Below are positions 1 through 64,000 of a stretch of 64,000 bases of DNA, piece by piece. The position numbers were made by a program, and so were the translations under genes. The notes under the pieces are model-generated. The model made no database searches. It had not been told where the DNA came from and was given only the letters and a program-made list of their open reading frames with translations. How positions within the stretch are numbered: the first letter of the stretch is position 1; each line of letters opens with the position of its first letter. The DNA is taken from the NCBI GenBank assembly GCA_000002445.1, contig CP000069.1, forward strand, positions 992,001-1,056,000. Reading direction: 5' to 3'. Source of the stretch: Trypanosoma brucei (taxonomy: Eukaryota).

Positions 1-150
1 AAACGTTATAGAGAGGGTGTGTTAGGATGAATAATAAAGGGAGACTCTGCCACAGTCGCCAGACCGATAGCATCTCAGGGCTCTACGGTGATGGCTGATG
101 GCCGTGCCAGTGGGGGGAAACTCTCACGAAGGCACGAAAAAAAAAATTTT
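1..150 (+). mobile_element. 3' terminal ~135 bp of an ingi/RIME-type retroposon plus poly(A) tail (141-150). The element body lies upstream of the window.
   Basis: Bases 1-134 are essentially identical to 9497-9634, the 3' terminus of the full ingi copy. In both places the match is followed by an A-run. The flanks after the A-run differ. Confidence 0.7.
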
Positions 151-1611
151 TAAAGTCTATAGGCAAACCTCTACCCTGATATGGCTAATGTTATCCGCTA
201 AGAGATTTTGTTCGTGTCAGTATAAGCAGATGTCTCATGCCACAAGAGAATTTACGTATGGTTTTTGCTGCAAACAAACCAAATGATATACTTAAGTTTA
301 CGTGTTTTCTTTCTTATAATTGAAATAGATGACATTATTTTGTCCATCTTTTTTTCCTTTTCTACTGACCAATCGCCTTCCGTATTTCTCATCCTGATGT
401 CGAATATTATTCCTGTTTCCTCATTTTTTATTTCAGTAAACAGCAATTTTGCACAGCTATCACTCGACAAAAAATATGTTAATAATCTGAATAGTAATGA
501 TTATATTATTATAAGAGAACACATTCATGTACGCCACTACTTCTCCCAGTAACAACGATAATCATACATAACATTGTATGTGCGTGTTCACGCGTTTCTC
601 GTACATTATCATTTCTTTTGTTGTAATGTCCCTGTTTGAGTCATCTCAATTGCGAGTTATTATAACTCTGGTTGTCCCTCCACTATCTTTGTTTGGGGGT
701 GGTGGGGTGTGTTAATGCTCTTTGCATGTGGAGTGGGGATAGAGGAATAGGGCCCTGCTTATGTGAAGAGTGTGTGAAGTAAGGATGATGAGAGTTACTT
801 ATAAGGTGTGTAATTATTTTGCGTGTGGAAAATGGTCTAAATGAGGGTGCTGAGAGGGAAGGTCTCTAATTATTCTGGGACTGTTTTGTGTGCTAGCAAC
901 TAACATAATATTCCATCATGCCAACGTATAATGAAAGGTTTCATTAATAAGCTTAATTTTCTGAGATGGTGTTTTGAAACCCCAATTGTTACCTTTACTA
1001 GTGTGTTGTTTAGGAAAATGGAACGCAAGAAGCTGTGTATACATATAGAGAGGGAAAGAAAGAGTATTTCCAGTACGCGTATGAAAGGAAGAGGATATGC
1101 TGAATAGGGCTCAGTAGCAGAGTTGTGTTCATTGGACAAGGGTAACACGTGCGTGCAAATTAGGCACGTGATGTGCCAGCGAATTAAGCTATTAAAGTAG
1201 CAACTGGAGCCAATGGAGGACTTGGAAAAATAGCATAACGTGAAGGTGCAAGTACTCATGAGGAGAATGGATAAGCTTGTTATTGATGGAAGGTGCAGCG
1301 CAGCTCAGTTGGAGGTGCGGTTACTTGGCATGATGGTTAGTGAAGTTTTTTTTTTTTGAATCAAGAAGTTAGGGAAAATGGGGTAACCAACAGGAAAACA
1401 CCTGTGAGGGAACTCAATGTTGATATACGGCTTGAGGGGAGGGTTCCATACAACTCTGTGTGCTTTGGGATGTGCTTCCTCTTTTGTTGAATGCTGCTGT
1501 AGTTGGTTTGTGTCAGGCACTTATTAATTTCGATATTTTTATGTGTCTGTTTGTTGTGTCTGTCAATAACAACAACAATTGTTATGACAAGCTTTAGTTT
1601 TCTCCTCCTTT

Positions 1612-3019
1612 TTGGCTGATGAACGTATAGGCAAAATCACGATGAGGCACGAAGCAGTGTTTGCCATTGGGATGCTTGCGGCTGTTTTATCTCCTTCCTC
1701 TCAGGGTGATTTGAATTCTTTCAAATGGAGGACTGAGATGTTTGACTGGAGCCAGTTTGCGGATGATGTGGATGAAAAAGAAAGGCACCACAACTTTGGA
1801 GAGTTCGAGACACTGCAAGATTTACAGAATTACGCAGGCAGAGGCCCCACAGCCTTCCTTCAAGAATCGTGAAAAGGAAGGAGAGATTCTGAAGAATTTG
1901 GAGGAAATGGTCAGTGAGGCAGAAGCTGTTGGTGGCAATAAGGGCTCGAACAATTCATCTAACAGCACGACAGCATATCAGGAGATGAAGAAACTATTTG
2001 AGAAGGCGAAAAAGCTTAAGGAGCAGATAGAGGTGAATAGGACAAAAGCCTTGAATGCAAGTCGCTCTGCTGAAGAAAATATGTTGAAAGCTGTGTATGG
2101 CGATGCTGTGGATGTGGCAAGAAACGAGAATAAAACTCTGGAGGAAGCCATGAGAGGAAACAAATCACTGCTGTTCAATAGTGTCTACAATGCAGACACG
2201 AGCTGCGGTTCTTTTGGAGACAAGTTAGTCGGAAAGACTCTAATTAATGACTTTTTCTGCCTATGTGTGGGAGAGGCTGTTGATTTAATTAAGAAGTTCG
2301 AAAAGCCAAATAATCATGTATATAAATTAGATGTTCCCGATAGCGATGATAACAATATATATAATGGGTTAAATTGTCCTTGTAAGGATGAAATAAGGAG
2401 ACCTAAAAATGGTAGTTGGACTATGATGGCTGCACATTGTAAAGGTGACAGCAGCAAGTGCAACCCCGACAATATAAGATACAACCATACTGAGGCATGG
2501 GATGTGATTAGTAGAGCTTGCGTGTACAAGAATATTGCATCTAATGTGAAAACCCTAAAGAGTGCATTAGCTCAGTTTGATGCGTTAGTGAATTTGGAAC
2601 AGGGCGGACATCAGGTGAAAGGTATTCTTGGTTATGTGAAAACATTAAACAACGAAAATCGCACATGCACAGGTCACACTGCTGGGTTTACATGCGTCAG
2701 TTACAACTACACACTTAAAAATGGTGGAATTCCATGGTACAACCGCCTCACTAACGCCACCAAGGAACTACAAGAAATGGCGAAGTATGCCAAAGAGGCT
2801 GACAGCCATCTTCATGAGTTGGAAGAATTCCAACATGAGGCAGAGGAAATATTTCTTGAAGTGAAGCTAGGTGGTGATGCAGAGCTATGGAAGAGTAGCC
2901 GAGGTAGGGATGATGGTGAAAGTGGCAATGCTGAAGTAAATAATAATGGATTCAACTATATAGATATAACAACTGATATTTTTACATTAATGATTCTATA
3001 TCTTTTTTGTATATTTTAG
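1612..3019 (+). pseudogene. VSG-like (GPI-anchored surface glycoprotein) pseudogene with a frameshift.
   Basis: A true ATG at 1642 gives a signal-peptide-like N-terminus (MRHEAVFAIGMLAAVLSPSSQG). The reading frame switches from frame 1 to frame 2 around 1742-1872. The ~430 aa continuation is Cys-rich with many N-x-S/T sites and ends in a hydrophobic GPI-signal-like tail (DIFTLMILYLFCIF). It sits beside ingi elements, as VSG pseudogenes typically do in T. brucei. Confidence 0.45.
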
Positions 3020-5402
3020 TTTATTGGTACGTTACCAACATTGTTGTGTAGTGTTTCGATTCTTTATTGTTTTTATTTGGATGCGTTCTTTCTTTTTTTT
3101 TCGAGCCTGACGGTATGTGAGTTTAAAATAATTGCATTTGAATTTTTTTTTCTTTCCTTTGAATGAATAATCAATGTGGTATCACTTTTTCTTTTGTTGG
3201 AATGTGTGTCTTGTCGTTTTTTTTGCTGTTATCAAGATAGCAGCATTTTTTTTTTTTGAAAGCTCGCTGTCGATGCTACGACATCTTATGGGAGCTGAAA
3301 CTTTATGTAACTTTTTTTTATTGTGTATCATGCTGCGTTGTCAGTGTACTATTAGCTTGTTACTATCTGTGTCGGATAAAGCTATATTTGTCTTGTTAAT
3401 GACTTTTATAGGTTGGGTCGGAACTAGTTGTAAAAGACAAGTAGGCGTTACTGAAATTTTAATTTTCAACCATTCGCTATGGCTGTAAAAGCGTACTTGC
3501 GAGTGAAAGGCTTCTGCCTCTTTTTTTTTTTTTTGAGCCAAACGTAGAAGAGCATAGTGGAGTTTACAATTTTCATTCAGAGGAGTGGGCAGCTTTTTGT
3601 GTAGTCTATTCTCCTTTATAGGGGTGTTCCTCTCGAATGAAGAAAGTACATGTTGGAAGAGAATGAGGGGTTTCTCAATTTCTAGGAGGAATTGTGCAAG
3701 GTTCTTGGTGAACACTATCTTCTGCATATTTTTGCCCTCAAGCCCGAAGTAACTGCGGAGCACTTTAGGCTTGAGCGCGCGAGTATGTGGGTGGGATTCT
3801 CTTCGCATTCGTTGGAGTGTGTATGTTTCCTTTCAACGCAGATTTCATGTTTTTGATGGCGATGTATAGATGAGCCTGATGTTGATTGGGACGTCTTATT
3901 TCGGTTTACGAACGTGAAGTGTAGATGAAACCCTCTGACGTTGAAGCTCCGGAGCGGTGGTGGAGATTCTTTTGCTACGGAGAAGGGATGCTGTCTATGC
4001 ATTCCCCCGAAGTGCTCCATCAGGCTGTCTTTTGATACATGCGTATGACGGCATTGCGTGCAACAGGTGTCATTTAGACCTATAGTTACCGTGTTCCAAA
4101 TGAGGGATACCTCTTGTTCTGTGATGGAACGGCTCCGTTTTGTACCAGCGTTACTATCCAGGGGATGGCCTCTGCGGTGTTGAATCTTGGTGCTTGGTGT
4201 TGTTCCCCCTTTTGATTGTGATACAAAGCTGCATTGCCTGCATTGTAGCGGCTCAGATGTGCCTACTGGGTCGTGCACTGGATGCCCTCTCGTTTCCGTC
4301 GCTCGGGAGCCCTTTGTTGGAATACTTGCATTCTCTTCGAGTTCCCATTGCCTTTTTATTCCTCGCGACCCCGTTTGCGGTTGTACTTCGCAGTATTTCA
4401 TCCCGTGACTTATCACTAGTCCAATTTACGTGTGAAATATATAGCTGCGAGGTCCATATATCGCTTCATTTTCTCCAGAGGTTGAACTGGTGGTGTTATC
4501 ACTTTGTTCATTGGTGTTGGGTTGATGCGGTCGGTTTTCACTTTGTGTGCCTATCCGTTTCTCCACCACTGGAATGATGTGCTAAAGCTGACCTCTGCTC
4601 TTTATTCCATGACGCATTGTCGAGTCTCTCTGCTCAATCAATTTGAACCCACAGATTCCTCACTGGAGTGTGTTTTTTATCATATTCAGTGTGGATTATG
4701 GTTCCGCCAGTGTGGGGTGGAAAGGGACTGCCGTTGGTCATGTAGTGTTTCTGTGGCCTGCGCAATGTTAGTACACCTGCGCTCTTGGATTGAAAAAGCC
4801 ACGTTCTGCGCAAACCCATTTGTGCTGTTTGATATTTTCATCTTCTTTCCGCTTCTCCGACATTTCATCGTCTAACTTTCTCGTTTTGCCGTGAAGGCAT
4901 CGAGTTTTGTGCCATGTGAGCCCTCCTTTGTTTCCATAGGATTTGTTACAGACACTGAGCACATACGACTTCGGTGGAGGGGGCAGGGGTTATAAGGTGA
5001 ACATTCCACATCACCGAACAGCAGCATCTTAGTGTGGATGATATACTGCTGATGGCACGCTGGCACGTGCCCAGCGAACGACAAATGAAAAACGGTGTCC
5101 CAGCAAGACGCTGCTGATCCCTGTGTTGTATGATGCCGAGGCCGGAGCACAGCAGAGTTCCCCATGAAAGGAACGCTGCTGGCTCTTGGTTTCCCCCGAT
5201 GATGCGGGGTACTGGACTCTGGCACCACGTGGAGGTGGCCGGCATCGCCAGAGGGCATCGCTGTATTCTCCCGATACCGATCACCATCACATATTTTTCG
5301 ACGTTATCGTTGGAGACGACACAGACTCACTGAGCTGCCCGCGGCTTTGAAAACCCATGCACGCATAGCTAAAAGCTGACTGGAGGAATTTCCGTCTCAA
5401 GG

Positions 5403-7775
5403 TTGACGAGTTCTGCAGAAAAATTGGTAGAGAAGAATGTCAACACCCTGGAACAGAAATTGAGCTCCGCCATCCGCATTGCGACGAAGGTCTCCGTTCC
5501 CCGTGGCTGCAGAGCAACGCCACCACATTGGACACCTGCGCTCGCGAAACTCGATGAAGAGATCGCTGGATACGGACCCTCTCACCGAAGGGAAAAGTTG
5601 GTAGCCACGCGTAAGCAGATCCTGGACCGCACCACAAAGAAGAGATGGAGCACGCTATGCTCCAGACTTGCGGTGTCAGACCGCTGCAGTTGGCACATTG
5701 TCAAGAAAGTATACGCGCCACGACCACTAACCACACCGGCTGTACTTGTTGATAACGCGGCCATCACGGACTACCGTCAAGCTGAGAGGTTCAGTAAACT
5801 GTACTCATCCCGCGCAAGAAGGCACCCCGACTCACACCCACCGGCACACATAAAGACGATAGCGAGTGAGTTTAGTCTCATCACGATAGCTGAACTACGG
5901 AGATCGATCAAACTGCTACCGAGTGGATCCATAGCCGGACCTGATTGCTTATACAACGAGGCACTGCAACATCTCGGTAGAGCAGCGCTGAATGTTGTGC
6001 TGAGGCTATTCAATGAGAGCCTACGAATGGGAGCCGTGCCGTCTGCATGGAAGACCGGTGTTATCATCCCCATCCTGAAGGCCAGAAAAAAGGAAGAGTA
6101 CCCCGAATCTTACAGGCCTGTGACGCTCACGAGCTGTCTCTGCAAAGTCATGGAGCGCATAATTGCCGCAAGGTTTAGAGACACTGTTGAGTCCCAGCTG
6201 ACGCCGCAGCAATCAGGCTTTCGCCCCGGATGCTCACCGCTCGAACAACTCCTGCACGTCTGCGCTGCCCTCTGCCGTCCCACGCACCAATATCGTACAG
6301 GTGCTGTATTCGTTGACTACGAGAAGGCATTTGACACAGTAGACCACGACAAAATTGCGGGGGAAATGCACAGAATGAAGGTATCACCCCACATTGTGAA
6401 GTGGTGCGTATCATTTCTGAGTAACCGAACTGGTAGAGTGAGATTCAAGGAGAAGCTTTCCAGAAGCAGAACATTTGAGCGAGGAGTGCCACAAGGAACT
6501 GTCCTTGGCCCAATCATGTTCATTATTGTCATGAACTCGTTGAGCCAACGCCTTGCAGAAGTGCCGTTGCTGCAGCACGGATTCTTTGCAGACGACCTGA
6601 CGCTACTTGCGAGACACACAGAGAGGGATGTCATCAACCAGACGCTACAATGCGGCCTAAACGTGGTGTTACAGTGGTCAAAAGAGTACTTCATGTCTAT
6701 CAATGTAGCGAAAACAAAGTTCACACTCTTCGGGTGTATAGGGCGCCACCCCCTTACATTGCAACTGGACGGCGAAAGGATAGGAGCTGACAGGACACCG
6801 AAGCTTTTAGGAGTAACATTCCAGTGTCTGCAAGGGATGGCAACACATGCGACCGAAACGAGACGCAAGATGGACTTCCGACTACTGCAGATAACAGTCA
6901 TCTCAGCTTCTATATGGGGGCCAATACGACAAGTGCTGAGAGCTTTTTATCTAGCACTCGTACAGGCACGCACCATGTGTGGCATTGAGGTATGGTACTG
7001 GGACGCTTCGGAACGAAGTCGCGACCTCCTTGCAGCAGCACAACACAAAGCCAGTCGAATCATAGCTGGCATACCGCATGGGACGCGCAAAGAGGACTCT
7101 CTGCTGGAAGCAAACCTCCTGCCACTCAAGACGACCACTCTTGTGCGCAGCATGAAATTCATGCTGATGTGTGAGTCACGAGGCGGATGTTTGCGGCGCA
7201 GTGCTGAGGAAGTATACCACAGCAAACATCCAGTCAGAGCCCTACATTCCCGCATCATGCGGTCCTACCCCCACCTCCGCATTGAGCCACGCGAGCACCC
7301 ACTAGAGACATCGACGCTCCGCCACAGCTGCCGACCGATATTTCACACGCAGATAAAGCCTGTGTGCGCTGATGACCCTGACGATGTCAAAAGGGAGGCT
7401 CCCGAAAAGTGGATTGAACGGCATTTTGCACGGAGGGGGAAGGAGCCACCGCGACGAGAGCACTACGAATTGTGGACTGATGGATCCGTGCCCCTCGGTG
7501 AGAAGTCCGGATCAACTGCCCTGCTCTATAGAAACAACACGCTGATTTGTGCACCCAAGACCGGAGCAGGGGAACTCTCATGCAGTTACAGAGCGGAATG
7601 CGTAACATTAGAGATAGGACTGCAACGGCTGCTGAAATGGCTTCCGGCATACAGAAGCACATCGAGCAGGTTGTCCATCTTCTCTGACTCGCTGTCAATG
7701 TTAACAGCACTGCAGACAGGCCCCCTAGCCGTAACGGACCCAATTCTGAGACGACTATGGAGGCTTCTGCTTTAA
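5403..7775 (+). pseudogene. Reverse-transcriptase ORF fragment of ingi copy 1.
   Basis: A 790-aa ORF with RT domain motifs (SGFRPGCS, VFVDYEKAFDTV, FFADD). It is interrupted by frameshifts before the RNase H segment. The track start codon is TTG, not ATG. Confidence 0.8.
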
Positions 7776-7790
7776 GTTCAGAGAAGGAAG

Positions 7791-8234
7791 GTGCGTATCC
7801 GACTGCAATTTGCGTCCGGCCATTGTGGCGTGAAACGGAATGAGGTTTTCGATGAAATGGCCAAAAAGGCCGCTGATTTACCACAGTTGCGAGACGCATG
7901 GATCCCCGACATCATTGCTTATGCGAAGCGAGTGCTTAGGTCGGAAGAAGTCCATGAGAACACTCATAGGTTTGGTATCACCTGCAACCACTTTCCAACA
8001 AAACATAAAGAAGAACTGACGAGGGAAGAGGAAACGGCACTGGCACGCTTTCGGGTTGGAGTCTTCAAGATACTATGGATGGATGTTGCGAAAGATCAAC
8101 CCGAGTGTGCCTCCACAGTGCCGATGGTGCAACCCGCAACATGCAGCAATAGGGCCAACAATACAAACAGTCCCAACTGTTGCGACACGCACTCTTCAGA
8201 GAACCTCCGAACCAACCAAATGTACGGAATGTGA
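7791..8234 (+). pseudogene. RNase H segment of ingi copy 1 (frameshifted).
   Basis: Motif LQFASGHCGVKRNEVFDEMAKKAA. Confidence 0.7.
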
Positions 8235-9519
8235 TGCCACATACCAATACCTGTCGAATGCTGTAACGCACATGGTAAACAAACATGGCTTTGTGCGAGC
8301 TGATGCCCTCCGGAGGATCAAATACGGCGATGCAACACCCGCAGTGGACATCCTCCCGGAGACCCCTCCAGTGGTGGCGATCGTTTCTTTACCATCGAGC
8401 ATACGAGTCCTGATGAGACCGCAGGTGCTTTACTGTACCCTCTGTGCCTCCAAATTCGCAGTGCCAGGCCGACTATTACACCATCTTAGAACAATACATG
8501 GCATAGGCAGCGGTAGTTGCCGCGTGAAAAGGGGGCGAGAGAGCGAGGACTCAGTGCAAGGAGATGGTAGCGTCCCAGCAGCCCCAGCCCCTCAGGAAAC
8601 ACGGAAGCTGCCGTTTCAATGTGACCTGTGCGAGGCGAGCTTCAGTACACGTTCTTCCCTGTCACTACACAAGAAATTCAAGCATAAGAGCATAGTGACG
8701 GAGGACGGTACCGTGGTGGTGTTGCAATTCCCTCGTAAGCGTGCTCGTGAGGGAAACGTTGACGTGCCGGGGAAAGGCGAGGTGCAGTGTGGTGTGTGTC
8801 CAAAAGTGCTCAGTTGCAGTGACTCCCTCATCCGACACTGTAAGGCTTTCCACAAAGGTGAGGGAGTCGAGCTTAAATGCAGCAAAAGCACAAAATTGCG
8901 TGCCACTGATTCCCCGCATACAAATGCATCCATGTTGGTGCGCCCGACATGCGGAAGGCAGTGTGCTAGCAAAACTGGCCTCACCCTACATCAAAAGAAG
9001 ATGCACGGTATGAAGGTAGAGCGCGCTGTTACCAGCCAACGCGGCGACTGCGAAGAAACGTCGCTGCACCTGATGAGCTGTCCCGGTTTGAAGGAGTTAC
9101 GTGTCAGGTTTGCGGTAGAAGGTGAGTGTGTGCAGGATATATGTTTTTCCAAAAGGCTGGCGCAATTTCTCATTGCGGTTGAACGGAGCCGGCCGCAGGT
9201 GAAGTCCTCACCTAATGTAACAGTCATACAACCCACTCTCCCTTCTGCAACTTCCCAGCTTATTGCTGAGAGTGGAGCTAGCAGGAAAAGCACCGGACGC
9301 AGGAATAGTCCAGACACCCTCAGAGAGGGGGTATGCAGTCAACAAGCAACAGAAACAGAAAGAGGGGGAGAGAATAATAAACAAAGAACAAAATTCAAAA
9401 CAAAAGGATTGCTAATTGACATTTTTGTGAGAGTCCGGGGTGGGAGGCTTCTCGCCCCATCTGCTGTATTCCGTTTAACTGCGGAACTACAACAAAACGT
9501 TATAGAGAGGGTGTGTTAG
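8056..9519 (+). pseudogene. C-terminal C2H2-like zinc-finger segment of ingi copy 1.
   Basis: Multiple C-x2-C...H-x3-5-H units (CTLCASKFAVPGRLLHHLRTIHG, CDLCEASF...HKKFKHK, CGVCPKVLSCSDSLIRHCKAFHKG). Confidence 0.7.
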
Positions 9520-9568
9520 GATGAATAATAAAGGGAGACTCTGCCACAGTCGCCAGACCGATAGCATC

Positions 9569-10750
9569 TCAGGGCTCTACGGTGATGGCTGATGGCCGTG
9601 CCAGTGGGGGGAAACTCTCACGAAGGCACGAAGAAAATTCCAAAAAAAAAAAAATAGAGAAGCATATATCCTGCACACACTCACCTTCTACCGCAAACCT
9701 GACACGTAACTCCTTCAAACCGGGACAGCTCATCAAGTGCAGCGACGTTTCTTCGCAGTCGCCGCGTTGGCTGGTAACAGCGCGCTCTACCTTCATACCT
9801 TGCATCTTCTTTTGATGTAGGGTGAGGCCAGTTTTGCTAGCACACTGCCTTCCGCATGTCGGGCACACCAACATGGATGTGTTTGTATGCGGGGAATCAG
9901 TGGCACACAATTTTGTGTTTTTGCTGCATTTAAGCTCGACTCCCTCACCTTTGTGGAAAGCCTTACAGTGTCGGATGAGGGAGTCCCTGCAACTGAGCAC
10001 TTTTTGGCACACACCACACTGCACCTCGCCCTTCCCCGGGACGTCAACGTTTCCCTCACGGGCACGCTTACGAGGGAATTGCACCAACACCACGGTACCG
10101 TCCTCCGTCACTATGCTCTTATGCTTGAATTTCTTGTGTAGTGACAGGGAAGAACGTGTACTGAAGCTCGCCTCGCACAGGTCACATTGAAACGGCAGCT
10201 TCCGTGTTTCCTGAGGGGCTGGGGCTGCTGGGACGCTACCATCTCCTTGCACTGAGTCTTCGTTCTCTCTCCAACTTTTCACGCGGCAACTACCGCTACC
10301 TATGCCATGTATCGTTTGAAGGTGGTGTAATAGTCGGCCTGGCACTGCGAATTTGGAGGCACAGAGGGTACAGTAAAGCACCTGCGGTCTCATCAGGACT
10401 CGTATGCTCGATGGTAAAGAAACGATCGCCACCACTGGAGGGGGCTCCGGGAGGATGTCCACTGCGGGTGTTGCATCGCCGTATTTTATCTTTCGAAGGG
10501 CATCAGCTCGCACAAAGCCATGTTTGTTTACCATGTGCGTTACAGCATTCGACAGGTATTGGTATGTGGCATCACATTCCGTACATTTGGTTGGTTCGGA
10601 GGTTCTCTGAAGAGTGCGTGTCGCAACAGTTGGGACTGTTTGTATTGTTGGCCCTATTGCTGCATGTTGCGGGTTGCACCATCGGCACTGTGGAGGCACA
10701 CTCGGGTTGATCTTTCGCAACATCCATCCATAGTATCTTGAAGACTCCAA
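9569..10750 (-). pseudogene. C-terminal C2H2-like segment of ingi copy 2 (3'-truncated).
   Basis: 393 aa, near-identical to 8056-9519 up to the truncation point. Confidence 0.7.
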
Positions 10751-11015
10751 CCCGAAAGCGTGCCAGTGCCGTTTCCTCTTCCCTCGTCAGTTCTTCTTTA
10801 TGTTTTGTTGGAAAGTGGTTGCACGTGATACCAAACCTATGAGTGTTCTCATGGACTTCTTCCGACCTAAGCACTCGCTTCGCATAAGCAATGATGTCGG
10901 GGATCCATGCGTCTCGCAACTGTGGTAAATCAGCGGCCTTTTTGGCCATTTCATCGAAAACCTCATTCCGTTTCACGCCACAATGGCCGGACGCAAATTG
11001 CAGTCGGATACGCAC
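10572..11015 (-). pseudogene. RNase H segment of ingi copy 2.
   Basis: 147 aa, identical to the copy-1 segment. Confidence 0.7.
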
Positions 11016-11030
11016 CTTCCTTCTCTGAAC

Positions 11031-13346
11031 TTAAAGCAGAAGCCTCCATAGTCGTCTCAGAATTGGGTCCGTTACGGCTAGGGGGCCTGTCTGCAGTGCT
11101 GTTAACATTGACAGCGAGTCAGAGAAGATGGACAACCTGCTCGATGTGCTTCTGTATGCCGGAAGCCATTTCAGCAGCCGTTGCAGTCCTATCTCTAATG
11201 TTACGCATTCCGCTCTGTAACTGCATGAGAGTTCCCCTGCTCCGGTCTTGGGTGCACAAATCAGCGTGTTGTTTCTATAGAGCAGGGCAGTTGATCCGGA
11301 CTTCTCACCGAGGGGCACGGATCCATCAGTCCACAATTCGTAGTGCTCTCGTCGCGGTGGCTCCTTCCCCCTCCGTGCAAAATGCCGTTCAATCCACTTT
11401 TCGGGAGCCTCCCTTTTGACATCGTCAGGGTCATCAGCGCACACAGGCTTTATCTGCGTGTGAAATATCGGTCGGCAGCTGTGGCGGAGCGTCGATGTCT
11501 CTAGTGGGTGCTCGCGTGGCTCAATGCGGAGGTGGGGGTAGGACCGCATGATGCGGGAATGTAGGGCTCTGACTGGATGTTTGCTGTGGTATACTTCCTC
11601 AGCACTGCGCCGCAAACATCCGCCTCGTGACTCACACATCAGCATGAATTTCATGCTGCGCACAAGAGTGGTCGTCTTGAGTGGCAGGAGGTTTGCTTCC
11701 AGCAGAGAGTCCTCTTTGCGCGTCCCATGCGGTATGCCAGCTATGATTCGACTGGCTTTGTGTTGTGCTGCTGCAAGGAGGTCGCGACTTCGTTCCGAAG
11801 CGTCCCAGTACCATACCTCAATGCCACACATGGTGCGTGCCTGTACGAGTGCTAGATAAAAAGCTCTCAGCACTTGTCGTATTGGCCCCCATATAGAAGC
11901 TGAGATGACTGTTATCTGCAGTAGTCGGAAGTCCATCTTGCGTCTCGTTTCGGTCGCATGTGTTGCCATCCCTTGCAGACACTGGAATGTTACTCCTAGA
12001 AGCTTCGGTGTCCTGTCAGCTCCTATCCTTTCGCCGTCCAGTTGCAATGTAAGGGGGTGGCGCCCTATACACCCGAAGAGTGTGAACTTTGTTTTCGCTA
12101 CATTGATAGACATGAAGTACTCTTTTGACCACTGTAACACCACGTTTAGGCCGCATTGTAGCGTCTGGTTGATGACATCCCTCTCTGTGTGTCTCGCAAG
12201 TAGCGTCAGGTCGTCTGCAAAGAATCCGTGCTGCAGCAACGGCACTTCTGCAAGGCGTTGGCTCAACGAGTTCATGACAATAATGAACATGATTGGGCCA
12301 AGGACAGTTCCTTGTGGCACTCCTCGCTCAAATGTTCTGCTTCTGGAAAGCTTCTCCTTGAATCTCACTCTACCAGTTCGGTTACTCAGAAATGATACGC
12401 ACCACTTCACAATGTGGGGTGATACCTTCATTCTGTGCATTTCCCCCGCAATTTTGTCGTGGTCTACTGTGTCAAATGCCTTCTCGTAGTCAACGAATAC
12501 AGCACCTGTACGATATTGGTGCGTGGGACGGCAGAGGGCAGCGCAGACGTGCAGGAGTTGTTCGAGCGGTGAGCATCCGGGGCGAAAGCCTGATTGCTGC
12601 GGCGTCAGCTGGGACTCAACAGTGTCTCTAAACCTTGCGGCAATTATGCGCTCCATGACTTTGCAGAGACAGCTCGTGAGCGTCACAGGCCTGTAAGAAT
12701 CGAGGTACTCTTCCTTTTTTCTGGCCTTCAGGATGGGGATGATAACACCGGTCTTCCATGCAGACGGCACGGCTCCCATTCGTAGGCTCTCATTGAATAG
12801 CCTCAGCACAACATTCAGCGCTGCTCTACCGAGATGTTGCAGTGCCTCGTTGTATAAGCAATCAGGTCCGGCTATGGATCCACTCGGTAGCAGTTTGATC
12901 GATCTCCGTAGTTCAGCTATCGTGATGAGACTAAACTCACTCGCTATCGTCTTTATGTGTGCCGGTGGGTGTGAGTCGGGGTGCCTTCTTGCGCGGGATG
13001 AGTACAGTTTACTGAACCTCTCAGCTTGACGGTAGTCCGTGATGGCCGCGTTATCAACAAGTACAGCCGGTGTGGTTAGTGGTCGTGGCGCGTATACTTT
13101 CTTGACAATGTGCCAACTGCAGCGGTCTGACACCGCAAGTCTGGAGCATAGCGTGCTCCATCTCTTCTTTGTGGTGCGGTCCAGGATCTGCTTACGCGTG
13201 GCTACCAACTTTTCCCTTCGGTGAGAGGGTCCGTATCCAGCGATCTCTTCATCGAGTTTCGCGAGCGCAGGTGTCCAATGTGGTGGCGTTGCTCTGCAGC
13301 CACGGGGAACGGAGACCTTCGTCGCAATGCGGATGGCGGAGCTCAA
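11031..13346 (-). pseudogene. Reverse-transcriptase ORF fragment of ingi copy 2.
   Basis: A 771-aa ORF nearly identical to 5403-7775 (for example EYLDSYRPV versus EYPESYRPV). Confidence 0.8.
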
Positions 13347-15452
13347 TTTCTGTTTCAGGGTGTTGACATTCTTCTCTCTACCAATTTTCCTGCAGAGCTC
13401 GTCAACCTTGAGACGGAAATTCCTCCAGTCAGCTTTTAGCTATGCGTGCATGGGTTTTCAAAGCCGCGGGCAGCTCAGTGAGTCTGTGTCGTCTCCAACA
13501 ATAACGTCGAAAAATATGTGATGGTGGTCGGTATCGGGAGAATACAGCGATGTCCACCTGGACACTGTGAAATTCCTTGATAGCGTCATATCAGGGGTGG
13601 GCTCCACGTGGTGGCGCGCGTACCTGGTGCACTCACCAGTGTTACATACCAGAAGCTGGTTGGAACTTAAATTTAACGTTCATTGAACGGTTAAGGACTC
13701 TTGTGTGTGCGGCAACGGGCGCCAGCTTATTTACCCACTCTTGCTCTTGGGTACGTTAGCAGGACCTAATTTTCCCCGCCAGTGCTCCACAAACAAATTA
13801 TGTTGGGTCAGTGGGCGGTCACCCATACCACTGCGTATTATTGAAGCGTGCTCTGTGGGGTTGAAACGATTCGGTTCGCTGGTGGATGGATTTTCGGGTA
13901 AGTCCCGATGCACATGTGAGGCTCGCGGCCAGTGGCGTGGCTTCTGTTAAGCGTAGCGATTACGTCTTGATTCCGTTTTTCTTAGTTTGGACGGTGTGGT
14001 GGCACATGCGGAGGCGGTGTTGGTTAACAGTCGCTGATAGCACCAACTGCGCATGTCCTGTTGTATGTTTCGCTTCCAGTCCCTCAAATGGCAGGGGCTT
14101 GGTAATTGACAAGGTGGTCCGCGGAAAAGCATGTGAAGATCTGAAAGTGTGTCTTGAATCCCTGTAGATATGGAGGTGGTGGCATCAATGCGACGACTTC
14201 CCCACTTCATCTTAATATATATGTATTAGCTTGAAGGAACGCATGGGAACACGCAAAGGCACGGTGATTGCAGGCCAGCTGTGCTGAAAGATGGGATGGA
14301 AATGAGAGTACCACAAACGTGAGGGTGTACTGCTCTTCTTTCCGCACGAAGCGTTTGTGTAGTAAATGTGAGGTATGGCAGGCGGCGCGTGCAGAAACGC
14401 AGTGTACGGAAAGCGACTCCCATCATTACGGGGAAATTTCCAAGGAGAACGACAACGGAATACACGTCAGCGGTGCGTCGCGCTTCCCGACGCATTCCAA
14501 ACATCGTCTCAGGGAGTTTGAGATGTCAAGCTTCTCATATGGGAATGTGGAGAAAGAAAAGAAGCCCACGTCGTCTTATGACTGGAAATACTGGAAGCCC
14601 TTTGCTAATCCTCTCAAACGATGCCCGGCGCAAAAGATGAGACACATAATATAGGTGACGGTGACTGTGGTGTAACTCTTGCCGACGGACTCGAAGCTGG
14701 CGAAGCTCCTTCGGGAAGAAATCAATATCATTGCGAAAACCTTCGAAACCGGTGGCGGCGGGTGCTCATTCACCCCCCTTCCCCCCTGGGTTCTTGTCCT
14801 CGTCGACCTTCATTTCGCACCGCATGCGTTGAGGGCCGTTCTGTTGCCGCCATCTGGTTGATGTTGATGAAGTTCTTCTTCTTTAGCCCTTTTATTTCCG
14901 ACGAAGGTGTCGCACACACGTGGGAAAACGCAGAGTGCGTTTGTGCGTATGGGGACTGAGACGCTCAAATCACTAAATATGCAACACGCTGACGTACTGG
15001 GGGTGAAAATAAAACGATGGAAAGAAGAAAGTTACCAACTTTTCAGAAATAAGCAAGCAAGTCACAAAAAGTTTATGCTTACACATTCGTGGTAGCCTGT
15101 GGTTCAGCGGTATCAACATTGTGGTAAACAATGGTTCAGTTGTTGTTCAAATATACACATTTGCTCACACAAAAATGAGCTCATTTTTTTTTTTTTTGAA
15201 ACATTTGATAATGGTATCATTTGGAAATTGGCGATGTAGATGTTTCGATATTAAATTACAGGGTATAATGACATCCAGTGATCGCCAACTCCGGTATTCT
15301 GATTTGACAGAGGGGCATTTCCTTTCCCCCAACCTTTTAGCATCGCTTTCCATGCCCGAATTTGTAAAAAAAAAAAAAAGAAATAACCGATTTTCACTCT
15401 ATTTGTCACATCTCCAGAGTAAAAGGTTTCCTTTCAACTGTGTCTGTGTGTG

Positions 15453-16388
15453 TTACCCGTGGGGAGGGGTGTCCCGACGCGCAGTTGTCGGCGCCGGGCA
15501 GGCTGCCCTTTTCGGTGGAGTGTCGGCTTGCGCAATGCGCACAGGCAGGCAAAAACAAGGACCACAATTCGCATGGCTAAACTTTCCCCAGTCTGCCAAA
15601 TCAGTGGCTGAGTGAAGAAACTGTGCTTCCTCAATTTTGGGGCATACATCGCTTACTTCGGCTTCTGGTTTGTATAACTGTGAAAATTTCCGCGTTCGTT
15701 TTTCTAATAGACCAAGATCACGTGCCACCTTTGCCTCCTGGCGTATTGCAGCAAGATGTGCGGCATTTGCTTCCTCCACTCGCCTTATGATGCGGTGCTT
15801 CTCGTTAATCAACCTTTTAAGTTCCCTTTCTGCGTCTGCATGTGCGGCCTGGGATGAGAGTCCCTCATTTTCCTCCTGCACAACCGAGTCATATGCGTCG
15901 CATTCCTTAATCTCGTTTTTCAAAGTCTCCAGCTTGAGTCGCAGCTGCCCAACTTCCATACTAAGACTATGTATGGAGTGCTTCACTTCGAGGTATTCCC
16001 GTCTTTGCAACGCTTCTGTGGGTGATTTCTTACCAACTGTCCCCTTGCCCGTATTGAAGCACGCACCCATACCATTTATTTTGATGATCGCCTCTTTCCT
16101 CTGTGAACGCGCGGCCTCAAGTCGCAATTCCAGTTTAACCACTTCACCGTAGTCAAGCACATCAGTTGCCATGGAGGCAATCTGATCCCCCAACAGCGCC
16201 TTCTCTTCAAGCAGTTTGCCCAGCAATTCTTCAAGATACCGAAGTTCCTCCTCATCTTCGCTAAGCTCCACATTCCGACGTACTTGTTTTGCATGAGCGA
16301 ATCTTCTGGATGAGGGCCGTGCCGATTCAGCTGCTTTCCCAACTTTAACCAAAGGGGCTGTTCCCGGTCTCTTGTTCTTTAGTGTCAT
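15453..16388 (-). CDS. Hypothetical coiled-coil protein (311 aa).
   Basis: ATG confirmed at 16386-16388. A long heptad-like charged region follows (EELRYLEELLGKLLEEKALLGDQ...LKLETLKNEIKE). Confidence 0.6.
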   Translation of the reverse strand: MTLKNKRPGTAPLVKVGKAAESARPSSRRFAHAKQVRRNVELSEDEEELRYLEELLGKLLEEKALLGDQIASMATDVLDYGEVVKLELRLEAARSQRKEAIIKINGMGACFNTGKGTVGKKSPTEALQRREYLEVKHSIHSLSMEVGQLRLKLETLKNEIKECDAYDSVVQEENEGLSSQAAHADAERELKRLINEKHRIIRRVEEANAAHLAAIRQEAKVARDLGLLEKRTRKFSQLYKPEAEVSDVCPKIEEAQFLHSATDLADWGKFSHANCGPCFCLPVRIAQADTPPKRAACPAPTTARRDTPPHG

Positions 16389-16863
16389 ATTTGTTTTGAT
16401 TTTTTAAAAACAAATTGTGTTGTCGTTGCTGTTGATGCGGCTTAATGTACACGTCGGGCTCGCGTGGGGAGTCGCCACACCACCGTAGGTGTCCCCCAAA
16501 GCTTTTTCACTCCGTAGTTAACGGTCTGGTGCTAGGTATTATTAGTTTTTCAGAAACGATTTATTGTAACGACGAAAAAAAAAAAGAGGAAAGAAGGGTG
16601 AAGCGGATTCCATAACCCACAACTAAATGGAAGGAAGAGAAATATCACGCGCAACACGTTAAAAGTGGCAATCTGGGGGGAGTAAGCATAAAATTAAAAA
16701 TACGGGACGGACCACGCAAACAAAATTATTACACAGTGCCATTTCTCGTGGAAGGGTGCATTCTTTACGTACAGGACCGAAAGGGGACTTTTTTCAAAAA
16801 AATAAATAAATAAAAGTAATGAACTGAGTGGTGCCAAGGAGAAGTGTGTAAAGAATAGCGCGT

Positions 16864-17913
16864 TCAAACTTGCGTCAGCAGGACATCCTTGCAATAGTCC
16901 ACCTCAAAATCCTCGAGGTCCTGTAGGTTTAGCGTTAACGTCCACAACCCGTGTGCCTTTACGCTCCGCCCCTCGCTCACTGGTGCATTGGCTACACTAA
17001 GGGGATCCATGCATTTCGTAACGGCCCACTTACGCTCCAGGGACAATTCTTCTCGAAGCGATTCCTGCATGAGATTCACAATTATGCGCCCTACGGGAAC
17101 CACTTCCCATGTGTGGTCCACCTGTTTACGCCTTATCTTACAGACACGCTTCAGTGCGTCCGCCTCTTGCACCGCCCATGCCGCTAAATGTATGTGCCGT
17201 GGTCCTTCACACGTTCCAAACAGCATATAGTCAAAGTTGCTCGTTTTATTACTAACATCGATAGCGCAGATGTCCCGGACCTTAAGTGACCGCAAAACTT
17301 CTAGTATCTCCTTTACATCTTCTATATATGCCTTCCGCCCGTCCTGCCAAGTTTCGTCGAGGGATCCCTCAACTTCCATTTCCAACAACATGTCTGCAAA
17401 CCGCTCGTCATCGTATGGAAGTGGCTGTTTCGATCCCGTGCTTGTGGGTTGCTGAATCGTCTCCTCCAGAGTGTCACTAGCCAAAACGCGGAGGGCGCTG
17501 CGACTGTTCGTCCGCTGTTCCTCCTGGCGACTGGAAATTGGAATGTTAAGCCGGGAAAATACCTGACCCTCTGGAATATCGTTTTCCCTGACGACGCCGA
17601 GTTCTGAAGAATCCCCCACTTCTCGCCGCGCACTGGCTGATCCCAGCGCATTTGTAAGATCATCCAGTTGGAGATCAACAAAATCGCTCTCCCCGCCATT
17701 GGAGAGCGGCAGCGGCGGCGGAGTCCCATCATTCGTGAACGCATCACTTGAATGCCAGCGGGCAGCTTTCAGCGGCAGGTGACAACACAACCGATTTCGC
17801 ATCCTTCCACTTTCGCGAATCAACTCAAAACAGCACCAACGAAACGAAGGCGTAGTTTGAAATACACCACGCGCATAGCAGCCAGGTGTTGATTTGCTAA
17901 AAATTCGCCGCAT
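16864..17913 (-). CDS. MALSU1 / RsfS (iojap, DUF143)-like ribosomal silencing factor with an N-terminal mitochondrial-targeting-like sequence.
   Basis: ATG confirmed. The core DICAIDVSNKTSNFDYMLFGTCEGPRHIHLAAWAVQEADALK matches the iojap/RsfS signature (DxxxLDVxxxxxxxDYFVIxTGxSxRHxxAIA). The N-terminus is Arg-rich with no acidic residues. Confidence 0.55.
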   Translation of the reverse strand: MRRIFSKSTPGCYARGVFQTTPSFRWCCFELIRESGRMRNRLCCHLPLKAARWHSSDAFTNDGTPPPLPLSNGGESDFVDLQLDDLTNALGSASARREVGDSSELGVVRENDIPEGQVFSRLNIPISSRQEEQRTNSRSALRVLASDTLEETIQQPTSTGSKQPLPYDDERFADMLLEMEVEGSLDETWQDGRKAYIEDVKEILEVLRSLKVRDICAIDVSNKTSNFDYMLFGTCEGPRHIHLAAWAVQEADALKRVCKIRRKQVDHTWEVVPVGRIIVNLMQESLREELSLERKWAVTKCMDPLSVANAPVSEGRSVKAHGLWTLTLNLQDLEDFEVDYCKDVLLTQV

Positions 17914-19460
17914 CAGTCTCCTAAAGCAAATAAAAGGAAGGCACAGTACAGGATGAGAGCGACAAACACTATCAAAAATAAAATAAAATCAAAGAACAAG
18001 CCCCCGAGAAACACGAATAAGAATATATATATATATATATTCAACCGAAATGAATTGAGAACGGAACAATTCTGAAGTCATGGAATACGGCAGGATTATG
18101 ATTCAAACAAACAAATCACACAACCTCTCACTTTTTTCTCTTTGCAGGGGAAACGCAGCAGTCCTTTTTTTTGTCTACGCGAGCAAATGCGCTTCTTCAT
18201 TTTGCCTACATCCAGATCGGTTTCTCAAACGGCTGCACGGATGGAGTTTATCATCAGGTATCGTTCAGCACTAAATTTTCCACGGCAGTGCAGGGCTAAA
18301 AGATATTTAAAAAGGGAAAAGGAGTATGATTGTGTGGATCAAGGGGGAAGAAAGTAAGGCAGGCAATGTCTAGCAAAAATAAATTAATAAACAATGTAAT
18401 TAACAAACAAAAAAAAAGACCAACACATATCCGATGTATCGCTTTCAATTACAGAAAACATACACCACTTAGCCCCAAATCAAAACAAACACGCGCACAA
18501 GCACGGATTGCTAGTTAACATGGCTGCCGCAGCCTTAATTCCGCTAAAGGCTAGTCAAAAAGGACACCATGAAGTGCGCTACAGCAAATATCATTTAGAG
18601 AAATAACAAGCGTATGCGAGTTATACAGAACAAGCTAATAAATATAACAAATCAGTTGAGTACCGAAGTTGCTCCCCACCTAAGTTCGTCACAAATCGGT
18701 ACCCTCCGCGTCGCTGCGTACGCATGGCATTTCCTTCAACCACGGTAAAAACAGAAAAACATAATAACAACAAGGTTTGTGTGGCATTCATTTGGGGTGG
18801 GCTGGAAAAGAAGATAAATGTATTCATGCATACGCACATACGTATGTACAGGGAGGGGAGGAGAGGGGGGTGGAGGAGTGTTTGTAATTCGGTCATTTGT
18901 GAGAACCGAAAAGATTTAGTGTCCAACACCTCTTCTCTCTTCAAAAATTTCTGCGGTTTATCGAACACCCAACCGCGAGAAAATAAAGAGAAAAGGCGTG
19001 GAAAGTGTATGGGATCCATCAACCTTTCAGAGGGATGGAGAGTGTGTATCTACCAAACGATACCACCTCGTTGCGCATGAAACAGCTGCAACAAATTCAA
19101 ATGTTTCTTCCCTCCCCATCTCGTCCACGCCCTTTTGAAGAGGAGAGGGGGAGAAAAAGAAAGATGCACGACAGGACCTTGCGACTGCAGAGTCGGGAAA
19201 TATGTCCGGTTCCCACTTCCTCCCGTCGAAACTTTTCTCACATTCAGATATCTATCAAATAATAATAATAATATACAAGATTCTGGGGATTAGGGGAAAT
19301 GTATAGTAGAAAGACTTTGATTCCTAGGGTTGCGAATCGAAAAGTATCATTATATTTTTCCTTTGATGTGTCGTGAAACAGTTCTCCACCCTTGGGAATT
19401 TCTTTCGTTCAACTGATTCATTAGCGCGCATGCACGTGGCAGCTGAACCTATTCCTGCGT

Positions 19461-22001
19461 TCATACCTCACGGTTTTCAATCCAGTGAACGGAGCAACTC
19501 TCCTCGATGTCCTTCGCACCTTTTTTGTTTCCACGCAAGTCATTTTGCAGGTAAGTGCCACCACCGCCTTTGCACACCCAAACGCCCTCGTAGCGATTCC
19601 CATGAATTTTATTTCGCATCACATGTGGGCGACTGTTAGAGGTAACAATAATACCCGCACTGTAATTATTCAGCACTTCATTCTCTTCAATGACACCGGC
19701 ACCTTCCTGAAACACATAAATACCTGCTTCTCTTCCTTGCCGAATAATATTTCTTGACACATTTGGCGAGGCCCGCTCTTTAATGAGAATCCCGGCTCGG
19801 TTGTTCCTCCGAATTTCATTTTCGACAATAATAGGGGCAGCTTCGGCACAACAAAAGACACCTGCCTTTTGGTTGGCTGTGATGTGATTCCGTTTGAGGA
19901 CAGCATTTGCACAGGGACCCTTCGCCACCACACCGAAACTGCCATTGTTTGCTATGTGGTTCTCTTCTACCGTACCATGTGCGTTATGTAAAAAAATTCC
20001 CGTAACTCCGCCATCCACCACATCGTTTCTTTTGACACATGCAGTGCTATCCTTTTTAAGCAAGAATCCGGCCAGTTTGCAGTTCTTCACCGTATTCTTT
20101 TCAAAGAGACCATGGGCCCCTTCGAGAACAACAACACCTGCGGTTTTGGTATCACATATATGGCAGTGGGAAACAATGGCATCTACGTCACTGTTTACTG
20201 TGATGCCACTCCCATTTGAGCTTGAAATCCGGCAGCGGGATATTTTCCACTCACCCCCAACGAGAGATATGGCTCCAAAATGGGAATCCTCTTTATCATT
20301 TGCCTCAGCAGGCTCCACTGCGTATTCCTTCTTTGTCTGTCGAGCGATGTGACGAATGACGAAATTTTCTATAGTGCCCCTACCAGCTATGCAGTGTATA
20401 GCGAAGGGCCCATCACTTACTTCAACAATGGGTAGGGGATCTTCACCGATAATGCTCAAGCTGTCTGGTAAATCAGCTCCCAACACAAGTGGATCCGTGA
20501 ACACAGCTGCTTCTTTGACCACAATATTACGTACATGAGATAGTCCTTTAACAGCCTGCAGCGCGGTTTGTAGCGTTGGGTAGTCCCTGGGGACACGAAT
20601 TGTTGTATCTTTTATGTTCCGGCCCGCACCGCGAGCGAAAAAGTCAAACAAAGGTGTTACAATGTGAGGACTTGGGCTGAGACCGCTCCTATCACCACAA
20701 GATATGCGTCTCGGAGTCAGAAAACGTGATGAAGTGCTGCTTGCGCTCGATGCCCGCCACTTCACCAGTCGCATCGCCGAGCCGCTCTCATCTCTGAGCC
20801 AGTGAGTACGAGTACTTCGACCGCTACACGTGACACTGTAAGGTGTACGCTCGAGGCTGCTGCAGCTCCGCCGGCTTCGACTTGCCTTTTCAGAATCTTT
20901 TTTGCACGACTGCACGCCGTTAAAGTTTGTGGGACTTGCCATGTGCTCTGTGTCACATCCATTGCTCAACAACGCTGCGAGACTCGAGGGTGTTGCACAT
21001 CTAGGGGCGCTCGGTGTCGTGATACCATTGGATTGCACCACCGCACTTAACATGGCGTCCAAACGACACGAAATGTCTTCGAGAGAGGGCCGATCATCAG
21101 GCGATCGATATAACATATCACGCAGAAGTTCTCCCAGATGTCCGGAGAAACCCATGTCCGTTACTTGCTTCACAACCTTTTCCACAATTGAAGGATTTTC
21201 AATCACACGACTGTTTATGGGCTGCTCCTGCAAGGTGGTAAGCTCTAACATCACCACACCTAATCCCCAAACGTCTACCTTTCCATCGTACTCCTCCTGG
21301 AGCATATGTTCCGGAGCGATGTAGAGCGGTGTGCCTACAACTTTCTCTTGCGACATCCCAACCGCCACGGCCAAGCCAAAGTCACCAATCTTCACATTTC
21401 TACCCTCGTCTAGGAAAATATTTGTGGGTTTCAAATCTCTATGCAGAAACCCTTTCCTGTGAATGAATTTAAGTGCCAGAACACACTGCTTCATCCACAA
21501 AACCACACGTCTTTCCGAAATGGGGTGAAATCCAGTTGCGACAAAGCTTCTCTTCGATTTACTTATAACCACTCCCAAATCCCCGTAAGTGCATAATTCC
21601 ATAACGAGACAAACGCATATCTCATTTGGACCAATTTCCACCGCATCCTTGCCGTCTCCGCAGCTGTTATTCGTAACTACCCCAACTGCATCGACAGGCA
21701 TGTCCTCACTATATCCCTGTGAGTCGGTTGAAATAGTCGTCTTTTTGGTAGGGAATTCGAACAGCAAGCGGCGAACTTCATTTGCGTCAGACACAAGAAA
21801 AAAATCCTTGTACGACACGATGTGTGGGTAGCGTAGTTGTAGCAGTACCTTGATTTCCTTTAGCGCTGCGTTAACAGACGAAATGTCGTGGCATCGAATT
21901 ACTTTCATAGCGAATTTCCGCCCAGTTCGGACGTGAATAACACTAAGCACAGAACCCTGTGCGCCACTACCAATTGGACGGTAAATAGTGTAATCCTCCA
22001 T
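19461..22001 (-). CDS. Serine/threonine protein kinase with a C-terminal parallel beta-helix (PbH1/CASH) repeat domain (846 aa).
   Basis: ATG confirmed. The kinase domain shows GSGAQGSV, AMKVI, HRDLKPTNIFL, DFGLAV and YIAPE. The C-terminal ~350 aa contain about 10 tandem ~23-aa repeats (N.I..N...GI.V type), typical of right-handed beta-helix proteins. Confidence 0.75.
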   Translation of the reverse strand: MEDYTIYRPIGSGAQGSVLSVIHVRTGRKFAMKVIRCHDISSVNAALKEIKVLLQLRYPHIVSYKDFFLVSDANEVRRLLFEFPTKKTTISTDSQGYSEDMPVDAVGVVTNNSCGDGKDAVEIGPNEICVCLVMELCTYGDLGVVISKSKRSFVATGFHPISERRVVLWMKQCVLALKFIHRKGFLHRDLKPTNIFLDEGRNVKIGDFGLAVAVGMSQEKVVGTPLYIAPEHMLQEEYDGKVDVWGLGVVMLELTTLQEQPINSRVIENPSIVEKVVKQVTDMGFSGHLGELLRDMLYRSPDDRPSLEDISCRLDAMLSAVVQSNGITTPSAPRCATPSSLAALLSNGCDTEHMASPTNFNGVQSCKKDSEKASRSRRSCSSLERTPYSVTCSGRSTRTHWLRDESGSAMRLVKWRASSASSTSSRFLTPRRISCGDRSGLSPSPHIVTPLFDFFARGAGRNIKDTTIRVPRDYPTLQTALQAVKGLSHVRNIVVKEAAVFTDPLVLGADLPDSLSIIGEDPLPIVEVSDGPFAIHCIAGRGTIENFVIRHIARQTKKEYAVEPAEANDKEDSHFGAISLVGGEWKISRCRISSSNGSGITVNSDVDAIVSHCHICDTKTAGVVVLEGAHGLFEKNTVKNCKLAGFLLKKDSTACVKRNDVVDGGVTGIFLHNAHGTVEENHIANNGSFGVVAKGPCANAVLKRNHITANQKAGVFCCAEAAPIIVENEIRRNNRAGILIKERASPNVSRNIIRQGREAGIYVFQEGAGVIEENEVLNNYSAGIIVTSNSRPHVMRNKIHGNRYEGVWVCKGGGGTYLQNDLRGNKKGAKDIEESCSVHWIENREV

Positions 22002-22416
22002 TGAATACTCGGGTGATTATACGCCTTTGTGTGCTAAAAGGGCACTAACAGTAATTATTCCCCTCCAAGGTACAACGCTAGGAAACAAAAGAAAAAAACG
22101 TTGCGTGGCTCCCAAGATATCACAGGCAATAATGAATACAGGTTCAGCACACATCGTAAGGATGAGGAAGAGCGCAGAGTTTCGTTGTCAAAAAGTGCGG
22201 AAGTAGACGATAATTTGGTTGAGAGAGAGAGAAACGATAAATTATATATGTATATGTTTCCTCCGCTCCATTTTTTGCTTGATTGGACCGGTGCAAAAGG
22301 GCGAATAACATGTTTGCAACTCCCACAGTCGACAACCATTCCAACAACAAACTCATGAAAGCAAACAAATACCCTACGATTTCTTAGATAGCAAGAAAAT
22401 GTGTTTAGTAAAGAAG

Positions 22417-23478
22417 CTACGCAAAGCTATGCGTCTGTGCTTTACCCAGGGTTCCACGTAATGATCGATAGCACGCCATACCGTGCAACCAACATGCAAC
22501 GGATGGGGGTGTTACTTTACCGCCTAAACAGTCTTTGATGAACAGTTCAGCTCCCTCACAATCAACGATATCATCCAAGTGCACAACTACCAGAGAATGC
22601 GGAACCGACTCAAATGCATCAAAACCAACACGACTGTCGAAGCGCGCCTGCACTTCGGCAGCGGTTTGGTTCACCTCCACCCAAAAACAAGCATCAGGTT
22701 TCATATTCTTCATGTTCTCCACAATACTGAGTAGACCTCTGTTACGGCATGCGGTGCGTTCAACACCAAGCTCATCAGCTACCTCCATCACAGCACTGTC
22801 AAATAAATGCTGAACAATCACTTCAGGGTTCACGCCACTTAGTTGCGACACCGCCTCCTCCCGTCTAAGCCTATCATTTAACAAATCACTATTTTGCACA
22901 CTATTGTGATTATGGTCAATATTATTATGGTTCCCCGTAGCAGGCCCACTTAACGGTAGTTGGCAAAGGATGTCTTGTGGCTCTGGGTGGCCACCAGGGA
23001 AGCAATAATAGCCGGGATATTCACTCACTAGCGACGAGCGACAAAACATCACAGCCTTTTCGTCGGAGGTCGTTGTAAAACACTCAATTCCGAGTGCACG
23101 AGCGAGGTATTTCCGCCTATCTGTGCCGCCGTCACTGGTAGAACGTAAAAAATAGTCGACATTCGTAGCTACTCCCATACTGGATTTATAATCTGTTATT
23201 CCAAGTTGCAAATGGCACTTACCATTATCATACTGGACAACGTTATGAAGCCGGAATTTCAATCCGTTGTGCAGTATTTTCCTTTCCAACCCCTTCATCA
23301 ACTTCCTCCACGTCTCCTCAATGATGCTATGCTCCTCTGCGAGGCCTTCCAGCCGACCAAATGAGTCATCTACCGTAACTTCCACTCTGGAAGGAGGATA
23401 CGGGTCTCCAGCACAATCTGCCGATGCGTTAAAAGCGAGGAAGATAGTTTCAAACCCGTAAATTGCACTCTTACTCAT
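22417..23478 (-). CDS. Nudix-like (NUDT22-like) hydrolase, tentative (353 aa).
   Basis: ATG confirmed. A segment CFPGGHPEPQD...RLRREEAV resembles a non-canonical Nudix box (PGGxxEP). The rest has no recognisable motif. Confidence 0.35.
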   Translation of the reverse strand: MSKSAIYGFETIFLAFNASADCAGDPYPPSRVEVTVDDSFGRLEGLAEEHSIIEETWRKLMKGLERKILHNGLKFRLHNVVQYDNGKCHLQLGITDYKSSMGVATNVDYFLRSTSDGGTDRRKYLARALGIECFTTTSDEKAVMFCRSSLVSEYPGYYCFPGGHPEPQDILCQLPLSGPATGNHNNIDHNHNSVQNSDLLNDRLRREEAVSQLSGVNPEVIVQHLFDSAVMEVADELGVERTACRNRGLLSIVENMKNMKPDACFWVEVNQTAAEVQARFDSRVGFDAFESVPHSLVVVHLDDIVDCEGAELFIKDCLGGKVTPPSVACWLHGMACYRSLRGTLGKAQTHSFA

Positions 23479-23910
23479 AACTTTCCCCTCTCCTTTTTTT
23501 TAGACTCCACGCATATATGCCACTTTACAACCTTATGTCTAAAACAATTAAAACCCTTTCCATGCTGCACACAAATACGTGGGAGGAAAAAGAGAAAAAG
23601 GTGCCGCAGATACACACAACTACAGGGGTGATTAAACTAAGTTCCCTCGTCATAAAGAATGATTGATTAACGATGGGGTGCGTCTCCACAGAGATTTAAA
23701 CTTTTCTCAAAACACACGAGCAGAAACAAAATAACAAAGAAACGACCGCGTTTCATGACAACGAACATTCAGTGGAGCAATGGTTATTACAGTGTTTTCA
23801 TCTACAAAGGAACCGATCAACCCACTGAAGAGGTTAGACATTTAAAAGAAATATATTGGAAAAATAAGAAACTGGAAATATGACCCGTACATTTTTTTTT
23901 AGACATAAGT

Positions 23911-26352
23911 TTACCGTTGCCCCATCAACTGGACTCCACCATTTGATGTTCCAATGGCGAGCACATTTTCTATGGGGTGCCAACAGATGGCTGTCGCCGT
24001 ATCGGTGACTGGCAGTTTGTCCAAAACCGCACCAGAACCTACATCATAAATAAAGACATTACGAGTTTCGCTTCCAACGGCTACGAGGGCACCGGTTGGC
24101 GAAAACGCAACCCCGACGGCTGTCGCATTGCTGCGGTGCTGAGCGAGCTGACGAACAGAGCGCTTTTGCCTAATATCCCACAAACGCACTGTACTATCCA
24201 TTCCCGCTGTAAGACACATGTGGAGGTGATTGCTTCCGATAGAGGCGTAACGGCCAGCTGTCAGCAACGCCACGCTGTGTATGGGTCGCGTGTGTGCTTC
24301 CTCTATCACGTTAATGTTTTGCCCAACATGTAAGTCATACACGCCGAATGACTTGTTTGACGCTGCCCACACCACAACATTGGAGGCGAAGTGATTGATA
24401 GCGTCGACCCCGACCACGTGCTGCGCCGAGGGTACTGTAAACTCGAGTGCGGGCTTCATCTTTGATTCATTCCGCTTCCTATCCAAATCCCCTCCACCAT
24501 CATCCAAACAATAACGACAGAAATTTACGCTGTTTGCAGTGGCATAGCATATAAACTTGTCCGTGTAAACAAATTTAACTGCTCGCACGTCCCTCCCCAC
24601 CTTCTGTACGATATAAGGCGAAGCGCGCTTTGTAGGCCGCCACACGGCCACTACACCATCGCATGAGCCTGTGACCACAACAGGTGCGTTAAGAGACATA
24701 TTAGCATCTATAGAGCTCAGGGGTGCAGTATGTACCCGTAATGCCGTTCCGTCGCCCTCATTCTTTGCCACCGGCATCTTCAGCATAAAAGCCGATGCGT
24801 CACCAGATGCAGTTACCAGTGCAGAGCCACTGGCGGTAAATTTAGCCGATGTTATGACAGCACGGTGAATGGGAGAAGAAAGAAGAAATCTATTAGCGGC
24901 TGTCATCGGCTGAAGAGGTCGGTTGGACAGTGGCAAAAATTTGTATCGTGGAACGGCAACGGCTGTGGACGGATGCTTGGGTGCCCTTGTAGCCCTTTCA
25001 CGCAACTTCTTCTGCCGCTGTTGCACACTCCACGGGACACTGGCGGTGTAACCGCTACTTTTGATAGGGCGTCCAAACGTCACCGGTTTATCCGTAGGCA
25101 TCTTTTTATCTCTTGCAACGCTCAATTTTCCGGTGTTCCGGGTGGAAGGGACCTTCTGCTGATTATGTTGGGGAGGTAATTGCAGGGGTTCCAGTAGATG
25201 CGGGGGCAATGGAAATCGTGCGTGCATGATGTCGCTGGAAGGATCAAAAGAATCATCACATCCATCTCCCAAAATACCATCCACGGCAGACAAGTACAAC
25301 AACTCTTGCGTGCCCGATACTAAGGCACACCATGAGCCATCTCTTGACGCCGCAGAAATCTGTGGAGTTTTCTCACCGAAAAATAACGTATTACTGTCTA
25401 ATAATTCCATCGAATTTTTGTTGTAGTAAACAACCGCATCTGTGCGCATTACTACCATTATCGACCGACCAACGACCACTTCCATCACACGGACCCCTCC
25501 ATAAAGGGATACATGCTCTGGTATATCGACATCCCGATATATCTGCTTCGTCACATCAAGGACGAAAAAAACCTGCAAATTATCCTGCTGAACCAACTTT
25601 ATTGTGCCGTCTGATAAACCAACAACAAGATGTCCTTCCTCACTACCTCCAACCGCAAAACATGTTACCTGTTGAGCTCGAGTTATAATATGACCATCCC
25701 TTTGGAGATAAGGTTCCACACTCCACCACTCTTCATTACAGTGGAGACTTACTAGATGATTTCCCCTTGAAATGGCAAACAAAATGCTGCCGCCAAAGGC
25801 AGCGAATGCTGCACCGGCTTCACCGTACCAACAACTGCAGTCCAGAAGCAACAGGGTAGGTGCCACACCATCCGCAAGATTGTACCGTAATCGGCAATCT
25901 ACCAAAGTAATTCCACAAGGAGAACACACAGCTATGGTAGTGCCGTCGGTAGACCACACAACATGGGTGGCACCAGGTGGAACACCATTACAAAGGAACT
26001 CTTCATTTAAGAGAAGCACTTCATCCGCGTCATCGTCATCATCATCTCCGTAATCATCGTTTCCGTGTCCGAAAGACAACGCAGAGCTCCACGTGAAGAG
26101 AGCTGCTGACGATTCTCCAATAACCGCAACTTTCTCTTGGAATACGGAAAGAAGGATGGGCACAAATCCCATTTCCACTAGCGGATGCATGTTGGGCTCC
26201 TCTTCTCCACATTCCCATGCGTACATGACTGCCGGCCCACTGCCGTTGCTTTGACTACACCACAGTAATCGTTGTGACGATAGAGCCATGCAGTTCACAA
26301 TTCCCCCATTTATCTGGATAGCGCGAGGCGTAGCTCCCGTTTCCTTATACAT
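23911..26352 (-). CDS. WD40-repeat protein (813 aa).
   Basis: ATG confirmed. WD-like units are present, for example STVRLWDIRQKRSVRQL, VFIYDVGSG, GTIKLVQQD and VVAVWRP. There is an acidic D-rich stretch. Confidence 0.6.
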   Translation of the reverse strand: MYKETGATPRAIQINGGIVNCMALSSQRLLWCSQSNGSGPAVMYAWECGEEEPNMHPLVEMGFVPILLSVFQEKVAVIGESSAALFTWSSALSFGHGNDDYGDDDDDDADEVLLLNEEFLCNGVPPGATHVVWSTDGTTIAVCSPCGITLVDCRLRYNLADGVAPTLLLLDCSCWYGEAGAAFAAFGGSILFAISRGNHLVSLHCNEEWWSVEPYLQRDGHIITRAQQVTCFAVGGSEEGHLVVGLSDGTIKLVQQDNLQVFFVLDVTKQIYRDVDIPEHVSLYGGVRVMEVVVGRSIMVVMRTDAVVYYNKNSMELLDSNTLFFGEKTPQISAASRDGSWCALVSGTQELLYLSAVDGILGDGCDDSFDPSSDIMHARFPLPPHLLEPLQLPPQHNQQKVPSTRNTGKLSVARDKKMPTDKPVTFGRPIKSSGYTASVPWSVQQRQKKLRERATRAPKHPSTAVAVPRYKFLPLSNRPLQPMTAANRFLLSSPIHRAVITSAKFTASGSALVTASGDASAFMLKMPVAKNEGDGTALRVHTAPLSSIDANMSLNAPVVVTGSCDGVVAVWRPTKRASPYIVQKVGRDVRAVKFVYTDKFICYATANSVNFCRYCLDDGGGDLDRKRNESKMKPALEFTVPSAQHVVGVDAINHFASNVVVWAASNKSFGVYDLHVGQNINVIEEAHTRPIHSVALLTAGRYASIGSNHLHMCLTAGMDSTVRLWDIRQKRSVRQLAQHRSNATAVGVAFSPTGALVAVGSETRNVFIYDVGSGAVLDKLPVTDTATAICWHPIENVLAIGTSNGGVQLMGQR

Positions 26353-26664
26353 GGATGGGAAATCTTTATCTCCCCAGATCTTTTACTCTTGGTAATATGA
26401 TACCGCGATAGTCTCCACGAAGTAAAGGATGAACAATAAAAAAAAAAGGTGAAAAAATTTAAAAAATGTGAACACATGTTGATTCCCATTTCCTTTTTTT
26501 TACTCTTGTGTCAATACAAGACTATAAATACTCCTACAAGCGTAAGCAGAGGGCACAGTGGAGTAACTTTGAGTGGGTGACATCCACAACACTTTACTCC
26601 TTATAATATTAACACCAAACCCGTCAACCATCTCGCAATGCCTTCCCACCCCCCTCCTTCAGCG

Positions 26665-28359
26665 TCACAATGACGAATCCTGAGAAAGCATGTGTACTGT
26701 GTTAAGGAAAAGTGCATTGCTCGCAACTTTCTTCAACTCAGACCTTTCACCTCCAGAACCACCAAGCACGGCTTCGCGAGTACTCAACTCCATGATGTGT
26801 TCCATTTCCTTCAATTGCAGCAGTACATCAGTTTCATCCCTCTCAGAGGGGTACACCGCGTGGCTGCGGCCCGTCTCCTCTTCGTTAGACTCAGTGGTAT
26901 TGTCACTGCCGCTGCAAACGCTTGCACCATCGTTGAATAAGTAATCATCTAATCGGTTCACATCGTCCCCTGTAAGAGTCTGCAGACGTTCTGCCTCCTG
27001 AGCATAAGCGTAGAGCCAACTGGTACTGTGACTGCGAAGTGTCGGTACATTCATTACTTTACGTCGTAAGTTGCAGAGATAGCGCTGAGAGAAAATATCT
27101 TCACCACTTTCATTGCTTTCTTGAAGGTTTCCTCCACCTCCTTTCTTCACATCTTTGAGAAAACTTTCAATCACAGCTGCATGTGACCCCGCTACATCCC
27201 TCCGCAGGCGCTGTAGTGCAATTGTGAGCTGGAGTCCATGAAGAAGTTCCTCTTCTGTTGCTTCAACTGCGACGCAACTTTCATCTCCACCACTTGCGGA
27301 ACGCTGCTGAAGAGAATATGTCGTAGCGCAAAGCGGCGTCGAAATGAGCGATGGTGGAGCTGCTGAACAGTGTAGGTGGGCGAAAATGTAACGGGGAATG
27401 CGCAGAGGAACACGCACATAGCAACCACTTTGTGTCAGCATGCGGTATTCTTCAACTACACCGCGCACCATACTCTCTGCACCGGAGTACTGTGTTGGGG
27501 CAAGTGCACCATTCCGCAACCAATGTAGTGGCTGACGAGCGGTATGATGAAGCAGCGCAGCACGTGCAAGTGTTGGGTTTTTATCCACCAATTCGGCAAC
27601 GGGTGCTGGAACCGCAACCACAGCAAGGTGCCACGACCCTTCACGCATAGTGGAGGCCACTCGGCGCGCCCACACTTGCAACGCTTCCGTCATTTCCTCC
27701 TCAAGGAAACGCTTCCGTACTGAATCGTCTACTTCAAGTAATGTAAGAAGAGGTTCCAACCTTTCATAGCATTTATCACGGAGGGACTGCTGCTTTAGGG
27801 ACTTCTGACGGGGTCTCAACTGACCATTAGGTCGCAGGGGGACAACAAAAACGGAACCACCCATCATAATAACACGACCAACCATTCTCTGATGATAATC
27901 ATATTCCTCTGCACCCCAGCGACTGAGGTATTCACCACGTGTTCCTTCAGAGTTTTCGATGATATCTGCAAGTTCGAGCAGCAACACATCCGTTTCTTCC
28001 TCCTCCTCCTCCTCCCTCTTTACCGTGCCTTCACTTTCCGTTACTGCTGCAGTTAATCCCTGAATGGCTTCGGTCAGGTCCAAAAGCATCATGGCGGTCA
28101 CTCGCGTATCTTCATCGTTCCCCCCTAAAGATAAATAAGCCTCGAATGCGTAATAACCACACCTGTGAGTACCGGAAGAGAACAAAGTTTCCGGAAGAGA
28201 AAGAGGTGTAAGATTGCTAAAGAGATTGTCCTCCGTCCACAAATAGGAACTGGTGGCATGATAACTGCGCTGCGAGTGCTTACGCAGTGAATAAAGCAAA
28301 TCCGTACGTGTGGGCGGGGAATGTGAGTACGTACCAAGAAGAATCACATTTAGTACCAT
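26665..28359 (-). CDS. Hypothetical protein (564 aa).
   Basis: A long ORF. The track start at 28362 is TTG, and the first ATG is at 28357-28359. It has an acidic E-rich stretch and no recognised domain. Confidence 0.5.
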   Translation of the reverse strand: MVLNVILLGTYSHSPPTRTDLLYSLRKHSQRSYHATSSYLWTEDNLFSNLTPLSLPETLFSSGTHRCGYYAFEAYLSLGGNDEDTRVTAMMLLDLTEAIQGLTAAVTESEGTVKREEEEEEETDVLLLELADIIENSEGTRGEYLSRWGAEEYDYHQRMVGRVIMMGGSVFVVPLRPNGQLRPRQKSLKQQSLRDKCYERLEPLLTLLEVDDSVRKRFLEEEMTEALQVWARRVASTMREGSWHLAVVAVPAPVAELVDKNPTLARAALLHHTARQPLHWLRNGALAPTQYSGAESMVRGVVEEYRMLTQSGCYVRVPLRIPRYIFAHLHCSAAPPSLISTPLCATTYSLQQRSASGGDESCVAVEATEEELLHGLQLTIALQRLRRDVAGSHAAVIESFLKDVKKGGGGNLQESNESGEDIFSQRYLCNLRRKVMNVPTLRSHSTSWLYAYAQEAERLQTLTGDDVNRLDDYLFNDGASVCSGSDNTTESNEEETGRSHAVYPSERDETDVLLQLKEMEHIMELSTREAVLGGSGGERSELKKVASNALFLNTVHMLSQDSSL

Positions 28360-29051
28360 CAACTAACTGAAACCCTCTTCCACCACCTCCTTCTCCTTTT
28401 TATTTTCTTTTCCTTTTAAATATTAGGGAAAACCAACAGGGTAAAAAATGAAGTGAAAAATAAAACAGCAGCAAAGCAAACTTTGGAAGCATCATGACCC
28501 ATAGAAGTTATCTGCTCTGGTATCTATCCACTGATTCCCCGTGTTATGCTGATTCGGTTTCTACAACCATTTAAGAAGAGGGGCAACAAAAAAAAAGTAA
28601 AAAAAGGAGCGTAGAATTACACTGCTACAACACAATCAGCAATAAAAAGTAAAGGAAACATATTACTCTCTATTTCGTAAGTAGTTCCTCGCTTTTTGTC
28701 CTTGTTTCATGGAATAGAAAAATAAATGTATAAATATTTATGCATACATACGTATATATAAACACGAATGTATGAATACACGTATATAAATTAATATATA
28801 TATATATATATATATATGTATTGACGTTATCTAATTGTTTCTATAGTGTCAATATCATCCTACTTCCTTCTTACCACGTTTCTAAACCTCCGACATCTAT
28901 GATACCTTGAAACGTTTTTGAGAGTACCACCATAAAAATTGTAAGTGGTGGTGATACACGTTCAAGATTGAATACACATCAAAACACAAACTAACACATT
29001 ACTCAGGAGTTCAAAACTGAAAAAAATTAAAAAATTAAAAAATAAAAAAAG

Positions 29052-29816
29052 CTAAACAGCGAGCCTCTGCGCCAAGTCATCCAGTGCAAAAAGGCGCCGC
29101 TCCGTTGCGCCAACCACATCTTCTTCCTCTTCCCCTCCCAAAACAGAGCCACTTGACCCCGCGTTCCTTACAGGTGACTGCAAACATGAACGTGACGTAT
29201 CCTCCTTTGCAGGCGATACAAAGGCGGACAGACCGGCAACACTGCTGTTACCACTTTGTGTGCTTTGTCGGCTCTGTGTGGTGTATGAAGTGAAAGCACA
29301 ATCCCTTTTACTCGTTTTACCGGAGTCTACAATTGTCCTCCGGTCGTCATCCAGATGCGATATGGAAAAACTTTGTGTGCTAAGCGCAGCCCATTCATCT
29401 TGCAGACCCTTTTGCGCATTAACAACTTCCACCACAATACGCTCTGCAGCAAACAGTCGCTCTGAGAGAATCATACGTTCCTCTTCCGCCACCTTCAACT
29501 TCTTTTCCAGCATGTCAATGCGGTCGAACAAAGCGGAGGGATCAAACCCCTGAGGTGCTGCAACAGCCGCAGTTTCAACGATTCCAACTTTTGAGTTCGT
29601 TCTGTCATTCACAAACTTCACGTTAGGGACGTCATGACTGCGTTGGGAAGAAGCGGACGGTTTGATATCTCCTCCGCCTGCGGTTGGTATCCTTTTCTGT
29701 TTCTCATTACTGGGATCCAGACCATACTTTTTCCCCCATCGCTCCAGTTGCACATCAATTTCTTCCAACAGTTGCACAGTTCGCGCATCGTCAACCATGT
29801 TATTGTTGAGAAACAT
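29052..29816 (-). CDS. Hypothetical coiled-coil protein (about 255 aa).
   Basis: The track start is GTG. The first ATG is at 29814-29816, with an alternative at 29796-29798. A heptad-like region follows (FDRIDMLEKKLKVAEEERMILSERL). Confidence 0.45.
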   Translation of the reverse strand: MFLNNNMVDDARTVQLLEEIDVQLERWGKKYGLDPSNEKQKRIPTAGGGDIKPSASSQRSHDVPNVKFVNDRTNSKVGIVETAAVAAPQGFDPSALFDRIDMLEKKLKVAEEERMILSERLFAAERIVVEVVNAQKGLQDEWAALSTQSFSISHLDDDRRTIVDSGKTSKRDCAFTSYTTQSRQSTQSGNSSVAGLSAFVSPAKEDTSRSCLQSPVRNAGSSGSVLGGEEEEDVVGATERRLFALDDLAQRLAV

Positions 29817-32800
29817 AGGTCTCCTTGTGTGTTGTGAACGCTTTTGCAGAAACAACACGGTTCAGGTTACTTTTTTCTCCTAACTTCTTTGACGGTTCTT
29901 TCCTACAACCCACAAAGCGACATCAATATCAACAGTAATAATAGTAATAAGAACATCGTCGACGGGACATAGTGAATGGAAATGGAAGGAAAACACAAGA
30001 GGAATGAATTTACGAGTATTGATGTGTGTGTGTGTGTGTCGAGGGGAGGGGAGACAACCATAATTCTAACGAAAGTACGACACGAATTTCATATTGATAT
30101 TTGTACATTAACAGGCTGTTTCACTTATTCCTTTTATGGTTTATCCACCACTTCGTTTTGCCTCTCCGCCAGTTCGCCCAGCAGTTCAAATGAGCAGATG
30201 CAGTGCTACGCCGTAGTAAAAGCTAATTAATTAATGTGTCATGCATTTGTCTATAACGTTATTTTTACTTTCCTATATGTGACGTGGTGAGAAGATAAAA
30301 GAGAGTGATAATAAAAAGTGAAAATATTGTTCATTTACTTCTACAACTTCAAAAAACTCAATTTGTAGCATCAAACTTTATAATTTTCATGATATCACGA
30401 ACACTGGAGCGGATCACAGTGATCAATGTTAATCAAACGGAATGCACTGCATAAACAAGTAAACAAGCACAAGCGCACGACAGAAATAGAAAGGAAAAAA
30501 AAAACAAACAAAAGTACTGTGGTGTGACGACAACAACAATAAAGGCAGTACGATAATTTTATTTTTGAAGAAAAAAATAATTAATTTATCGTCCATGCCG
30601 CGTTATTTACTTTTCCCTTACCATCTAGTACGTTTGTCTTTTTTTTTTTTCAACTTCTGCATATGATATTGTTTCGCTTGTTTGTCTGCTGGTTCTGTTT
30701 TCCCTCCTCACATTTTCATATTTCCTTGAAAAAAGGAAAAAAAGTAAATAAAGAAAAACATCTTTAGTAACAACAAAAAAAAGCAAATATTCCCCCCTTC
30801 GCTGTGGTTATATACACAAATATATATATACATATATATATATTTATACATATATGTCTGACGAGGGTTAAAAAAAAACCGACAACAAATATGCAAAAAA
30901 AAATCGTGAAGATTATATCTCACCACGTGTGCGAGTCTTAGTTTTTTTTTATTTTTACAAAACAAATTCTCTACCTCACTAACACTATATGTGACGAATT
31001 TTATTTTTGTGTCTTCCGTGTTTTCCTTCAACTCCTTTCCTTCTTCAAATTATTTAATTTACTTTTCTTCGCTTTCGCTTTACTCCAACCCCCACCCACT
31101 TTTTTTTTTATTTTCCTTCATCTTTTTTTTTTTAAATGTCCCCTTCTTTTTCCCCTTTGAATGGTGTGAAAACAAGAAAAAAAAAGGAAAGGAAAGATGG
31201 AAAAGGGAAAAAAAATTTCTTTGTTTCCTTCAATATATATATTTATTTATTTACCTCTCTGTTGTTGATTTCATTTCTACTGCCCTTTTCTTTTGTTCCC
31301 TTCCCCCACTCAACAAATACTTTTAAAATAATGCAAATAGATAAATATATATGTATTGTATATACGTATATTTGAACAACTTTCTAGTAAGGGAAGAAAA
31401 AATTTTAATGGATGAAAATAAATATTTCTTTGCATGAAAATGTAATGGGAAGCAAAGTGGTAAAAAATGTTGCGGAGTTTGCCCGTCACGCACAGATTTT
31501 ACTCCTACTCTCATCATATGTTGATGTTCCTCTTTTTTTTTCCCCCTTCTTCTTTTTTATTTTTTTTACTAATTTTCACTTTCATTTGTATTTCTTCCGC
31601 ATGAGGTTTTTCGTGACATATGCAAACATACACACAAAAACACAAAAAACATAAAGAAGAAAAAAAAAAGGGAACGACAAAAAACAAAAAAAGAAATTGG
31701 TGAGTGAGCCTAACAGCCAGTCAAAATAATATAAAATAATAATTTTATTTAAAAAAAAACGGCATAAATATAAATAAATACAAAACAAAAGGCATACATA
31801 TATAAACTCACACAAACAAACATACATATAAATATATAAATATATATTTTAGAGGTGAAGAGGAAAGTTGGATACACATTTTCATAAATAAAAGCAAAAT
31901 AGATTGAAATGAAATGAGAATAAATTTGAGGAGCTTTGTAAAGAGATGTTGGAAGAGGTGAGGATGGGGTGGAGGAAAGGAAATAATTTTCTTGACAAAG
32001 GTGCACGAGGGGTACGTGTCCACGCACACATTAAAATACGCGAGCGCAATAAAATAAATATGTGTAGGATATATATAAATTTATATATGAAAAAAAAAAG
32101 AGGGAATAAATTTGTAGTGTTGACGCTGACAAAAAAAAATTGAAAAAAAAATTATACGAAGCTTACAAAAAGGCGTTAAATAGGATGTCCCCACCAACAT
32201 CGTGTTCCACCACAGGAATCAAAATTATGAAATTGAAATAATTTCGCCGTCGGTTCTCGGATTGCACTCGCGCATGATCTAACAACAATCAAACATAAAA
32301 GAATCATTGCAAAGAAAAAGATAATAATGATAATAATAAAAACGAAGGTAAATCCAGAAACCGGAGAAAACGATATTAACGGAAGCTCTCGAAGGTGATG
32401 TGGACTGTTTCCCAAAGAATTTAACATTACATAAAATTTTCCTTTTTATTTAAGTGAATTCTCTCTTTTCACTGAAATTTAGGTATTATTAGTGCTAACT
32501 ACCATTTCCTCCTTTTTTTTGTTATGTTATTTCTATTTGTGCCTTTGCCTTTGAGTTTTCACTCCATGAATTCCGCAACACGTGCTAACATACTCTCATC
32601 CATTTGATAATGATTTTTTCTTTTTCTTTCTTCATTTAACACTCAGTGACCTCTGTACGGCTTTCCTTCCATCTTAACAGATTCCTTCCATTTACCCCGT
32701 CTTTCTGATTTCGTAACTGCTTGTATTTTATTTTATTTTATTTCTCCTTTTCACTAACTTCACACACTTATTTTTTTTATATTTTTCTTTGATACAATGC

Positions 32801-33446
32801 TGCTGTTATAGTCATTGTTCCCCCTTTTTCCCATCGTTTTCACACCTTTTTCAAAAAAAAAAAAAAGGTCATGTGCTGCTTAACTGCTGGGGGAAAACAA
32901 TGGCTGAAGAGGATGTGAATTCCTCCCCTAGCATTCATAAAAATAATAGTAATAAATGAAATAAAAAGTAATTTCTTTTGAACAATTAATATATAAATAT
33001 ATTTATATCCTCCGTTCATCGTTTTTCAATTATTATTTTTATTATTTTTATTTGAATTGCCGTCATTAACTACTCATTTTCAAGAAATGTGTTGACCTTC
33101 GCTCTTGAAGGTGTTTCCGTTTTGTTTGAGTACAAAATTGCAGATAAATCGCTTTCTTTTTTTTTGTTTCGTCTTCTCCCTTTATTCAATTTCTGTATGT
33201 ACTTCTTTTGTATTTTTAAAAAATATATAAATATATATATCTTTTCTCGATTTCAACAGACATTTGCAAAGGGAAGTGTAATGAGGCGAGGCGGGAGGGA
33301 GGGAAGGAAGGGAAGGAGTTTATGATGATGATGAGAGGAAAGGAAGCAGCACGACACCGTAACTGCAAAAATATCTCAAAGGTGAAAAAAAAATTTAATA
33401 AAAAAAAGACATAAAACAAAGCAAACGGAAAAGTAGAAAAAAGCTT

Positions 33447-33462
33447 CCCCCCCCCCCCCCCC
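33447..33462 (+). repeat. C16 homopolymer (G16 on the minus, transcribed strand).
   Basis: Read directly from the sequence. Confidence 0.9.
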
Positions 33463-35973
33463 AACAAAAGACAGTGAGGATGCTCTCAAAAAAAAAAAAG
33501 GGAAAGAAAGGAGAAAAAGAGGGAGGAGAAGTCATGCAACAAAAACAACAATAATAATAATAATGAAACAGATAATTTCGAAAAAAAAAATTAAAAACGA
33601 TAAGGAAATGAAAAAAAATTTAGGTACAAAAGACAATGAAAAAAATGTAAAATAACGACTTTTACAACACCAAGAAGTTGTTTCAGAATAATATTGCAGT
33701 GACCATATTAATAAATGCAAACACACGCTTGCATGAAGACGTTGTAGCCCCCTTTTCCTCTCTGTTCTATTCCCTTATCATCTCCTTTTAAATCCGTTCA
33801 TCCATTCATTCATTCATTCACCTGTTTAAACATTTAAGCATTTACTTGATACGTCTTTTTCTTTCCTTTTCTTTACAATAACACGAGACTTTCAGGAGTT
33901 ATCGGTGAATTAATTTCCCAGTTTGTGCGAAATGAAATTCACTAACAGAAGAATTTTTAAAAATTGGAAGCATTTCTTCATTGCCATTTAAGCAATAAAT
34001 GGAGAAGCAAAAAAAAAAAAAGAATGAATAATACATTTTAAGAAAAAAAAGGAAAAAAGACTCTGAAGGTAAATAATAGGAGAAAAACGATTTGATGGGG
34101 GTTTCTGTACAACCTCATATCGTTTTAACCATATTTTAATTGCTTTCTCGGTCTTTCGAGTGTAATATTGTTGTAATATTTATCATTTTTGTTTTTTGTA
34201 TAACATATAAGTCACCTTTGTGTATTATTATTATTATTATTACACCTTTGCTTTTACTCCCTTTTACCTCTCTGTTTCCATTTGAATAACCCCTACCTTT
34301 TCTCCCCCTCCTCATAACACATGACGGAAATACATAAAACCTGCGCAAAAACGAGGTAAATTATAATACAAATACACAAGAAAAAGATTTATTTATTATC
34401 TTTTTAAATAATCCTTTTTTTTTATTTGACTCTACAACAGAATAAAATGAAATTGAAACAGCAAACAAGGATGTATCGACAAAAAAAAAAACAGAGTATT
34501 TGAAACGAAGACACCCAGTTTGTCGTTGTTTCCTGTATTTCATTTTCAAAAAAAAATTATTTATTTCGTCTCTTTCTTTTTGGTTAAACTCTTTTTCATT
34601 GCCTTTCCCTCACCACAAAGGTATCATAATTGCTACAATAACAGAAATAACAGCAACAGTAAGACTAATAATAGTAAAAACAATAATAATTGCATTCATT
34701 TTGAGCAGTGCTTTATTTTTTTAAAAAAAAACTTATTGTTTTTTAATTTCAATGCATTTCACCTCTATTTCTTCTAATTTCCCCCACTCCCCTTTTAATT
34801 CCTCTTTTTTAAAAATGAATTGGGTGCGTTGTTTCCTTACTAACTTTTGTTCTCGACTTTTATTTTTTTTCCCCCCTTCCATTTGCTCATTAATTAATTA
34901 ATTCTCACATTTGATTGACTGATTTATTTATTTATTCACATTAAAATAAAAAAAATCGATTTGTTCCTTGTGCGTTTTCTTTACTTCACTTCGCTTAACT
35001 TCACCGCTCGAAATGGTGCAATGCAAACCCGCGGGAAGAAAAGAAAAAAGAGAAAAAAGTTACCGTAATTATTTCCTCTTCTTTTCTTTTAGATTTGTTA
35101 CTATTTTTTGTTTTTTTTCCGATCCTTCCCTATTTTTTTTTTAAAAAAGGACAAAACAATAAAAGGCAACCCCAAATACTCCTTGGTAAAAAACGGAAAT
35201 AAAATAGGAAAAGACACATTTCCACATTTCCCCTTTTAAAACACACATGCGTAAACACCGCAGCATGTGGAACAAAATATTTTAAAGCTGCTTTGCAAAA
35301 AAAAAAATTTTATCCCTCAACACAAACATTTACACATATATTCGTAAATTTATATGCTCAAGTTTTTGTTTACTTTCCGTGGGATTTTACTCATTTCGTT
35401 ACTTTGTTCAGTTGTTTCTTCTGTTTAAATTATTATTTAAATATATCCTCTTAGGTTGATTTCCCTCATAATTTTCACACACATCACCAAGTACCGGGAG
35501 GGATAAAAATTAAAGGGAAATTTTTTTTAAAAAATAAGTAAATACAAAACTAGCATTAATAATAACAATAATAAAGAAGATATCACATGAGAGGAGGAAA
35601 AAAGAGTCAACAACAGGGAGGCTGAAACCCTCACCCCACCCCCCTCACACACACACATACACACATATATATATATATATATGTACGTATATATTGACAC
35701 ATATAAAACTATAAATAATCACATAACTTAGCCACGCCCCACAATTCTTATTATTGACTGTTTTTTTTTCTTTTCTTTTCCCCCCTCTTCCTCTTCTCCT
35801 TCTATTCTCTTTTTAACACACGCACACCACAACACCGCAACCATACGCCGCCGCCGCCACCGCCTTCCCCTTCGTTTCAATAGCCTCTGGTGGAAATGAC
35901 CATTATCACACAACTGCTGCTGTTATTGTTGTTATTAATACTATTTGTATTAATACTATTATTAATGTTACCA

Positions 35974-37017
35974 TTACCAGGGTCCATATACAAGTGTTCG
36001 CTGTGGGGGAAGTGGCACGAGTGTTGTATCCACCGCAGGCACTAAAAGAGCAGTAGGTGGCGCATTGAATTTAGTCGGGTGCAAGTTAACAGCATTGGGA
36101 GTGAGAAAAACCTGTTGTCCATTGCCCAGCACAAGTACACCATTGGCAGCTGGACAATCTGCAGTTTGTAACGGCACAGTTGCAGCAGCCCCGTCATAAC
36201 TCATATCAACTGGCAACAGTGGCGGCATTGCTGTCACTGGTGAGGTTGAAAAATATAACGGTTGCGCCCGAGGTTCTACCTCCACCATCGGTGCCACCAT
36301 TTTCGTTTTCGTCACATGATGTGCAGCGGGGGAACATGATGGTGAAGTTTCCGTAGCGGATTGCGACACCTGAGTTTGATTTAAACTCACAACACCGGGC
36401 CGTGGAGGCGGGAACAGGCAAGCGCCCTTCAGCGCAGGTCCGGGTGCCAGTCGTCCCTCTTCACGCCGCCGTCGTCGCTCACGTTTCGCCTCGTCGGTAT
36501 CGGCATATTTAACCATGATGGGAGGGCCTCCGAAGTGGTTGGAGTTGCCGTGTAATTTATCCAGCACCCGTTGGGCGTTCTGAGGGGTGTCAAACTCAGC
36601 GTAAACAACCCAAACGGGATTGCCGTGATGATCTCCACGCATTGCGCAATACTCAAGAGGGGCGAGGTTTGAAAGGAAATTTTGCACCTCCCGTTCCCCC
36701 ATGGTGGTGGGGATATTTCGGATATAAACTGCCCGTGATGGTAACGTGACTGCTTTGCCGTTGTGTTGTGAAGGATAAATGAGGAGGTTGAAGCTGCTAT
36801 TGCAGACACGCACGAGTTTGCGGTTGAGACGTTCATAAGCCGTCCTCCCTTCCTCCTCCTTATCAAAAAGTACAAAACCAAATCCTTTGCTGTTGCCAGT
36901 GGAGGGGTCTAACATTATCTTAGCACCAAGTGGGTTGAAATTACTAAAAATTTGAAGCAAGTCACCGTCACAAAGGTGACGTGGTAACTTTGCTACGAAC
37001 AAATTACTGTACCACAT
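35974..37017 (-). CDS. RNA-binding protein with two RRM domains (347 aa) and a Pro/Thr/Val-rich C-terminus. It is a DRBD-type protein.
   Basis: ATG confirmed. RRM1 has RNP2 LFVAKL and RNP1 KGFGFVLF. RRM2 has RNP2 VYIRNI and a degenerate RNP1 NPVWVVYAEF. Confidence 0.75.
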   Translation of the reverse strand: MWYSNLFVAKLPRHLCDGDLLQIFSNFNPLGAKIMLDPSTGNSKGFGFVLFDKEEEGRTAYERLNRKLVRVCNSSFNLLIYPSQHNGKAVTLPSRAVYIRNIPTTMGEREVQNFLSNLAPLEYCAMRGDHHGNPVWVVYAEFDTPQNAQRVLDKLHGNSNHFGGPPIMVKYADTDEAKRERRRRREEGRLAPGPALKGACLFPPPRPGVVSLNQTQVSQSATETSPSCSPAAHHVTKTKMVAPMVEVEPRAQPLYFSTSPVTAMPPLLPVDMSYDGAAATVPLQTADCPAANGVLVLGNGQQVFLTPNAVNLHPTKFNAPPTALLVPAVDTTLVPLPPQRTLVYGPW

Positions 37018-40000
37018 TAACGCTTCTGGTGCTAAAGTGTTGTTGTTGAAGTGGAGTTTTTTTTTATGTTTTGTGTTTCCTGCTTGTGCTTGTGCTTGTT
37101 CTTGATGGGATAACGATGTCTGTCCTTCCTTATGTTTTCTTTTTTCCTTTAACTCTTACCCTTTTCCGATTTGTTTAATATTATTATTTTTTTTCCTTTT
37201 TCACGTAAACGTCTTTTTTTTTTCAATTGCTTTCTTCTTCTAATCTTTATACCAACCCCTTCTCCCCTTGCGCGAATGGGGTGGATCTATTATTTTATTC
37301 GTCCCTTTTCAAAAAAAAAAAAACAACAACAACAACTGGGCACCCCGTTTTTTACCGCTTTTGATTGCTTCTCCCCCCTTTTTGCTTTTCGTTGTTTTTA
37401 TTCCGTATATATTTAAATATTTATGTATTTAAATATTTAGAGGTGTATAAATTGTCTTTGCTATTGCTCCTTTTCTTTTTCCTTCCTTCGTCTCTTTCTT
37501 GTTTGCGTATCTCTGTTAGTTGTTCTTTTTTTTTTTCTTGAGGAAAGGGATGTGTTGGGTCCCGTTTCTATCAATCAAGAAAGTGATTGATCGATGCAGA
37601 AACGACACGAACCGTCTAACCTCTTATTTTTCTTTTTTTCCCTTCTTCTTCTTCCTTTATTCCTCTTTATTTTTTTTGTTACTTTTGTTCTTTTTGCTTT
37701 TAAACTTGTGAAGAGTTTTCTATTATTATTATTATGATTTTACTTTCCCCTTCTTTTTTTCTGGTTTCCAACCTAAAGGCAATAAAATTGTGATTTTCGT
37801 TTGGTAGGTTGTGCGGAGTATCTCAACAGGTCCTGTTGGCGCTCAATGACGATCCCACCACCACGTGATTCACCTAAAAAAAAAAAATTAATTTAAAAAA
37901 TTTGCCTTTGCTTATTTATTTATTCCTTTTGGGTTGCCTACGCTTTTTTTTCCTTTTTCCTCTTTCCTTTATTGGCTCCAATAATCTCCTTTTTTTTTTG
38001 TCTTCCTTCCCTTATACAAGACGGGAAAAAACTGTGATTTGCCCGTTTTTCCTTCTTTAATCCTTTTTTCTTTTTTTAAAAAAAACAAAAAAACAAATAT
38101 ATATTTATATATGATTGATCTTATTTTTTTTTCCCCCTTCCCCCTAATTTTTTTTTTTGCTTCGTCTCCCTTTTACAAGCCTTCTCCCTTCAATCTGGTC
38201 AAAGCTGTCTTTTTCGATATGTTTTTATTTTTTTTATTTTTTAGTTTTGTTTTGAAGGAGAGTACAAATAAATAAATAAATAACAAAGACATTTAAATTA
38301 ATGAAGTTAAGTACAAGCAGAAAGGAAGAGAAGAGAATGGAATAAAATAAAAATATGTATTGATTGCACAATAGGTGAAATTCACATATATAAATGTAGA
38401 AATAAATGAATGCATGTTTTTATGGGGGAAATATATATATATATATATAACAAAATATGATATAAAATAAAATAAATAATATTAAAATATTAAGTTGTTT
38501 TCAATTTCAAATACAATTACTTAATAAATCTCTACAATTCACAGATTTTAATTAATCGCCACATCGCATAACGCCACAACATACAGAAATGCACACATGT
38601 ATGTGTTCAAAACATATGAAATATATGCTTCTAAGAAAAAATTTAAAAAATGTATATATATATATATATATATAACTATATGATTTCAACTAAACTATAC
38701 TTGTGCTATTTAAAGTGAGGGAGTGGGGGGAAAAAAGAAATGTATACAGACGAGTATATATTTATATATATACATATATAAATGAAGTATTATTCTTCAG
38801 GATAGTGGCAAAATATAAACAGACGCCAAAGAGAAAGATTTGGGTGCAGCATTAAGCAGTGAGGCAAGTGAAAAAAAATTTAAAAAAAACATTACTCATT
38901 TTTTTTTAGTTTGTTTTTTTTTTCTTCGATGATGTGTCTTTTGACGAGAGGGAATAGTGAACATAATATAAAAATAGACTTCAGTAACACAAAAAAAAAG
39001 TGAAGAAGAAAGAAAAAGAAAGGGGAAGATACGTGGGATGAAACGAAAACAAAAAAAATCTGAAAATAGGAAAAATCAAATGAAAAAAAAAACACCAAAA
39101 AAAAAAGGAAAAGATAAAAATTAAAAAAAAATCGGCACAACATTAAAAACACACAAACAAAACGGAAATTTGAAAAAAAAAGAAAGAAATAGAGAAAAGA
39201 AGATTGATGAAAAGAAAATTAAACAAAATTGGTCAAACACACACAAACAAACACACGCATACATAAATACATAAATACATACAACAAAAAAAAAAGGGCA
39301 TCGGGTAACGGGGTACTAATTATTATTATTATTATTTATCATTATTTTTTCCTTCCCTTTTGAAGCATCATTTCATTTCATTTCATTTTGTTTTTTTTTT
39401 CGTTTTGATCCTTTTGTTTCATATCCAGTGCCCAAAATTTTTGTTGCCTTCTAATCATTTCTCGAAACCCACAAATCCTTTTTTCTTTTTTTTCTTTTTT
39501 TTTTTTAAAAAAAAGAAGAAGAGTTAAATATAAAATAATAATAGTAATAGTAATAATAATAAAGAGTCCTCTCTTCCCACATTTTCGTTCTTTTTAAATT
39601 TAATTTAATATTATTTTTTCTCTCTTCAGTGGTGCGCATAAAAAAAAAAAAAAGAACACATGAAAAAGTAACTTCTCCATAATTGGGTTGAATTTCAGGA
39701 GATTTCGGAACGAAGAGGTATCACACAAAAATGAAAAATAAAAAGTAAAAAAAGTAAAAAAAAACAAAACAAAAAAGAGAGAAAGAGAAGTGTGAAAGAA
39801 AAGAAGCAAAAAGGTAAAAAAAACGGGTTTGAGAGTAATGAAGTGAAGTGGATATGAAGTGATTACGTCTGAACACGTAAAAGGTCACAAAAAAAAGGAA
39901 AATATTTTTTAAAAATAAAAATGATGGAGAATTTGAGGGGAGTGGCAAAAAAAAAACAAACAAAAACACACACACTTCCTTCCAACTTTCTCCCTACCCG

Positions 40001-40346
40001 TATAAATAAATATCTCATATTTGCTTCATTACTTCATTTCACTCATTTTATTTTACTTTTTTTTTTGTAACTCTCGTCTTTTCGTCACTTGTGTATCATT
40101 ACTCCGATAACATTTCATTTCCCTTCCCCTTTTTTTTCTCTTTCTCTCTATCTCTATCTCTTTTTCTTTTTTTAATTTGTTCCTTTTTATGGGTTCTCTT
40201 TCAGGCGATGGCACAAAAATAGTAATGATACCGATGGAAGTGTAAACAATAACAAAAAGAAAAAAAAAGAAAAAGAAAAAAAACCGAAAAAAGATGACGG
40301 TACCATCGGCGCCATTTTTCTTTTTTTTTTTTAAAGGAAGCAGCAG

Positions 40347-40372
40347 TAATAATAATAATAATAATAATAATT
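40347..40372 (+). repeat. (TAA)n microsatellite, about 8 units.
   Basis: Read directly from the sequence. Confidence 0.9.
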
Positions 40373-43300
40373 GTAGTAGTAGTAATTGTTGTTGTAGTAG
40401 TGGTGTTGCTTTCTTTTTTTTTCTTCTTTTGTGTAACATCAACATCAGAAAAAAAAAAGTTCTTTTACAAAAAATTATTTTTTTTTAAAAAGAAAAAAAA
40501 AGTAACACACAAACACAAACACAAACACACAAACATTTTAAGGAACGAAAAGTCGTAAAAATATTATCCAGTAATGCAAAATGAAGTGACACTTGCAAAC
40601 TTCCTCCTGTTCCTTTTCCTGCTCATGTCCTTTTGTTTTCCCCCATCCCTCAGCCCTTTCCTTTTTTTTAAAAAAAATTACAACACACACAAACACACAA
40701 ACACATAAATATATATATATATATATAAAGAAGTCCCCACTTTTTTTTTAAAAAACTCTTTGTAAAGATCAAAAGAAAAAAAAAGAAAAAATTACTATTT
40801 TTATTCTTATTGTTGCTATTTCTTTTTTTGGTTTGTTTGTTTGCTTCCTGTGCCTGATTGTAATTTTTTTAAAAATTTTTTCCCTACGTCACCATTATAT
40901 TCCCAACATTTGTCACATCTCCTTTTTCGTACCTCTTCATGTTCGAATTGGCGAAATCAATGCGAGAATATAAATAAATAAATATATTTATCTATTTTTT
41001 TTTTCCTTCTTCAACTGTTTCAATAATAAATTTTTTGTATTTATTTCTTTCCTTTTTTTTTGTTACTTTTGCTTCCCCCTTCTTTTTTTTCTTTCCTCCA
41101 TTATAACTTGCAGTGCCTCCATTTCCTTTTCCTTTTTATTTTTTTTCATTCCCATTTCTTTACCTTTCATCATCATCATTTCTTTTTTCTTCTTTTCTTC
41201 TTCTCACGTTCCGCTGTCATTTTATTTCTTTTTATTTTTATCATTTTCGAGTAAACCTCCGCCCCCCTCATCTCAACCACAGTCCCATCATTAATTCTTT
41301 ATTATTTTTTTTCCTTTTCTCTTTTTTTCTCTTCTCTTTTTTTTTCTTTTCTCCTCCCCATACCAAAAAGAAAAAAAAACAAAACAAAACAAAACAAAAA
41401 TAAATAAATAAATAATTTTTTTTTTAAAAAGAAGATCTCGACGCGATTATCCTCGTGGGGAGTCGTATCATATCGAAAAGGAAAGGAAAAAAAAAGAAGA
41501 AATGCGGGAGAGGTGAATAAAAGATAAATATATAAAAAGAAAAGATGAGGAGAACACATACAAAAAAACATAAACATACAAAAAAAATTAAAAGAAATAA
41601 AAAGAAATGGATGAAAAGGTTCAGATATGGAAAAGAGGAAAGGAGACACCAAAGCTCAAACATTAGGGGAAACAAAAAAATTTTTAACAAAAAATAAGAA
41701 GAACAGATACAAAAACTAATGAGGGAAATATTTAAAAAAAAACAACAATCACACAAACGCAAAGCATGAAAACAATAGAGGAGGGGGGAATAATAAAGGT
41801 ATAAAAAGAAACAAAAAAAAACCAAATTTAAAATAAAAACAAAGCAGAAAGAAGAAAAAAAGAAAAAAAAAGAGAAATCAAAAAAAAAAAAAACAGATGC
41901 CTCCTTTGCATTTACTTAAGACCCTTCAGGACAGATGCGTTGAAAAGGGCATCGTATTGCATTTATGTATGTTGTGCGTAGAAATAAATATGGAAATAAA
42001 TGAAGAGAAAAGGAATTAACGAAAAGTCGTAACGCTGTAAATAAGGAGAGAATCCCCCTCCTTATGCATTCTTCGCTTATTGATGTAATGCTTCAATTCG
42101 CTTCATTCGTTGAATCAAAATATATATTTTTTAAAAATTGTTTCTTTCTTTCTTTCTTGCACTGCACTCTCCTTTTCCTTTACTACTTCATATTTTCCCA
42201 TGACATCACATACATGCATAAATGCACACACATGTAAATAAACCAACTTATATTTATATATTCATAACACACGGTACAGTACAGTGTGATGCCCGAAATG
42301 AAAAAAAAAATCAAAACCAAAAACAAACCAAAAAGAAAAAAAACATTGAAAGAAGGAAACAGAATAAATCAACGAGTGTTACGGATTGGAGGCGAGAGAA
42401 GGTAAAAGTACGCGTGATTAATTATAAAACAAAAGTGCAGGTGAGGAAAAATTAGTTATACCGATGATGATGATGATGATGAAGATAGTTACAAAGTGGA
42501 AGCTAAAGGTGACGTGATAATAATAATAATAAACAACTGAGATATATATTTAAATATAAGTTAGAAATAAAAAAGAAAAAGAAATGCAGCGAAGCTCACA
42601 ACGAACAAAAAAAAAAAGAAAAAAAAGCAATGATTCGACCGAAACAATGAGTGAGTGTGAGTAGGAAACAAAAGAAAAAAAAGATATAAAGAAAAAAACA
42701 AAAAGGAACCATGAACAAAAACTGCGCGGATAAATAAACAAAAAAACAAAAACGATATCACAAAAGGGTTTGTATGATCGCGGTACTCTGCGGCAACACC
42801 AGCATCATTTATTTTCTCCTTTACGGTACGCGCGCCAGCAAATGGCTTGTCAGACTTTTTTGTTGCGCATATATTTTTTTTAAAAAAAGGAAAATTGAAA
42901 AAACAAACCTAAAATTAAAACTTTAATATGAGAACAACAACAAAAAAAAACGAAGATGATATCAAAACAAAAATAGGACCCTCATTGCCCATTGAAAAGT
43001 AAACTAAAATATTTAAAACATAAAAAACAACAGCTTAAGGTCTGATACTGACAGAAGAAGAAGAACAAAAAAAAAAAGAGAAATAAGAGCAATCTGAAAA
43101 CTTGAAGTCGAGCCTTCGCACCCTTAATAGTAATAATAATGATATTAATAATGAAACTGTGCGGTAACTTTCCCTCACCTCTCTTCCCCATATTTATGTT
43201 TTCTTTTTTTTCCTTTTAATTAGTCATCAGATCCTTTGGTTTTATTATTATTATTATTATTTATATTCCTTCTTTTATTTCTCTTCATTTCATTTTTCTC

Positions 43301-43580
43301 ATTTATTCTTCTGGTTACCTATCTGTTGATCTATTGATTGATTCATTTTGCATCGCTTTCCTTTTCCTTCTCTCCTTTTCTTTTGTGCTTTTGCATATTT
43401 TTTTATCTCTTATTCTCCTTTGCATTTTTTTTTTTGGTAAAGTGTGGAAAGGGAACTAAGAGGAATTCCTTTTTTAAAAAATAAAAATCCCCTTTCCCAC
43501 CTAAACCTCATATCTCAATTACGTTTCTCCTTCCTTCCTTTCTTATTTCCTTTTTTGTGTCTTTTTTTTTCCATTAATTT

Positions 43581-43599
43581 CCCCCCCCCCCCGCCCCCC
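43581..43599 (+). repeat. C12-G-C6 tract.
   Basis: Read directly from the sequence. Confidence 0.9.
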
Positions 43600-43640
43600 T
43601 CCCATTCAACTTCATTTCGTTCCGTCCATTTTAGATGTTG

Positions 43641-43661
43641 TATATATATATATATATATAT
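43641..43661 (+). repeat. (TA)10 microsatellite. Similar (AT)n runs occur near 18035, 28794-28817, 35666-35690, 38437, 38652, 40712, 60024 and 63075-63098.
   Basis: Read directly from the sequence. Confidence 0.9.
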
Positions 43662-45003
43662 TCTTCCCTCCCTCTGCTTTCTTTCTCATTTTGCTTTTTC
43701 GTCATAAATATATATTTGTGTAAACGTTGTCCATTAATATGGGCGTTGCTATTAGAAAATGGGAACAAACACAAATACAAAATAAGGAAAAAAAACAAAC
43801 ACGCAACGGAGAGACGGGAGCCAAATAACGAAAATGGAAACAAAAAAAGGTAATAAAATCAGGATTGTGTTTCAGGAGAAAAAGAAAGTAAGGAGCAAAA
43901 TTCGTAAAAGCTGCTACAAGGGAGTGAGAAGCAAAAACAAAAATAAAAAAAGGAAAATGATGAGAGAAAATAAAGATGGAAATAAAAAAAACAAATGAAA
44001 AGGTTATTTGAAAAAAAATTAAAGATGTTACTTTCTTTTACTATTTCCCTCCCTAGTCCTTTCATTCCGTTGAGTTGGCAAGTCGAGAGAACTTTATTCA
44101 TCATTTGCTTTTTTTTTATTTTCTCCTTTTTTTTTTGGAGGGGGGGGTTTCATTTTAAGTTTTTTCTTTGTTCCCAACAACTTTTGATATTAGAGGGGAA
44201 TTCGTGAAGCAAATATGAAGCCAACGAAAGGGAACTCCCCACACGCGCACACGCCCCGGTCAAATCCACTGCTTTTTCTTTTCCTTTTTTTTTTGCTATC
44301 TTCAGTTGATTGTTATTATTATTATTACTATTTTTCCCTTTTTCATTTTTTTTCGTCTTGGTTTGTAGGAAATTCTCCTTTTCACTGCTTACCACTCACA
44401 TTTACTTCATCAATTCCTTTTTTTTTCCTCCTCAACTTTTTTCCTTCCTTTATTTTACGTCCTCCTCCTCCTCCTTTCCCTTCCCTTTTTCCTTCTGTTC
44501 CGCTTAGATTCAAATAGAAAAATAAAAATAAAAATAAACTTAGCGAACAACAAAAACAAAACAAAACAAAACAAAAAAGAGGAAAGTTTCCTCCATTCAT
44601 GCGGTATAACACCACAATCACAATCAGAATCACCACACGTACAGATACAAATACGCGCAAATCCAATTACACAAAAAAAACACAACGCACAATTTCCCTA
44701 CTTTTCTTACTTCTTTTTTTTTTTATTCTTCAATTAAATCATACCTTTTCCTTTTCCTTCCTTATTTTCCCACTTTTTCTTTTTTCCTCACCCACTCAAC
44801 CATTTTTTTTTCTCTTTTTTTAAAAATATTTTCATTCCTTCTTCATTCTTTTCCTCCTTTCATTTCTTTCTTTCTTTTTATTTTTTTTTAAAATTATCTT
44901 TCCTTCCTACTAATTTCCGATGCAGTTTTTTTTTCCTTCTTTTTTTTCTCTTTTTCTTTTTTTTTCTCTTTTTCTATTTTTGTTTTTCCCCTTTCCAAAT
45001 GTC

Positions 45004-45312
45004 TCAATCCTCCAACCTTACGCTGTAAAAACTGTACGGATCATGGCGGAAGCGTGAGGCATAAGCGGGTGGGAGAACCATTTCATTTTGCACAGCAGCG
45101 CTGTATGGAGGTGGTGGCGGAAGGTCGGGTTTCTCACCATGTGAAAAGGCGCAACGGGACCCAAACGAGCAATGCGCACCGAACCGATAATTACGGCACG
45201 GTTGCGTGCGGAATTTGCTGGCGTCAACACCCCTGCGTCCATTACGTGAGCCACTGAAGCTGAGGCTGTTTTCTGATCGCACGTCGGAAAGAGTGGGTGT
45301 TGAAATGTGCAT
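45004..45312 (-). CDS. ZFP1: Small CCCH zinc-finger protein with a PY (PPPPPY) motif. It resembles TbZFP1 (102 aa).
   Basis: ATG confirmed. A single C-x8-C-x5-C-x3-H finger is present (CRNYRFGAHCSFGSRCAFSH), followed by PPPPPY. The size and architecture match the TbZFP1 description from memory. Confidence 0.55.
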   Translation of the reverse strand: MHISTPTLSDVRSENSLSFSGSRNGRRGVDASKFRTQPCRNYRFGAHCSFGSRCAFSHGEKPDLPPPPPYSAAVQNEMVLPPAYASRFRHDPYSFYSVRLED

Positions 45313-46417
45313 TGCCGCTCTCCTTTTTCTTTTCTTCTTCTCTCTCTTTTTTCCTTCCTGTTTTCCTTCCGGGTTATCTCTTCTTGCTTTTTGGTATGTC
45401 CTTCGTACCGTATGCTTTTCTAAAGTTTTCCGTGAAGTATTGTTGTTCTTCCTTCTCTTCGTGAATGCTCCTGCTTAACGGTGTTGTCGCCTCTTTAGCT
45501 GTATTCAAGGAGTGAATAACAGATAGATGGCTGTAATCCCGAGAAAACTTTTTTTTTTATTGGTGTAAGTTTCGCTTAGTGCTAAAAGGAAAAAAAAAAG
45601 GTCGCTTGAGGTCTGCTGTGGGAATGGAAATCTCCTTCTTATTGCAAAAATAAAGAAAAGAGAAAGAGAAAGAGGAAACGTTTATAAAGAATAACTTCTT
45701 CATATGGAAATAATAATAATAATGGGAAAATAACACAAAAGGATGAGTGTTTAAAAACATAAGATGATAAACACAAGCGGGAGTTGTTGCTGCAAAGATT
45801 GAGACAGACCTAGCATCAGTAAGAGGTGAACCATGAGTTGAGTGACATGGAAAACCGACAAACAAATAAAGAAAGAAAAAACATATTATTTGGCGCTTTT
45901 CAGTTACCCATACACCAAAAAAAGCAAAATTTCATTTAGTAGAATGACGGGTATGTGTTTCTTCTTGCTCTTTTTCCTTTTTGGTATTATTAATATTACT
46001 ATAATAATAATAATTACTGTTATTATTATTATTATTTTTTTTTTCTTCACTCATTTTTTTTGCCGACAGATGTTGAAAACAAACAAACAAAAGCAAACAA
46101 AGGGACAAACAGTTCCTAACTTCTACTACCCAATATTTTCCTCCTTTCCCTTTCCTATTGCCTCATCCACATAGGCAAACGCACAGCCACACAAACGCGA
46201 ACACAAATAACCAGAAGTGGGCGAGCAGGCGCGACATCCCGGTAACCACCTTTGACCAACTTCAAAAGTTCTCCTTTTCTTTCCTCATTTTTTTTTGTTT
46301 CTGAATGTTCTTTTCTTCTCTTCTTTTCCTTCCCCTCCCTCGGCGTATGCTCCGGATTTCTATGCTTTTTTTTTGCAAATTCCTCCACTCCGCAATTTAA
46401 CCCTTCTCACCGCATAA

Positions 46418-49400
46418 TTATATCGGTGGTGGCTCGTCATCATTTCCAACGGCACTTGTTGAAGCAAGTGTAATCGAAAGTAACTGTTGCTGATGGTTGT
46501 TACGATGCGTATTTTCCAAATAACCACCCACACGAGGCCCTGAAAGGAAGAGATCGTGGCTTTGCTCTTTATATTTTGCCCAGACAGGACTTGCTGAGAG
46601 GATCTCCTCCACGCGCTGACCATGAATGGGATCCTTCAGATCTGCGATTGCCTTAAGGACTTTAATGATAAGAGCCCGTACAGCCGCCGGAGCCTGATCT
46701 CCACACACTTCAGGGGTGAGTCCATTCTCTAACCATTCGAGTAAGCGCTGGACAAGTTGATTTTGAAGGGCGAGGCGTAAAATGTTAACACGAGAGGATG
46801 GACGGGAAAAAAGACGGCACAACATATCCATGAGAATCGGCAACTGCGATGGGTGGGACCGCTGGTATGCGAGGAGGGATGCGATAAGATCAAAGTTCGC
46901 CAAACTCTCTACACAAACAGGAGAACCACATTCTTCACGTACCAACTTCAGCGCATTCTCTGATACCACGTCTTCCGGCGATTCCATTAGTGTAAACAAC
47001 TTTTGGGCATATCCAAGGGAAACTATGTGATCCACCATCGAGCTAGTTGTTCGAAGCAGTGTGAGAGCTGAGTCGGCAACAAGTGTGAGGATTTCGGCAT
47101 TACGTTCCCCTGCAGAGCGACCACATTCCTCTGCGAAACGGCCCAACAGGGCTGAAAGAAATTCCTTCGGTTTCCGAACCACCCACCCCGATTGGCTCAA
47201 GTACCTCTTCAAGTACACACCGCCAACCTGCAACTCATCGATGTTCTCAACCATGATGCTCTCCGGCAAACTCCACGTGGCGCTGGGGGAGCGCTGCAAC
47301 AATGCAGCAATCTCTTCCTGATATGTGGTGCAATTATCCACAAAGCGAGCTCGGCGCTCTTTAGTCCACACCAACTCGGGAGTTTCCTGGTAGGTGTCGA
47401 GAAGCTGGCAGGCGGCCACGGGGTTCTCTTTCATGGTATCAAGTATAGCGTAAGGGAGCAATTTTAATATGTGCAGTGTCGCCTTTGGTCCCCACAATTT
47501 ATTTGTGCTTATTTTCACGAGAGCCAAACAGGCATCATTCCTACATTCTGGGTTCGTTGTCGTTGCAATAATGCGAAGCAGCAATACATACAAGCCACGA
47601 TCAAAGGCTTGCTGTACAAAAGCACACTCCGGAAGTGCCACATTGAGGAATGCAAGACAACATCGTTCCACTGCAACACCATCACGAACCATAGCCAACA
47701 ATACTTCGGTAACAGCTGTATCAACCCTACACATAGCCTCAAGACAGTTACGATGAAATGTAACCTTCTCCAAAAGCTCAGATGATTTGATTGTGATGGC
47801 GGTGTCCTTGTACGAAAGTAGTTTTAACAAAATAGCTACATATCGCTCCAGAACAGTTGCCACATCGGCGGTTTGGTACGCAACTACCAAGTTCTTCGCC
47901 GCCTCCACTACCATGAGCACGCCCTCAGAGGAGTTCTTACCAATCTGAGCCTGCAGGTACGCCATTAAAGCACTACAGAAGGCAGCAGGCTCCTCAATAG
48001 GGTAATTGGATTGCTCATTATATATTCGCACAAACAAATCACCCACAATAAGCTCATCCTTATGGAGTTTGTATATGAAGCGCTCATCGATGTTAAAAGG
48101 TAGATCATGAGTAACCATGCCACCGTTAAAGCACTTCTCAGAGTTTGAACCCACAATCTCCAACAACTGCTCACGTGTTTCGTTGTTCCACAATAGGTAT
48201 GGCGTTTCGTGATTTGTGTTGAGCATCTTCAAAATCTCTTCCTCTGCACCCGGAAGTTTTGACATCTTCTGGATTATAAATGGGGTTAGTAATCTCTTAA
48301 GCGCCGTGAACACTTTGGCATTGCTAGGCGTGTTCAAATAATCCTCAGATGGCACAATACCGGCCATAGCATATAGAGCCTGTAGCGCATAAACTGCCGC
48401 ACGGTTGGCGAAAAGTTGTGTATGATTTTCCTCCTGCATCTCGATTCCGCTCTGAACCAATGTCGAATCGTAACGGAAAAGGAGAAGTAAGAGATGCCAC
48501 ATCGCACCGTGTTGTATAACACGCTCCTGCAAAACGTCGTCCACGCACAACTCACGGCATGTTTGAATGCAGGCGCGGGAAAGTGCCAGCGCCTTATCGT
48601 ATGCGATGCCTTTGGCCGCAAAATGGCAGATCGTAGGTTCTAGATGAATGCGGCTACGGGATTCAGGGAACTTAGCAGCGACGGAGAACGTGAGCATGGT
48701 GTTACACAGTATCTTCACTTGCGTAAGGTCGTCGGTCGCAGCTGGTGTGAGTGTCTCGGAGCAACGCTGCATAACTGCTGAAAGTAAAGCTATTCCACCT
48801 TCCTCCTGAAGCTCATCAGCGTTAAGAGAAACATTACGCACGGTGTGATAACACAATTCCATTGCTGGTACCATGAGGACGGTGTCTTTGTGTAGCATGT
48901 TGGGGTCCTCATACTCCATCTTGACAAGTTTTAACAGGAGACTGTAACCAGCGTACTTGTAGCGACTCAGCGTTTCAGCATGACGTTTATACAGAATAGA
49001 TTGGGTTCGAAGAAGGAGGTCAATGTTATTTGGATCGGGTTCGCTTGACTCCAGCGTGTCTGACGCGAGAAACTCGTATGCTACCTGAATACGTTCGAAT
49101 TTATCACGTCCGTCTGGGTTTTTGTCAGGGTGATACTTTGCCGCGAGCTTAAAGTATGCCTTGCGCACCGTCTGCTGCGTGGCTCCCGTCGCCTCCGTAA
49201 TACCAAGTTCTGCCAAACAACCTTCACGACTGAGTCCACTCGGTTTCTTTTCTAGTTCACACTGCCACGCAATGAGAACTTCGCGCAATAGTGAAATAGG
49301 ATCGGCAATAGGCCAGTTTGGGTAGCGTAGTTCATCACACAAGTGTCGCAGATAATATTGTGAACAGAAAAGCTCGCGCTTAAGTTGCTCATATACTATG

Positions 49401-52400
49401 CCCACAATCGGACAATACTGATAAATGGCACGTATATTGCTGAAGAGCCTCGGTGTGAAGTCCGCAATATGACCTGCAATCTTTTCCATAAGATACCTCC
49501 GCATATTATTGTTCCAAATCGCCTCCGGCGTTTCGTACTCGCCCAACCAGATATCAGCAAAGCGCTCTGGGCCATGTGCTGTTAAAAAGCAAACGAGCGC
49601 GGGCGGTAGCATGGCACTTAGGACACTGCTCCGCACGATATCGTTGTTTCCACTTTGCTGGTGTACGGACTGCTTACAGTGTGAGAGGTGCAACAACCGA
49701 CAAAGTGGAATTACGTCGGAACCGGTGTACATCAGAGTAAAGAAGAATACACCAGTAAGGAAGAATTGCGGCATGTGTGGGTTTTCATCCATAAGGCTGT
49801 ACAATAATGTGTGAACACGGCTACAAATCGTGGGCTCGAATGTCAGTAGTAGTTGCACAACGTGGGGAAGAACCTGTGGACCTGACAAGAACCGTTTCAC
49901 CTGAGGAATGGGATACATTACAGCTCCATTCTCATCTCTCGACGGGTAGTGAGTACAGAGTAACTGTAGAATATCAAGGACAACGCATGATACTTCCGTG
50001 AAATTAAGCATTTTGTTACTACCACTCGCCACGAGACCCCAGCGAAGTTGATGTACGTCTTTAATTGGTAACCATCCCGACAACCCTTGCGCCCATACCT
50101 TTGTACTGTTGTTGACTGTGCCATCCTTGTACATCTGCTCCAACTTCGCATAAGACACTGGATCCCGCTTTTCTCCATCTTTTATATAGTACCACTCCTT
50201 CTCCTGATCGCGAAGGTCAACAGAGGACTCCCCACCGCACTCAATAGCATTGGTTGAGCAATGGATCTGTGGTCTATCAACATGCAGGTGGGCAATGGGG
50301 AGAAGCTCAACGAGAATTTTCAGGCCGTCACAACCAAGAAACAACTTGACATTCTGGCGGTTGCGCAACACTTGGAGCATAAATAGCAAAAGTTGATCAC
50401 GGAACAGTGGACAAAGGGTCGATTTCAGCAAATTTACCAAGTGTCCTATGTCGTTAAAGTGTCCAATAGCCCCATAGTAGTGCTCGTAGAGAATAGACAT
50501 GGCATTCAAACATTCCAACTGAATTTTTTGATCCTGTGAAAGCAGAAAGCGATGGTACACATCCGTGAAGAAATCCTTTGGCTTCGCAACAACCGGTTTC
50601 TTGGAATCAAAAAGCAACCGTAGGTAATGATCTCCAACCTTCAGTTCGTCTTCAAGACTGGGGTACCGCAACTCAAATTCACGGTAGTTCCACGCAATAA
50701 CCTTGTCGCGGCGCATCTCCATACCTGCCTTGAGGGCCTGCATTTCAGTTTCCAGCGCCTCTCGTAATTCATTGCGTGTTGTATGGTTCCAAATGAGATC
50801 CGGTCGAAGGTGGTCTTGTTTCAACTGGTAAAACATCATGTTCCAGTTAAGCGTAGGTTTAACGCGCACATTTCGTGGTCGAGTTTGCGCCGGACGAAAT
50901 GCCGCTTGCGTCGTCGTATGGCTCCCCGACACACGCGAAAGAACGTCACTTGGGTGAAAGCGTTTTTTAAACCAACCGTTTTTGGATTCCCAGTGGTCGC
51001 CAGACATGGCAACAACATTTTTTGTGGGTCCCTTTTCCATCTCGTCCTCCGGCGGTTCTTCCCGAGATTGCAGAAAATACAAAAATGCAGGTGGAACTAT
51101 GCAGCGCAGGAGGTCCTGCATATCGGAATTCTGATACGCCCAGTAAGCAATAAGTCTGCGCGCCAGGTCACGCACCTCGCGCTTCGTCCCGAAAATTGCT
51201 TCGTGTAGCTGCTTGAGTATTCCACCTTCGCTAAGTGATGCCCTCTGCATGGCGGTAAATTGTTCAGGCGTTCCTTCCTCGAGAATAGCGCGTATCAGTT
51301 GACCCGCACTGTAACTAGTGGCGTCACAACTGTACTGCAACAACGAAAACAATTCACTCCCGGCAACATCAACAAGTTGCTTCATAACAGCATGAAACAA
51401 CTTAGAATCTGTCGTATCACAGAATGGTGGACATAAGGCGTACACAAAGAAGTTGAGCAGCGCCTGAATGATAAGTGAAGCATTATCAGCCGCAGAATAG
51501 TCCCTTAGCATTCGTAAAATGTGGTTCATGAAACCCTCATTACCCAAAATTCGGTTCTTATTTGCCTCCTCATGGGTCACCTCGTAGTGGTCATGATGAG
51601 GTACCATCAATACGTTAATGAAGTCGATCATTGCATGAAAAACAGTGACATTGCTCATTTTTATGGCTTCTTCGCAGGCTGATTCAATACACTTGACAAG
51701 GGAAGGAACAATCGCTGCAGAACTAAATCCTGTGCGCGTCACGCACAGCCGGCGGAGGGCATAAAAATGCTGAGCGAACTCCAAGGGATTTCCGTTTTTA
51801 GGGAAATTCTCCAGCAATAACATTAACGCACTGAAGATCATCTTCTCCCGGTTTTCCGCGAACAACCCATCACTGTTCTCGGAGAAACGTGGACCACAAT
51901 GATCCACATTGGCATTAAAAAACTGCACAATATCAGTTAGTGAAAGGACCACTCCTCCCCCACTGTTGTTTGGATCAATAATACAATTGAGAAGTGTACT
52001 CTCAACCTCTTGTGAGACCAGTGCGCGTAACGGTGCAGTCCGTTTGCCGCGGTCCACGGTGGTTGCGACGACATGCATATTATGGTTCTGTGCGGAGCGG
52101 CAGCAGTCCACAAGATGAGACAAAAGTGCATCTCGCATGGGTGAGGTATACACTTTGCTCATCATCGGCACCGCGAATTGGATAATAAACCGTTGGTCAT
52201 CCCAGTCGCAACGTACAAGCGAGTGAATGCTGGTGAATGAAAAGAGACTCACTGTATTATACGTCTCGGGGTCCAGCTCTTGCAGATGATCTCGTGTTGT
52301 AACTAGTGCGCGACGCACCGGTATGTTGTTATGCTTTACACTGAGTTTCATGACCGGAAACTGAGCTGTCGGTATGAGGAGGTTGGCCTCCACACCCAGA

Positions 52401-53128
52401 CGACTCGTTTTGAATATGTGCGGACTCATCTCGGGAACGGCGTTTAGGGGAGGAAGACCAACAAACCGTTTGGAGAAGTCCGCAATATGCTCACGGATGA
52501 CCTTCGGGTTTGTAACTTCATAAAGGTGGGCTTTCATCAAGGGACCATAAAGTATTACGAGACTTGATGGGTTATCTTGAATGGAGGTGATCCCTCTTAT
52601 GTGCACGAAAAGATACTCACCAACAACGACCCCCTCCTCATTAATTTGTTCCACGGACACAGATGTAACGCGAAGTCGACAAGGCCTTTTTCTTTCATTA
52701 AAGCAGTATTTCTGGCAAACAAAAGAAAGTGAGTCTAGCTGGCTGCGGTACTTCATGTCGATGAGTGCACGGTACCGTTGAACATCCGTAAGTAACTCGG
52801 ATCGCTCCAAAGATGTGCTGCAGCTAAAGTTCATCACTTCCGACTTTCCTTTGCCAACGGTAGTTATAGCAAAATCTGTCTGGTTGTTTGGGTGAGGTGT
52901 GACGTCGATGAGTTGCGATCCGTAGTCCCACCTGTTTGTCACACGGAATATGCTCTGAGGATTTATTGTGGCAAGTTCCTTGCGACCAACGCAAAATATG
53001 CGCATGTATTTTCCCTTCCACGAACTCTTAATCACTGTGTGACGAGCAATGTAGTCATCCACTGGTTGACGCTCCCCCTCCTTGCCAGTTGGGACATCGG
53101 CCACGGACTCTGTTGGATGATTTTCCAT
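46418..53128 (-). CDS. RME-8 / DNAJC13 homologue (2236 aa): an endosomal J-domain protein with IWN repeats.
   Basis: ATG confirmed. A central J domain is present ([32 protein letters not shown]). Four IWN-type repeats are present ([60 protein letters not shown]). The size matches RME-8. Confidence 0.85.
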
Positions 53129-53690
53129 CGCACGTCAACTTGCACTGATCGCTACCTTGCAGTTTTGGAATTTAAGATTGCTCTTTACAAGAAATGCGAA
53201 ATGCACGCACGCATGCGCAGAAAAAGAAGATATTATGTATAATTTATTTGAAAAAAGAAAGAGAAAATCTAACACTGAAGCACTAGATGTATCTTTTCCG
53301 CTTCGAATAGCTCACCTCACGTAATTTGTGATACAAGAAGAGCCGTATCGTCATGCAGAAAATATACACACATCGATACATTTCCAACATTAACAGTTTA
53401 TCAACACATGCATTTACTCGGCAAGTTATTTTTCCCCCACCAAATTGGCCAGTTTACTCGCGGTTCCTGTTTCCTTTAGGGATCACTTTCACAAAAAAAA
53501 AGAGTTGTTGTCAGTGAAGAACAACGACAAACCCAACAGGGGAAAAAAAACAACGGGAAGGAAAGGTAGCGTGAAAGGACTTAGAAACAACCTAGTGATT
53601 TCTATGCAACTGTTGATTAACCAAGAAGGTTGTAAGCACCTACTTGTTGCCACTGTGTACAAATAACGACATTTCATTCACTTAACTTCC

Positions 53691-55298
53691 CTATTTGCAC
53701 CGCCTGCGGCGCGTCGACGACCAGTAAAGCAACACAGTTCCCACAGCTGTTGCCATCAACAAAGCAGAGGCAATCCGGCCTTTTCGGGTTCTAAATGGAG
53801 CAGTAGCGAATCCCACTGCATCTGCTGAAAGGCGCTCCCACCGGCTGCGCAACACCCGACCCATCACACTGTACTTTGTTGCTGATGTAATGACCACTAC
53901 CACGCTCTCCCCCATCCGTGCTTGCGCAGGATCAACAAGTACTTGAACGTAGTTTTTCGTATGTCCAACTAGATGGTGCTTGTCGTGTGCGGTTTCTAGT
54001 AGCGTAACGTTGTGCACCTCACCAACCATCGAATCGAACGTACGATAAGAATTGAAGAAGTTAGTTAACTCTGTGGTACGATGTTTAGCAACATCTGTTG
54101 GGATCTGCTTCATGGCTGCCGCTGGGGTGTTCCGCCGTGGGTAGAAACGTGTGATGTTTATCACTTCGAACTTAGCTCTCTTGCATAGTTCCATCGTTTC
54201 CTGCCATTCTGATTCGCCCTCACCGGGAAAGGCACAAATAATGTCGGTGGCAACTGTAGCCTTCGGAACTGCAGCGCGGATACTGTCGATGCACATAAAG
54301 AACTCTTCAACAGTATACTCACGTAGCATGGTTTGAAGAATGCTGTCAGAACCGGATTGCACAGGGATATGAACGAACTCGTACACGTTTGGATGCTTCA
54401 GAACAGTCGCAAAGCCATCGACATGTCTCAACAGGTAAGGTGGATTACTCATACCAACACGCAGCATCACATCAGTTCCCTCCAACTCTACCGCAACGGC
54501 CCGTAGTAAATAAACTACATCCGTACCTATATCAATACCGTAGGCACCCGAGTCCTCTGATGTAAGTCTGATTTCCTTCACACCATCCCTCACCACTTCT
54601 CGCACCCTATCGACAATCACCTCCACTGGGTAGCTCCGCAAGTCCCCCCGAGCTTGCTTTGTTTTGCAATACGTACAGTTATTTAAGCAGCCCACACTAA
54701 TGGGAATAATTTCGATGTATTTATTCCGACGAACCTTAGGAAGGTCAAGCGCTGGGAGTTCATTAGATTCATTCGACTGTCGTTGGTCCTCCGTTTCACC
54801 TAGCAACCGCACGCAGTTACCTTGCAACGCCTCCTGAACAACATAACTAACGCAGTCAATGCTTCTGACACCAACAACACTTACGTCTCCCCATTGTTTG
54901 TTTGTGGGGTCCGCCTGTGGGACACAACCGGCGACAATAAGTGGTTTCCCGGTGTCTCGCACACGATTCATCATACTGACAAAATGTTCCTCACTTGGAT
55001 TCTTGACGGTGCAGGAATTAAGAAGATAGGCGTCAGCTTGCCCAAATTCGTCGGTGACGTTGTACCCCGATTCCACAAGTTGTCCAGCCATATACTCACC
55101 GTCACTTACATTGTGGCCGCAACCAAACGTATGAACAAAAATAGTGGCATTTCCAGGGATTCCTGGCCCGTAGTCCTCGCGAACGACACGACGACGTCGA
55201 CTGTTAACATTTTGTGCGCAGTTCCCTCGAGGAGCACTTAAGGAACTGTTGCAGAAGAAATCCTCGATATCTCCCTCTCGCGCACTGTTTCTCTTCAT
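53691..55298 (-). CDS. CDKAL1-type tRNA methylthiotransferase (radical SAM MTTase) with a C-terminal membrane anchor.
   Basis: The track start at 55397 is TTG, and the first ATG is at 55296-55298 (MKRNSAREG). An MTTase N-domain is present (GCGHNVSDGEYMAGQL...NSCTVK). A radical-SAM CxxxCxxC appears as CLNNCTYCKTKQARGDLRSYP. The C-terminus is a hydrophobic helix (ALLMATAVGTVLLYW). Confidence 0.75.
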   Translation of the reverse strand: MKRNSAREGDIEDFFCNSSLSAPRGNCAQNVNSRRRRVVREDYGPGIPGNATIFVHTFGCGHNVSDGEYMAGQLVESGYNVTDEFGQADAYLLNSCTVKNPSEEHFVSMMNRVRDTGKPLIVAGCVPQADPTNKQWGDVSVVGVRSIDCVSYVVQEALQGNCVRLLGETEDQRQSNESNELPALDLPKVRRNKYIEIIPISVGCLNNCTYCKTKQARGDLRSYPVEVIVDRVREVVRDGVKEIRLTSEDSGAYGIDIGTDVVYLLRAVAVELEGTDVMLRVGMSNPPYLLRHVDGFATVLKHPNVYEFVHIPVQSGSDSILQTMLREYTVEEFFMCIDSIRAAVPKATVATDIICAFPGEGESEWQETMELCKRAKFEVINITRFYPRRNTPAAAMKQIPTDVAKHRTTELTNFFNSYRTFDSMVGEVHNVTLLETAHDKHHLVGHTKNYVQVLVDPAQARMGESVVVVITSATKYSVMGRVLRSRWERLSADAVGFATAPFRTRKGRIASALLMATAVGTVLLYWSSTRRRRCK

Positions 55299-55813
55299 TG
55301 TCGCCACCACAAAGGAACGGACCACTAGACTCGTTGAAAAAAAAAAGGAAAAAACAAACACCGGAATAAATAAGAGTATAAACGAATTGTGGATCAACAG
55401 AAAAAAACACTAGTTTCTTCCAACGGGTGGAAATAAAATTGCCCTAGTCGTGAACATTATTGCAGAGAAAACGGTACGCCTCGGGTTTAGTCACACGGAT
55501 ACTCAGAATAAAACTCAACTCATTTCCCTCCAGTCAGAGAGACTATATGTCCTCCGATCATTGCAATTCCTTTCATCATGTAAACACAAGATATTTTTTC
55601 GCTTTATATTGATGAAGCGCGTGAAAGTGTTAGTTCCATCACAAGCAACAAAGCGGTTCAGTGGTTCCAGCGATTGAGAGTGGTGGAAATGGCCGCTGGT
55701 GGATTGAATCAACAATCGGTTGTTCAGCCGGCGCGAGTAGCAAAGAGACACAAACACTTATCAGGGTTCAATGGAAAGGGAGCCCTCGTTGGGCCACATG
55801 ATTTCTCGGTAAG

Positions 55814-57766
55814 TCAGTCCTCTGCACGGGGAAAGTATAAGCGCAATATAAATGAAGTCATCAGGAATATGACATCCGCTACAAGTAGTAAAATCAAAAA
55901 CACGTCCGATCCCAAAATAAAAAGTCGGTGACGCCTTCCCTTGATGTTCGCCAGTTGCTGAAGAAGGGCGTCGCTTTTGGCGATGAACCATGAAAAAATT
56001 TTTTCGGAAGAGTTTTGGCGCTCGGCAATCTCGTGATAATCATGAAGCCACCCCATTTCCCACAAAAAGTCGGGAGTGTCAAAAAATTCTGTGATTGCCA
56101 TGTTGGCTATGTGCAACTCCCCCTCGAGACGTGTGATTTGTTGCTGCGCCGAAAAGTAGTCAAAAAAACCACGAATCTCAGAAGGGATTTGTAACACCTC
56201 CTTGTGAAACTTGTGAGTCATGTTGTCGAAAAAATCCACCACTGATATGCGACCAAGGGCGTACGACACAGTCAGCATAACTTGAGATCGTAGAGGGTTG
56301 CTGCGAGGAATAAGATAATGATCAAAACACAGATTTGTAGAGAAACGATCCAGCGCTTGCCTTCTCCCCAACTGTGTCGTCGCATCGTAGTTTTCATCCA
56401 ACTCGTATGAGTGCCACATTGGGAACAACTCATCAATACTTTTTTGTGTGTGTCGTTCCTGTATGGCCTCATTCACAAATGAGGGGTCCGCAGAGAGAAA
56501 ATCATCTTCTACGAGCCAATGGTCACAACGGTTCATTCCCCACCATACCACTACACCACCGGGAAACAAAAAGAGGTCAAACGTATCAAAGGAAGAAACA
56601 TGCAACACGTCATGAATAATCGCAGCCCGGTAACCACGACGCTTGTATAGAGAAGAGAGTAACTCAAGATCGAATTTCCGTGCTACATAACTGCAACTGA
56701 CGCTCCCAATGCGGTTTGACATGGCATGGTAACCGCTGTGGCCACGCAACCGACGTCGTCCTTTGGCTGCTTTGAGTGGTTTGCGCATCGTTACACGGTC
56801 ATCCAGTGGAGAGACGGCGAATATCGACTGGTAGCCTTGTAGGTACTCGAGGACTGTTCCATTAGCTTCAGCAAACCGCTCTTCCCAATTTAATTCTTCA
56901 TGAATGAGCTGCAGTGTTACGCGCCCTGGTTCATTATTGGCTATGATGTTAATGATGTAGTTACGCGGGTCTTCAGGTGATTCATATTTCATTCTCTCAG
57001 CTACGGCACTATTTCCGTCCGTCGCAGCGTCACTTTGGCGCACTACCGTACCACTCACCAACTTCTCTTCAGAGGATTCCGCATGAACTTCCGGTCGGGG
57101 TTCCACAACTGCCGTATATGAGCGTAGAGAAGTGGACCTCATTTCTATGGATGCAGGTGAAGATGAACCACTACGGTTCCCTCGCGACCGTGTCACATGC
57201 TTCACCGTCGGTTCCAGAAGCGATGGCTGATGTAACAGATGATCCTCATCCACTGTTGTGTCTGTGTCACAGTGCGGTGGCTGTTGGTAGTAATATTCCC
57301 AGTGCTTTCCGGTTAAAGAGTTTAAACATTGTGTATCGGACTCACTCCGCAAACCGTGCGGATCAGCAAGGAAGTATCGCGTCGTTTGGCTCATGTTCGG
57401 AGTTTGGTACAATTGATGCCTTGCTGGAGGTTCTCCCTCCTGGATCTCATCGCTGGGGGCTGGAGTGCCCCCAGGGCTCCTCAAACTCATACGCCGTGAC
57501 AATCCGGTGCCTCCTTGAATTTGAAAGGGTTGATCGATAGCTATCGCGTAATCCGTAGCCATGATTCCCGTGATACTACTAACTTCACTACTCCCTCTTC
57601 TCACTCTCAAAATTAGAGGCGGTTCATCCCCATGACTGTGATCATCTCTCACAGGACCCTCATGCCACAAAACTGATTGACTGTTACTCGGATCATAAGT
57701 AAACACACTCGAAGGCGGGTGCGGATTCAGCTTTTGACTATCCTCGTGATCCTCTTTTTGGTTCAT
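55814..57766 (-). CDS. DUF155 / RMND1 (Rmd1)-like protein with a C-terminal transmembrane helix (650 aa).
   Basis: ATG confirmed. A core FLFPGGVVVWWGMN plus downstream conserved block resembles DUF155. The C-terminus is hydrophobic (LFILGSDVFLILLLVADVIFLM). Confidence 0.45.
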   Translation of the reverse strand: MNQKEDHEDSQKLNPHPPSSVFTYDPSNSQSVLWHEGPVRDDHSHGDEPPLILRVRRGSSEVSSITGIMATDYAIAIDQPFQIQGGTGLSRRMSLRSPGGTPAPSDEIQEGEPPARHQLYQTPNMSQTTRYFLADPHGLRSESDTQCLNSLTGKHWEYYYQQPPHCDTDTTVDEDHLLHQPSLLEPTVKHVTRSRGNRSGSSSPASIEMRSTSLRSYTAVVEPRPEVHAESSEEKLVSGTVVRQSDAATDGNSAVAERMKYESPEDPRNYIINIIANNEPGRVTLQLIHEELNWEERFAEANGTVLEYLQGYQSIFAVSPLDDRVTMRKPLKAAKGRRRLRGHSGYHAMSNRIGSVSCSYVARKFDLELLSSLYKRRGYRAAIIHDVLHVSSFDTFDLFLFPGGVVVWWGMNRCDHWLVEDDFLSADPSFVNEAIQERHTQKSIDELFPMWHSYELDENYDATTQLGRRQALDRFSTNLCFDHYLIPRSNPLRSQVMLTVSYALGRISVVDFFDNMTHKFHKEVLQIPSEIRGFFDYFSAQQQITRLEGELHIANMAITEFFDTPDFLWEMGWLHDYHEIAERQNSSEKIFSWFIAKSDALLQQLANIKGRRHRLFILGSDVFLILLLVADVIFLMTSFILRLYFPRAED

Positions 57767-58571
57767 TGGTTAATACTTCGCTTCCCTTCCGTTGCAGCAC
57801 GGACAAAGCCGTTAATTCCCCCCACAGTCTGCACTATTACACAATGAGGAATTGAAAAGTTGAAAGATTCAAGAAAAGGGAAAGTGACACCAAAAAAGAA
57901 AAATAAATAAATAGAGAATCGTAGTAGTAAATAAATATTCTGCCTCAAGATCACATTTTGTCTTCTTTAATTTCACATCAAATATCCTTCTTCGTCAGTA
58001 CAGACATCATAAGTAAAAGGAGAACCATCACCCCTCCGCTACTTCGATAGTGTTAATCTATTGATGATGCACCGAACACCCACACTCCCCACAAAAAGAG
58101 AATTTCAATTTCATAACATCGTCCGCAGTTAAACACGAGGAGGCGCGGCATTCGAACAGCGACATGCTACCCCCCCCCCAAAAAAAAAAAAATAATAATA
58201 ATAGGTCTCATACCAATAACAGAAACTGAAGCACAGCGTGGTACTGTGAGAATACAACTGAAACAATGTACGGTATCAGTTGCAGTAATCAAGAGTTCAC
58301 CTAACACTCGTTGTTATTCCACTTATTCACAATCATGGTGACTAGATGATGCGCAATTTTCAGTCCTCAGATGCAGCTAATATTTATGTCACGCGTAGCT
58401 TCCCCTACACTGTGTAGGTATAGCACAAATATTGTGAAAACATGCTGGGTATTTCAGCGGAATGGCAGGTTATATTAAGCTCAAGGTGGCGCTAAGCATA
58501 TAAATGAAAGCACATCCATAAACGTTACAGAAGCAAAGACTAGTACTAATCTTCCCGGACCCACGCATTTT

Positions 58572-59414
58572 TCAATATCCAAAGCCCGCGCGGGGACCAT
58601 GATGGCGTGCTAAAAGGGACTGTAAAAGAGAAAAGACCCCGAAGCTAACTGCCATCATTGGCACCTCCTTCCGTAAAGTTGGCATAAGGCCCCTGCAGAT
58701 TGCAGAGTCATGAATAACAGTCTGTTGGTAAAAATGGGCAGAGAGTGGATAACAGACGGTAGAAGCCACAGCCGCAGCCACTCCGCCAACAACAGTGTGT
58801 CCAACACCAACGGTGAAATGATTTACAAAATTTATAATCTCTTTTCCACTGGAATCCCTCTCCACACGTAGAGGTAAAATGCGGTTGCGCTCGCAGAAAC
58901 GTCGTAATCCCTCAAAGACAGTCAGCAGAGTGCCGAAGTAAACAGCATTTACCATAAGTGGAGGCGTGGTATAGAAGAATTGCAATATGGTTTTGCTTCG
59001 AAATATCTGACATGTTTTCCTAAAACTGTCACCAGTGCGTAGGCACTCGTCCGATACACGATTTATAGGGTTACATATGAGCCTCATGACGAAACCAGCA
59101 ACAGCACCAATCATGAAAGTCGTAAAGGCTTTATACGGTGGGTTAACTTCGGTACCGGGAAGGAGCCGAGCAGAAACGGGGACATAAAACCACATGAGAA
59201 TTCCAAACTGTGGGGCACGCCGCTGCAGTGCCCTTTTTGGTCCTTTATTCCCTCCTTCATCAAAAGGAAGGGCCACTGCCCGTCCTGCCAAACCCGCCAT
59301 GCTTCCGGTGACAAGAACTAGAGGGTCACGAAGCACTGCGAGCTTCTGTCGCTCAATTTTATGCAATCGTTCAAAGGTTGTACCGATCCCACCCACAACA
59401 GTAGTGAGAACCAT
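58572..59414 (-). CDS. Divergent mitochondrial-carrier-family-like membrane protein (280 aa).
   Basis: ATG confirmed. Three repeats each have a Gly-rich helix followed by Pro (TGSMAGLAGRAVALPFDEG, GAVAGFVMRLICNPINRV, GGVAAAVASTVCYPLSAHF). They resemble MCF odd helices, but the PxD/ExxK/R salt-bridge residues are degenerate. Confidence 0.45.
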   Translation of the reverse strand: MVLTTVVGGIGTTFERLHKIERQKLAVLRDPLVLVTGSMAGLAGRAVALPFDEGGNKGPKRALQRRAPQFGILMWFYVPVSARLLPGTEVNPPYKAFTTFMIGAVAGFVMRLICNPINRVSDECLRTGDSFRKTCQIFRSKTILQFFYTTPPLMVNAVYFGTLLTVFEGLRRFCERNRILPLRVERDSSGKEIINFVNHFTVGVGHTVVGGVAAAVASTVCYPLSAHFYQQTVIHDSAICRGLMPTLRKEVPMMAVSFGVFSLLQSLLARHHGPRAGFGY

Positions 59415-60144
59415 TATAAATCCGCTACCTCAAATTACCACTTTATATACAATCCAACACTAATACTAAACTGACTCCTATGGTTCAACCACCTTTTCGC
59501 TGAATAAAAAAGCCCTTTGCTTTCTTCCGCTATCTACTGATACTGTTGCTCAAAGACTACACTATGGTTTCCCTTTGCTATCTTCCACAACGACAGAAGC
59601 CCCCGTTTGTATTCTGTTGGGTACGAGAGAAAAATACTGTCACTACCATACAGCAACAAAAAAAAAAGAAGTGAGAGGTAACGAAAAAGGGAAGAAACTC
59701 ATTGGAGTTAATATAATGACGATTACAGCAACCGAGTCACGTATCTCTTTCTGTTAAGCGGACTATCGATGTTTTCTGAAAACAATCGATTCGGGTTTGA
59801 CCCTAACCTCAACGCGCACATTCACTCGGCACTCACACACCGTAACCGAAGTGGAAGCCACCGCATCATTGATGATAGCACCAAAAGGCATTTTCCCCAC
59901 TACCACACGTCACGATCGTTAACGGCCAGTGTTCAGGGGTGAAAAAATAATTATTCGCGGGGGCCCTCCTCGCAACAACGGCCCAATTGATTTAAACTTA
60001 TTCGAATAAGTATATTATTATTATATATATATATATATATTGTTACGACAAAAGAGAAGATGAATGATGCGAATACTGTACCTTACCCAACTCACATTGA
60101 TGATGGGATATTCATTTCCCTGAGTCTCCTTCTGAGGGAAGGTA

Positions 60145-61245
60145 CTAATTCACTCTACCCTCACCATCATAACCTTTAGGATGTAACTTATTACTTCGTA
60201 GACTGACTTTCATCATATGTTCCTGGTAGTGCGCATCCTGTCGCTTCAACAGTTTATGCGCTTCCCTATGAACCTCACGCATTTCCTCACGCTCTTCCCT
60301 ACGCAAAGCAACTTGAGTTTCGTATTGAGCAGCGATAAGTAAGCGATGCTGTTCAATACGCGCGTTACTATCTTTCTTGCGTGGACGTGGGACTTCCGCC
60401 TCCCGTCGTTGTACGCAGCGCCTGCTGTCGGAAACAACCAGTTCCATGTTATTGAGATCGAGGCGCTCACCCACATCCACATCGGCAAGACTAATACTAT
60501 AAAACTCATCGTATTCAGGACCAAGAATAATTCGGTCGTGATTTTTCTCACGCATGTGGGCCCTAAGCGCTTCTAATGATGCGAATGATCTTGTCTTTTC
60601 CCCACAAACAAGGCAGAGCAGACCGTTCGTTTTGCGTGCCACGTAGGAAAGAAGTCCTGCAACGTCTGTACATTTCTCCTGTAGGGGAATTGTGAACTCA
60701 TGAACATTAAAAAGATGTTCCAAGTTTGCCTCCACGTTGTCTGAAAGAGCACCGCATGCAAAGCAACGGACTTCACTCACGTCTTCCTCACGCTCCTCCG
60801 GTTGCACCTTCACCTCTTTCGTTTTCTTCGTACCTTCGCTGAGAGCCTTCGGCCTCTTTGCGTTATGGCGCCGATGTAACCCAACCGCCGCACTACCCAA
60901 TGATGTGCTTGTCAAGGCACTTGCTGCATCAGAGTCACGAGCGAGGATTCGCTGCTCCTTTTTAATGAGATGAGCGGTAGAGCGAACATGCGCCTGAAGC
61001 GTTTGCACGCAATGGAACGTTTTCTTGCAAAGTTTACAGGCGAAAGACGGCCCACCGTCATTGTCCACGTCGATTCCCTCCGCTATACGCATATGTTTGT
61101 ACTCCTGAGCGGTAACTGGTCGCTTCCCTTCCACTCGCATCCGTACGTTATGCACATGAAAATCAGACTGGTAATGTTTGCGACTGGCTTCAATACTGTC
61201 GAATGCAACACCACATGCACCACACTGAGGAGCTGGCAGCGACAT
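60145..61245 (-). CDS. REI1 / ZNF622-like C2H2 zinc-finger protein (pre-60S maturation factor family).
   Basis: The track start at 61257 is TTG, and the ATG is at 61243-61245 (MSLPAPQCGACG). The N-terminal finger is CGACGVAFDSIEASRKHYQSDFHVHNVRMR (C..C..F......HY.SD.H.YNL+R signature). A later finger is CLVCGEKTRSFASLEALRAHMREKNHD, as in Rei1/ZNF622. Confidence 0.6.
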   Translation of the reverse strand: MSLPAPQCGACGVAFDSIEASRKHYQSDFHVHNVRMRVEGKRPVTAQEYKHMRIAEGIDVDNDGGPSFACKLCKKTFHCVQTLQAHVRSTAHLIKKEQRILARDSDAASALTSTSLGSAAVGLHRRHNAKRPKALSEGTKKTKEVKVQPEEREEDVSEVRCFACGALSDNVEANLEHLFNVHEFTIPLQEKCTDVAGLLSYVARKTNGLLCLVCGEKTRSFASLEALRAHMREKNHDRIILGPEYDEFYSISLADVDVGERLDLNNMELVVSDSRRCVQRREAEVPRPRKKDSNARIEQHRLLIAAQYETQVALRREEREEMREVHREAHKLLKRQDAHYQEHMMKVSLRSNKLHPKGYDGEGRVN

Positions 61246-61996
61246 AAGAAGCAGCAATCCTTCCTTACTTGTTTTATTTTTATTTTTTTTAATTTACACC
61301 TCCACCGTTTACCCGCTCTCGAGTTTGTGGGCTTGATGGTGCGTGGTGACTCAGTAATACGAACCCTTAACAAATATATGAGCCAAGGAACTAATACAAA
61401 TATGGAAATATATTTCTGCAATAACGATGCTACTCCGTAGTTCAACACGGTTTTGCCTTACCAGAGATTTACCTTCTTTTTTGAGAAGGGTTTCTTCCTT
61501 TTTTTCTTTTCTTTTCTAATCAAAGTGGATGATAAAGCGTAAAAGCAATAATTTAATAAAAAGAGGGTACAGATTTTAAAAAAAACAATAAACAAAATAG
61601 ATGACACAGCAAAAGAAACTGTTAGGGATAAATTATCTACAGCAAATGAAACTGCTTTTAATACTAATTGACGGTCAAAAAAAAAAACTCAAGTGAATCT
61701 GCACTAATCCACCCATGTGGAGAAACATTTCATAATATGTGCAAAGAAAGGGATGGGAGTACTTTTCTAAAAAAAAACAGGGAGGAGGAGGGGAGAAAAA
61801 AAGTAGCACTACAACAATCCGCACCTTAAGTAGAATTAGATGAAGAGGATAAATATTTAATTATATTTACGCATATTTATGTATACATTGTTTCGACTAT
61901 TGCTGTGGTTATTTCTTCCTTTCTTTCTGTTCCTTTCCAATATTGTAAAAACGGAGATGGAAACCATCCACAATCAAAACAATAGCAACAACACGA

Positions 61997-62015
61997 GGGG
62001 AGGGGAGGGGAGGGG
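61997..62015 (+). other. Canonical G-quadruplex motif G4-A-G4-A-G4-A-G4.
   Basis: The plus strand reads ggggaggggaggggagggg, about 750 bp upstream (in transcription direction) of the REI1-like gene. Confidence 0.8.
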
Positions 62016-64000
62016 AAGAACGAGCAGAAAACGTAAAAAAAAAAAGGAAAATAGAAGAAGTCGAAAGCAGGTACAACGAAAGGAAACGCCGACAACCAAA
62101 CAAATATATATATATGTTTATATTTATTTACTAATTATTTATTTTTTTTTACTTCTGTTGATATGCCCAACTTGTAGCAATGCCATATTTGTGTGTTCAA
62201 ATAGTTGGGAAAAACAACCACTCGTCGGAAGGGATTTGTCATTCTCGACAAACAACCGAACAAAACAACGAATTTACAAGAATAATTATTCATCCCAGCG
62301 TTATTCAAACAAACTAGTGGTTGAAAACATTATTCATTACCACATAACTAAAAAAAAAGGGAAAAAGTTGACTCTTCGAATTTTATATGATTAATTTTTT
62401 TTTTTAATAGTCTTTCCCGTAATTAGTCATTACCTTAACGTTTCGACTTCATTCTTGTTTTTATTTCTGCTTTCCCTCCACTCTCCACCCACACCCTCCC
62501 ACGGATACTTAAAAACAAAAACATAAATATTTTCCTCCTTTCTTCTCCTTAAGGATCGTCAGCAATACAATGTTGAAGACATAAGTAACCACAAAACACC
62601 CCTACACACTGCCATCAACTTCAACGACAAAAACAAAAACAAACAACAAAATGACAGCGAAACGTACAAGAAAAAAAAACAGTAACCATATCAAGTTTCT
62701 TTTTTCCTGTTGTTTCACATTTACCAACACTAATAATAATAATACCTATTTTTTCTTTCAGTGCCAAACAGGCATAATTCAGTTGCAAAGTCGGCAGCGG
62801 AGGGGGAAATTGCCGCCTTCTCTCACGTGTAGAGGTAAGGAAACGTATAATCAGATGTTTAAGAGGTAAATAAGAGAGAAATAGTAGCACGCAGGGGGAA
62901 AAAAGGAAAAGAAAAAGCGACAAGTGAAGCGTTCAGTTGGAAACCTGCCATAATTTTCTTTTTTTTTTCCTTTCCCTCCCTTATTTCTCCGTTACTAACC
63001 ACTGGTTTAATAAATGTTTCATAAGCTTTATGTTCCTCGTGATATAAAAACTTTTGGTGCATAAATACATAAAAATATATATATATATATATATATATCA
63101 CAATTAGAACCAATTTGCCCACTTAAATATATTTATCTCTTTCGTCACCTTGACCTCTTACACCTCAGAATCCTATTTCCGTATGTTTATGTTTATTTGC
63201 TTCCGGTTCACCGGCAATTTGGCGTCGGATGCAATACAAAACGAAACCTGACTTTACCATAATCAACATTAAGTAGAAACAAAAATAAAGAAAGAAAAAG
63301 GGAGTTTTTATTTATTTTTTTAAAAAAGGTTAAGACGAATGTTCGTGACAACTATTTCTTCTCTTTTTTAAAAAAATTCCACCATTATCCACCCGCTAAT
63401 TCGATTGCACTTTTCAGTTTTATTTATCCTTATACACGACGTGGCATGCTATATCAAACCAGTGCTTTTCCTCTCAAAACCCTTCTGCTATTGTACCTCC
63501 TGCTCCTAACTTACTTATATTTTCTGCACATGTATAGACAAATACACGTAAATTTGCTATAAACAGGCGAATAAATGAATGAATAGACGGTTATGTAGCA
63601 ATTTTTTTGTTATAATAATATTAATAATGAAACTAACAGCAAGAATTGCATTCATCTACATTCTCTTTCCTCGCTTTCCTTAATTTTCCCTCACTACCCT
63701 CAACTAATGACAACCATTAGCATCCTCAGAGCCCCCTTTTTTATTGTTTATTTACTTTCTTTTTAGTGCACCAAAGGAAATCAAGCAGAAAAACAACAGA
63801 AAGAATACAACACAAAAGAGTAAACCGCAAGGAATCAAAGATGATGACGCCAATAAACAGTATCAAACAGGAATCAAAAAACAAAGCGATCATCAACTAA
63901 TAATAGTGCGACCTCCTATAACAAAATAAATAAATAAATAAACGCTAGACCAGGGAGCTGTGGAGTGACAGCAGAAAGGTAAAAGCACCGAGTTTAAATT

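Follow-up and report, generated by a model that had tools for sequence, protein, structure and literature searches.

Where does a polycistron stop, and what comes to occupy the place where it does? The window analyzed here (64 kb from chromosome 6 of T. b. brucei TREU927, spanning about Tb927.6.3390 to Tb927.6.3530, with DRBD5 = Tb927.6.3480 and ZFP1 = Tb927.6.3490 as numbering anchors) raises this question because of its left end, positions 1–15452, in which a reading of ORFs and Pfam domains found no intact gene. To the right of this island, the initial annotation had counted 14 convincing genes, all on the minus strand, and exactly 14 are there (15453–61257), with exact matches to TREU927 proteins AAZ11900–AAZ11912 for 10 of the 14, plus MALSU1. 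What, then, is the island? We argue that positions 1–15452 are, very probably, the core of a convergent strand-switch region (cSSR), a Pol II termination zone that is filled with dead ingi copies and is also a place of recombination and of a synteny break. Its parts, and the unit that faces it, are as follows:

1–146, plus strand: ingi/RIME-type 3' end ("L"), the terminal 143 nt and an A10 tail; 99% identical to ingi A 9495–9637
147–1641, plus strand: unique spacer S1; a polypyrimidine tract and AG closely precede the ATG of the pseudogene
1642–3019, plus strand: ESAG2-family (GRESAG2) pseudogene, 455 codons with one frameshift; Pfam VSG_B 6.9e-22
3020–3714, no strand: nominal cSSR, the gap between convergent gene models, placed by published distances and inferred from matching ORF lengths
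about 3521–4995, minus strand: degenerate ingi-related (DIRE-like) C-terminal zinc-finger (ZF) remnant, by weak colinear ZF matches
4995–5251, minus strand: inverted ingi/RIME 5' fragment, the first ~250 nt (5' hallmark; ORF aa 1–83), head-to-head with ingi A
5253–9654, plus strand: ingi A, dead and truncated at its 5' end (ORF aa 283–1656); RVT_1 7e-44, zf-C2H2
9655–9662, no strand: 8-nt filler (tagagaag) between the ingi A poly(A) and the truncated 3' end of ingi B
9663–13662, minus strand: ingi B, also dead, with both ends truncated (ORF aa 247–1605), tail-to-tail with ingi A
13663–15452, no strand: unique flank between ingi B and the last minus-strand gene, up to its stop codon; the synteny break falls here
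15453–61257, minus strand: 14-gene polycistron transcribed toward the island (ORFs, Pfam, exact TREU927 protein matches); order from the island: 311-aa protein (15453–16388, the final gene of the unit), MALSU1, kinase, further genes, DRBD5, ZFP1, RME-8, onward

Contents of the island

The left ~14 kb had been credited with three ingi termini or copies; ingi pieces do lie where they had been placed, and they number more than three. Matches to the 1656-aa ingi ORF (P0261) at 92–94% amino-acid identity are far beyond chance. Ingi A (88–94% to P0261) has the RT, the RNase H-region and C2H2 and ends in A13 (9642–9654); the endonuclease domain is absent from it, and its reading frame is broken by an in-frame stop (7773–7775) and a frameshift near 8050. 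Both defects are shared by ingi B, whose homology to ingi A stops at "gatatatg" and whose 5' end meets the flank at a junction conserved in IVM-t1 and gambiense. In their RT, RNase H-region and C2H2 ORF, their poly(A) tails and a 5' hallmark carrying a 2A-like motif, the pieces resemble the ingi/RIME/DIRE non-LTR retroposons. They differ in that all copies are dead, without an endonuclease domain and with a common stop codon and frameshift, and in that A and B are palindromic and the 5' fragment is inverted relative to A; target-site duplications were sought for ingi A and ingi B, and none was found.

The 5' fragment (4995–5251) matches P0261 aa 1–71 at 91.5%; at 91% it also matches a full-length T. 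b. gambiense ingi at its 5' end (L003 19485–19730) and the RIME 5' half in T. b. equiperdum IVM-t1. Element L has its body to the left of position 1, and its junction with the flank is the same in IVM-t1. The degenerate remnant carries a poly(A) of its own, which on the plus strand reads as T14 (3521–3534); 4425–3718 gives a weak, colinear match to ZF 186–346 of the ingi zinc-finger ORF (E 3.6e-6), 3832–3401 matches ZF 346–377 (50%, E 1.5e-6), and the remnant also matches P0261 aa 1520–1592 (36–47%). Inside it sits an ATG-ORF, 4401→3715 (687 nt, minus strand), and no ESAG2 similarity was found in either.

The sole ESAG2-like sequence in 1–16500 is the pseudogene at 1642–3019. It had been described as a frameshifted, VSG-like pseudogene; the frameshift and the place stand, and the family does not. 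It has the VSG_B domain, yet we rejected a VSG identity because all 16 homologues found (44–86% identity) are ESAG2/GRESAG2, so that of the "ingi/DIRE and VSG debris" once proposed, the ingi debris is there and the rest should read ESAG2-family debris. Apart from the frameshift, the pseudogene is full length, with a signal peptide and, at the C-terminus, a hydrophobic tail as in other members, to most of which it is 72–86% identical over 400 residues (one T. equiperdum member, 44%). Residues 1–58 are read at 1642–1815 and residues 59–455 at 1814–3013, hence a single frameshift (1814/1815), and two-frame tblastn against the family protein P0111 gives 64% and 86% over these two parts. Relative to the IVM-t1 copy, the frameshift is a 2-nt deletion, which falls after codon 58 and leaves no full-length product; the pseudogene departs from its family also in being chromosome-internal, at a cSSR, and not in an expression site.

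Two stretches are unique. Spacer S1, in which neither ingi nor ESAG2 similarity was found, has a strongly positive GC skew, as expected of plus-strand sense DNA, and an empty RIME target site at about 1370–1381, where IVM-t1 has a 505-bp RIME flanked by a 12-bp duplication (TAGGGAAAATAA), another trait of the retroposon family. The flank 13663–15452, which presumably includes the 3' UTR of the 311-aa gene, showed neither retroelement nor ESAG2 similarity and is 98–99% conserved in IVM-t1, OVI and gambiense.

The paired ingi copies

Ingi A and ingi B form a 3.9-kb palindrome (arms 5253–9149 and 9657–13555; 3899 nt at 98.9% complementarity), far beyond chance. The two are 99.9% identical centrally and about 96.5% identical over the last 900 nt; they differ at 44 alignment columns, 42 by substitution and the rest through one 2-nt indel, and these are clustered at the ends, with 4 differences within the central 2.8 kb. 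Each is only 95% identical to the ingi at the orthologous position of IVM-t1 and gambiense. The center of the pair appears to have been homogenized by gene conversion.

Is the palindrome real, or is it an artefact of the TREU927 assembly that stands for one real ingi? IVM-t1 (a PacBio long-read assembly) and gambiense each have one ingi, with a complete 3' end, at the B position, and repeats break short-read assemblies at the island, where the OVI and T. vivax contigs end. We nevertheless consider an artefact quite unlikely: an artefactual duplicate is expected to be identical, and A and B carry the end-clustered differences above and share neither their 5' breakpoint (ORF aa 283 vs 247) nor their flanks. 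Reynolds 2016 (PMC4721609) lists two adjacent chromosome 6 cSSRs at 0.99–1.01 Mb (in Lister 427 coordinates, not tied to the window), the only ones on that chromosome beyond 345 kb, with small RNA of 3010 and 5776 RPM; these levels match those of other cSSR entries (~3,000–6,400 RPM), which are taken to hold ingi. The 13-kb cSSR has about double the small RNA of its 5.5-kb neighbor, which fits two ingi versus one. The head-to-head junction 5251/5253 is found in a T. equiperdum OVI contig too. As for the small-RNA counts, the assembly behind them was presumably scaffolded on TREU927, which weakens that point.

The palindrome, then, we take as real. The island's internal arrangement differs among T. 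brucei-group genomes, and the differences are consistent with ingi-mediated inversion and gene conversion, in which ingi copies would act as substrates for DNA recombination. The ESAG2 segment of IVM-t1 lies in the opposite orientation to that of TREU927, which inversion between inverted ingi copies would best explain; that segment is just 91–94% identical, and it may instead be a paralogue rather than an inverted orthologue.

Read-through of the tail-to-tail pair, from either side, could also yield a long hairpin RNA and so feed the ingi siRNA pool. Long inverted repeats of T. brucei, IR1–IR7, do yield siRNAs (Tschudi 2012, PMC3447711), and the A/B arms are like them in kilobase scale, in identity (about 99%), in their short spacer and in being sited where Pol II transcription can enter. 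The pair differs in being absent from that list, where chromosome 6 does not appear at all, and in that its arms are retroposon copies to which reads are not uniquely assignable; hairpin-derived siRNA at this locus is putative.

The break in gene order

In T. theileri, T. cruzi and L. tarentolae, the order runs kinase, MALSU1, an orthologue of the 311-aa gene (recognized by sequence in T. cruzi and T. vivax, and in T. theileri and L. tarentolae by its place in the order), a ~600-aa gene, a cSSR and then RESC7. The 64-kb window lacks the ~600-aa gene, although it is a conserved one (52% among trypanosomes; E 1e-96 against Leishmania); RESC7 of T. brucei lies on chromosome 11, as Tb927.11.9140. 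The island's right border is thus a synteny break with respect to T. cruzi, T. theileri and Leishmania, and it would coincide with an evolutionary chromosome breakpoint at which the ancestral neighbors, the ~600-aa gene and then the convergent RESC7 unit, were lost from this place. El-Sayed et al. 2005 reportedly described retroelement-associated synteny breakpoints between trypanosomatid genomes. The present one is like them in that conserved gene order stops exactly at the island and the ancestral convergent partner is on another chromosome; it differs in that the break lies inside the ancestral polycistron, one gene before the old cSSR, so the present cSSR is a new pairing of units.

One might then imagine the island not as a mere sink for insertions but as the relic of a subtelomere or expression site, internalized by chromosome fusion, given that ESAG2 and ingi/RIME are typical of such places and that the island lies exactly at the break. 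We judge this decidedly improbable: the analysis turned up no VSG and no further ESAG family, nor any 70-bp or telomeric repeats, GRESAG2 copies are spread across several core chromosomes, and a lone ESAG2 pseudogene is weak evidence of a former expression site.

Convergent units and termination

Pol II termination sites and cSSRs of T. brucei are reportedly marked by base J, H3.V and H4.V (Siegel 2009). The initial annotation had placed a strand-switch or termination boundary at the end of the minus-strand unit, and this is supported by a skew flip, by a plus-strand pseudogene that faces the 14 genes and by published cSSR distances. GC skew of the plus strand is +0.2 to +0.27 over 1–4000 and negative beyond 16 kb, with a sign flip at about 15 kb and a cumulative maximum at 14–16 kb. 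In Schulz 2016 (PMC4721952), Tb927.6.2470,.3300 and.3390 come near a cSSR with rising gene number, so the genes left of the island run rightwards; a plus-strand unit to the left of the window is supported, and this distance table is our one source for it. The gene orientation there, one of the things that had been named for checking, would accordingly be plus, with no minus-strand genes continuing.

S6 Table of the same paper puts Tb927.6.3390 and Tb927.6.3400 at 1379 and 688 nt from the cSSR edge. By a coincidence of lengths (1378 nt + 1 and 687 nt + 1), the first is probably the pseudogene 1642–3019 and the second probably the ORF 4401→3715, although the published description of Tb927.6.3400 ("ESAG2, frameshift") misfits that ORF. 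The nominal cSSR between them takes in the tail of the degenerate element. Antisense RNA over both models rises when J and H3.V are removed; for Tb927.6.3400 (S2 Data), log2 RPKM is −2.48 in wild type, −0.28 in J-null, −1.76 in H3.V-null and +0.12 in both-null, about 6-fold up without both, as read by uniquely mapping RNA-seq, which is blind within ingi copies. Sense RNA of Tb927.6.3400 is essentially absent: wild type, J-null and both-null all sit at the floor of −9.97, and H3.V-null gives −5.98.

Could there be no strand switch at all, only an internal retroelement cluster or a head-to-tail boundary in a continuing minus-strand cluster, with the pseudogene as a passenger? The IVM-t1 ESAG2 copy beside the island is on the polycistron's strand, and the nearest gene model of that genome is co-directional. 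We hold this to be very improbable, because the distances of Tb927.6.2470,.3300 and.3390 fit plus-strand genes running toward a cSSR just past.3390, the skew of 1–4000 is strongly plus-sense, and in three outgroups, too, the syntenic unit runs into a cSSR, one or two genes farther along. The suggestion of a centromere-proximal region, within an ingi/DIRE-rich domain flanking an AT-rich array, scarcely deserves credence: like centromeric domains, the island holds ingi/DIRE between directional gene clusters, but the chromosome 6 array maps between Tb927.6.180 and Tb927.6.190 (Obado 2007, PMC1868937), >300 gene numbers from Tb927.6.3390–3530, Tandem Repeats Finder found no array in the island (and just two trivial ones across 64 kb), and the AT-rich stretches (GC ~0.3) at 30–36 and 37–45 kb of the window are non-repetitive and sit immediately 3' of DRBD5 and ZFP1, where long 3' UTRs would lie.

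The island is thus nothing out of the ordinary: it is not a centromere, it belongs to a familiar class of region, and its locus is already catalogued. Like other T. brucei cSSRs (PMC4721952, PMC4721609), it is a gene-free place on which two polycistrons converge, it features in published cSSR analyses, and antisense read-through at its flanking models goes up when J and H3.V are lost. It exceeds the 1–5 kb cSSRs of the metaplots in size because about 10 kb of retroelement DNA was inserted, and, since a retroelement ORF was annotated as a gene, the nominal cSSR of the annotation spans only about 0.7 kb. A plus-strand unit would come from the left, with the frameshifted ESAG2 pseudogene as its last gene model, and the 14-gene minus-strand unit from the right, with the 311-aa gene as its final one; some 12 kb separate the two and would code for nothing functional. 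Termination in this zone would depend on base J and H3.V chromatin, as the published RNA-seq rather than the DNA itself suggests, and the dead ingi-clade copies that fill it would persist because insertions there break no gene or polycistron.

The strand switch and the genes that lead to it

The left ~14 kb of the window were read in the initial annotation as a termination or strand-switch boundary at the end of a minus-strand transcription unit, and that observation as a whole is confirmed. We call positions 1-15452 the island. The 14 minus-strand genes that it claimed are all present, between 15453 and 61257. Ten ORFs of the window, together with MALSU1, are sequence-identical in an exact-protein look-up to TREU927 proteins AAZ11900-AAZ11912 of chromosome 6, and because gene numbers go up as the window coordinate goes up, the window stands in chromosome orientation. 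Three of the genes matter here:

Minus-strand genes to the right of the island
15453-16388, minus strand: gene for a 311-aa protein
35974-37017, minus strand: DRBD5 (Tb927.6.3480), a two-RRM protein
45004-45312, minus strand: ZFP1 (Tb927.6.3490), a 102-aa CCCH protein

The first of these should be Tb927.6.3410, if one counts back along the protein accessions. The other two, genes for developmental RNA-binding proteins, are each adjoined on their 3' side by an AT-rich, nonrepetitive and ORF-free stretch (29859-35973 and 37018-45003, ~6 and ~8 kb, GC 0.26-0.32), and these stretches look like very long 3' UTRs. At the other end of the window, past the last minus-strand gene (60145-61257), GC falls to 0.34-0.36 in 61300-64000, and a plus-strand ORF of 171 aa at 61879-62394 matched no known protein in an exact-sequence look-up.

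What, then, meets this unit from the left? On the plus strand, GC skew measures +0.2 to +0.27 in positions 1-4000, is below zero past 16 kb, and has its cumulative maximum at 14-16 kb; read from base composition, this is the change of a convergent switch. Opposing units converge here: on the left stand a plus-strand pseudogene and a skew of plus sense, and on the right 14 minus-strand genes. Published distances extend the argument beyond the window: for Tb927.6.2470, Tb927.6.3300 (GPI14), and Tb927.6.3390, the distance to the convergent strand-switch region (cSSR) falls and the distance to the 5' head-to-tail site rises by identical amounts (Schulz 2016, S6 Table, PMC4721952), which places all three on a single unit directed rightward into the island. 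By that table, it is plus-strand genes that approach from the left and not a continuation of the minus-strand ones.

The same work speaks to termination. Antisense log2 RPKM of Tb927.6.3400 is -2.48 in wild type, -0.28 without base J, -1.76 without H3.V, and +0.12 with both removed (Schulz 2016, S2 Data, PMC4721952), and in the J/H3.V double mutant antisense RPKM of both Tb927.6.3400 and Tb927.6.3390 rises more than 4-fold; sense RNA of Tb927.6.3400 is essentially absent: only in the H3.V-null, at -5.98, does it leave the floor of -9.97 shared by the other three genotypes. From these published antisense values we infer J/H3.V-dependent termination at this site, and the reading is the same under either strand assignment. 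A boundary at the end of the minus-strand unit is thus supported by GC skew, by the distance table, and by antisense read-through.

Small RNAs add some loose support. Reynolds 2016 (PMC4721609) lists two adjacent cSSRs on chromosome 6, at 987,390-992,887 and 995,924-1,008,942, which are the only ones beyond 345 kb, with 3010 and 5776 RPM of small RNA, the ratio expected for one versus two copies of the ingi retroposon; other cSSR entries reach ~3,000-6,400 RPM, and entries in that range we take to be retroelement-containing sites. Between those coordinates, which are of Lister 427, and the coordinates of the window, no consistent offset was found. The main texts of the literature yielded nothing useful on Tb927.6.3360-3450.

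The initial annotation also allowed that the region might be centromere-proximal, and this alternative is refuted. The AT-rich array and Topo-II cleavage site of chromosome 6 map between Tb927.6.180 and Tb927.6.190 (Obado 2007, PMC1868937), and the island holds no AT-rich tandem array of units of about 30 bp or 147 bp, the arrays of 87 nt and 81 nt lying elsewhere in the window. Searches of the island for boundary markers such as tRNA genes, Rfam families, and tandem arrays found none.

Retroelement and pseudogene anatomy of the island

The elements were measured against two rulers, the full-length ingi 5' end of T. b. gambiense and a 1656-aa ingi protein:

Features of the island
1-143, then A10 at 137-146, plus strand: L, an ingi 3' tail, 99% identical to 9495-9637 of ingi A
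1642-3019, plus strand: ESAG2-family pseudogene (Pfam VSG_B; homologues all ESAG2/GRESAG2)
3521-4995, minus strand: zinc-finger remnant of a much older ingi-related element, with a poly(A) of its own
5251 to 4995, minus strand: first ~250 nt of ingi/RIME, ORF aa 1-83
5253-9654, plus strand: ingi A, ORF aa 283-1656, ending in A13 (9642-9654)
9663-13662, minus strand: ingi B, ORF aa 247-1605, without its last ~490 nt

No retroelement or ESAG2 remnants were found in 147-1641 or 13663-15452. Because positions 1-143 match the 3' end of ingi A and are followed by an A-run, the start of the window falls inside the tail of an ingi on the plus strand (L).

The gene at 1642-3019 was described at first as a frameshifted VSG-like pseudogene; the frameshift stands, and the VSG identity does not. 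Its sole Pfam match is VSG_B, a domain that ESAG2 also has, and a homologue search (E<=1e-5) gave 16 proteins, every one of them ESAG2/GRESAG2 and none a VSG. Similarity to that family is full-length, with VSG_B, signal peptide, and hydrophobic C-terminus (family HMM E 1.6e-235). Codons 1-58, including the signal peptide, lie in one frame and codons 59-455 in the next; the frame changes at 1814/1815, through a 2-nt deletion relative to the copy in T. b. equiperdum IVM-t1, and the open reading frame is not intact. We class the gene as a pseudogene of the ESAG2 family, damaged at one place, and not as a VSG.

The published table complicates matters by labeling both Tb927.6.3390 and Tb927.6.3400 "ESAG2, frameshift," with gene starts 1379 and 688 nt from the cSSR edge (Schulz 2016, S6 Table, PMC4721952). 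A search of the window by tblastn and family HMM gave no second ESAG2 pseudogene; there is one ESAG2-like sequence only, of 1378 nt, and 696 nt to its right stands an ATG-ORF of 687 nt on the minus strand (4401 to 3715). The published numbers are exactly these two lengths plus 1, and it is on these length matches that we assign Tb927.6.3390 to 1642-3019 (plus) and Tb927.6.3400 to 3715-4401 (minus). The shorter ORF shows no likeness to ESAG2 (HMM E=16); it resembles instead the ingi zinc-finger region, to which 3521-4995 on the minus strand gives colinear matches in three frames at 21-50% identity, and by this comparison with ingi the remnant may be a DIRE (degenerate ingi/L1Tc-related element). 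If the length assignment is right, Tb927.6.3400 would really be a retroelement remnant; its published annotation looks wrong, and appears to narrow the nominal cSSR to ~0.7 kb.

Ingi A and B retain the reverse transcriptase domain (RVT_1, 7e-44; both are 93-94% identical to aa 247/342-1217 of the ingi protein) and the C2H2 zinc-finger region (Pfam zf-C2H2 matches), and poly(A) is found on A and L. No Exo_endo_phos match betrays the N-terminal AP-endonuclease domain that an autonomous copy needs, the ORF being entered only at aa 283 in A and at aa 247 in B, and an in-frame stop and a frameshift are common to both. They are dead, truncated, non-autonomous relics. Inspection of the junction sequences, which are rearranged in both, disclosed no recognizable target-site duplication for either.

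The 5' hallmark of ingi/RIME is present in the window only as the detached, inverted fragment at 5251 to 4995, which is 91% identical to the 5' ends of the gambiense full-length ingi and the IVM-t1 RIME. This piece (4995-5253) abuts ingi A at ORF aa 283, in a junction that resembles a twin-priming 5' inversion with a deletion of ~600 nt; the head-to-head junction at 5251/5253 is found in a contig of T. equiperdum OVI too. The outer breakpoint of the fragment lies at most 1 nt from the RIME 5'-half/3'-half junction, within a 2A-like DVEENPGP motif.

Lying tail to tail, A and B make a palindrome whose arms, 507 nt apart, match over 3899 nt at 98.9% identity, the interval being the unpaired 3' end and poly(A) of A plus an 8-nt filler. 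The differences, 44 alignment columns in all, gather toward the ends, the central 2.8 kb having 4 of them and the last 900 nt ~32; compared with the ingi that occupies the B position in IVM-t1 and in gambiense, either copy reaches just 95% identity. Such a pattern of differences is what would be expected from gene conversion between the palindrome arms. An older, larger palindrome (3400-5260 against 13540-15460) was considered and rejected, its matches being chance ones of just 12-16 nt.

Related strains and the wider gene order

IVM-t1 (L002) shares with the window the flank of ingi B and its 5' junction, but has that ingi with a complete 3' end. After it come an L-type junction and the spacer 147-1379, in reversed orientation relative to TREU927, then a 505-bp RIME (L002 18394-18899), and then an ESAG2 copy on the polycistron strand. 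The RIME is an insertion polymorphism, with a 12-bp target duplication (TAGGGAAAATAA) in IVM-t1 and an empty site at 1370-1381 in TREU927. A crossover between the inverted L (plus) and B (minus) probably interconverts the two arrangements. The IVM-t1 segment is just 91-94% identical to the window and mosaic, and its ESAG2 copy (L002 19175-20545) bears a different lesion, being without the 2-nt deletion but with an in-frame premature stop near 20123, so that orthology with the window segment, as judged from sequence, is no more than likely. Identity between the two ESAG2 copies is itself a mosaic, from 98% to 82% in 250-nt bins, and suggests that they decayed independently and exchanged sequence by conversion with other members of the family. 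Among the ingi reverse transcriptase proteins listed, through which the far side of the IVM-t1 arrangement was sought, the only chromosome 6 member sat at the chromosome end.

T. b. gambiense DAL972 (L003 17178-20936) has two ingi copies in tandem orientation, the one at the B position with a full tail and the second with an intact 5' end; they lie ~2.3 kb apart, and the interval, including an N-gap, is unmatched in the window. The scaffold of T. equiperdum OVI was rejected as evidence on orientation, its pieces being separated by an N-gap.

Farther afield, T. theileri, T. cruzi, and L. tarentolae share one order: kinase, MALSU1, 311-aa orthologue, ~600-aa gene, cSSR, RESC7. The 311-aa orthologue was confirmed by sequence for T. 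cruzi, as also for T. vivax; for T. theileri and L. tarentolae it was assigned from its position.

The ~600-aa gene, function unknown
T. theileri (L009): 13246-15036
T. cruzi (L010): 13119-14819
L. tarentolae (L012): 15455-17371

This gene, with 52% identity between T. theileri and T. cruzi and E 1e-96 to Leishmania, has left no trace in the window, and RESC7 of T. brucei is Tb927.11.9140, on chromosome 11; the conserved order therefore breaks off precisely at the island's right-hand edge. On the evidence of gene order, the present convergent pairing of units is derived. The T. vivax contig (L011) ends 1.9 kb past MALSU1 and does not inform on this order. Both short-read assemblies, OVI (L001) and T. 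vivax, break <2 kb downstream of the 311-aa orthologue, a hint that T. vivax, too, has repeats here.

Dead retroposons at a boundary

Orientations, retroelement anatomy, the frameshift, strain differences, and the synteny break were obtained in this analysis; the read-through numbers are published ones. How might they fit together? Pol II arriving from both sides would stop in J/H3.V chromatin within 3-15 kb; ingi copies might persist in the island since insertions there would be harmless, and, once there, they could mediate conversion and inversion. Recombination between inverted ingi copies would flip a segment of ~14 kb between strains, moving the ESAG2 gene model to the opposing polycistron and shifting the point at which the units meet. 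The A/B pair would sit where both polycistrons run out, and read-through of the palindrome could give a hairpin RNA with a 3.9-kb stem that feeds the ingi siRNA pool, a hard-wired source that we propose would be somewhat like a piRNA-cluster trap. The island is not among the seven siRNA-producing inverted repeats of Tschudi 2012 (PMC3447711), and has no entry in the inverted-repeat and convergent-unit tables of that paper; multi-mapping reads cannot decide for or against such a hairpin source. That the ingi copies of this cSSR are more than inert debris, both flipping a segment and supplying hairpin siRNA, is a joint proposal that we offer tentatively and think rather doubtful.

Regions of this kind are well known, and published analyses of cSSRs have already drawn on this annotated locus; what is modestly new is the palindrome, the breakpoint, and an inversion that is probably polymorphic, and the current view of trypanosome genome organization stays unaltered. 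For annotation the outcome is threefold: a probable termination zone takes up the left end of the window, the "VSG-like" gene is an ESAG2 pseudogene, and the region is not centromeric. The locus offers a compact case of dead retroposons at a polycistron boundary that apparently drive structural change, seen here as gene conversion, the probable inversion, and a chromosome breakpoint of long standing, and the hairpin idea, if true, would link termination zones to the silencing of retroposons.

Follow-up and report, generated by a model that had tools for sequence, protein, structure and literature searches.

A tail-to-tail pair of truncated ingi fragments forms a 3.9-kb inverted repeat on chromosome 6 of Trypanosoma brucei brucei TREU927

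The window analysed here is a stretch of 64 kb corresponding to positions 992,000-1,055,999 of chromosome 6 of T. b. brucei TREU927. The locus of interest is localized at about 997.25-1005.66 kb of the chromosome, in surroundings that are a retroelement/VSG-pseudogene island. The following features are found (window coordinates):

1..146, plus strand: last 143 nt and A10 of an ingi, nearly full-length, whose remainder is upstream of the window.
3494..5257, minus strand: retroposon-like unit of about 1.76 kb, adjoining the outer end of the left arm.
5253..9149, plus strand: left arm, ingi ~860-4756 (end of the endonuclease region, RT, RNase H, C2H2 fingers), a pseudogene (repeat search, blastn, Pfam, tblastn).
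9150..9654, plus strand: "spacer", the final ~0.5 kb at the 3' end of the plus-strand copy, ingi ~4757-5259 with the RIME-B half.
9655..13662, minus strand: ingi fragment, ingi ~746-4760, without poly(A).
9657-13555, minus strand: right arm, ingi ~860-4760, within the minus-strand fragment.
13556-13662, minus strand: outer part of the minus-strand ingi unmatched in the left arm, ingi ~746-860.
13663..15452, no strand: flank, 1.8 kb of unique sequence that separate the minus-strand ingi from the last housekeeping gene.
15453..16388, minus strand: conserved hypothetical gene of 311 aa (XP_845459.1, TREU927), last of the minus-strand housekeeping cluster.

The ingi lying upstream of the window is the entry NC_007279 987151-992143 of a published catalogue, in which both arms are already recorded as "Partial INGI" (PMC4660242, Supplementary file 1); the window was tied to these entries by exact 100-nt upstream matches. 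The housekeeping genes from 15.4 to 61 kb are all on the minus strand and point at the ingi pair. A reading of the sequence alone had placed the pair at the 3' end of a polycistron. The minus-strand cluster is indeed aimed at the pair, but a further annotated minus-strand ORF, Tb927.6.3400, is situated beyond it at 3715-4416, so that this placement is supported in part only. The ORF, of 228 aa (4416->3715), belongs to the 1.76-kb unit, which also carries an A14 tail (T14 on the plus strand at 3521-3534). The head of the unit is ingi/RIME-A-like, with 5257->5004 corresponding to ingi 1-255, and displays a Pr77-type 5' signature (5257->~5181, minus strand) that is directed away from the palindrome and is the sole Pr77 copy nearby. 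The unit is 93.8% identical to positions 7151-8905 of L008, on another chromosome. No tRNA or structured-RNA genes were found at the locus. An association with the centromere was rejected: the centromeric array of chromosome 6 is located far off, between Tb927.6.180 and Tb927.6.190, the primers of the Tb12 probe are absent and the window contains no tandem arrays. An origin from L1Tc of T. cruzi, to which the Pr77-like sequence at 5140-5252 had pointed, was excluded by protein matches and by synteny to T. brucei.

The repeat search of the window and blastn of the region against the window recovered two arms that are colinear reverse complements, at 5253-9149 and 13555-9657. According to blastn, these arms of 3897 nt are 98.87% identical over 3899 columns with one gap, and 507 nt separate them. 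The base-by-base comparison reveals 42 substitutions, 28 of which are transitions, and one 2-nt indel (5430 / 13376-13377); the private changes of the arms divide 21/21. Apart from the ingi pair, no second long inverted repeat was detected by the repeat search of the whole 64-kb window. The sequence-only reading had announced a tail-to-tail pair of near-identical elements about 0.5 kb apart, with arms at 5215-9143 and 9662-13600. These limits are displaced by ~45 nt at most; an identity below 90% or a loss of colinearity was not observed (98.9%, colinear), so the pair stands. The locus is thus confirmed as a real 3.9-kb inverted repeat.

Both elements were correctly named as ingi, a non-LTR retroposon of the ingi/L1Tc clade. 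They match an ingi of T. b. equiperdum (L001) with 94.4% identity over 4407 and 4009 columns, colinearly in both fragments, and the best protein match is of 92%; identity of the arms to three further ingi copies is 94.6-95.1%. In tblastn, the intact ingi protein of 1656 aa (P0132) aligns through aa 283-1654 to the plus-strand copy and through aa 247-1605 to the minus-strand copy, with 85-94% identity. Since the homology starts only at aa 283 and 247, respectively, the endonuclease region is missing from both copies. RT, RNase H and C-terminal coding segments had been claimed for both arms. Pfam detects RVT_1 in ORFs of both arms (E 7e-44 and 1e-43) as well as the C2H2 zinc fingers, whereas the RNase H segment is present by homology, cut by the stop codon and under the Pfam threshold. 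The idea of two ingi copies around an asymmetric spacer is to be corrected: the copies are truncated pseudogene fragments, and what looked like a spacer is the 0.5 kb at the 3' end of the plus-strand copy, which as a whole represents ingi ~860-5259 plus an A13 tail at 9642-9654. Within this 3' end, 9495-9637 is 99% identical to window 1-143.

A complete ingi measures ~5.25 kb and has both RIME halves of ~250 nt. The plus-strand copy has the 3' half only and the minus-strand copy has neither. The sense 5' Pr77 signature (77-79 nt) is absent from both arms, and neither copy has the single long ORF comprising endonuclease, RT, RNase H and C2H2 domains. The two arms have in common a TAA stop (7773-7775 in the plus-strand copy, 11031-11033 in the minus-strand copy; ~aa 1123 of the ingi protein) and a frameshift (~8050-8060 and ~10750, respectively; ~aa 1215), to which the plus-strand copy adds the 2-nt deletion at 5430. 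Judged by their sequences, which lack ingi 1-~750/860 with the Pr77 promoter/ribozyme region and most of the endonuclease, and contain this stop and this frameshift, both copies are dead. The truncated 3' end of the minus-strand copy, CTTCTCTA, directly abuts the A13 tail of the plus-strand copy with zero filler, and the tail-to-tail junction 9654/9655 reads A13 followed by TAGAGAAG. When the sequence was read at the ends, no target-site duplication was seen at either pair; the plus-strand copy has A13 and the minus-strand copy has no tail.

The differences between the arms are not evenly distributed. The outer 0.2 kb have six and the inner 840 nt have 32, against four across the central 2858 nt (binomial P 5e-18 for the central depletion and 7e-14 for the inner excess). 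The central 2.86 kb are 99.86% identical and both ends are 3-4% diverged. This is the block pattern, a homogenised tract between diverged sequence, that is expected of arm-to-arm conversion, and the clustering therefore points to an older pair with recent gene conversion between its arms. The inner excess could instead come from a locally raised mutation rate, for which no conversion tract elsewhere is needed.

The same locus was compared in other genomes. TREU927, T. equiperdum OVI, T. b. equiperdum IVM-t1 and T. b. gambiense DAL972 all have an identical junction between the flank and ingi. At this junction, IVM-t1 and DAL972 carry a single ingi that runs to ~5259 plus poly(A), and no inverted partner of this core-adjacent ingi is present within 10 kb. 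The copies of IVM-t1 and DAL972 are 97% alike and have a 33-nt deletion in common, while the arms of TREU927 are without this deletion and ~95% identical to either. In IVM-t1, the sequence past the poly(A) corresponds to window 144-3425, in inverted orientation with respect to the core. The outer left junction (retroposon head/ingi-860) is also found in OVI, the closest other genome, whose contig ends at the start of the ingi. Of these assemblies, only that of TREU927 shows the tail-to-tail junction 9654/9655, and an exact-protein look-up of the ORF spanning it returned no other record. Two proteins of the window and P0138 likewise gave no match to any record. Among the assemblies compared, the palindrome thus appears lineage-specific, its arrangement not being conserved at this position in DAL972 and IVM-t1. 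These structural differences between subspecies fit a rearrangement-prone region, yet they are usual for ingi/VSG islands too. A model with a single crossover, involving the right arm and the full-length ingi upstream, was rejected as the sole difference from IVM-t1, the right arm being nowhere orthologue-like to the copy of IVM-t1 or DAL972. The core-proximal copy of TREU927 is ~5% off its positional counterparts even across the first 107 nt, a divergence that a simple crossover does not predict. The model does account for the inverted orientation of window 144-3425 and is kept as a partial one.

Concerning the origin of the pair, we favour, with a probability of roughly 0.6 for the explanation as a whole, a palindrome of dead fragments that would have arisen by local rearrangement among inverted ingi copies of the island, and not by two clean retrotranspositions. 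The arms would then have exchanged sequence by arm-to-arm gene conversion. Such a palindrome would have no activity of its own, and might be a contributor to the ingi siRNAs.

Two independent retrotranspositions, in which target-primed reverse transcription would have placed a plus-strand ingi within the 3' region of a resident minus-strand copy and the similarity would reflect a young subfamily in common, are considered unlikely. This scenario agrees with the A13 tail of the plus-strand copy directly meeting the minus-strand copy at a pyrimidine-run/A-run site (TCTCTA/AAAGG in intact copies), a junction in the style of the sites nicked by a LINE endonuclease, and with a resident copy that three other genomes show as the ancestral one at this position. 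However, no target-site duplication was found, and the missing part of the minus-strand copy (ingi ~4761-5259 and the tail) is not situated beyond the plus-strand copy, where the head of a different element is found instead. The stop and frameshift common to both arms and the low number of central differences, 4 of 2858 positions, also speak against two insertions, as does the minus-strand copy, whose distance from the copies at the same position in other subspecies is no smaller than that from an unrelated ingi.

It is quite improbable that selection keeps the palindrome, whether because it triggers ingi silencing as a dedicated hairpin or because it terminates transcription or marks a boundary where the core gene cluster meets the VSG/retroelement island. 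Tschudi et al. (PMC3447711) suggested speculatively that long inverted repeats might owe their preservation to selection or RNAi, and here the identity of the arms in the central tract is far above that between unrelated ingi copies and the palindrome is immediately downstream of the gene cluster. Nevertheless, two other subspecies lack the arrangement at this position, both arm ends decay freely and disabling mutations are present. Moreover, high identity in palindromes is explicable by gene conversion alone, without selection.

An assembly artefact, in which mis-joined or collapsed reads of the multicopy ingi would have created the tail-to-tail join or the central near-identity of 2.9 kb, would agree with a junction without support in other assemblies and with the different arrangement in IVM-t1 and DAL972, but it is very improbable, as a fold-back chimera or a collapse would not yield 42 private substitutions and an indel, evenly divided and concentrated beside the junction, the outer left junction is also in OVI, the flank junction is common to all genomes compared and an independent catalogue made from the RefSeq chromosome gives the same two fragments (although the same assembly underlies it).

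A transcript across the locus folds in silico into a perfect stem, with -461 kcal/mol and z = -37 for the inner 807 nt. RNA polymerase II may enter the pair from either side, on the right out of the minus-strand gene cluster or on the left out of the full-length ingi. A read-through transcript would hold sense ingi followed by antisense ingi, and would fold back into a dsRNA stem of ~3.9 kb with a loop of ~0.5 kb. The Dicers of T. brucei would cut this stem into ingi siRNAs for AGO1, and the locus would thereby add, as one of many sources, to the ingi siRNAs already known. In duplex DNA, cruciform extrusion is unlikely with a spacer of 507 nt, although intrastrand pairing might occur during replication.

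A hairpin RNA produced by read-through of the minus-strand cluster is structurally plausible and would fit the published work on siRNAs from ingi and inverted repeats. No siRNA class is larger than that of ingi, and AGO1-bound siRNAs come from each of the seven long inverted repeats then known in TREU927 (PMC3447711). Such siRNA loci are also enriched in H3.V (PMC4721609). The chromosome 6 pair is not among the convergent transcription units or inverted repeats of the 2012 survey of Tschudi et al., whose tables contain no inverted repeat of chromosome 6 (PMC3447711). Because it is built from a multicopy retroposon, its reads would have counted as ingi. In that survey the ingi small-RNA reads were pooled over all copies (PMC3447711), so nothing ties siRNAs to the pair. 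A bolder proposal, to which we give little credence, is that the palindrome would act as a strain-specific master hairpin whose constitutive read-through makes it a main primary trigger of ingi-directed RNAi in TREU927. If this were true, strains without a palindrome at this position would depend on other dsRNA sources, and the long-unclear origin of ingi dsRNA would become directly testable.

The ingi element and this sort of small-RNA source are both already known, and a literature search for the tail-to-tail ingi pair and for the gene identifiers of the locus found nothing. Ingi siRNAs represent the largest small-RNA class in T. brucei, and their reads are normally not assignable to single copies. 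The chromosome 6 pair is a defined, structurally obligatory hairpin former, and its 42 arm-specific variants and unique junctions make its contribution measurable with existing data. It is also a worked example of inverted ingi copies reshaping a chromosome-internal retroelement island, with an arrangement that varies between three subspecies and a clear gene-conversion tract. Current understanding is unchanged, since siRNAs from retroposons and from inverted repeats, as well as rearrangements mediated by repeats, are established in T. brucei.

Among known systems, twin priming by LINE-1 gives a layout in which an inverted 5' segment directly precedes a sense segment. The left side of the palindrome resembles it, with inverted ingi 255->1 directly before a plus-strand copy starting at 860 (5-nt overlap). 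However, the two segments do not represent one RNA and one insertion: the inverted 255 nt run unbroken into a body of 1.5 kb that has an ORF and an A-tail of its own, and because the whole 1.76-kb unit recurs elsewhere in the genome, the inverted RIME-A piece is the head of a separate element. Twin priming was rejected on this basis.

Large genomic palindromes, such as those of the human Y chromosome, are kept alike by arm-to-arm gene conversion. The likeness is the tract of near-identity between inverted arms, here 99.86% over 2.86 kb amid 3-4% divergence. In contrast to the Y chromosome, only part of the arm is homogenised here, on a far smaller scale, and the arms contain no functional genes.

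In animals, hairpin-RNA endo-siRNA loci are conserved transcription units that are dedicated to this role and have defined targets. The pair would resemble them in that one transcript through an inverted repeat would give a long perfect stem for Dicer, whereas it is a rearrangement of retroposons without conservation between subspecies. This class of loci is cited in PMC3683921.

Further counterparts are the inverted repeats IR1-IR7 of TREU927 (PMC3447711), which have kilobase-scale arms of ~99% identity, a short unique centre and a location on megabase chromosomes. The arms of IR3, of 3.6 kb, are close to the 3.9 kb found here. The loci of that survey have inverted arms of at least ~0.4 kb with ~99-100% identity on a megabase chromosome, and the 3897-nt arms at 98.9% have this structure. 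Such loci are further characterised by AGO1-bound RNAs of 22-25 nt that map in both polarities to arms and centre and are reduced in Dicer mutants. IR1-IR7 display 0-14 arm mismatches versus 42 in the chromosome 6 pair, which, unlike them, is built of a multicopy retroposon.

An inverted-repeat search of 3-16 kb, then of the whole window, returned a single long inverted pair, with arms on opposite strands in two blocks: a main block, 5429-9149 / 9657-13377, and, past a small indel, 5253-5433 / 13375-13555. With blastn, the arms form one alignment (5253-9149 against 13555-9657; 3899 columns, one gap) with 98.87% identity and a distance of 507 nt from arm to arm, and, counted column by column, they differ by 42 substitutions (28 of them transitions) and a single 2-nt indel. 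The inverted repeat is genuine and clearly delimited. The sequence-only reading had described near-identical inverted ingi arms, and its coordinates were displaced by only a few tens of bases; the arms are colinear, and their identity is not below 90%. No further arm-like sequence was found within the window, except 9495-9637, which corresponds to window 1-143 at 99%.

Positions within ingi were numbered on the element of T. b. equiperdum IVM-t1 (L001 4509-9767, beginning CCCTGGCGATGCCGGCC), and comparison with this ruler defines the plus copy, the minus copy and the RIME-A piece. The features of the locus are:

1-146, + strand: 3' end of a further ingi, at the left edge of the window
1742-3019, + strand: VSG_B ORF of 425 aa, the domain match covering the C-terminal part only
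3494-5257, - strand: dispersed retroposon-like unit of ~1.76 kb (ingi/RIME-A-like 5' head, 228-aa ORF, A14 tail)
5257-5004, - strand: inverted RIME-A piece, ingi 1-255
5253-9650, + strand: plus copy (contains the left arm), ingi 860-5259
9642-9654, + strand: A13 tail of the plus copy
13662-9657, - strand: minus copy (contains the right arm), ingi 753-4758

The 507-nt centre is not foreign DNA, since the plus copy (ingi 860-5259 and A13) runs through 9654: what had been taken for a separate asymmetric spacer is the final 0.5 kb of this copy and its tail. Compared with the gambiense copy, the minus copy extends via CTTCTCTA to 9655, so that nothing separates its truncated 3' end from the A13 of the plus copy. 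In tblastn, homology to the intact 1656-aa ingi protein (P0132) begins at aa 283 in the plus copy and aa 247 in the minus copy, so that the 5' promoter/ribozyme region and the endonuclease are missing from both. RVT_1 and C2H2 fingers are detected by Pfam in both copies. In both, a TAA falls at an equivalent position (7773-7775 and 11031-11033) and the reading frame shifts near aa 1215; the plus copy carries an additional 2-nt deletion. Judged from their sequence, both copies are dead fragments.

The left arm's 790-aa ORF matches "reverse transcriptase [Trypanosoma brucei equiperdum]" (92% identity) and, more distantly, proteins of the ingi clade in T. congolense and T. vivax. Supplementary file 1 of PMC4660242 is a catalogue of ingi/RIME elements with 100-nt upstream sequences; two of these match the window exactly (5157-5256 and the reverse complement of 13663-13762), so that the window corresponds to NC_007279 (chromosome 6) 992,000-1,055,999. 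The entries are "Partial INGI" 997256-1001652 (+ strand, element 856-5257, 5' truncated, 3' complete) and "Partial INGI" 1001655-1005662 (- strand, element 746-4752, both ends truncated). Both arms being catalogued, the elements were known already; a literature search for tail-to-tail ingi found no account of the two as an inverted pair.

At the outer end of the left arm, ingi 255->1 is inverted and followed by 860->end, with a 5-nt overlap. This layout fits LINE twin priming, but the RIME-A piece belongs to a separate unit: window 5251-3494 is, over its entire length, 93.8% identical to one block of IVM-t1 chromosome 3 (L008 7151-8905) with a RIME-A-like head at its start and an A-run at its end, so that the piece is the head of the ~1.76-kb unit on the - strand. 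The 228-aa ORF just past it (4416->3715) is Tb927.6.3400, whose family, a "T. brucei spp.-specific" cluster of 21 proteins spread over many chromosomes, has no Pfam match. The Pr77-type end of the unit faces away from the palindrome. Over its first 255 nt, the window copy is nearer to ingi than the chromosome 3 copy.

The further ingi left of the palindrome is nearly full length (987151-992143, + strand; PMC4660242). The ~20 nt preceding it (NC_007279 987051-987151, PMC4660242 Suppl. 1) read as ingi ~860-880 in reverse complement, and a junction of this type, antisense ingi-860 to element position 1, is also found at the left arm's outer end (window 5253-5280); the options are repeated use of a single target nucleotide and inverted duplication of one of the junctions.

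The differences between the arms are unevenly distributed:

5255-5451, outer 0.2 kb: 6 differences
5452-8309, central 2858 nt: 4 differences
8310-9149, inner 840 nt adjoining the centre: 32 differences

The binomial P value of the central depletion is 5e-18, that of the inner excess 7e-14. In comparison with three other ingi copies, the changes prove private, with 21 on each arm; against five further ingi proteins, the coding differences are mostly unique to one arm, and several differences occur in tight groups of 3-4. We read this pattern as an older pair, ~3.8% apart, that would have undergone recent arm-to-arm gene conversion over ingi ~1060-3915, the tract within which the common stop and frameshift fall. 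A mutation rate locally raised near the centre could also account for the inner excess.

The orthologous locus was compared in IVM-t1 (L003), T. b. gambiense DAL972 (L004) and T. equiperdum OVI. IVM-t1, DAL972 and the window agree in the flank and in the point at which it joins ingi ~746. In IVM-t1 and DAL972 the ingi adjacent to the core (the housekeeping gene cluster side) is single and extends past 4760 as far as ~5259, where a poly(A) tail follows; it has no inverted partner within 10 kb. These two copies are 97% alike and have in common a 33-nt deletion that the TREU927 arms lack; identity of the arms to either copy is only ~95%, no higher than to an unrelated ingi. Beyond the poly(A), IVM-t1 DNA corresponds to window 144-3425, but with the opposite orientation with respect to the core. 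The right arm and the upstream full-length ingi lie in opposite orientations, and a crossover between them would turn the TREU927 arrangement into that of IVM-t1 or the reverse; on this model, a tail-to-tail pair is predicted ~10 kb further out in IVM-t1. This model leaves unexplained the 8-10 private changes, relative to four other ingi copies, in the 107 nt with which the TREU927 proximal copy begins (13556-13662, present in the minus copy only). The unique flank next to them shows 98-99.8% identity from genome to genome. In T. equiperdum OVI the flank is 99.7% identical and the sequence breaks at the ingi start; a scaffold of this genome contains the retroposon head / ingi-860 junction. DAL972 DNA past the core-proximal ingi is unlike both TREU927 and IVM-t1 and enters an assembly gap, past which lies a second ingi in the same orientation with an intact 5' end (L004 17459-17559 and 19485-20936). 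The structural differences among subspecies fit a recombination-prone island.

To the right (15.4-61 kb), every ORF with a recognisable domain is on the - strand (RsfS-like protein, kinase, WD40 protein, RRM protein, RME-8 and radical-SAM enzyme); this cluster is oriented toward the palindrome, its last gene ending 1.8 kb away. The 311-aa gene 15453-16388 matches XP_845459.1 of T. b. brucei TREU927 without a difference, as it does the orthologue in T. equiperdum OVI. Within the cluster, a 16-kb AT-rich stretch (30000-46000, GC 0.26-0.32), not tandemly repetitive, has a single ORF, that of the RRM protein (35974-37017, - strand). To the left, the VSG_B ORF probably represents a VSG pseudogene within an island internal to the chromosome; in its IVM-t1 counterpart, an additional RIME has inserted near window position 1375. 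Neither tRNA genes nor Rfam families were found at the locus, and a centromeric location was rejected, the chromosome 6 array sitting between Tb927.6.180 and.190.

As far as sequence can tell, neither arm is able to drive its own sense transcription or to encode a protein. A polymerase arriving from the - strand cluster would first transcribe sense ingi (13662->9655) and go on into the tail and antisense ingi; with one arriving from the left, the product would be the mirror image. For the inner 807 nt, folding in silico gives an uninterrupted stem (-461 kcal/mol, z = -37), and the full-length stem would reach ~3.9 kb, 1% of it mismatched. A centre of 507 nt makes it unlikely that duplex DNA would extrude a cruciform. 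Ingi-related reads represent 52% of AGO1-bound small RNAs, and 7 of 7 long inverted repeats in TREU927 yield siRNAs (PMC3447711). Furthermore, these siRNA loci are enriched in H3.V, on whose loss their small RNAs go up (PMC4721609), and RBP33 depletion increases ingi transcripts (PMC4162612). The locus is absent from both the inverted-repeat and the convergent-unit tables of PMC3447711, where ingi reads were pooled; it was missed by the one systematic inverted-repeat survey, probably because it is retroposon sequence. A putative role as a hairpin source of ingi siRNA is a reasonable model, and the palindrome is useful as a case in which the origin of ingi dsRNA can be tested copy by copy. Its elements are known, as is the type of location in which it lies, and its predicted behaviour matches that of a class described earlier in T. 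brucei.

Follow-up and report, generated by a model that had tools for sequence, protein, structure and literature searches.

A single gene of Trypanosoma brucei joins a NEK-type protein kinase to a right-handed parallel beta-helix of the CASH/PbH1 type. The gene lies on the minus strand of the window, a 64,000-nucleotide stretch of contig CP000069.1 (positions 992,001 to 1,056,000), and is the already catalogued Tb927.6.3430, called TbNEK10 in the T. brucei kinome nomenclature, a name that we take to imply no orthology to human NEK10. We lean towards reading the protein as a cytosolic NEK kinase with an intact catalytic domain and an FBXO11-type helix that would act as a protein-docking module. 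The gene and its automatic Pfam assignments are present in public databases, and what is new here is the interpretation only.

The open reading frame begins with ATG, has its sole stop at the end, and its product is 100% identical to T. brucei RHW71784.1, XP_845461.1 and Q584Y3. The start codon is backed by the orthologs, which share the identical first Met (MEDYT/MEEYT), and TLO5 and TLO6, the published primers for RNAi of Tb927.6.3430, match exactly at 21151-21170 (minus strand) and 20706-20725 (plus strand). Because the frame contains no internal stop and the architecture is colinear in more than 35 orthologs, kinase and beta-helix belong to one real gene. The artefact raised in the initial annotation, in which two neighbouring genes separated by a missed stop are annotated or assembled as one, has a negligible probability, refuted as it is by a frame of 846 codons free of internal stops and frameshifts and by the identical colinear architecture in more than 35 species, complete transcript-derived reading frames included. 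One database protein, P0143, does look merged, but what is joined there is NEK10 and the RsfS that lies downstream of it, rather than kinase and helix. Elsewhere in the window, a centromeric repeat array was considered for the AT-rich 30-46 kb stretch and rejected, as no tandem repeats were found there.

Table 1. Features of Tb927.6.3430 (TbNEK10), in positions of the window
Feature	Residues	Position	Strand	Basis or remark
Complete CDS, 846 aa + stop	1-846	19461..22001	-	Single ORF
NEK-like protein kinase domain	1-324	21030..22001	-	Pfam Pkinase E=2.7e-48; PDB, AF2
Gly-rich loop GSGAQG	11-16	21954..21971	-	G11, G13, G16 nearly invariant
Catalytic Lys33 (FAMK)	33	21903..21905	-	Nearly invariant
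Disordered lineage-variable N-lobe insert (36 aa)	85-120	21642..21749	-	pLDDT ~31-34
HRD catalytic-loop motif	187-189	21435..21443	-	Invariant in 37 orthologs
DFG motif	207-209	21375..21383	-	Invariant in orthologs
Lys220, three residues before VGTP	220	21342..21344	-	Activation-segment alignment
APE motif	229-231	21309..21317	-	P230, E231 invariant
Disordered Ser/Arg-rich linker (~137 residues)	325-461	20619..21029	-	pLDDT ~30
Type-1 B-box zinc finger relic	346-383	20853..20966	-	2/8 ligand positions Cys/His
Right-handed parallel beta-helix (CASH/PbH1 type)	462-846	19464..20618	-	
Disordered loop inside helix	557-572	20286..20333	-	pLDDT <50; varies among orthologs
Ten sequence-regular 22-24-residue coils in register	590-819	19545..20234	-	Periodicity
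C-terminal cap NDLRGN.KG..DIE, highly conserved	820-846	19464..19544	-	Ortholog conservation

The fusion of kinase and helix is conserved well beyond the kinetoplastids, among which the initial annotation, rightly presuming a kinetoplastid source, had proposed to check its distribution: it was also found in a diplonemid and in euglenids. The orthologs include those of Bodo, Euglena longa, Ploeotia vitrea and Artemidia motanka, the last three represented by complete transcript-derived reading frames of colinear architecture, and the fusion is an ancient one, common to Euglenozoa. Its initial description as unusual is partly borne out, in that a literature search by accession, gene ID and domain combination returned no paper describing the architecture, and it is missing from the accessory domains tabulated in the 2005 TriTryp kinome; yet it is conserved throughout Euglenozoa, and among the 143 top representatives of beta-helix clusters 36 have a kinase domain as well, one bacterial protein with a StkP/PknB-type kinase and one from Pelomyxa included. 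The sole paper found for NEK10 together with T. brucei concerns mammalian NEK10.

The N-terminal catalytic domain can be assigned to the NEK family with moderate confidence. Its top PDB sequence matches are NEK1 (1.9e-27) and NEK2 (1.7e-26), with ULK3, PAK and PLK trailing by about three orders of magnitude in E-value, and the best database matches outside the TbNEK10 family are annotated as NEK4, NEK6 and other NEKs. Published kinomes class Tb927.6.3430 as Other/NEK, “NEK10”. In addition to the motifs in Table 1, the catalytic loop reads HRDLKPTN (residues 187-194) and the alpha-C Glu is Glu49; across 37 orthologs the catalytic residues are invariant or nearly so. The initial view of a competent Ser/Thr kinase thus stands at the level of motifs, since the Gly loop, Lys, HRD, DFG and APE are all there and conserved; the kinase appears catalytically intact and is likely to be active. 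A literature search for a phosphotransfer assay on TbNEK10 found none. The AF2 model is confident across the domain apart from the activation loop and the N-lobe insert, which breaks the Pfam kinase match into two stretches, is missing in Bodo, the euglenids and the diplonemid, and is far longer in Leishmania. A membrane or receptor kinase was considered and rejected, the most hydrophobic 19-residue window being the beta5 strand of the kinase.

One position of the activation loop sets the T. brucei protein apart. NEKs carry an activating Ser/Thr three residues before (V/I)GTP, namely T175 in NEK2, S206 in NEK6, S195 in NEK7 and T210 in NEK9. Position 220 of TbNEK10, which we take to be equivalent to NEK2 T175 and NEK6 S206 and for which the PDB alignments are consistent, is Ser or Thr in 36 of the 37 orthologs, and only T. 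brucei has Lys (SQEK-VVGTP). The activating residue is therefore present in the TbNEK10 family overall and absent from the T. brucei protein, and because of this replacement the regulation of TbNEK10 probably differs from that of its orthologs.

The linker between the two domains is composed of 19.7% Ser and 11.7% Arg, compared with 8.6% Ser in the whole protein. The initial annotation had called it Ser-rich, correctly, and had overlooked the remnant of a B-box in it that most orthologs keep. The relic aligns to the pattern C-x2-C-x8-C-x2-C-x4-C-x2-C-x4-H-x7-H, and all eight ligands of the B-box (Pfam PF00643 / PF22586) are present in 29 of the 37 orthologs and not in T. brucei. With the Pfam zf-B_box profile, the orthologs of T. 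theileri, T. rangeli and Ploeotia exceed the gathering cut-off; a search of the T. brucei, T. congolense and T. cruzi orthologs gave no detection. On these alignments, the ancestral euglenozoan order was kinase, B-box zinc finger and beta-helix, and the zinc ligands decayed in African trypanosomes.

The C-terminal domain matches Pfam Beta_helix PF13229 at E=2.6e-35 (121.8 bits, cut-off 25.9) and NosD PF05048 at E=4.6e-23 (82.2 bits, cut-off 23.6). Its sequence autocorrelation peaks, relative to shuffles, at lags of 23 (z=9.9), 46 (z=11.1) and 69 residues (z=7.8). The AF2 model of residues 465-846 (pLDDT 92.5, pTM 0.89) is predicted to form about 14 coils with about 43 strands, three per turn, as in a right-handed helix, and only the last ten coils are regular in sequence. 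The possibility that the repeats form something other than a beta-helix is thereby excluded by Pfam profiles, model and fold matches together; the initial annotation had the fold right, but the helix starts near residue 462 instead of 500 and has about 14 coils instead of about ten. Columns conserved among the orthologs are chiefly the repeat-defining Gly, Asn, Ala and Cys, and the invariant columns are densest in the cap and in the YEGVWVCK of the coil before it. A strongly basic surface that would bind polyanions was also considered, to which a net charge of approximately zero gives no support.

The relatives of the helix were reached by an exhaustive HMMER search. A word-indexed homology search with the helix or its profile returned the orthologs, a few bacterial beta-helix proteins and little else, and a search of PDB sequences with the profile returned AlgG (4e-7) and AlgE only, with the structure of an FBXO11 helix absent. 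In the exhaustive search, the helix profile found proteins combining F-box, Beta_helix and zf-UBR (P0159, P0164 and P0167) at 1e-107 to 1e-109, and BLASTP of the helix against proteins of FBXO11 architecture gives 27-33% identity (E=4e-32) in five registers. The initial label “FBXO11-type” is thus correct at the sequence level. TbNEK10 shares the FBXO11 module while standing outside the FBXO11/F-box family. The module is also found behind TIR, caspase, EDR1/CTR1-like peptidase, HSP70+WD40 and kinase domains, and its occurrence behind so many unrelated domains is what one would expect of a module for binding or sensing. In the Pelomyxa protein, an unrelated fusion, kinase and beta-helix stand in reversed order.

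Localisation data come from Leishmania. The L. mexicana ortholog is LmxM.29.2130, whose tagging-primer arm translates to MEEYNIKRKI. A kinome-wide deletion and tagging study classed it as Other/NEK and found it dispensable (Baker et al. 2021, PMC7902614). In that screen the protein, with a single tag at its N-terminus, was located primarily at the basal body and secondarily, with a weaker signal, in the cytoplasm and flagellum (PMC7902614). The TrypTag supplements contain no entry for Tb927.6.3430; by analogy, the T. brucei protein is likely to localise as the Leishmania ortholog does. In the raw bar-seq tables, taken without the authors' statistics, the L. mexicana knockout falls from ~0.0042 at PRO 0 h to ~0.0016 at PRO 168 h and shows low, variable values in macrophages, a hint of a mild fitness cost. 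Loss of fitness was observed for Tb927.6.3430 neither in bloodstream RNAi nor in RIT-seq, and the gene has been shown to be dispensable in culture. Since neither RNAi nor knockout gives a strong culture phenotype, the function is not readable from phenotype.

On these data, the most likely mechanism is the following. The flexible linker would join the N-terminal kinase to the C-terminal FBXO11-type helix, and the rigid helix would serve as a docking module that holds the kinase, at the basal body or flagellum, on a protein that is its partner or substrate, much as the helix of the SCF-FBXO11 ubiquitin ligase serves as substrate receptor. Once tethered, the kinase would phosphorylate targets in its vicinity. 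In its ancestral euglenozoan form, the protein had a B-box between the domains; African trypanosomes lost its zinc ligands, and T. brucei also exchanged the conserved activation-loop Ser/Thr for Lys. Protein docking or targeting is favoured because of the match to the FBXO11 architecture, the missing AlgG motif and the result of a search of TbNEK10 for a signal peptide and a TM segment, in which neither was found. The ligand of the helix is more likely a protein than a glycan, and the helix is probably what targets the kinase.

The initial annotation had instead suggested that the helix targets the kinase by binding a glycan or some other polymer that is not protein. We consider this unlikely, even though alginate epimerases, polysaccharide lyases, glycosidases and phage tailspikes come closest among solved folds, many of the fold matches being carbohydrate-active enzymes, the profile matches AlgG by sequence, and the CASH family takes its name from carbohydrate-binding proteins. 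A polymer-binding role finds no support in a protein that has no signal peptide, TM segment or DPHD motif, whose Leishmania ortholog resides at the basal body and in the cytoplasm and flagellum, and whose helix has as its closest characterised relative the CASH domain of FBXO11, which has been described as “responsible for substrate recognition” on protein substrates (PMC13394945).

It is similarly doubtful that the helix, ancestrally together with the B-box, serves mainly to control kinase activity, by autoinhibition or by self-assembly into oligomers, and not to target the kinase. Control by C-terminal domains and by dimerisation is found in many NEKs, B-boxes often mediate self-association, and a long flexible linker would let the helix fold back on the kinase. 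Against this, AF2 shows no packed interface: the full-length model has a pTM of 0.53 and a linker pLDDT of ~30, with both domains individually confident. On these values the kinase and the helix are predicted to be two independently folded domains, and the model, having no confident interdomain contact, allows no docking geometry to be claimed. Furthermore, the presence of the same module behind TIR, caspase and F-box domains points to a function independent of the kinase.

Less probable still is a T. brucei gene under relaxed constraint that is losing its ancestral function, a near-vestigial kinase kept by drift. The loss of the B-box ligands, the activation-loop Lys found in T. brucei alone with n=37 orthologs, the position of the African-trypanosome branch as the most diverged in both domains, and the missing fitness phenotype in bloodstream RNAi and RIT-seq would all fit such a history. 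The 846-codon frame is intact, though, no catalytic residue has been lost, nor any structural Gly, Asn or Cys position of the helix, 66-68% identity to T. congolense persists in the folded domains, and the faster divergence of the branch may be genome-wide and not specific to this gene. Because the B-box and the activation-loop Ser/Thr have been lost and the branch is more diverged, the T. brucei protein may nonetheless work differently from its orthologs or be under relaxed constraint.

That the helix is itself a lyase, epimerase or hydrolase is very improbable. Its solved structural neighbours are mostly enzymes, but its identity to every one of them is only 7-18%, its conserved columns are mostly those that define the repeat, and the residues aligned to the AlgG catalytic motif DPHD are non-catalytic; an AlgG-like enzyme was rejected as the identity of the helix on the absence of that motif. 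To our knowledge, no catalytic activity has been reported for FBXO11-type helices.

Returning to protein docking, a more specific version is conceivable, although the odds are against it: the helix could be a kinase-borne counterpart of FBXO11, a module of the degron-reader type that was recruited in the euglenozoan ancestor and delivers a NEK to specific basal-body or flagellar proteins. More radically, the helix may recognise a polymer other than protein there, for instance a glycan or tubulin's polyglutamate side chains. If so, ubiquitin ligases, kinases, TIR domains and caspases would all draw on the CASH helix as a general, portable module for recognition, and TbNEK10 with LmxM.29.2130 would provide a genetically tractable, non-essential system for what the module recognises. 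What CASH beta-helices recognise is little understood, the disease gene FBXO11 included, and a taggable, deletable and non-essential ortholog pair in T. brucei and L. mexicana, in which the module is joined to a kinase that is visible at the basal body in Leishmania, eases the design of ligand finding. Published kinome surveys list few accessory domains for the trypanosomatid NEK family, and an undescribed accessory architecture of NEK, B-box and beta-helix is added to this expanded family. The loss of the B-box in African trypanosomes and of the activation-loop phosphosite offers a natural experiment on kinase regulation. TbNEK10 is no drug-target lead, as it is dispensable in culture in both species, and the practical value is modest but real.

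Among known systems, the closest is LmxM.29.2130, which has the same N-terminus and a colinear kinase and beta-helix. The Leishmania proteins are about 44% identical to TbNEK10 and, unlike it, retain the complete eight-ligand B-box and the activation-loop Ser; their kinase insert is also far longer, and their helix is interrupted by an additional low-complexity stretch of ~60-75 residues.

FBXO11 (UBR6), the substrate receptor of an SCF ubiquitin ligase, shares the CASH/PbH1 right-handed beta-helix. AlgG is the best solved template for both: 4OZZ and 4NK6 are the best templates found for the TbNEK10 helix, and the FBXO11 CASH domains, right-handed beta-helices as well, were modelled on the same two structures (PMC8825234). 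A zinc-binding domain stands beside the helix in each, zf-UBR in FBXO11 and, ancestrally, the B-box in the NEK10 family. In contrast, TbNEK10 has neither an F-box (no F-box or F-box-like match at E<=1) nor a UBR box (no zf-UBR match), and its effector is a kinase where that of FBXO11 is an SCF adaptor. Its helix is a single unit of ~14 coils, against three CASH domains and a total of 19 PbH1 repeats in FBXO11 (PMC8825234, PMC13394945), which is described as mainly nuclear (PMC13394945).

Bacterial Hanks-type kinases such as P0131 show the same order, an N-terminal Ser/Thr kinase followed by a Beta_helix/NosD-type module that matches the NEK10 helix profile very strongly. Their helix, unlike that of TbNEK10, has several units, and the best PDB matches of the P0131 kinase are StkP and PknB. 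Because this kinase is of a different, bacterial class, the bacterial fusions arose independently of that in NEK10. The solved helices of the CASH family, those of the mannuronan C5-epimerases AlgG and AlgE and of NosD, belong to periplasmic or secreted proteins; they are only 14-17% identical to the TbNEK10 helix, in which the catalytic DPHD of AlgG has no counterpart.

The canonical NEKs (human NEK1, NEK2, NEK6, NEK7 and NEK9) also have an N-terminal kinase domain, and the GTPLYIAPE of T. brucei, GTPYYLAPE in most orthologs, resembles their GTPYYxSPE. TbNEK10 differs from them in the Lys that replaces the activating Ser/Thr, in the 36-residue disordered N-lobe insert and in its accessory domains, a beta-helix and ancestrally a B-box where canonical NEKs have coiled-coil, RCC1, PH or armadillo domains. 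Association with basal bodies or centrioles is typical of NEKs, as is observed for the Leishmania ortholog of TbNEK10.

Tb927.6.3430 (TbNEK10) is encoded on the minus strand at 19461-22001 as a single open reading frame of 846 codons, with an ATG start and no internal stops. The Pfam kinase domain (PF00069, E=2.7e-48) is broken into two matches by an insert, while the C-terminal region is identified as a right-handed beta-helix (PF13229, E=2.6e-35; PF05048 NosD, E=4.6e-23). Together with the repeat periodicity described below, these features confirm the kinase/beta-helix architecture proposed in the initial annotation, and every kinase motif listed there was found. The nearest solved structures to the kinase domain are NEK1 (1.9e-27) and NEK2 (1.7e-26), and beyond the orthologous group the top database matches are annotated NEKs. 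A T. brucei equiperdum entry matches the protein at 100% identity, and the TREU927 entry XP_845461.1/Q584Y3 sits in the same 90%-identity cluster. Furthermore, the published RNAi primers for Tb927.6.3430 (PMC3894213, Table S4) match exactly at 21151-21170(-) and 20706-20725(+). That kinome-wide screen classes the gene as Other/NEK, 'NEK10'; the name comes from the trypanosome series, with no orthology to human NEK10 implied. The screen reported 'No LOF' in RIT-seq and Alamar Blue ratios of 0.99 and 0.95, indicating no fitness loss in bloodstream forms upon knockdown (PMC3894213).

Features of TbNEK10 and of neighbouring genes in the same run
Feature	Position	Strand	Context
Gly loop GSGAQG	aa 11-16		TbNEK10 kinase motif
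FAMK Lys33			TbNEK10 kinase motif
Glu49			TbNEK10 kinase motif
HRD	aa 187-189		TbNEK10 kinase motif
DFG	aa 207-209		TbNEK10 kinase motif
APE	aa 229-231		TbNEK10 kinase motif
Disordered N-lobe insert	aa 85-120		TbNEK10 AF2 model
Disordered activation loop	aa 211-221		TbNEK10 AF2 model
Disordered linker	aa 325-461		TbNEK10 AF2 model
Disordered stretch	aa 557-572		TbNEK10 AF2 model
353-aa ORF, no Pfam matches	22417-23478	-	directly upstream of NEK10, same run
813-aa WD40 protein	23911-26352	-	same strand and run as NEK10
2,236-aa ORF	46418-53128	-	same strand and run as NEK10

BLOSUM autocorrelation of aa 585-846, scored against 300 shuffles, peaked at lags 23 (z=9.9), 46 (z=11.1) and 69 (z=7.8). 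Ten units of 22-24 residues each run in register over aa 590-819, followed by a cap, so that the roughly ten tandem ~23-residue repeats first noticed are real. Across these units (19545-20234, minus strand), the 46-residue period is stronger than the 23-residue one, which suggests a two-coil super-repeat with coils ending 'P..V.RN' alternating with coils ending 'G...EEN'. An AlphaFold2 model of aa 465-846, based on a 12-sequence ortholog alignment, predicted the anticipated beta-helix with a mean pLDDT of 92.5 and a pTM of 0.89, comprising ~14 coils in a regular three-strand-per-turn pattern and one disordered loop. In Foldseek comparisons with the PDB, this model reached a probability of 1.00 with the alginate C5-epimerases AlgG and AlgE4 and equally with phage tailspikes, polysaccharide lyases and GH87 glucanases; sequence identity was 9-16%. 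With a pI of 6.1-8.7, the helix is close to neutral. Its conservation across orthologs peaks in the last 4-5 coils and the cap (YEGVWVCK...NDLRGN.KG..DIE), making this region the best candidate functional surface. The full-length model, built from 37 sequences (pLDDT 78.3, pTM 0.53), is confident for the kinase (aa 1-324) and the helix (aa 462-846) and contains no predicted interface between them. The protein thus consists of two domains, each folded independently, on a flexible tether.

The helix profile was searched exhaustively with HMMER against 1.84 billion cluster representatives, yielding 47,072 proteins at E<=1e-3, of which 2,106 reached E<=1e-30. Among the strongest non-orthologous matches (about 1e-107 to 1e-109) were three proteins, P0159, P0164 and P0167, with the F-box + Beta_helix + zf-UBR arrangement diagnostic of FBXO11. 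In BLASTP, the T. brucei helix aligned with P0167 at 27-33% identity over ~230-260 residues in five registers (E to 4e-32), and the early suggestion of an FBXO11-type helix was thereby borne out at sequence level. In FBXO11 itself, the CASH domain is described as the part that recognises substrates (PMC13394945). FBXO11-like helices were also observed behind TIR domains (P0132, P0139, P0172), caspase Peptidase_C14 domains (P0130, P0145, P0175; one with a bacterial SH3_3), an EDR1/CTR1-like peptidase domain (P0140), HSP70 + WD40 (P0155) and kinases. The effector plus repeat-sensor layout of the TIR, caspase, peptidase and HSP70 + WD40 proteins resembles that of immune or conflict-system proteins.

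A kinase domain was present in 36 of the 143 top helix representatives that could be tested. The searchable literature indeed contains no description of the combination, initially considered unusual, yet among known sequences it is not rare. In 7-8 of these 36 proteins the kinase is NEK10-like (E<1e-100 to 5e-55), and in ~28 it is a distant one. One of the database relatives, P0131, has a bacterial StkP/PknB-type kinase, and in the Pelomyxa protein P0040 the helix lies N-terminal to a TKL-like kinase. Judged from these sequences, the combination has arisen several times.

The colinear kinase + helix architecture was identified in every sampled Trypanosoma and Leishmaniinae, in Bodo saltans, in the euglenids Euglena longa and Ploeotia vitrea, and in the diplonemid Artemidia motanka, a distribution that places the NEK fusion before the Euglenozoa radiation. 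For several euglenozoan orthologs the complete ORF comes from a transcript; neither a missed stop nor the joining of two separate genes can therefore account for the architecture, and the single fused gene stands. A 1549-aa database protein, P0143, comprises kinase, beta-helix and RsfS domains and is probably a gene model merging two syntenic neighbours of another genome. In T. brucei, the neighbour next downstream from NEK10 codes for an RsfS-domain protein (16864-17913, minus strand), and P0143 incidentally shows that this synteny is conserved. Additionally, the Leishmania/Leptomonas orthologs P0010, P0012, P0014 and P0023 contain a low-complexity insertion of ~60-75 residues within the beta-helix, after the GSGVTVG coil (ortholog alignment columns ~845-910). 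The kinase N-lobe insert (columns ~100-200) is far longer in Leishmania/Leptomonas than in Trypanosoma and wholly missing in the Bodo, euglenid and diplonemid orthologs.

Between kinase and helix, most orthologs carry the motif C-x2-C-x8-C-x2-C-x4-C-x2-C-x4-H-x7-H, and the complete eight-ligand B-box set was found in 29 of 37. Pfam zf-B_box exceeded the gathering cut-off in T. theileri (27.3 bits), T. rangeli (27.4) and Ploeotia (33.1), whose ortholog has two B-boxes; the signal was weaker yet consistent in Leishmania, Bodo and the relative P0025. Only 2 of 8 ligand positions are left in T. brucei, 1 of 8 in T. congolense and 5 of 8 in T. cruzi, with independent losses in Euglena longa, Artemidia and two further relatives. 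The B-box was a third domain of the ancestral protein, repeatedly lost. The T. brucei segment, previously described as a Ser-rich linker, is Ser-rich (19.7%) and predicted by AF2 to be disordered, and it holds the B-box remnant at aa 346-383. The 2005 TriTryp kinome gave a 'B-box Zn finger' for one L. major NEK and no B-box NEK for T. brucei or T. cruzi; the beta-helix is absent from its listing (PMC1266030).

Within the activation segment, 36 of 37 orthologs possess a Ser/Thr three residues ahead of VGTP, including T. congolense, which retains Ser; T. brucei has Lys220. We take this to be the activating phosphosite position of NEK2 (T175), NEK6 (S206), NEK7 (S195) and NEK9 (T210), and PDB alignments of the kinase are consistent with this match. 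For this gene, the African-trypanosome branch is the most diverged among the orthologs: identity to Leishmania is 0.50-0.55 in the kinase and 0.47-0.49 in the helix, compared with 0.63-0.65 and 0.59-0.60 for other trypanosomes.

Elsewhere in the window, a 3,721-nt inverted repeat (5429-9149 and 9657-13377; 99% complementary, 507-nt spacer) carries an RT ORF in each arm (RVT_1, E about 1e-43) and a C2H2 zinc-finger ORF in the one arm scanned for it; it looks like two ingi-like non-LTR retroelements, tail to tail. The region ~30000-46000 is very AT-rich (GC 0.26-0.32 versus about 0.47 in flanking genes), and its sole ORF of at least 200 aa encodes a protein with two RRM stretches (35974-37017, minus strand). 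No tandem repeats scoring >=200 were found there, and a repeat array was rejected.

The L. mexicana ortholog is LmxM.29.2130, as the N-terminal tagging-primer arm translates to MEEYNIKRKI, the N-terminus of Leishmania orthologs. A kinome-wide study classed it as 'Dispensable', and the N-terminally tagged protein localised primarily to the basal body and secondarily to the cytoplasm and flagellum (PMC7902614 supplements). In the raw bar-seq proportions, the null mutant fell ~2.6-fold during 168 h in culture as promastigotes; in macrophages it was low and variable. These values hint at a mild fitness cost. Neither a signal peptide nor a TM segment was found in TbNEK10. The best-supported reading is a cytosolic NEK kinase with intact catalytic motifs, presumably active, whose helix serves as a protein-docking or targeting module. 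The FBXO11-type helix would dock NEK10 at the basal body or flagellum, in T. brucei as well, and the flexible linker would tether it to the kinase. Possibly, the helix or B-box instead has a regulatory or oligomerisation role, and NEK10 may be under relaxed constraint in T. brucei. The glycan- or polymer-binding role first envisaged for the helix is compatible with the fold but is disfavoured because of the cytosolic location, the absence of the AlgG catalytic DPHD motif from the helix and its FBXO11 kinship.

The gene was already catalogued, with Pfam domains precomputed in public resources and an ortholog with screen-level data. Apparently new are the recognition of this NEK as bearing an FBXO11-type helix conserved across Euglenozoa, the ancestral B-box now decayed in African trypanosomes, and the lack of the canonical activation-loop phosphosite in T. 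brucei. The CASH domains of FBXO11 are described as right-handed beta-helices and were modelled on AlgG (PMC8825234), and the same AlgG structures, 4OZZ and 4NK6, are the best templates for those domains and for the TbNEK10 helix.

Follow-up and report, generated by a model that had tools for sequence, protein, structure and literature searches.

Gene content and composition of the tract

The window (the whole stretch of DNA analyzed, 64,000 nucleotides, numbered 1-64,000) corresponds to positions 992001-1056000 of Trypanosoma brucei TREU927 chromosome 6. For both genes of interest, the coding sequence coordinates in Table S3 of Kolev et al. (2010) differ from those of the window by exactly 992000. 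The first gene, DRBD5 (Tb927.6.3480; positions 35974..37017, minus strand; 1044 nt in published tables), encodes 347 amino acids with two RRM_1 stretches (Pfam, E = 2.4e-20). This domain content, the position beside ZFP1, and conserved synteny identify it as DRBD5; it shares 99% identity with the T. b. gambiense orthologue, and gene order is the same in the two genomes. The second gene, ZFP1 (Tb927.6.3490; 45004..45312, minus strand; 309 nt in published tables), encodes 102 amino acids with one zf-CCCH match (Pfam, residues 34-60, E = 7e-5). Its translation contains a single C-x8-C-x5-C-x3-H finger together with a proline-rich PY motif (PPPPPY) and an HDPY motif, the features of a small CCCH differentiation regulator of about 100 amino acids. 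ZFP2 and ZFP3 bind via WW domains. The HDPY motif is recorded for ZFP1 in Table S1 of Clayton (2019), a review that also describes ZFP1, ZFP2, and ZFP3 as interacting mutually. The Pfam matches at 35974-37017 and 45004-45312 thus bear out the two-RRM and CCCH proteins that a preliminary description of this DNA had placed there; the family assigned to the latter was right, although the protein is ZFP1 itself rather than merely ZFP1-like. Upstream in the same minus-strand unit lies an RME-8/DnaJ protein gene (46418-53128, minus strand, Pfam profile match), and downstream of DRBD5 lies Tb927.6.3470.

The gaps between coding sequences around DRBD5 and ZFP1 measured 6115, 7986, and 1105 nt, in agreement with the earlier estimates of about 6, 8, and 1.1 kb. 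The remaining 10 gaps of the same unit had a median of 518 nt, the longest being 1547 nt; relative to this local median, the two long gaps are about 12-fold and 15-fold larger. Their excess over ordinary spacing was correctly recognized, although the "few kb" originally taken as typical was generous. The tract is also compositionally distinct: GC content was 25-34% versus 46-54% in coding sequence, and simple repeats occupied 12-20% versus 6% of other intergenic DNA and 0.7% of coding sequence. Tandem Repeats Finder returned 25 rows. Tracts of at least 20 nt (36 polypyrimidine and 59 A-rich polypurine in 16.6 kb) occurred at 2.2 and 3.6 per kb, respectively, versus about 0.5 per kb in the rest of the unit. 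These counts match the low complexity, pyrimidine-rich and A-rich blocks, and microsatellites first reported. Every apparent repeat family was a polypyrimidine or polypurine run or a CA, TA, or TAA microsatellite; dispersed repeats and retroelement fragments were considered and rejected, as only low-complexity families were found.

Transcript ends and processing signals

Transcript ends were taken from the tables of a single RNA-seq study of cultured procyclic forms (Kolev et al., 2010). There, the ZFP1 mRNA extends from 1037637 to 1030798 on Tb927_06_v4 (window positions 45637-38798). The resulting 5'UTR (45313..45637, minus strand) is 325 nt long and lacks ATG, and upstream of the transcript start is a polypyrimidine tract (45678-45646) followed by AG. 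The longest tabulated 3'UTR (38798..45003, minus strand; 30% GC) spans 6206 nt; on its sense strand it contains 21 internal polypyrimidine tracts, each 20 nt or longer. The DRBD5 mRNA is tabulated at 1030208-1022388 (window positions 38208-30388). Its longest 3'UTR, listed as alternatively processed (30388..35973, minus strand; 31% GC), spans 5586 nt with 11 internal polypyrimidine tracts, and its 5'UTR (37018..38208, minus strand) is 1191 nt long, 67% purine, and devoid of AUG. A polypyrimidine tract lies upstream of the DRBD5 5' end (38353-38319), and an AG (38210-38209) abuts the start at 38208. A more proximal T-rich tract followed by AG (37305..37335, minus strand) is a candidate alternative splice acceptor that, as a prediction from sequence, would give a DRBD5 5'UTR of about 290 nt. 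Two short Logan contigs containing DRBD5 were considered as spliced-leader evidence and set aside; both were devoid of spliced-leader sequence and appear genomic.

Two small RNAs, each trans-spliced and polyadenylated, are tabulated in the same study (Table S7). Tb6.NT.66 (38416..38705, minus strand; 289 nt; 0.13 per cell) sits in the space separating the ZFP1 and DRBD5 mRNAs, directly downstream of a polypyrimidine tract (38740-38717) and AG. Tb6.NT.65 (30012..30272, minus strand; 260 nt; 1.04 per cell) lies between the DRBD5 3' end and Tb927.6.3470, with an AG and a pyrimidine-rich stretch directly upstream. The published ends and these signals give each RNA a splice acceptor and a poly(A) site of its own, and neither has a coding ORF. 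Each of the four 5' ends published for the tract (ZFP1, NT.66, DRBD5, and NT.65) directly follows an AG and has a pyrimidine tract upstream of it, and a blind scan for polypyrimidine tracts and the next AG recovered three of the four to the base.

The ZFP1 and DRBD5 mRNAs cover 87.5% of the non-coding bases in the tract. Multi-kilobase UTRs, as proposed in the preliminary description, are thus found in the published end mapping (3'UTRs of 6206 nt for ZFP1 and 5586 nt for DRBD5), and the processing signals are confirmed in the sequence. The 8 kb gap does contain a long UTR but is not a single one, comprising the ZFP1 3'UTR, the 289-nt transcript, and the 1.19 kb DRBD5 5'UTR. From the observed gene identities, transcript ends, and processing signals, and from the absence of other genes in the tract (see below), we conclude with a probability of about 0.85 that the tract consists of the untranslated sequence of two adjacent known regulators, ZFP1 and DRBD5, in a minus-strand polycistronic unit of chromosome 6.

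Conservation of the tract and of the DRBD5 leader

We compared the locus with those of other trypanosomes. Relative to T. b. gambiense, the bulk of the UTRs carried 2.2-2.6 substitutions per 100 nt and 7-13 indel events per kb, and nearby short intergenic regions carried 2.3-3.9 substitutions per 100 nt. By this measure the UTR bulk shows no sign of constraint, its divergence being in the same range as that of nearby intergenic DNA. A blastn comparison (word size 9) with the corresponding loci of T. congolense, T. theileri, and T. cruzi returned coding sequence matches and short non-collinear homopolymer matches only, with no collinear conserved non-coding block; the search for conserved blocks that the preliminary description had proposed was therefore negative for T. 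congolense. The order of RME-8, ZFP1, and DRBD5 is also present in T. cruzi, where a second ZFP1-like gene, absent from T. brucei, sits between ZFP1 and DRBD5. In both T. cruzi and T. theileri, DRBD5 is followed by a second RRM paralogue and a gene of 418-458 amino acids, both likewise absent from T. brucei. A gap-free T. cruzi assembly nevertheless has a long gene-free gap after DRBD5 (6.86 kb, 38% GC). Gap lengths in T. theileri were left out of the comparison because about half of the bases are N.

The DRBD5 leader behaves differently from the UTR bulk in one respect. No ATG occurs in its 1191 nt, versus a mean of 9.5 and a minimum of 3 in 500 dinucleotide shuffles, and the AUG-free zone reaches 84 nt beyond (upstream of) the mapped splice site. 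The leader measures 1.19 kb in T. brucei and about 1.28 kb in T. b. gambiense. In T. congolense it reaches about 1.5 kb and shows no sequence similarity to that of T. brucei; length, not sequence, is what the two share. Its freedom from AUG is evidence that the long DRBD5 5'UTR is really used, and the absence of AUG in all three is indicative of selection on that part of the transcript.

These comparisons bear on one alternative, which we consider improbable: that the long gaps are functionally neutral, an expanded microsatellite-rich spacer arising in part from gene loss and transcribed passively within the polycistron. Divergence from T. b. gambiense equal to that of ordinary intergenic DNA, the many indels, the lack of any block conserved across species, and the genes present at this locus in T. 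cruzi and T. theileri but missing from T. brucei are all consistent with it. However, the missing genes have left no detectable remnant, indicating that the tract is not simply the decay product of lost genes, and the T. cruzi gap coexists with the extra genes, indicating that the long 3' region of DRBD5 predates the gene loss. The purging of AUG from the leader in T. brucei, T. b. gambiense, and T. congolense also argues against neutrality, as does the class-wide tie of long 3'UTRs to RNA-binding protein and kinase mRNAs (Clayton, 2019), which speaks against chance.

Alternative processing within the 3'UTRs

Both ZFP1 and DRBD5 are flagged "alt 3UTR" in the tables of Kolev et al. (2010), a class defined there by three products: the full-length mRNA, a shorter RNA that retains the ORF, and a putative non-coding RNA. 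That study reports 394 genes with unambiguous processing inside the 3'UTR, with Northern validation of examples. For the two genes here, the flag means that the full-length forms are accompanied by shorter mRNAs and by non-coding RNAs from within the UTR. Heterogeneity is especially marked for ZFP1: its averaged 3'UTR in Table S13 is 2913 nt, and its poly(A) sites have a dispersion of 2885 nt, which no other value approaches in the stretches of that table compared. The site called predominant lies at 44976, only 28 nt past the stop codon. Given this site and the 2.9 kb average, the 6.2 kb form may be a minority of ZFP1 molecules. Directly past the stop codon, however, our tract scan detected a 71-nt A-rich polypurine tract (44926..44996, minus strand); because the site falls within its genome-encoded A runs and the first polypyrimidine tract downstream is reached only after about 390 nt, this site plausibly stems from internal priming by oligo(dT).

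Such processing also leaves room for a second alternative, in which short 3'UTRs predominate among the mRNAs and separate functional lncRNAs account for most of what remains of the tract, as with grumpy beside RBP7. We regard this as rather less probable than the neutral spacer. In its favor are the putative UTR-internal non-coding transcript included in the flag for both genes, the tabulated ZFP1 site 28 nt past the stop, the presence of a downstream AG for every one of the 32 internal polypyrimidine tracts, the existence of NT.65 and NT.66, and published T. brucei lncRNA catalogues with a functional example, grumpy. Yet a full-length transcript of each gene is still recorded in the Kolev table, and the 28-nt site lies in a genomic A tract with no polypyrimidine tract at the usual distance of 120-180 nt downstream. 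Nor do independent transcripts fill the tract, an outcome that the preliminary description had considered: NT.65 and NT.66 together amount to 551 nt, or 3.6% of its non-coding sequence. Tract sequence is not conserved and gives no Rfam structure or family signal. For NT.65 and NT.66, comparison with T. b. gambiense gave 4.1 and 1.15 substitutions per 100 nt.

Search for additional genes

We searched the tract for genes that annotation might have missed. ATG-initiated ORFs did not exceed 130 amino acids and translated to poly-F/L/K strings. The longest (40053-40445, minus strand; 130 amino acids) surpassed the 95th percentile of longest ORFs in mononucleotide shuffles (88 amino acids), and it derives from TAA/TTG repeats and homopolymers that yield poly-L/K/F. 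ARAGORN detected no tRNA genes in the tract, Rfam gave no match at the gathering score and noise alone at E<=1, and the T. b. gambiense DAL972 annotation places no gene within either long gap. Searching the window by tblastn with 44 DRBD5-family proteins returned noise outside known coding sequences, leading us to reject a hidden paralogue or pseudogene; decayed copies of the syntenic T. cruzi and T. theileri genes were rejected on the same grounds. Although the 130-residue ORF exceeds its shuffle threshold and Kolev et al. (2010) report about 1,100 novel transcripts across the genome, including some that are coding, the low complexity of that ORF, a GC content of 25-33% throughout, the lack of tblastn matches with all syntenic proteins, and the absence of tRNA, Rfam, and DAL972 gene support make it very improbable that the tract conceals unannotated protein-coding or small structured RNA (snoRNA or tRNA) genes.

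A model for the locus and its relation to known systems

In the UTR reading that we favor, RNA polymerase II would read from RME-8 through to Tb927.6.3470, and mRNAs would be released by trans-splicing at a polypyrimidine tract and AG, with the upstream RNA polyadenylated roughly 90-210 nt before the acceptor. The acceptor that ends the longest mapped form lies 6.3 kb past the stop codon for ZFP1 and 5.7 kb past it for DRBD5; because these acceptors are so distant, full-length mRNAs carry 3'UTRs of 6.2 and 5.6 kb. The more than 30 internal polypyrimidine tracts would act as weaker alternative processing signals, generating shorter mRNAs and non-coding 3'UTR fragments, and NT.65 and NT.66 would be by-products of closely spaced signals. 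By analogy with the literature on this class of transcripts, the long AT-rich low-complexity UTRs may lower mRNA abundance and may offer many low-specificity sites for RNA-binding proteins, allowing stage-specific control.

Published data are in line with developmental regulation of both genes. DRBD5 mRNA is 4.1-4.6 fold more abundant in bloodstream forms, and the gene ranks among the top ones for better translation in that stage. ZFP1 is highest in midgut and procyclic forms, with raised levels both during differentiation to the procyclic stage and afterward. Long low-complexity 3'UTRs are a described property of trypanosome RNA-binding protein mRNAs, for which two reasons have been proposed (Clayton, 2019). 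ZC3H28 binds long 3'UTRs with low-complexity sequence; DRBD18-bound mRNAs have longer 3'UTRs, and loss of DRBD18 alters processing inside long UTRs. Both genes are listed in Table S1 of Clayton (2019) and in the RBP10 tables of 2017, without UTR lengths, and we found no functional dissection of either UTR in the searchable literature. A role for these UTRs as an RBP-binding platform is plausible; the one motif tried, that of RBP10 (UAUUUUUU), was not enriched (2 versus 4.1 expected, and 3 versus 2.6), and over-represented words were microsatellite derived only.

Among known systems, the T. brucei RBP10 mRNA (more than 7.5 kb, mostly 3'UTR) and the ZC3H20/21/22 mRNAs (3'UTRs of more than 4 kb) resemble those of ZFP1 and DRBD5 most closely: all come from developmentally regulated RNA-binding protein genes with multi-kilobase 3'UTRs and internal processing signals, and full-length and truncated forms exist side by side. 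Unlike those of ZFP1 and DRBD5 in the searchable literature, the RBP10 UTR has been tested for a regulatory role and for dependence on DRBD18, and regulation of ZC3H20-22 is explained by the RBP10-binding motif that is not enriched here. ZFP1 and DRBD5 are the same in kind as the 394-gene class in the Kolev tables, of which they are listed members, with the expected internal polypyrimidine tracts present. NT.65 and NT.66 resemble the ORF-less processed intergenic RNAs of the procyclin loci (Clayton, 2019) and the grumpy lncRNA in being short, trans-spliced, polyadenylated, and located between mRNAs beside regulator genes; however, their abundance is very low (1.04 and 0.13 per cell) and any function is purely putative.

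Together, these results indicate that the 16 kb gene-poor stretch is made up of the known, already mapped multi-kilobase low-complexity UTRs of ZFP1 and DRBD5. Inference of long UTRs from sequence alone was correct, but the feature itself is ordinary: the genes, the transcript ends, and the long-UTR rule for trypanosome RNA-binding protein mRNAs were all published before, and as a discovery the tract matters little. The negative result is of practical value in that nothing unannotated is concealed in the 16 kb tract, and a by-product of interest to specialists is a T. brucei locus without the second ZFP1-like gene, the second DRBD5 paralogue, and the 418-458-amino-acid gene. The AUG-free DRBD5 leader is a small point that may be new. 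We suggest tentatively, as a possibility well short of an expectation, that this purine-rich leader is a selected, scanning-competent translational control element of salivarian trypanosomes that, with the 5.6 kb 3'UTR, would explain the bloodstream-form-biased translation of DRBD5. A weaker variant of this idea is that the 3'UTR-internal RNAs of ZFP1 and DRBD5 would be functional lncRNAs. Conservation of the leader in length but not in sequence between T. brucei and T. congolense makes the hypothesis of translational control directly testable.

Two RNA-binding protein genes occupy a gene-poor tract

Rightward of ~15.4 kb, all long ORFs in the window were on the minus strand, indicating a single polycistronic unit transcribed from right to left. 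Only two credible ORFs were found in the tract (window positions 29859 to 46417), both on the minus strand. One (35974 to 37017) encodes a 347-amino-acid (aa) protein with two RRM_1 stretches (Pfam) that shared 99% identity with a T. brucei gambiense protein annotated as "RNA-binding protein, putative" and had full-length identities of 40 to 49% with orthologues from other Trypanosoma species. The other (45004 to 45312) specifies a 102-aa protein in which a single C-x8-C-x5-C-x3-H zinc finger is accompanied by PPPPPY and HDPY motifs. Both ORFs were offset by exactly 992000 from the published coding sequences (CDSs) of Tb927.6.3480 (1027974 to 1029017) and Tb927.6.3490 (1037004 to 1037312) in Tb927_06_v4 (Kolev et al. 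2010, PMC2936537, Table S3), which places the window at positions 992001 to 1056000 of T. brucei TREU927 chromosome 6. These genes are named in published tables as DRBD5 (CDS, 1044 nt) and ZFP1 (CDS, 309 nt), respectively. The tract is bordered upstream by a gene for an RME-8-type DnaJ protein (46418 to 53128, minus strand; Pfam) and downstream by a gene for a 254- to 268-aa protein without a Pfam match (29052 to 29858, minus strand).

The inter-CDS gaps around ZFP1 and DRBD5 measured 1105, 7986, and 6115 nt, compared to a median of 518 nt (maximum, 1547 nt) for the remaining 10 gaps of the same unit. GC content was 25 to 34% in the tract versus 46 to 54% in coding DNA, and homopolymer or microsatellite runs made up 12 to 20% of tract bases versus 6% of other intergenic DNA. 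Tandem Repeats Finder returned 25 rows for the tract, and tracts of at least 20 nt (36 polypyrimidine, 59 polypurine) occurred at a per-kb density 4 to 7 times that of the rest of the unit. Elsewhere in the tract there was no credible coding ORF: ATG-initiated ORFs were at most 130 aa and consisted of poly-F/L/K derived from repeats. No tRNAs were detected in the tract, its repeats belonged to low-complexity families only, and an Rfam scan returned no family at gathering score; at E ≤ 1, the hits were confined to noise from miRNA models. Likewise, no genes are annotated in the equivalent T. b. gambiense gaps (8.26 and 6.15 kb). These ORF, gap, GC, and repeat measures bore out the preliminary description of a low-complexity tract holding only two regulators.

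At the left end of the window, plus-strand ORFs meet the minus-strand unit at a pair of inverted 3.7-kb element copies (5429 to 9149 and 9657 to 13377) with 99% complementarity and 507 nt between them. In each copy, one ORF encodes a reverse transcriptase (RVT_1) and another a C2H2 zinc finger, identifying the pair as ingi-like non-LTR retroelements arranged tail to tail. The right-hand copy is spanned by Tb6.NT.64 (14996 to 9645, minus strand), a novel transcript named by Kolev et al. In AT-rich DNA left of the pair, a 425-aa ORF (1742 to 3019, plus strand) with a VSG_B domain (E = 7e-22) probably represents a VSG-related internal gene or pseudogene.

Mapped transcript ends support multi-kilobase UTRs

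According to published ends, ZFP1 mRNA extends 5' to 3' from 45637 to 38798, with a 5'UTR of 325 nt and a 3'UTR of 6206 nt, and DRBD5 mRNA extends from 38208 to 30388, with a 5'UTR of 1191 nt and a 3'UTR of 5586 nt (PMC2936537, Table S3). Two novel minus-strand transcripts complete the tiling of the tract by four RNAs: Tb6.NT.66 (38705 to 38416; 289 nt, 0.13 per cell) and Tb6.NT.65 (30272 to 30012; 260 nt, 1.04 per cell) (PMC2936537, Table S7). Independent transcripts filling the tract in place of long UTRs would be the alternative reading; Tb6.NT.65 and Tb6.NT.66 together cover 3.6% of its noncoding bases, and the four UTRs cover 87.5%. When checked in the sequence, all four published 5' ends directly followed an AG with an upstream pyrimidine tract. 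Three of the four 3' ends lay 92 to 116 nt ahead of the next acceptor, with that of Tb6.NT.66 at 207 nt. An independent search that paired each polypyrimidine tract with the first AG after it recovered 45637, 38705, and 38208 exactly. Published ends and matching processing signals thus support multi-kb UTRs for both regulators.

Both genes are also marked "alt 3UTR" (Kolev et al. 2010, PMC2936537, Table S3), a label for genes with unambiguous UTR-internal processing into three products: the full-length mRNA, a shorter mRNA that still contains the ORF, and a putative noncoding fragment; examples were confirmed by Northern blotting (PMC2936537). We attribute this status to internal processing signals, since the sense strand of the ZFP1 3'UTR has 21 polypyrimidine tracts of ≥20 nt and that of the DRBD5 3'UTR has 11, all followed by an AG downstream.

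The averaged ZFP1 3'UTR is given as 2913 nt with a dispersion of 2885 nt, and the "predominant" poly(A) site as position 44976, 28 nt past the stop codon (PMC2936537, Table S13). This site falls within a 71-nt genome-encoded, A-rich polypurine tract (44926 to 44996, minus strand), and the nearest downstream polypyrimidine tract is ~390 nt away. Judging from this sequence context, the site may be an artefact of internal oligo(dT) priming in the 2010 data set. Owing to this site, the fraction of ZFP1 mRNA that is truly long is the chief uncertainty.

UTR length and composition, but not sequence, are retained across trypanosomes

The order RME-8, ZFP1, DRBD5 is kept in T. cruzi, and the order ZFP-like, DRBD5 is kept in T. 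theileri. At the T. cruzi locus (L007), ZFP1 and DRBD5 are separated by a second ZFP1-like CCCH gene (7564 to 7941; 125 aa), and a second two-RRM paralogue (18026 to 18664; 212 aa) and a 418-aa gene (19899 to 21155) lie downstream of DRBD5. Downstream of DRBD5 in T. theileri (L005), a second two-RRM paralogue (10001 to 10951; 316 aa) and a 458-aa gene (13516 to 14892) precede orthologues of the T. brucei 254- to 268-aa and 564- to 565-aa genes. Since Leishmania and Porcisia also have paired paralogues with adjacent locus tags, two copies probably represent the ancestral state. No remnant of the second ZFP1-like gene, the second RRM paralogue, or the 418- to 458-aa gene was found in the T. brucei window. 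This comparison, which is of T. brucei with T. cruzi and T. theileri because the T. congolense contig stops 1.4 kb past DRBD5, suggests that the extra genes were cleanly lost in the T. brucei lineage. In the gap-free T. cruzi assembly, 6.86 kb of gene-free DNA (38% GC) lies downstream of DRBD5 even with the extra genes retained, so the long DRBD5 3' region is older than the gene loss. Gap lengths from T. theileri were excluded because half of the bases are N.

The preliminary description had proposed T. congolense, among others, as a reference for conserved noncoding blocks; none emerged, as nucleotide alignment of the locus with T. congolense, T. theileri, and T. cruzi recovered CDSs only. 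Relative to T. b. gambiense, the two long 3'UTRs differed by 2.2 to 2.6 substitutions per 100 nt and 7 to 13 indel events per kb, nearby short intergenic regions by 2.3 to 3.9 and 6 to 9, and complete CDSs by 0.3 to 1.2 and 0, respectively. Across species, then, UTR length and composition were retained, but sequence was not. Divergence from T. b. gambiense (L001) was greatest in the 3'-most quarter of the ZFP1 3'UTR (window 38726 to 40727 versus L001 6231 to 8250), with 91% identity including gaps versus 95 to 97% elsewhere, for the most part through microsatellite indels.

Regulatory potential and an AUG-free DRBD5 leader

Many mRNAs for RNA-binding proteins (RBPs) have 3'UTRs several kb in length, for which low abundance and multiprotein control have been proposed as reasons (Clayton 2019). 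ZC3H28 binds preferentially to long 3'UTRs that contain low-complexity sequence. DRBD18-bound mRNAs have longer 3'UTRs, within which processing changes upon DRBD18 loss. At this locus, the RBP10 site UAUUUUUU was not enriched (2 and 3 occurrences versus 4.1 and 2.6 expected), and enriched words were limited to UAUUUAU, (UAU)3, and AAGAA, which stem from microsatellites and purine tracts. The suggested RBP "binding platform" is thus an idea drawn from the literature on this class of mRNA, with nothing locus-specific found. Overall, this feature is not new: both genes have been named and studied, their ends mapped, and their alternative processing listed by Kolev et al. (2010), and the class behaviour of long RBP 3'UTRs has been reviewed. 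Our analysis confirmed the initial observation and supported its interpretation, refined by the identities of ZFP1 and DRBD5, the mapped ends, and alternative processing.

The 1191-nt DRBD5 leader contained no ATG. Dinucleotide shuffles (n = 500) averaged 9.5 ATGs, with a minimum of 3 and none reaching zero, and each of the other five permutations of the letters A, T, and G occurred 6 to 12 times in the leader. The AUG-free zone (37018 to 38292, minus strand; 1275 nt) extends upstream past the mapped splice acceptor by 84 nt; zones of the other 13 genes in the unit spanned 36 to 471 nt, and the two long 3'UTRs had normal or high ATG counts (113 and 102). The corresponding zone is 1278 nt in T. 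b. gambiense (L001 8723 to 10000), 620 nt in T. theileri, and 340 nt in T. cruzi. In T. congolense (L008 1945 to 3483), it spans 1536 nt (shuffle mean, 12.1; minimum, 3), begins a short distance upstream of a pyrimidine tract, and did not resemble the T. brucei leader in nucleotide comparison. As read from sequence, the absence of ATGs is independent evidence that the long DRBD5 leader is truly used and under selection against upstream start codons. DRBD5 mRNA is 4.1- to 4.6-fold up in bloodstream forms, and DRBD5 ranks among genes with far better translation in that stage; ZFP1 peaks in midgut and procyclic forms. We infer that the long AUG-free leader, possibly a new detail of this locus, fits the reported stage-specific translation of DRBD5.
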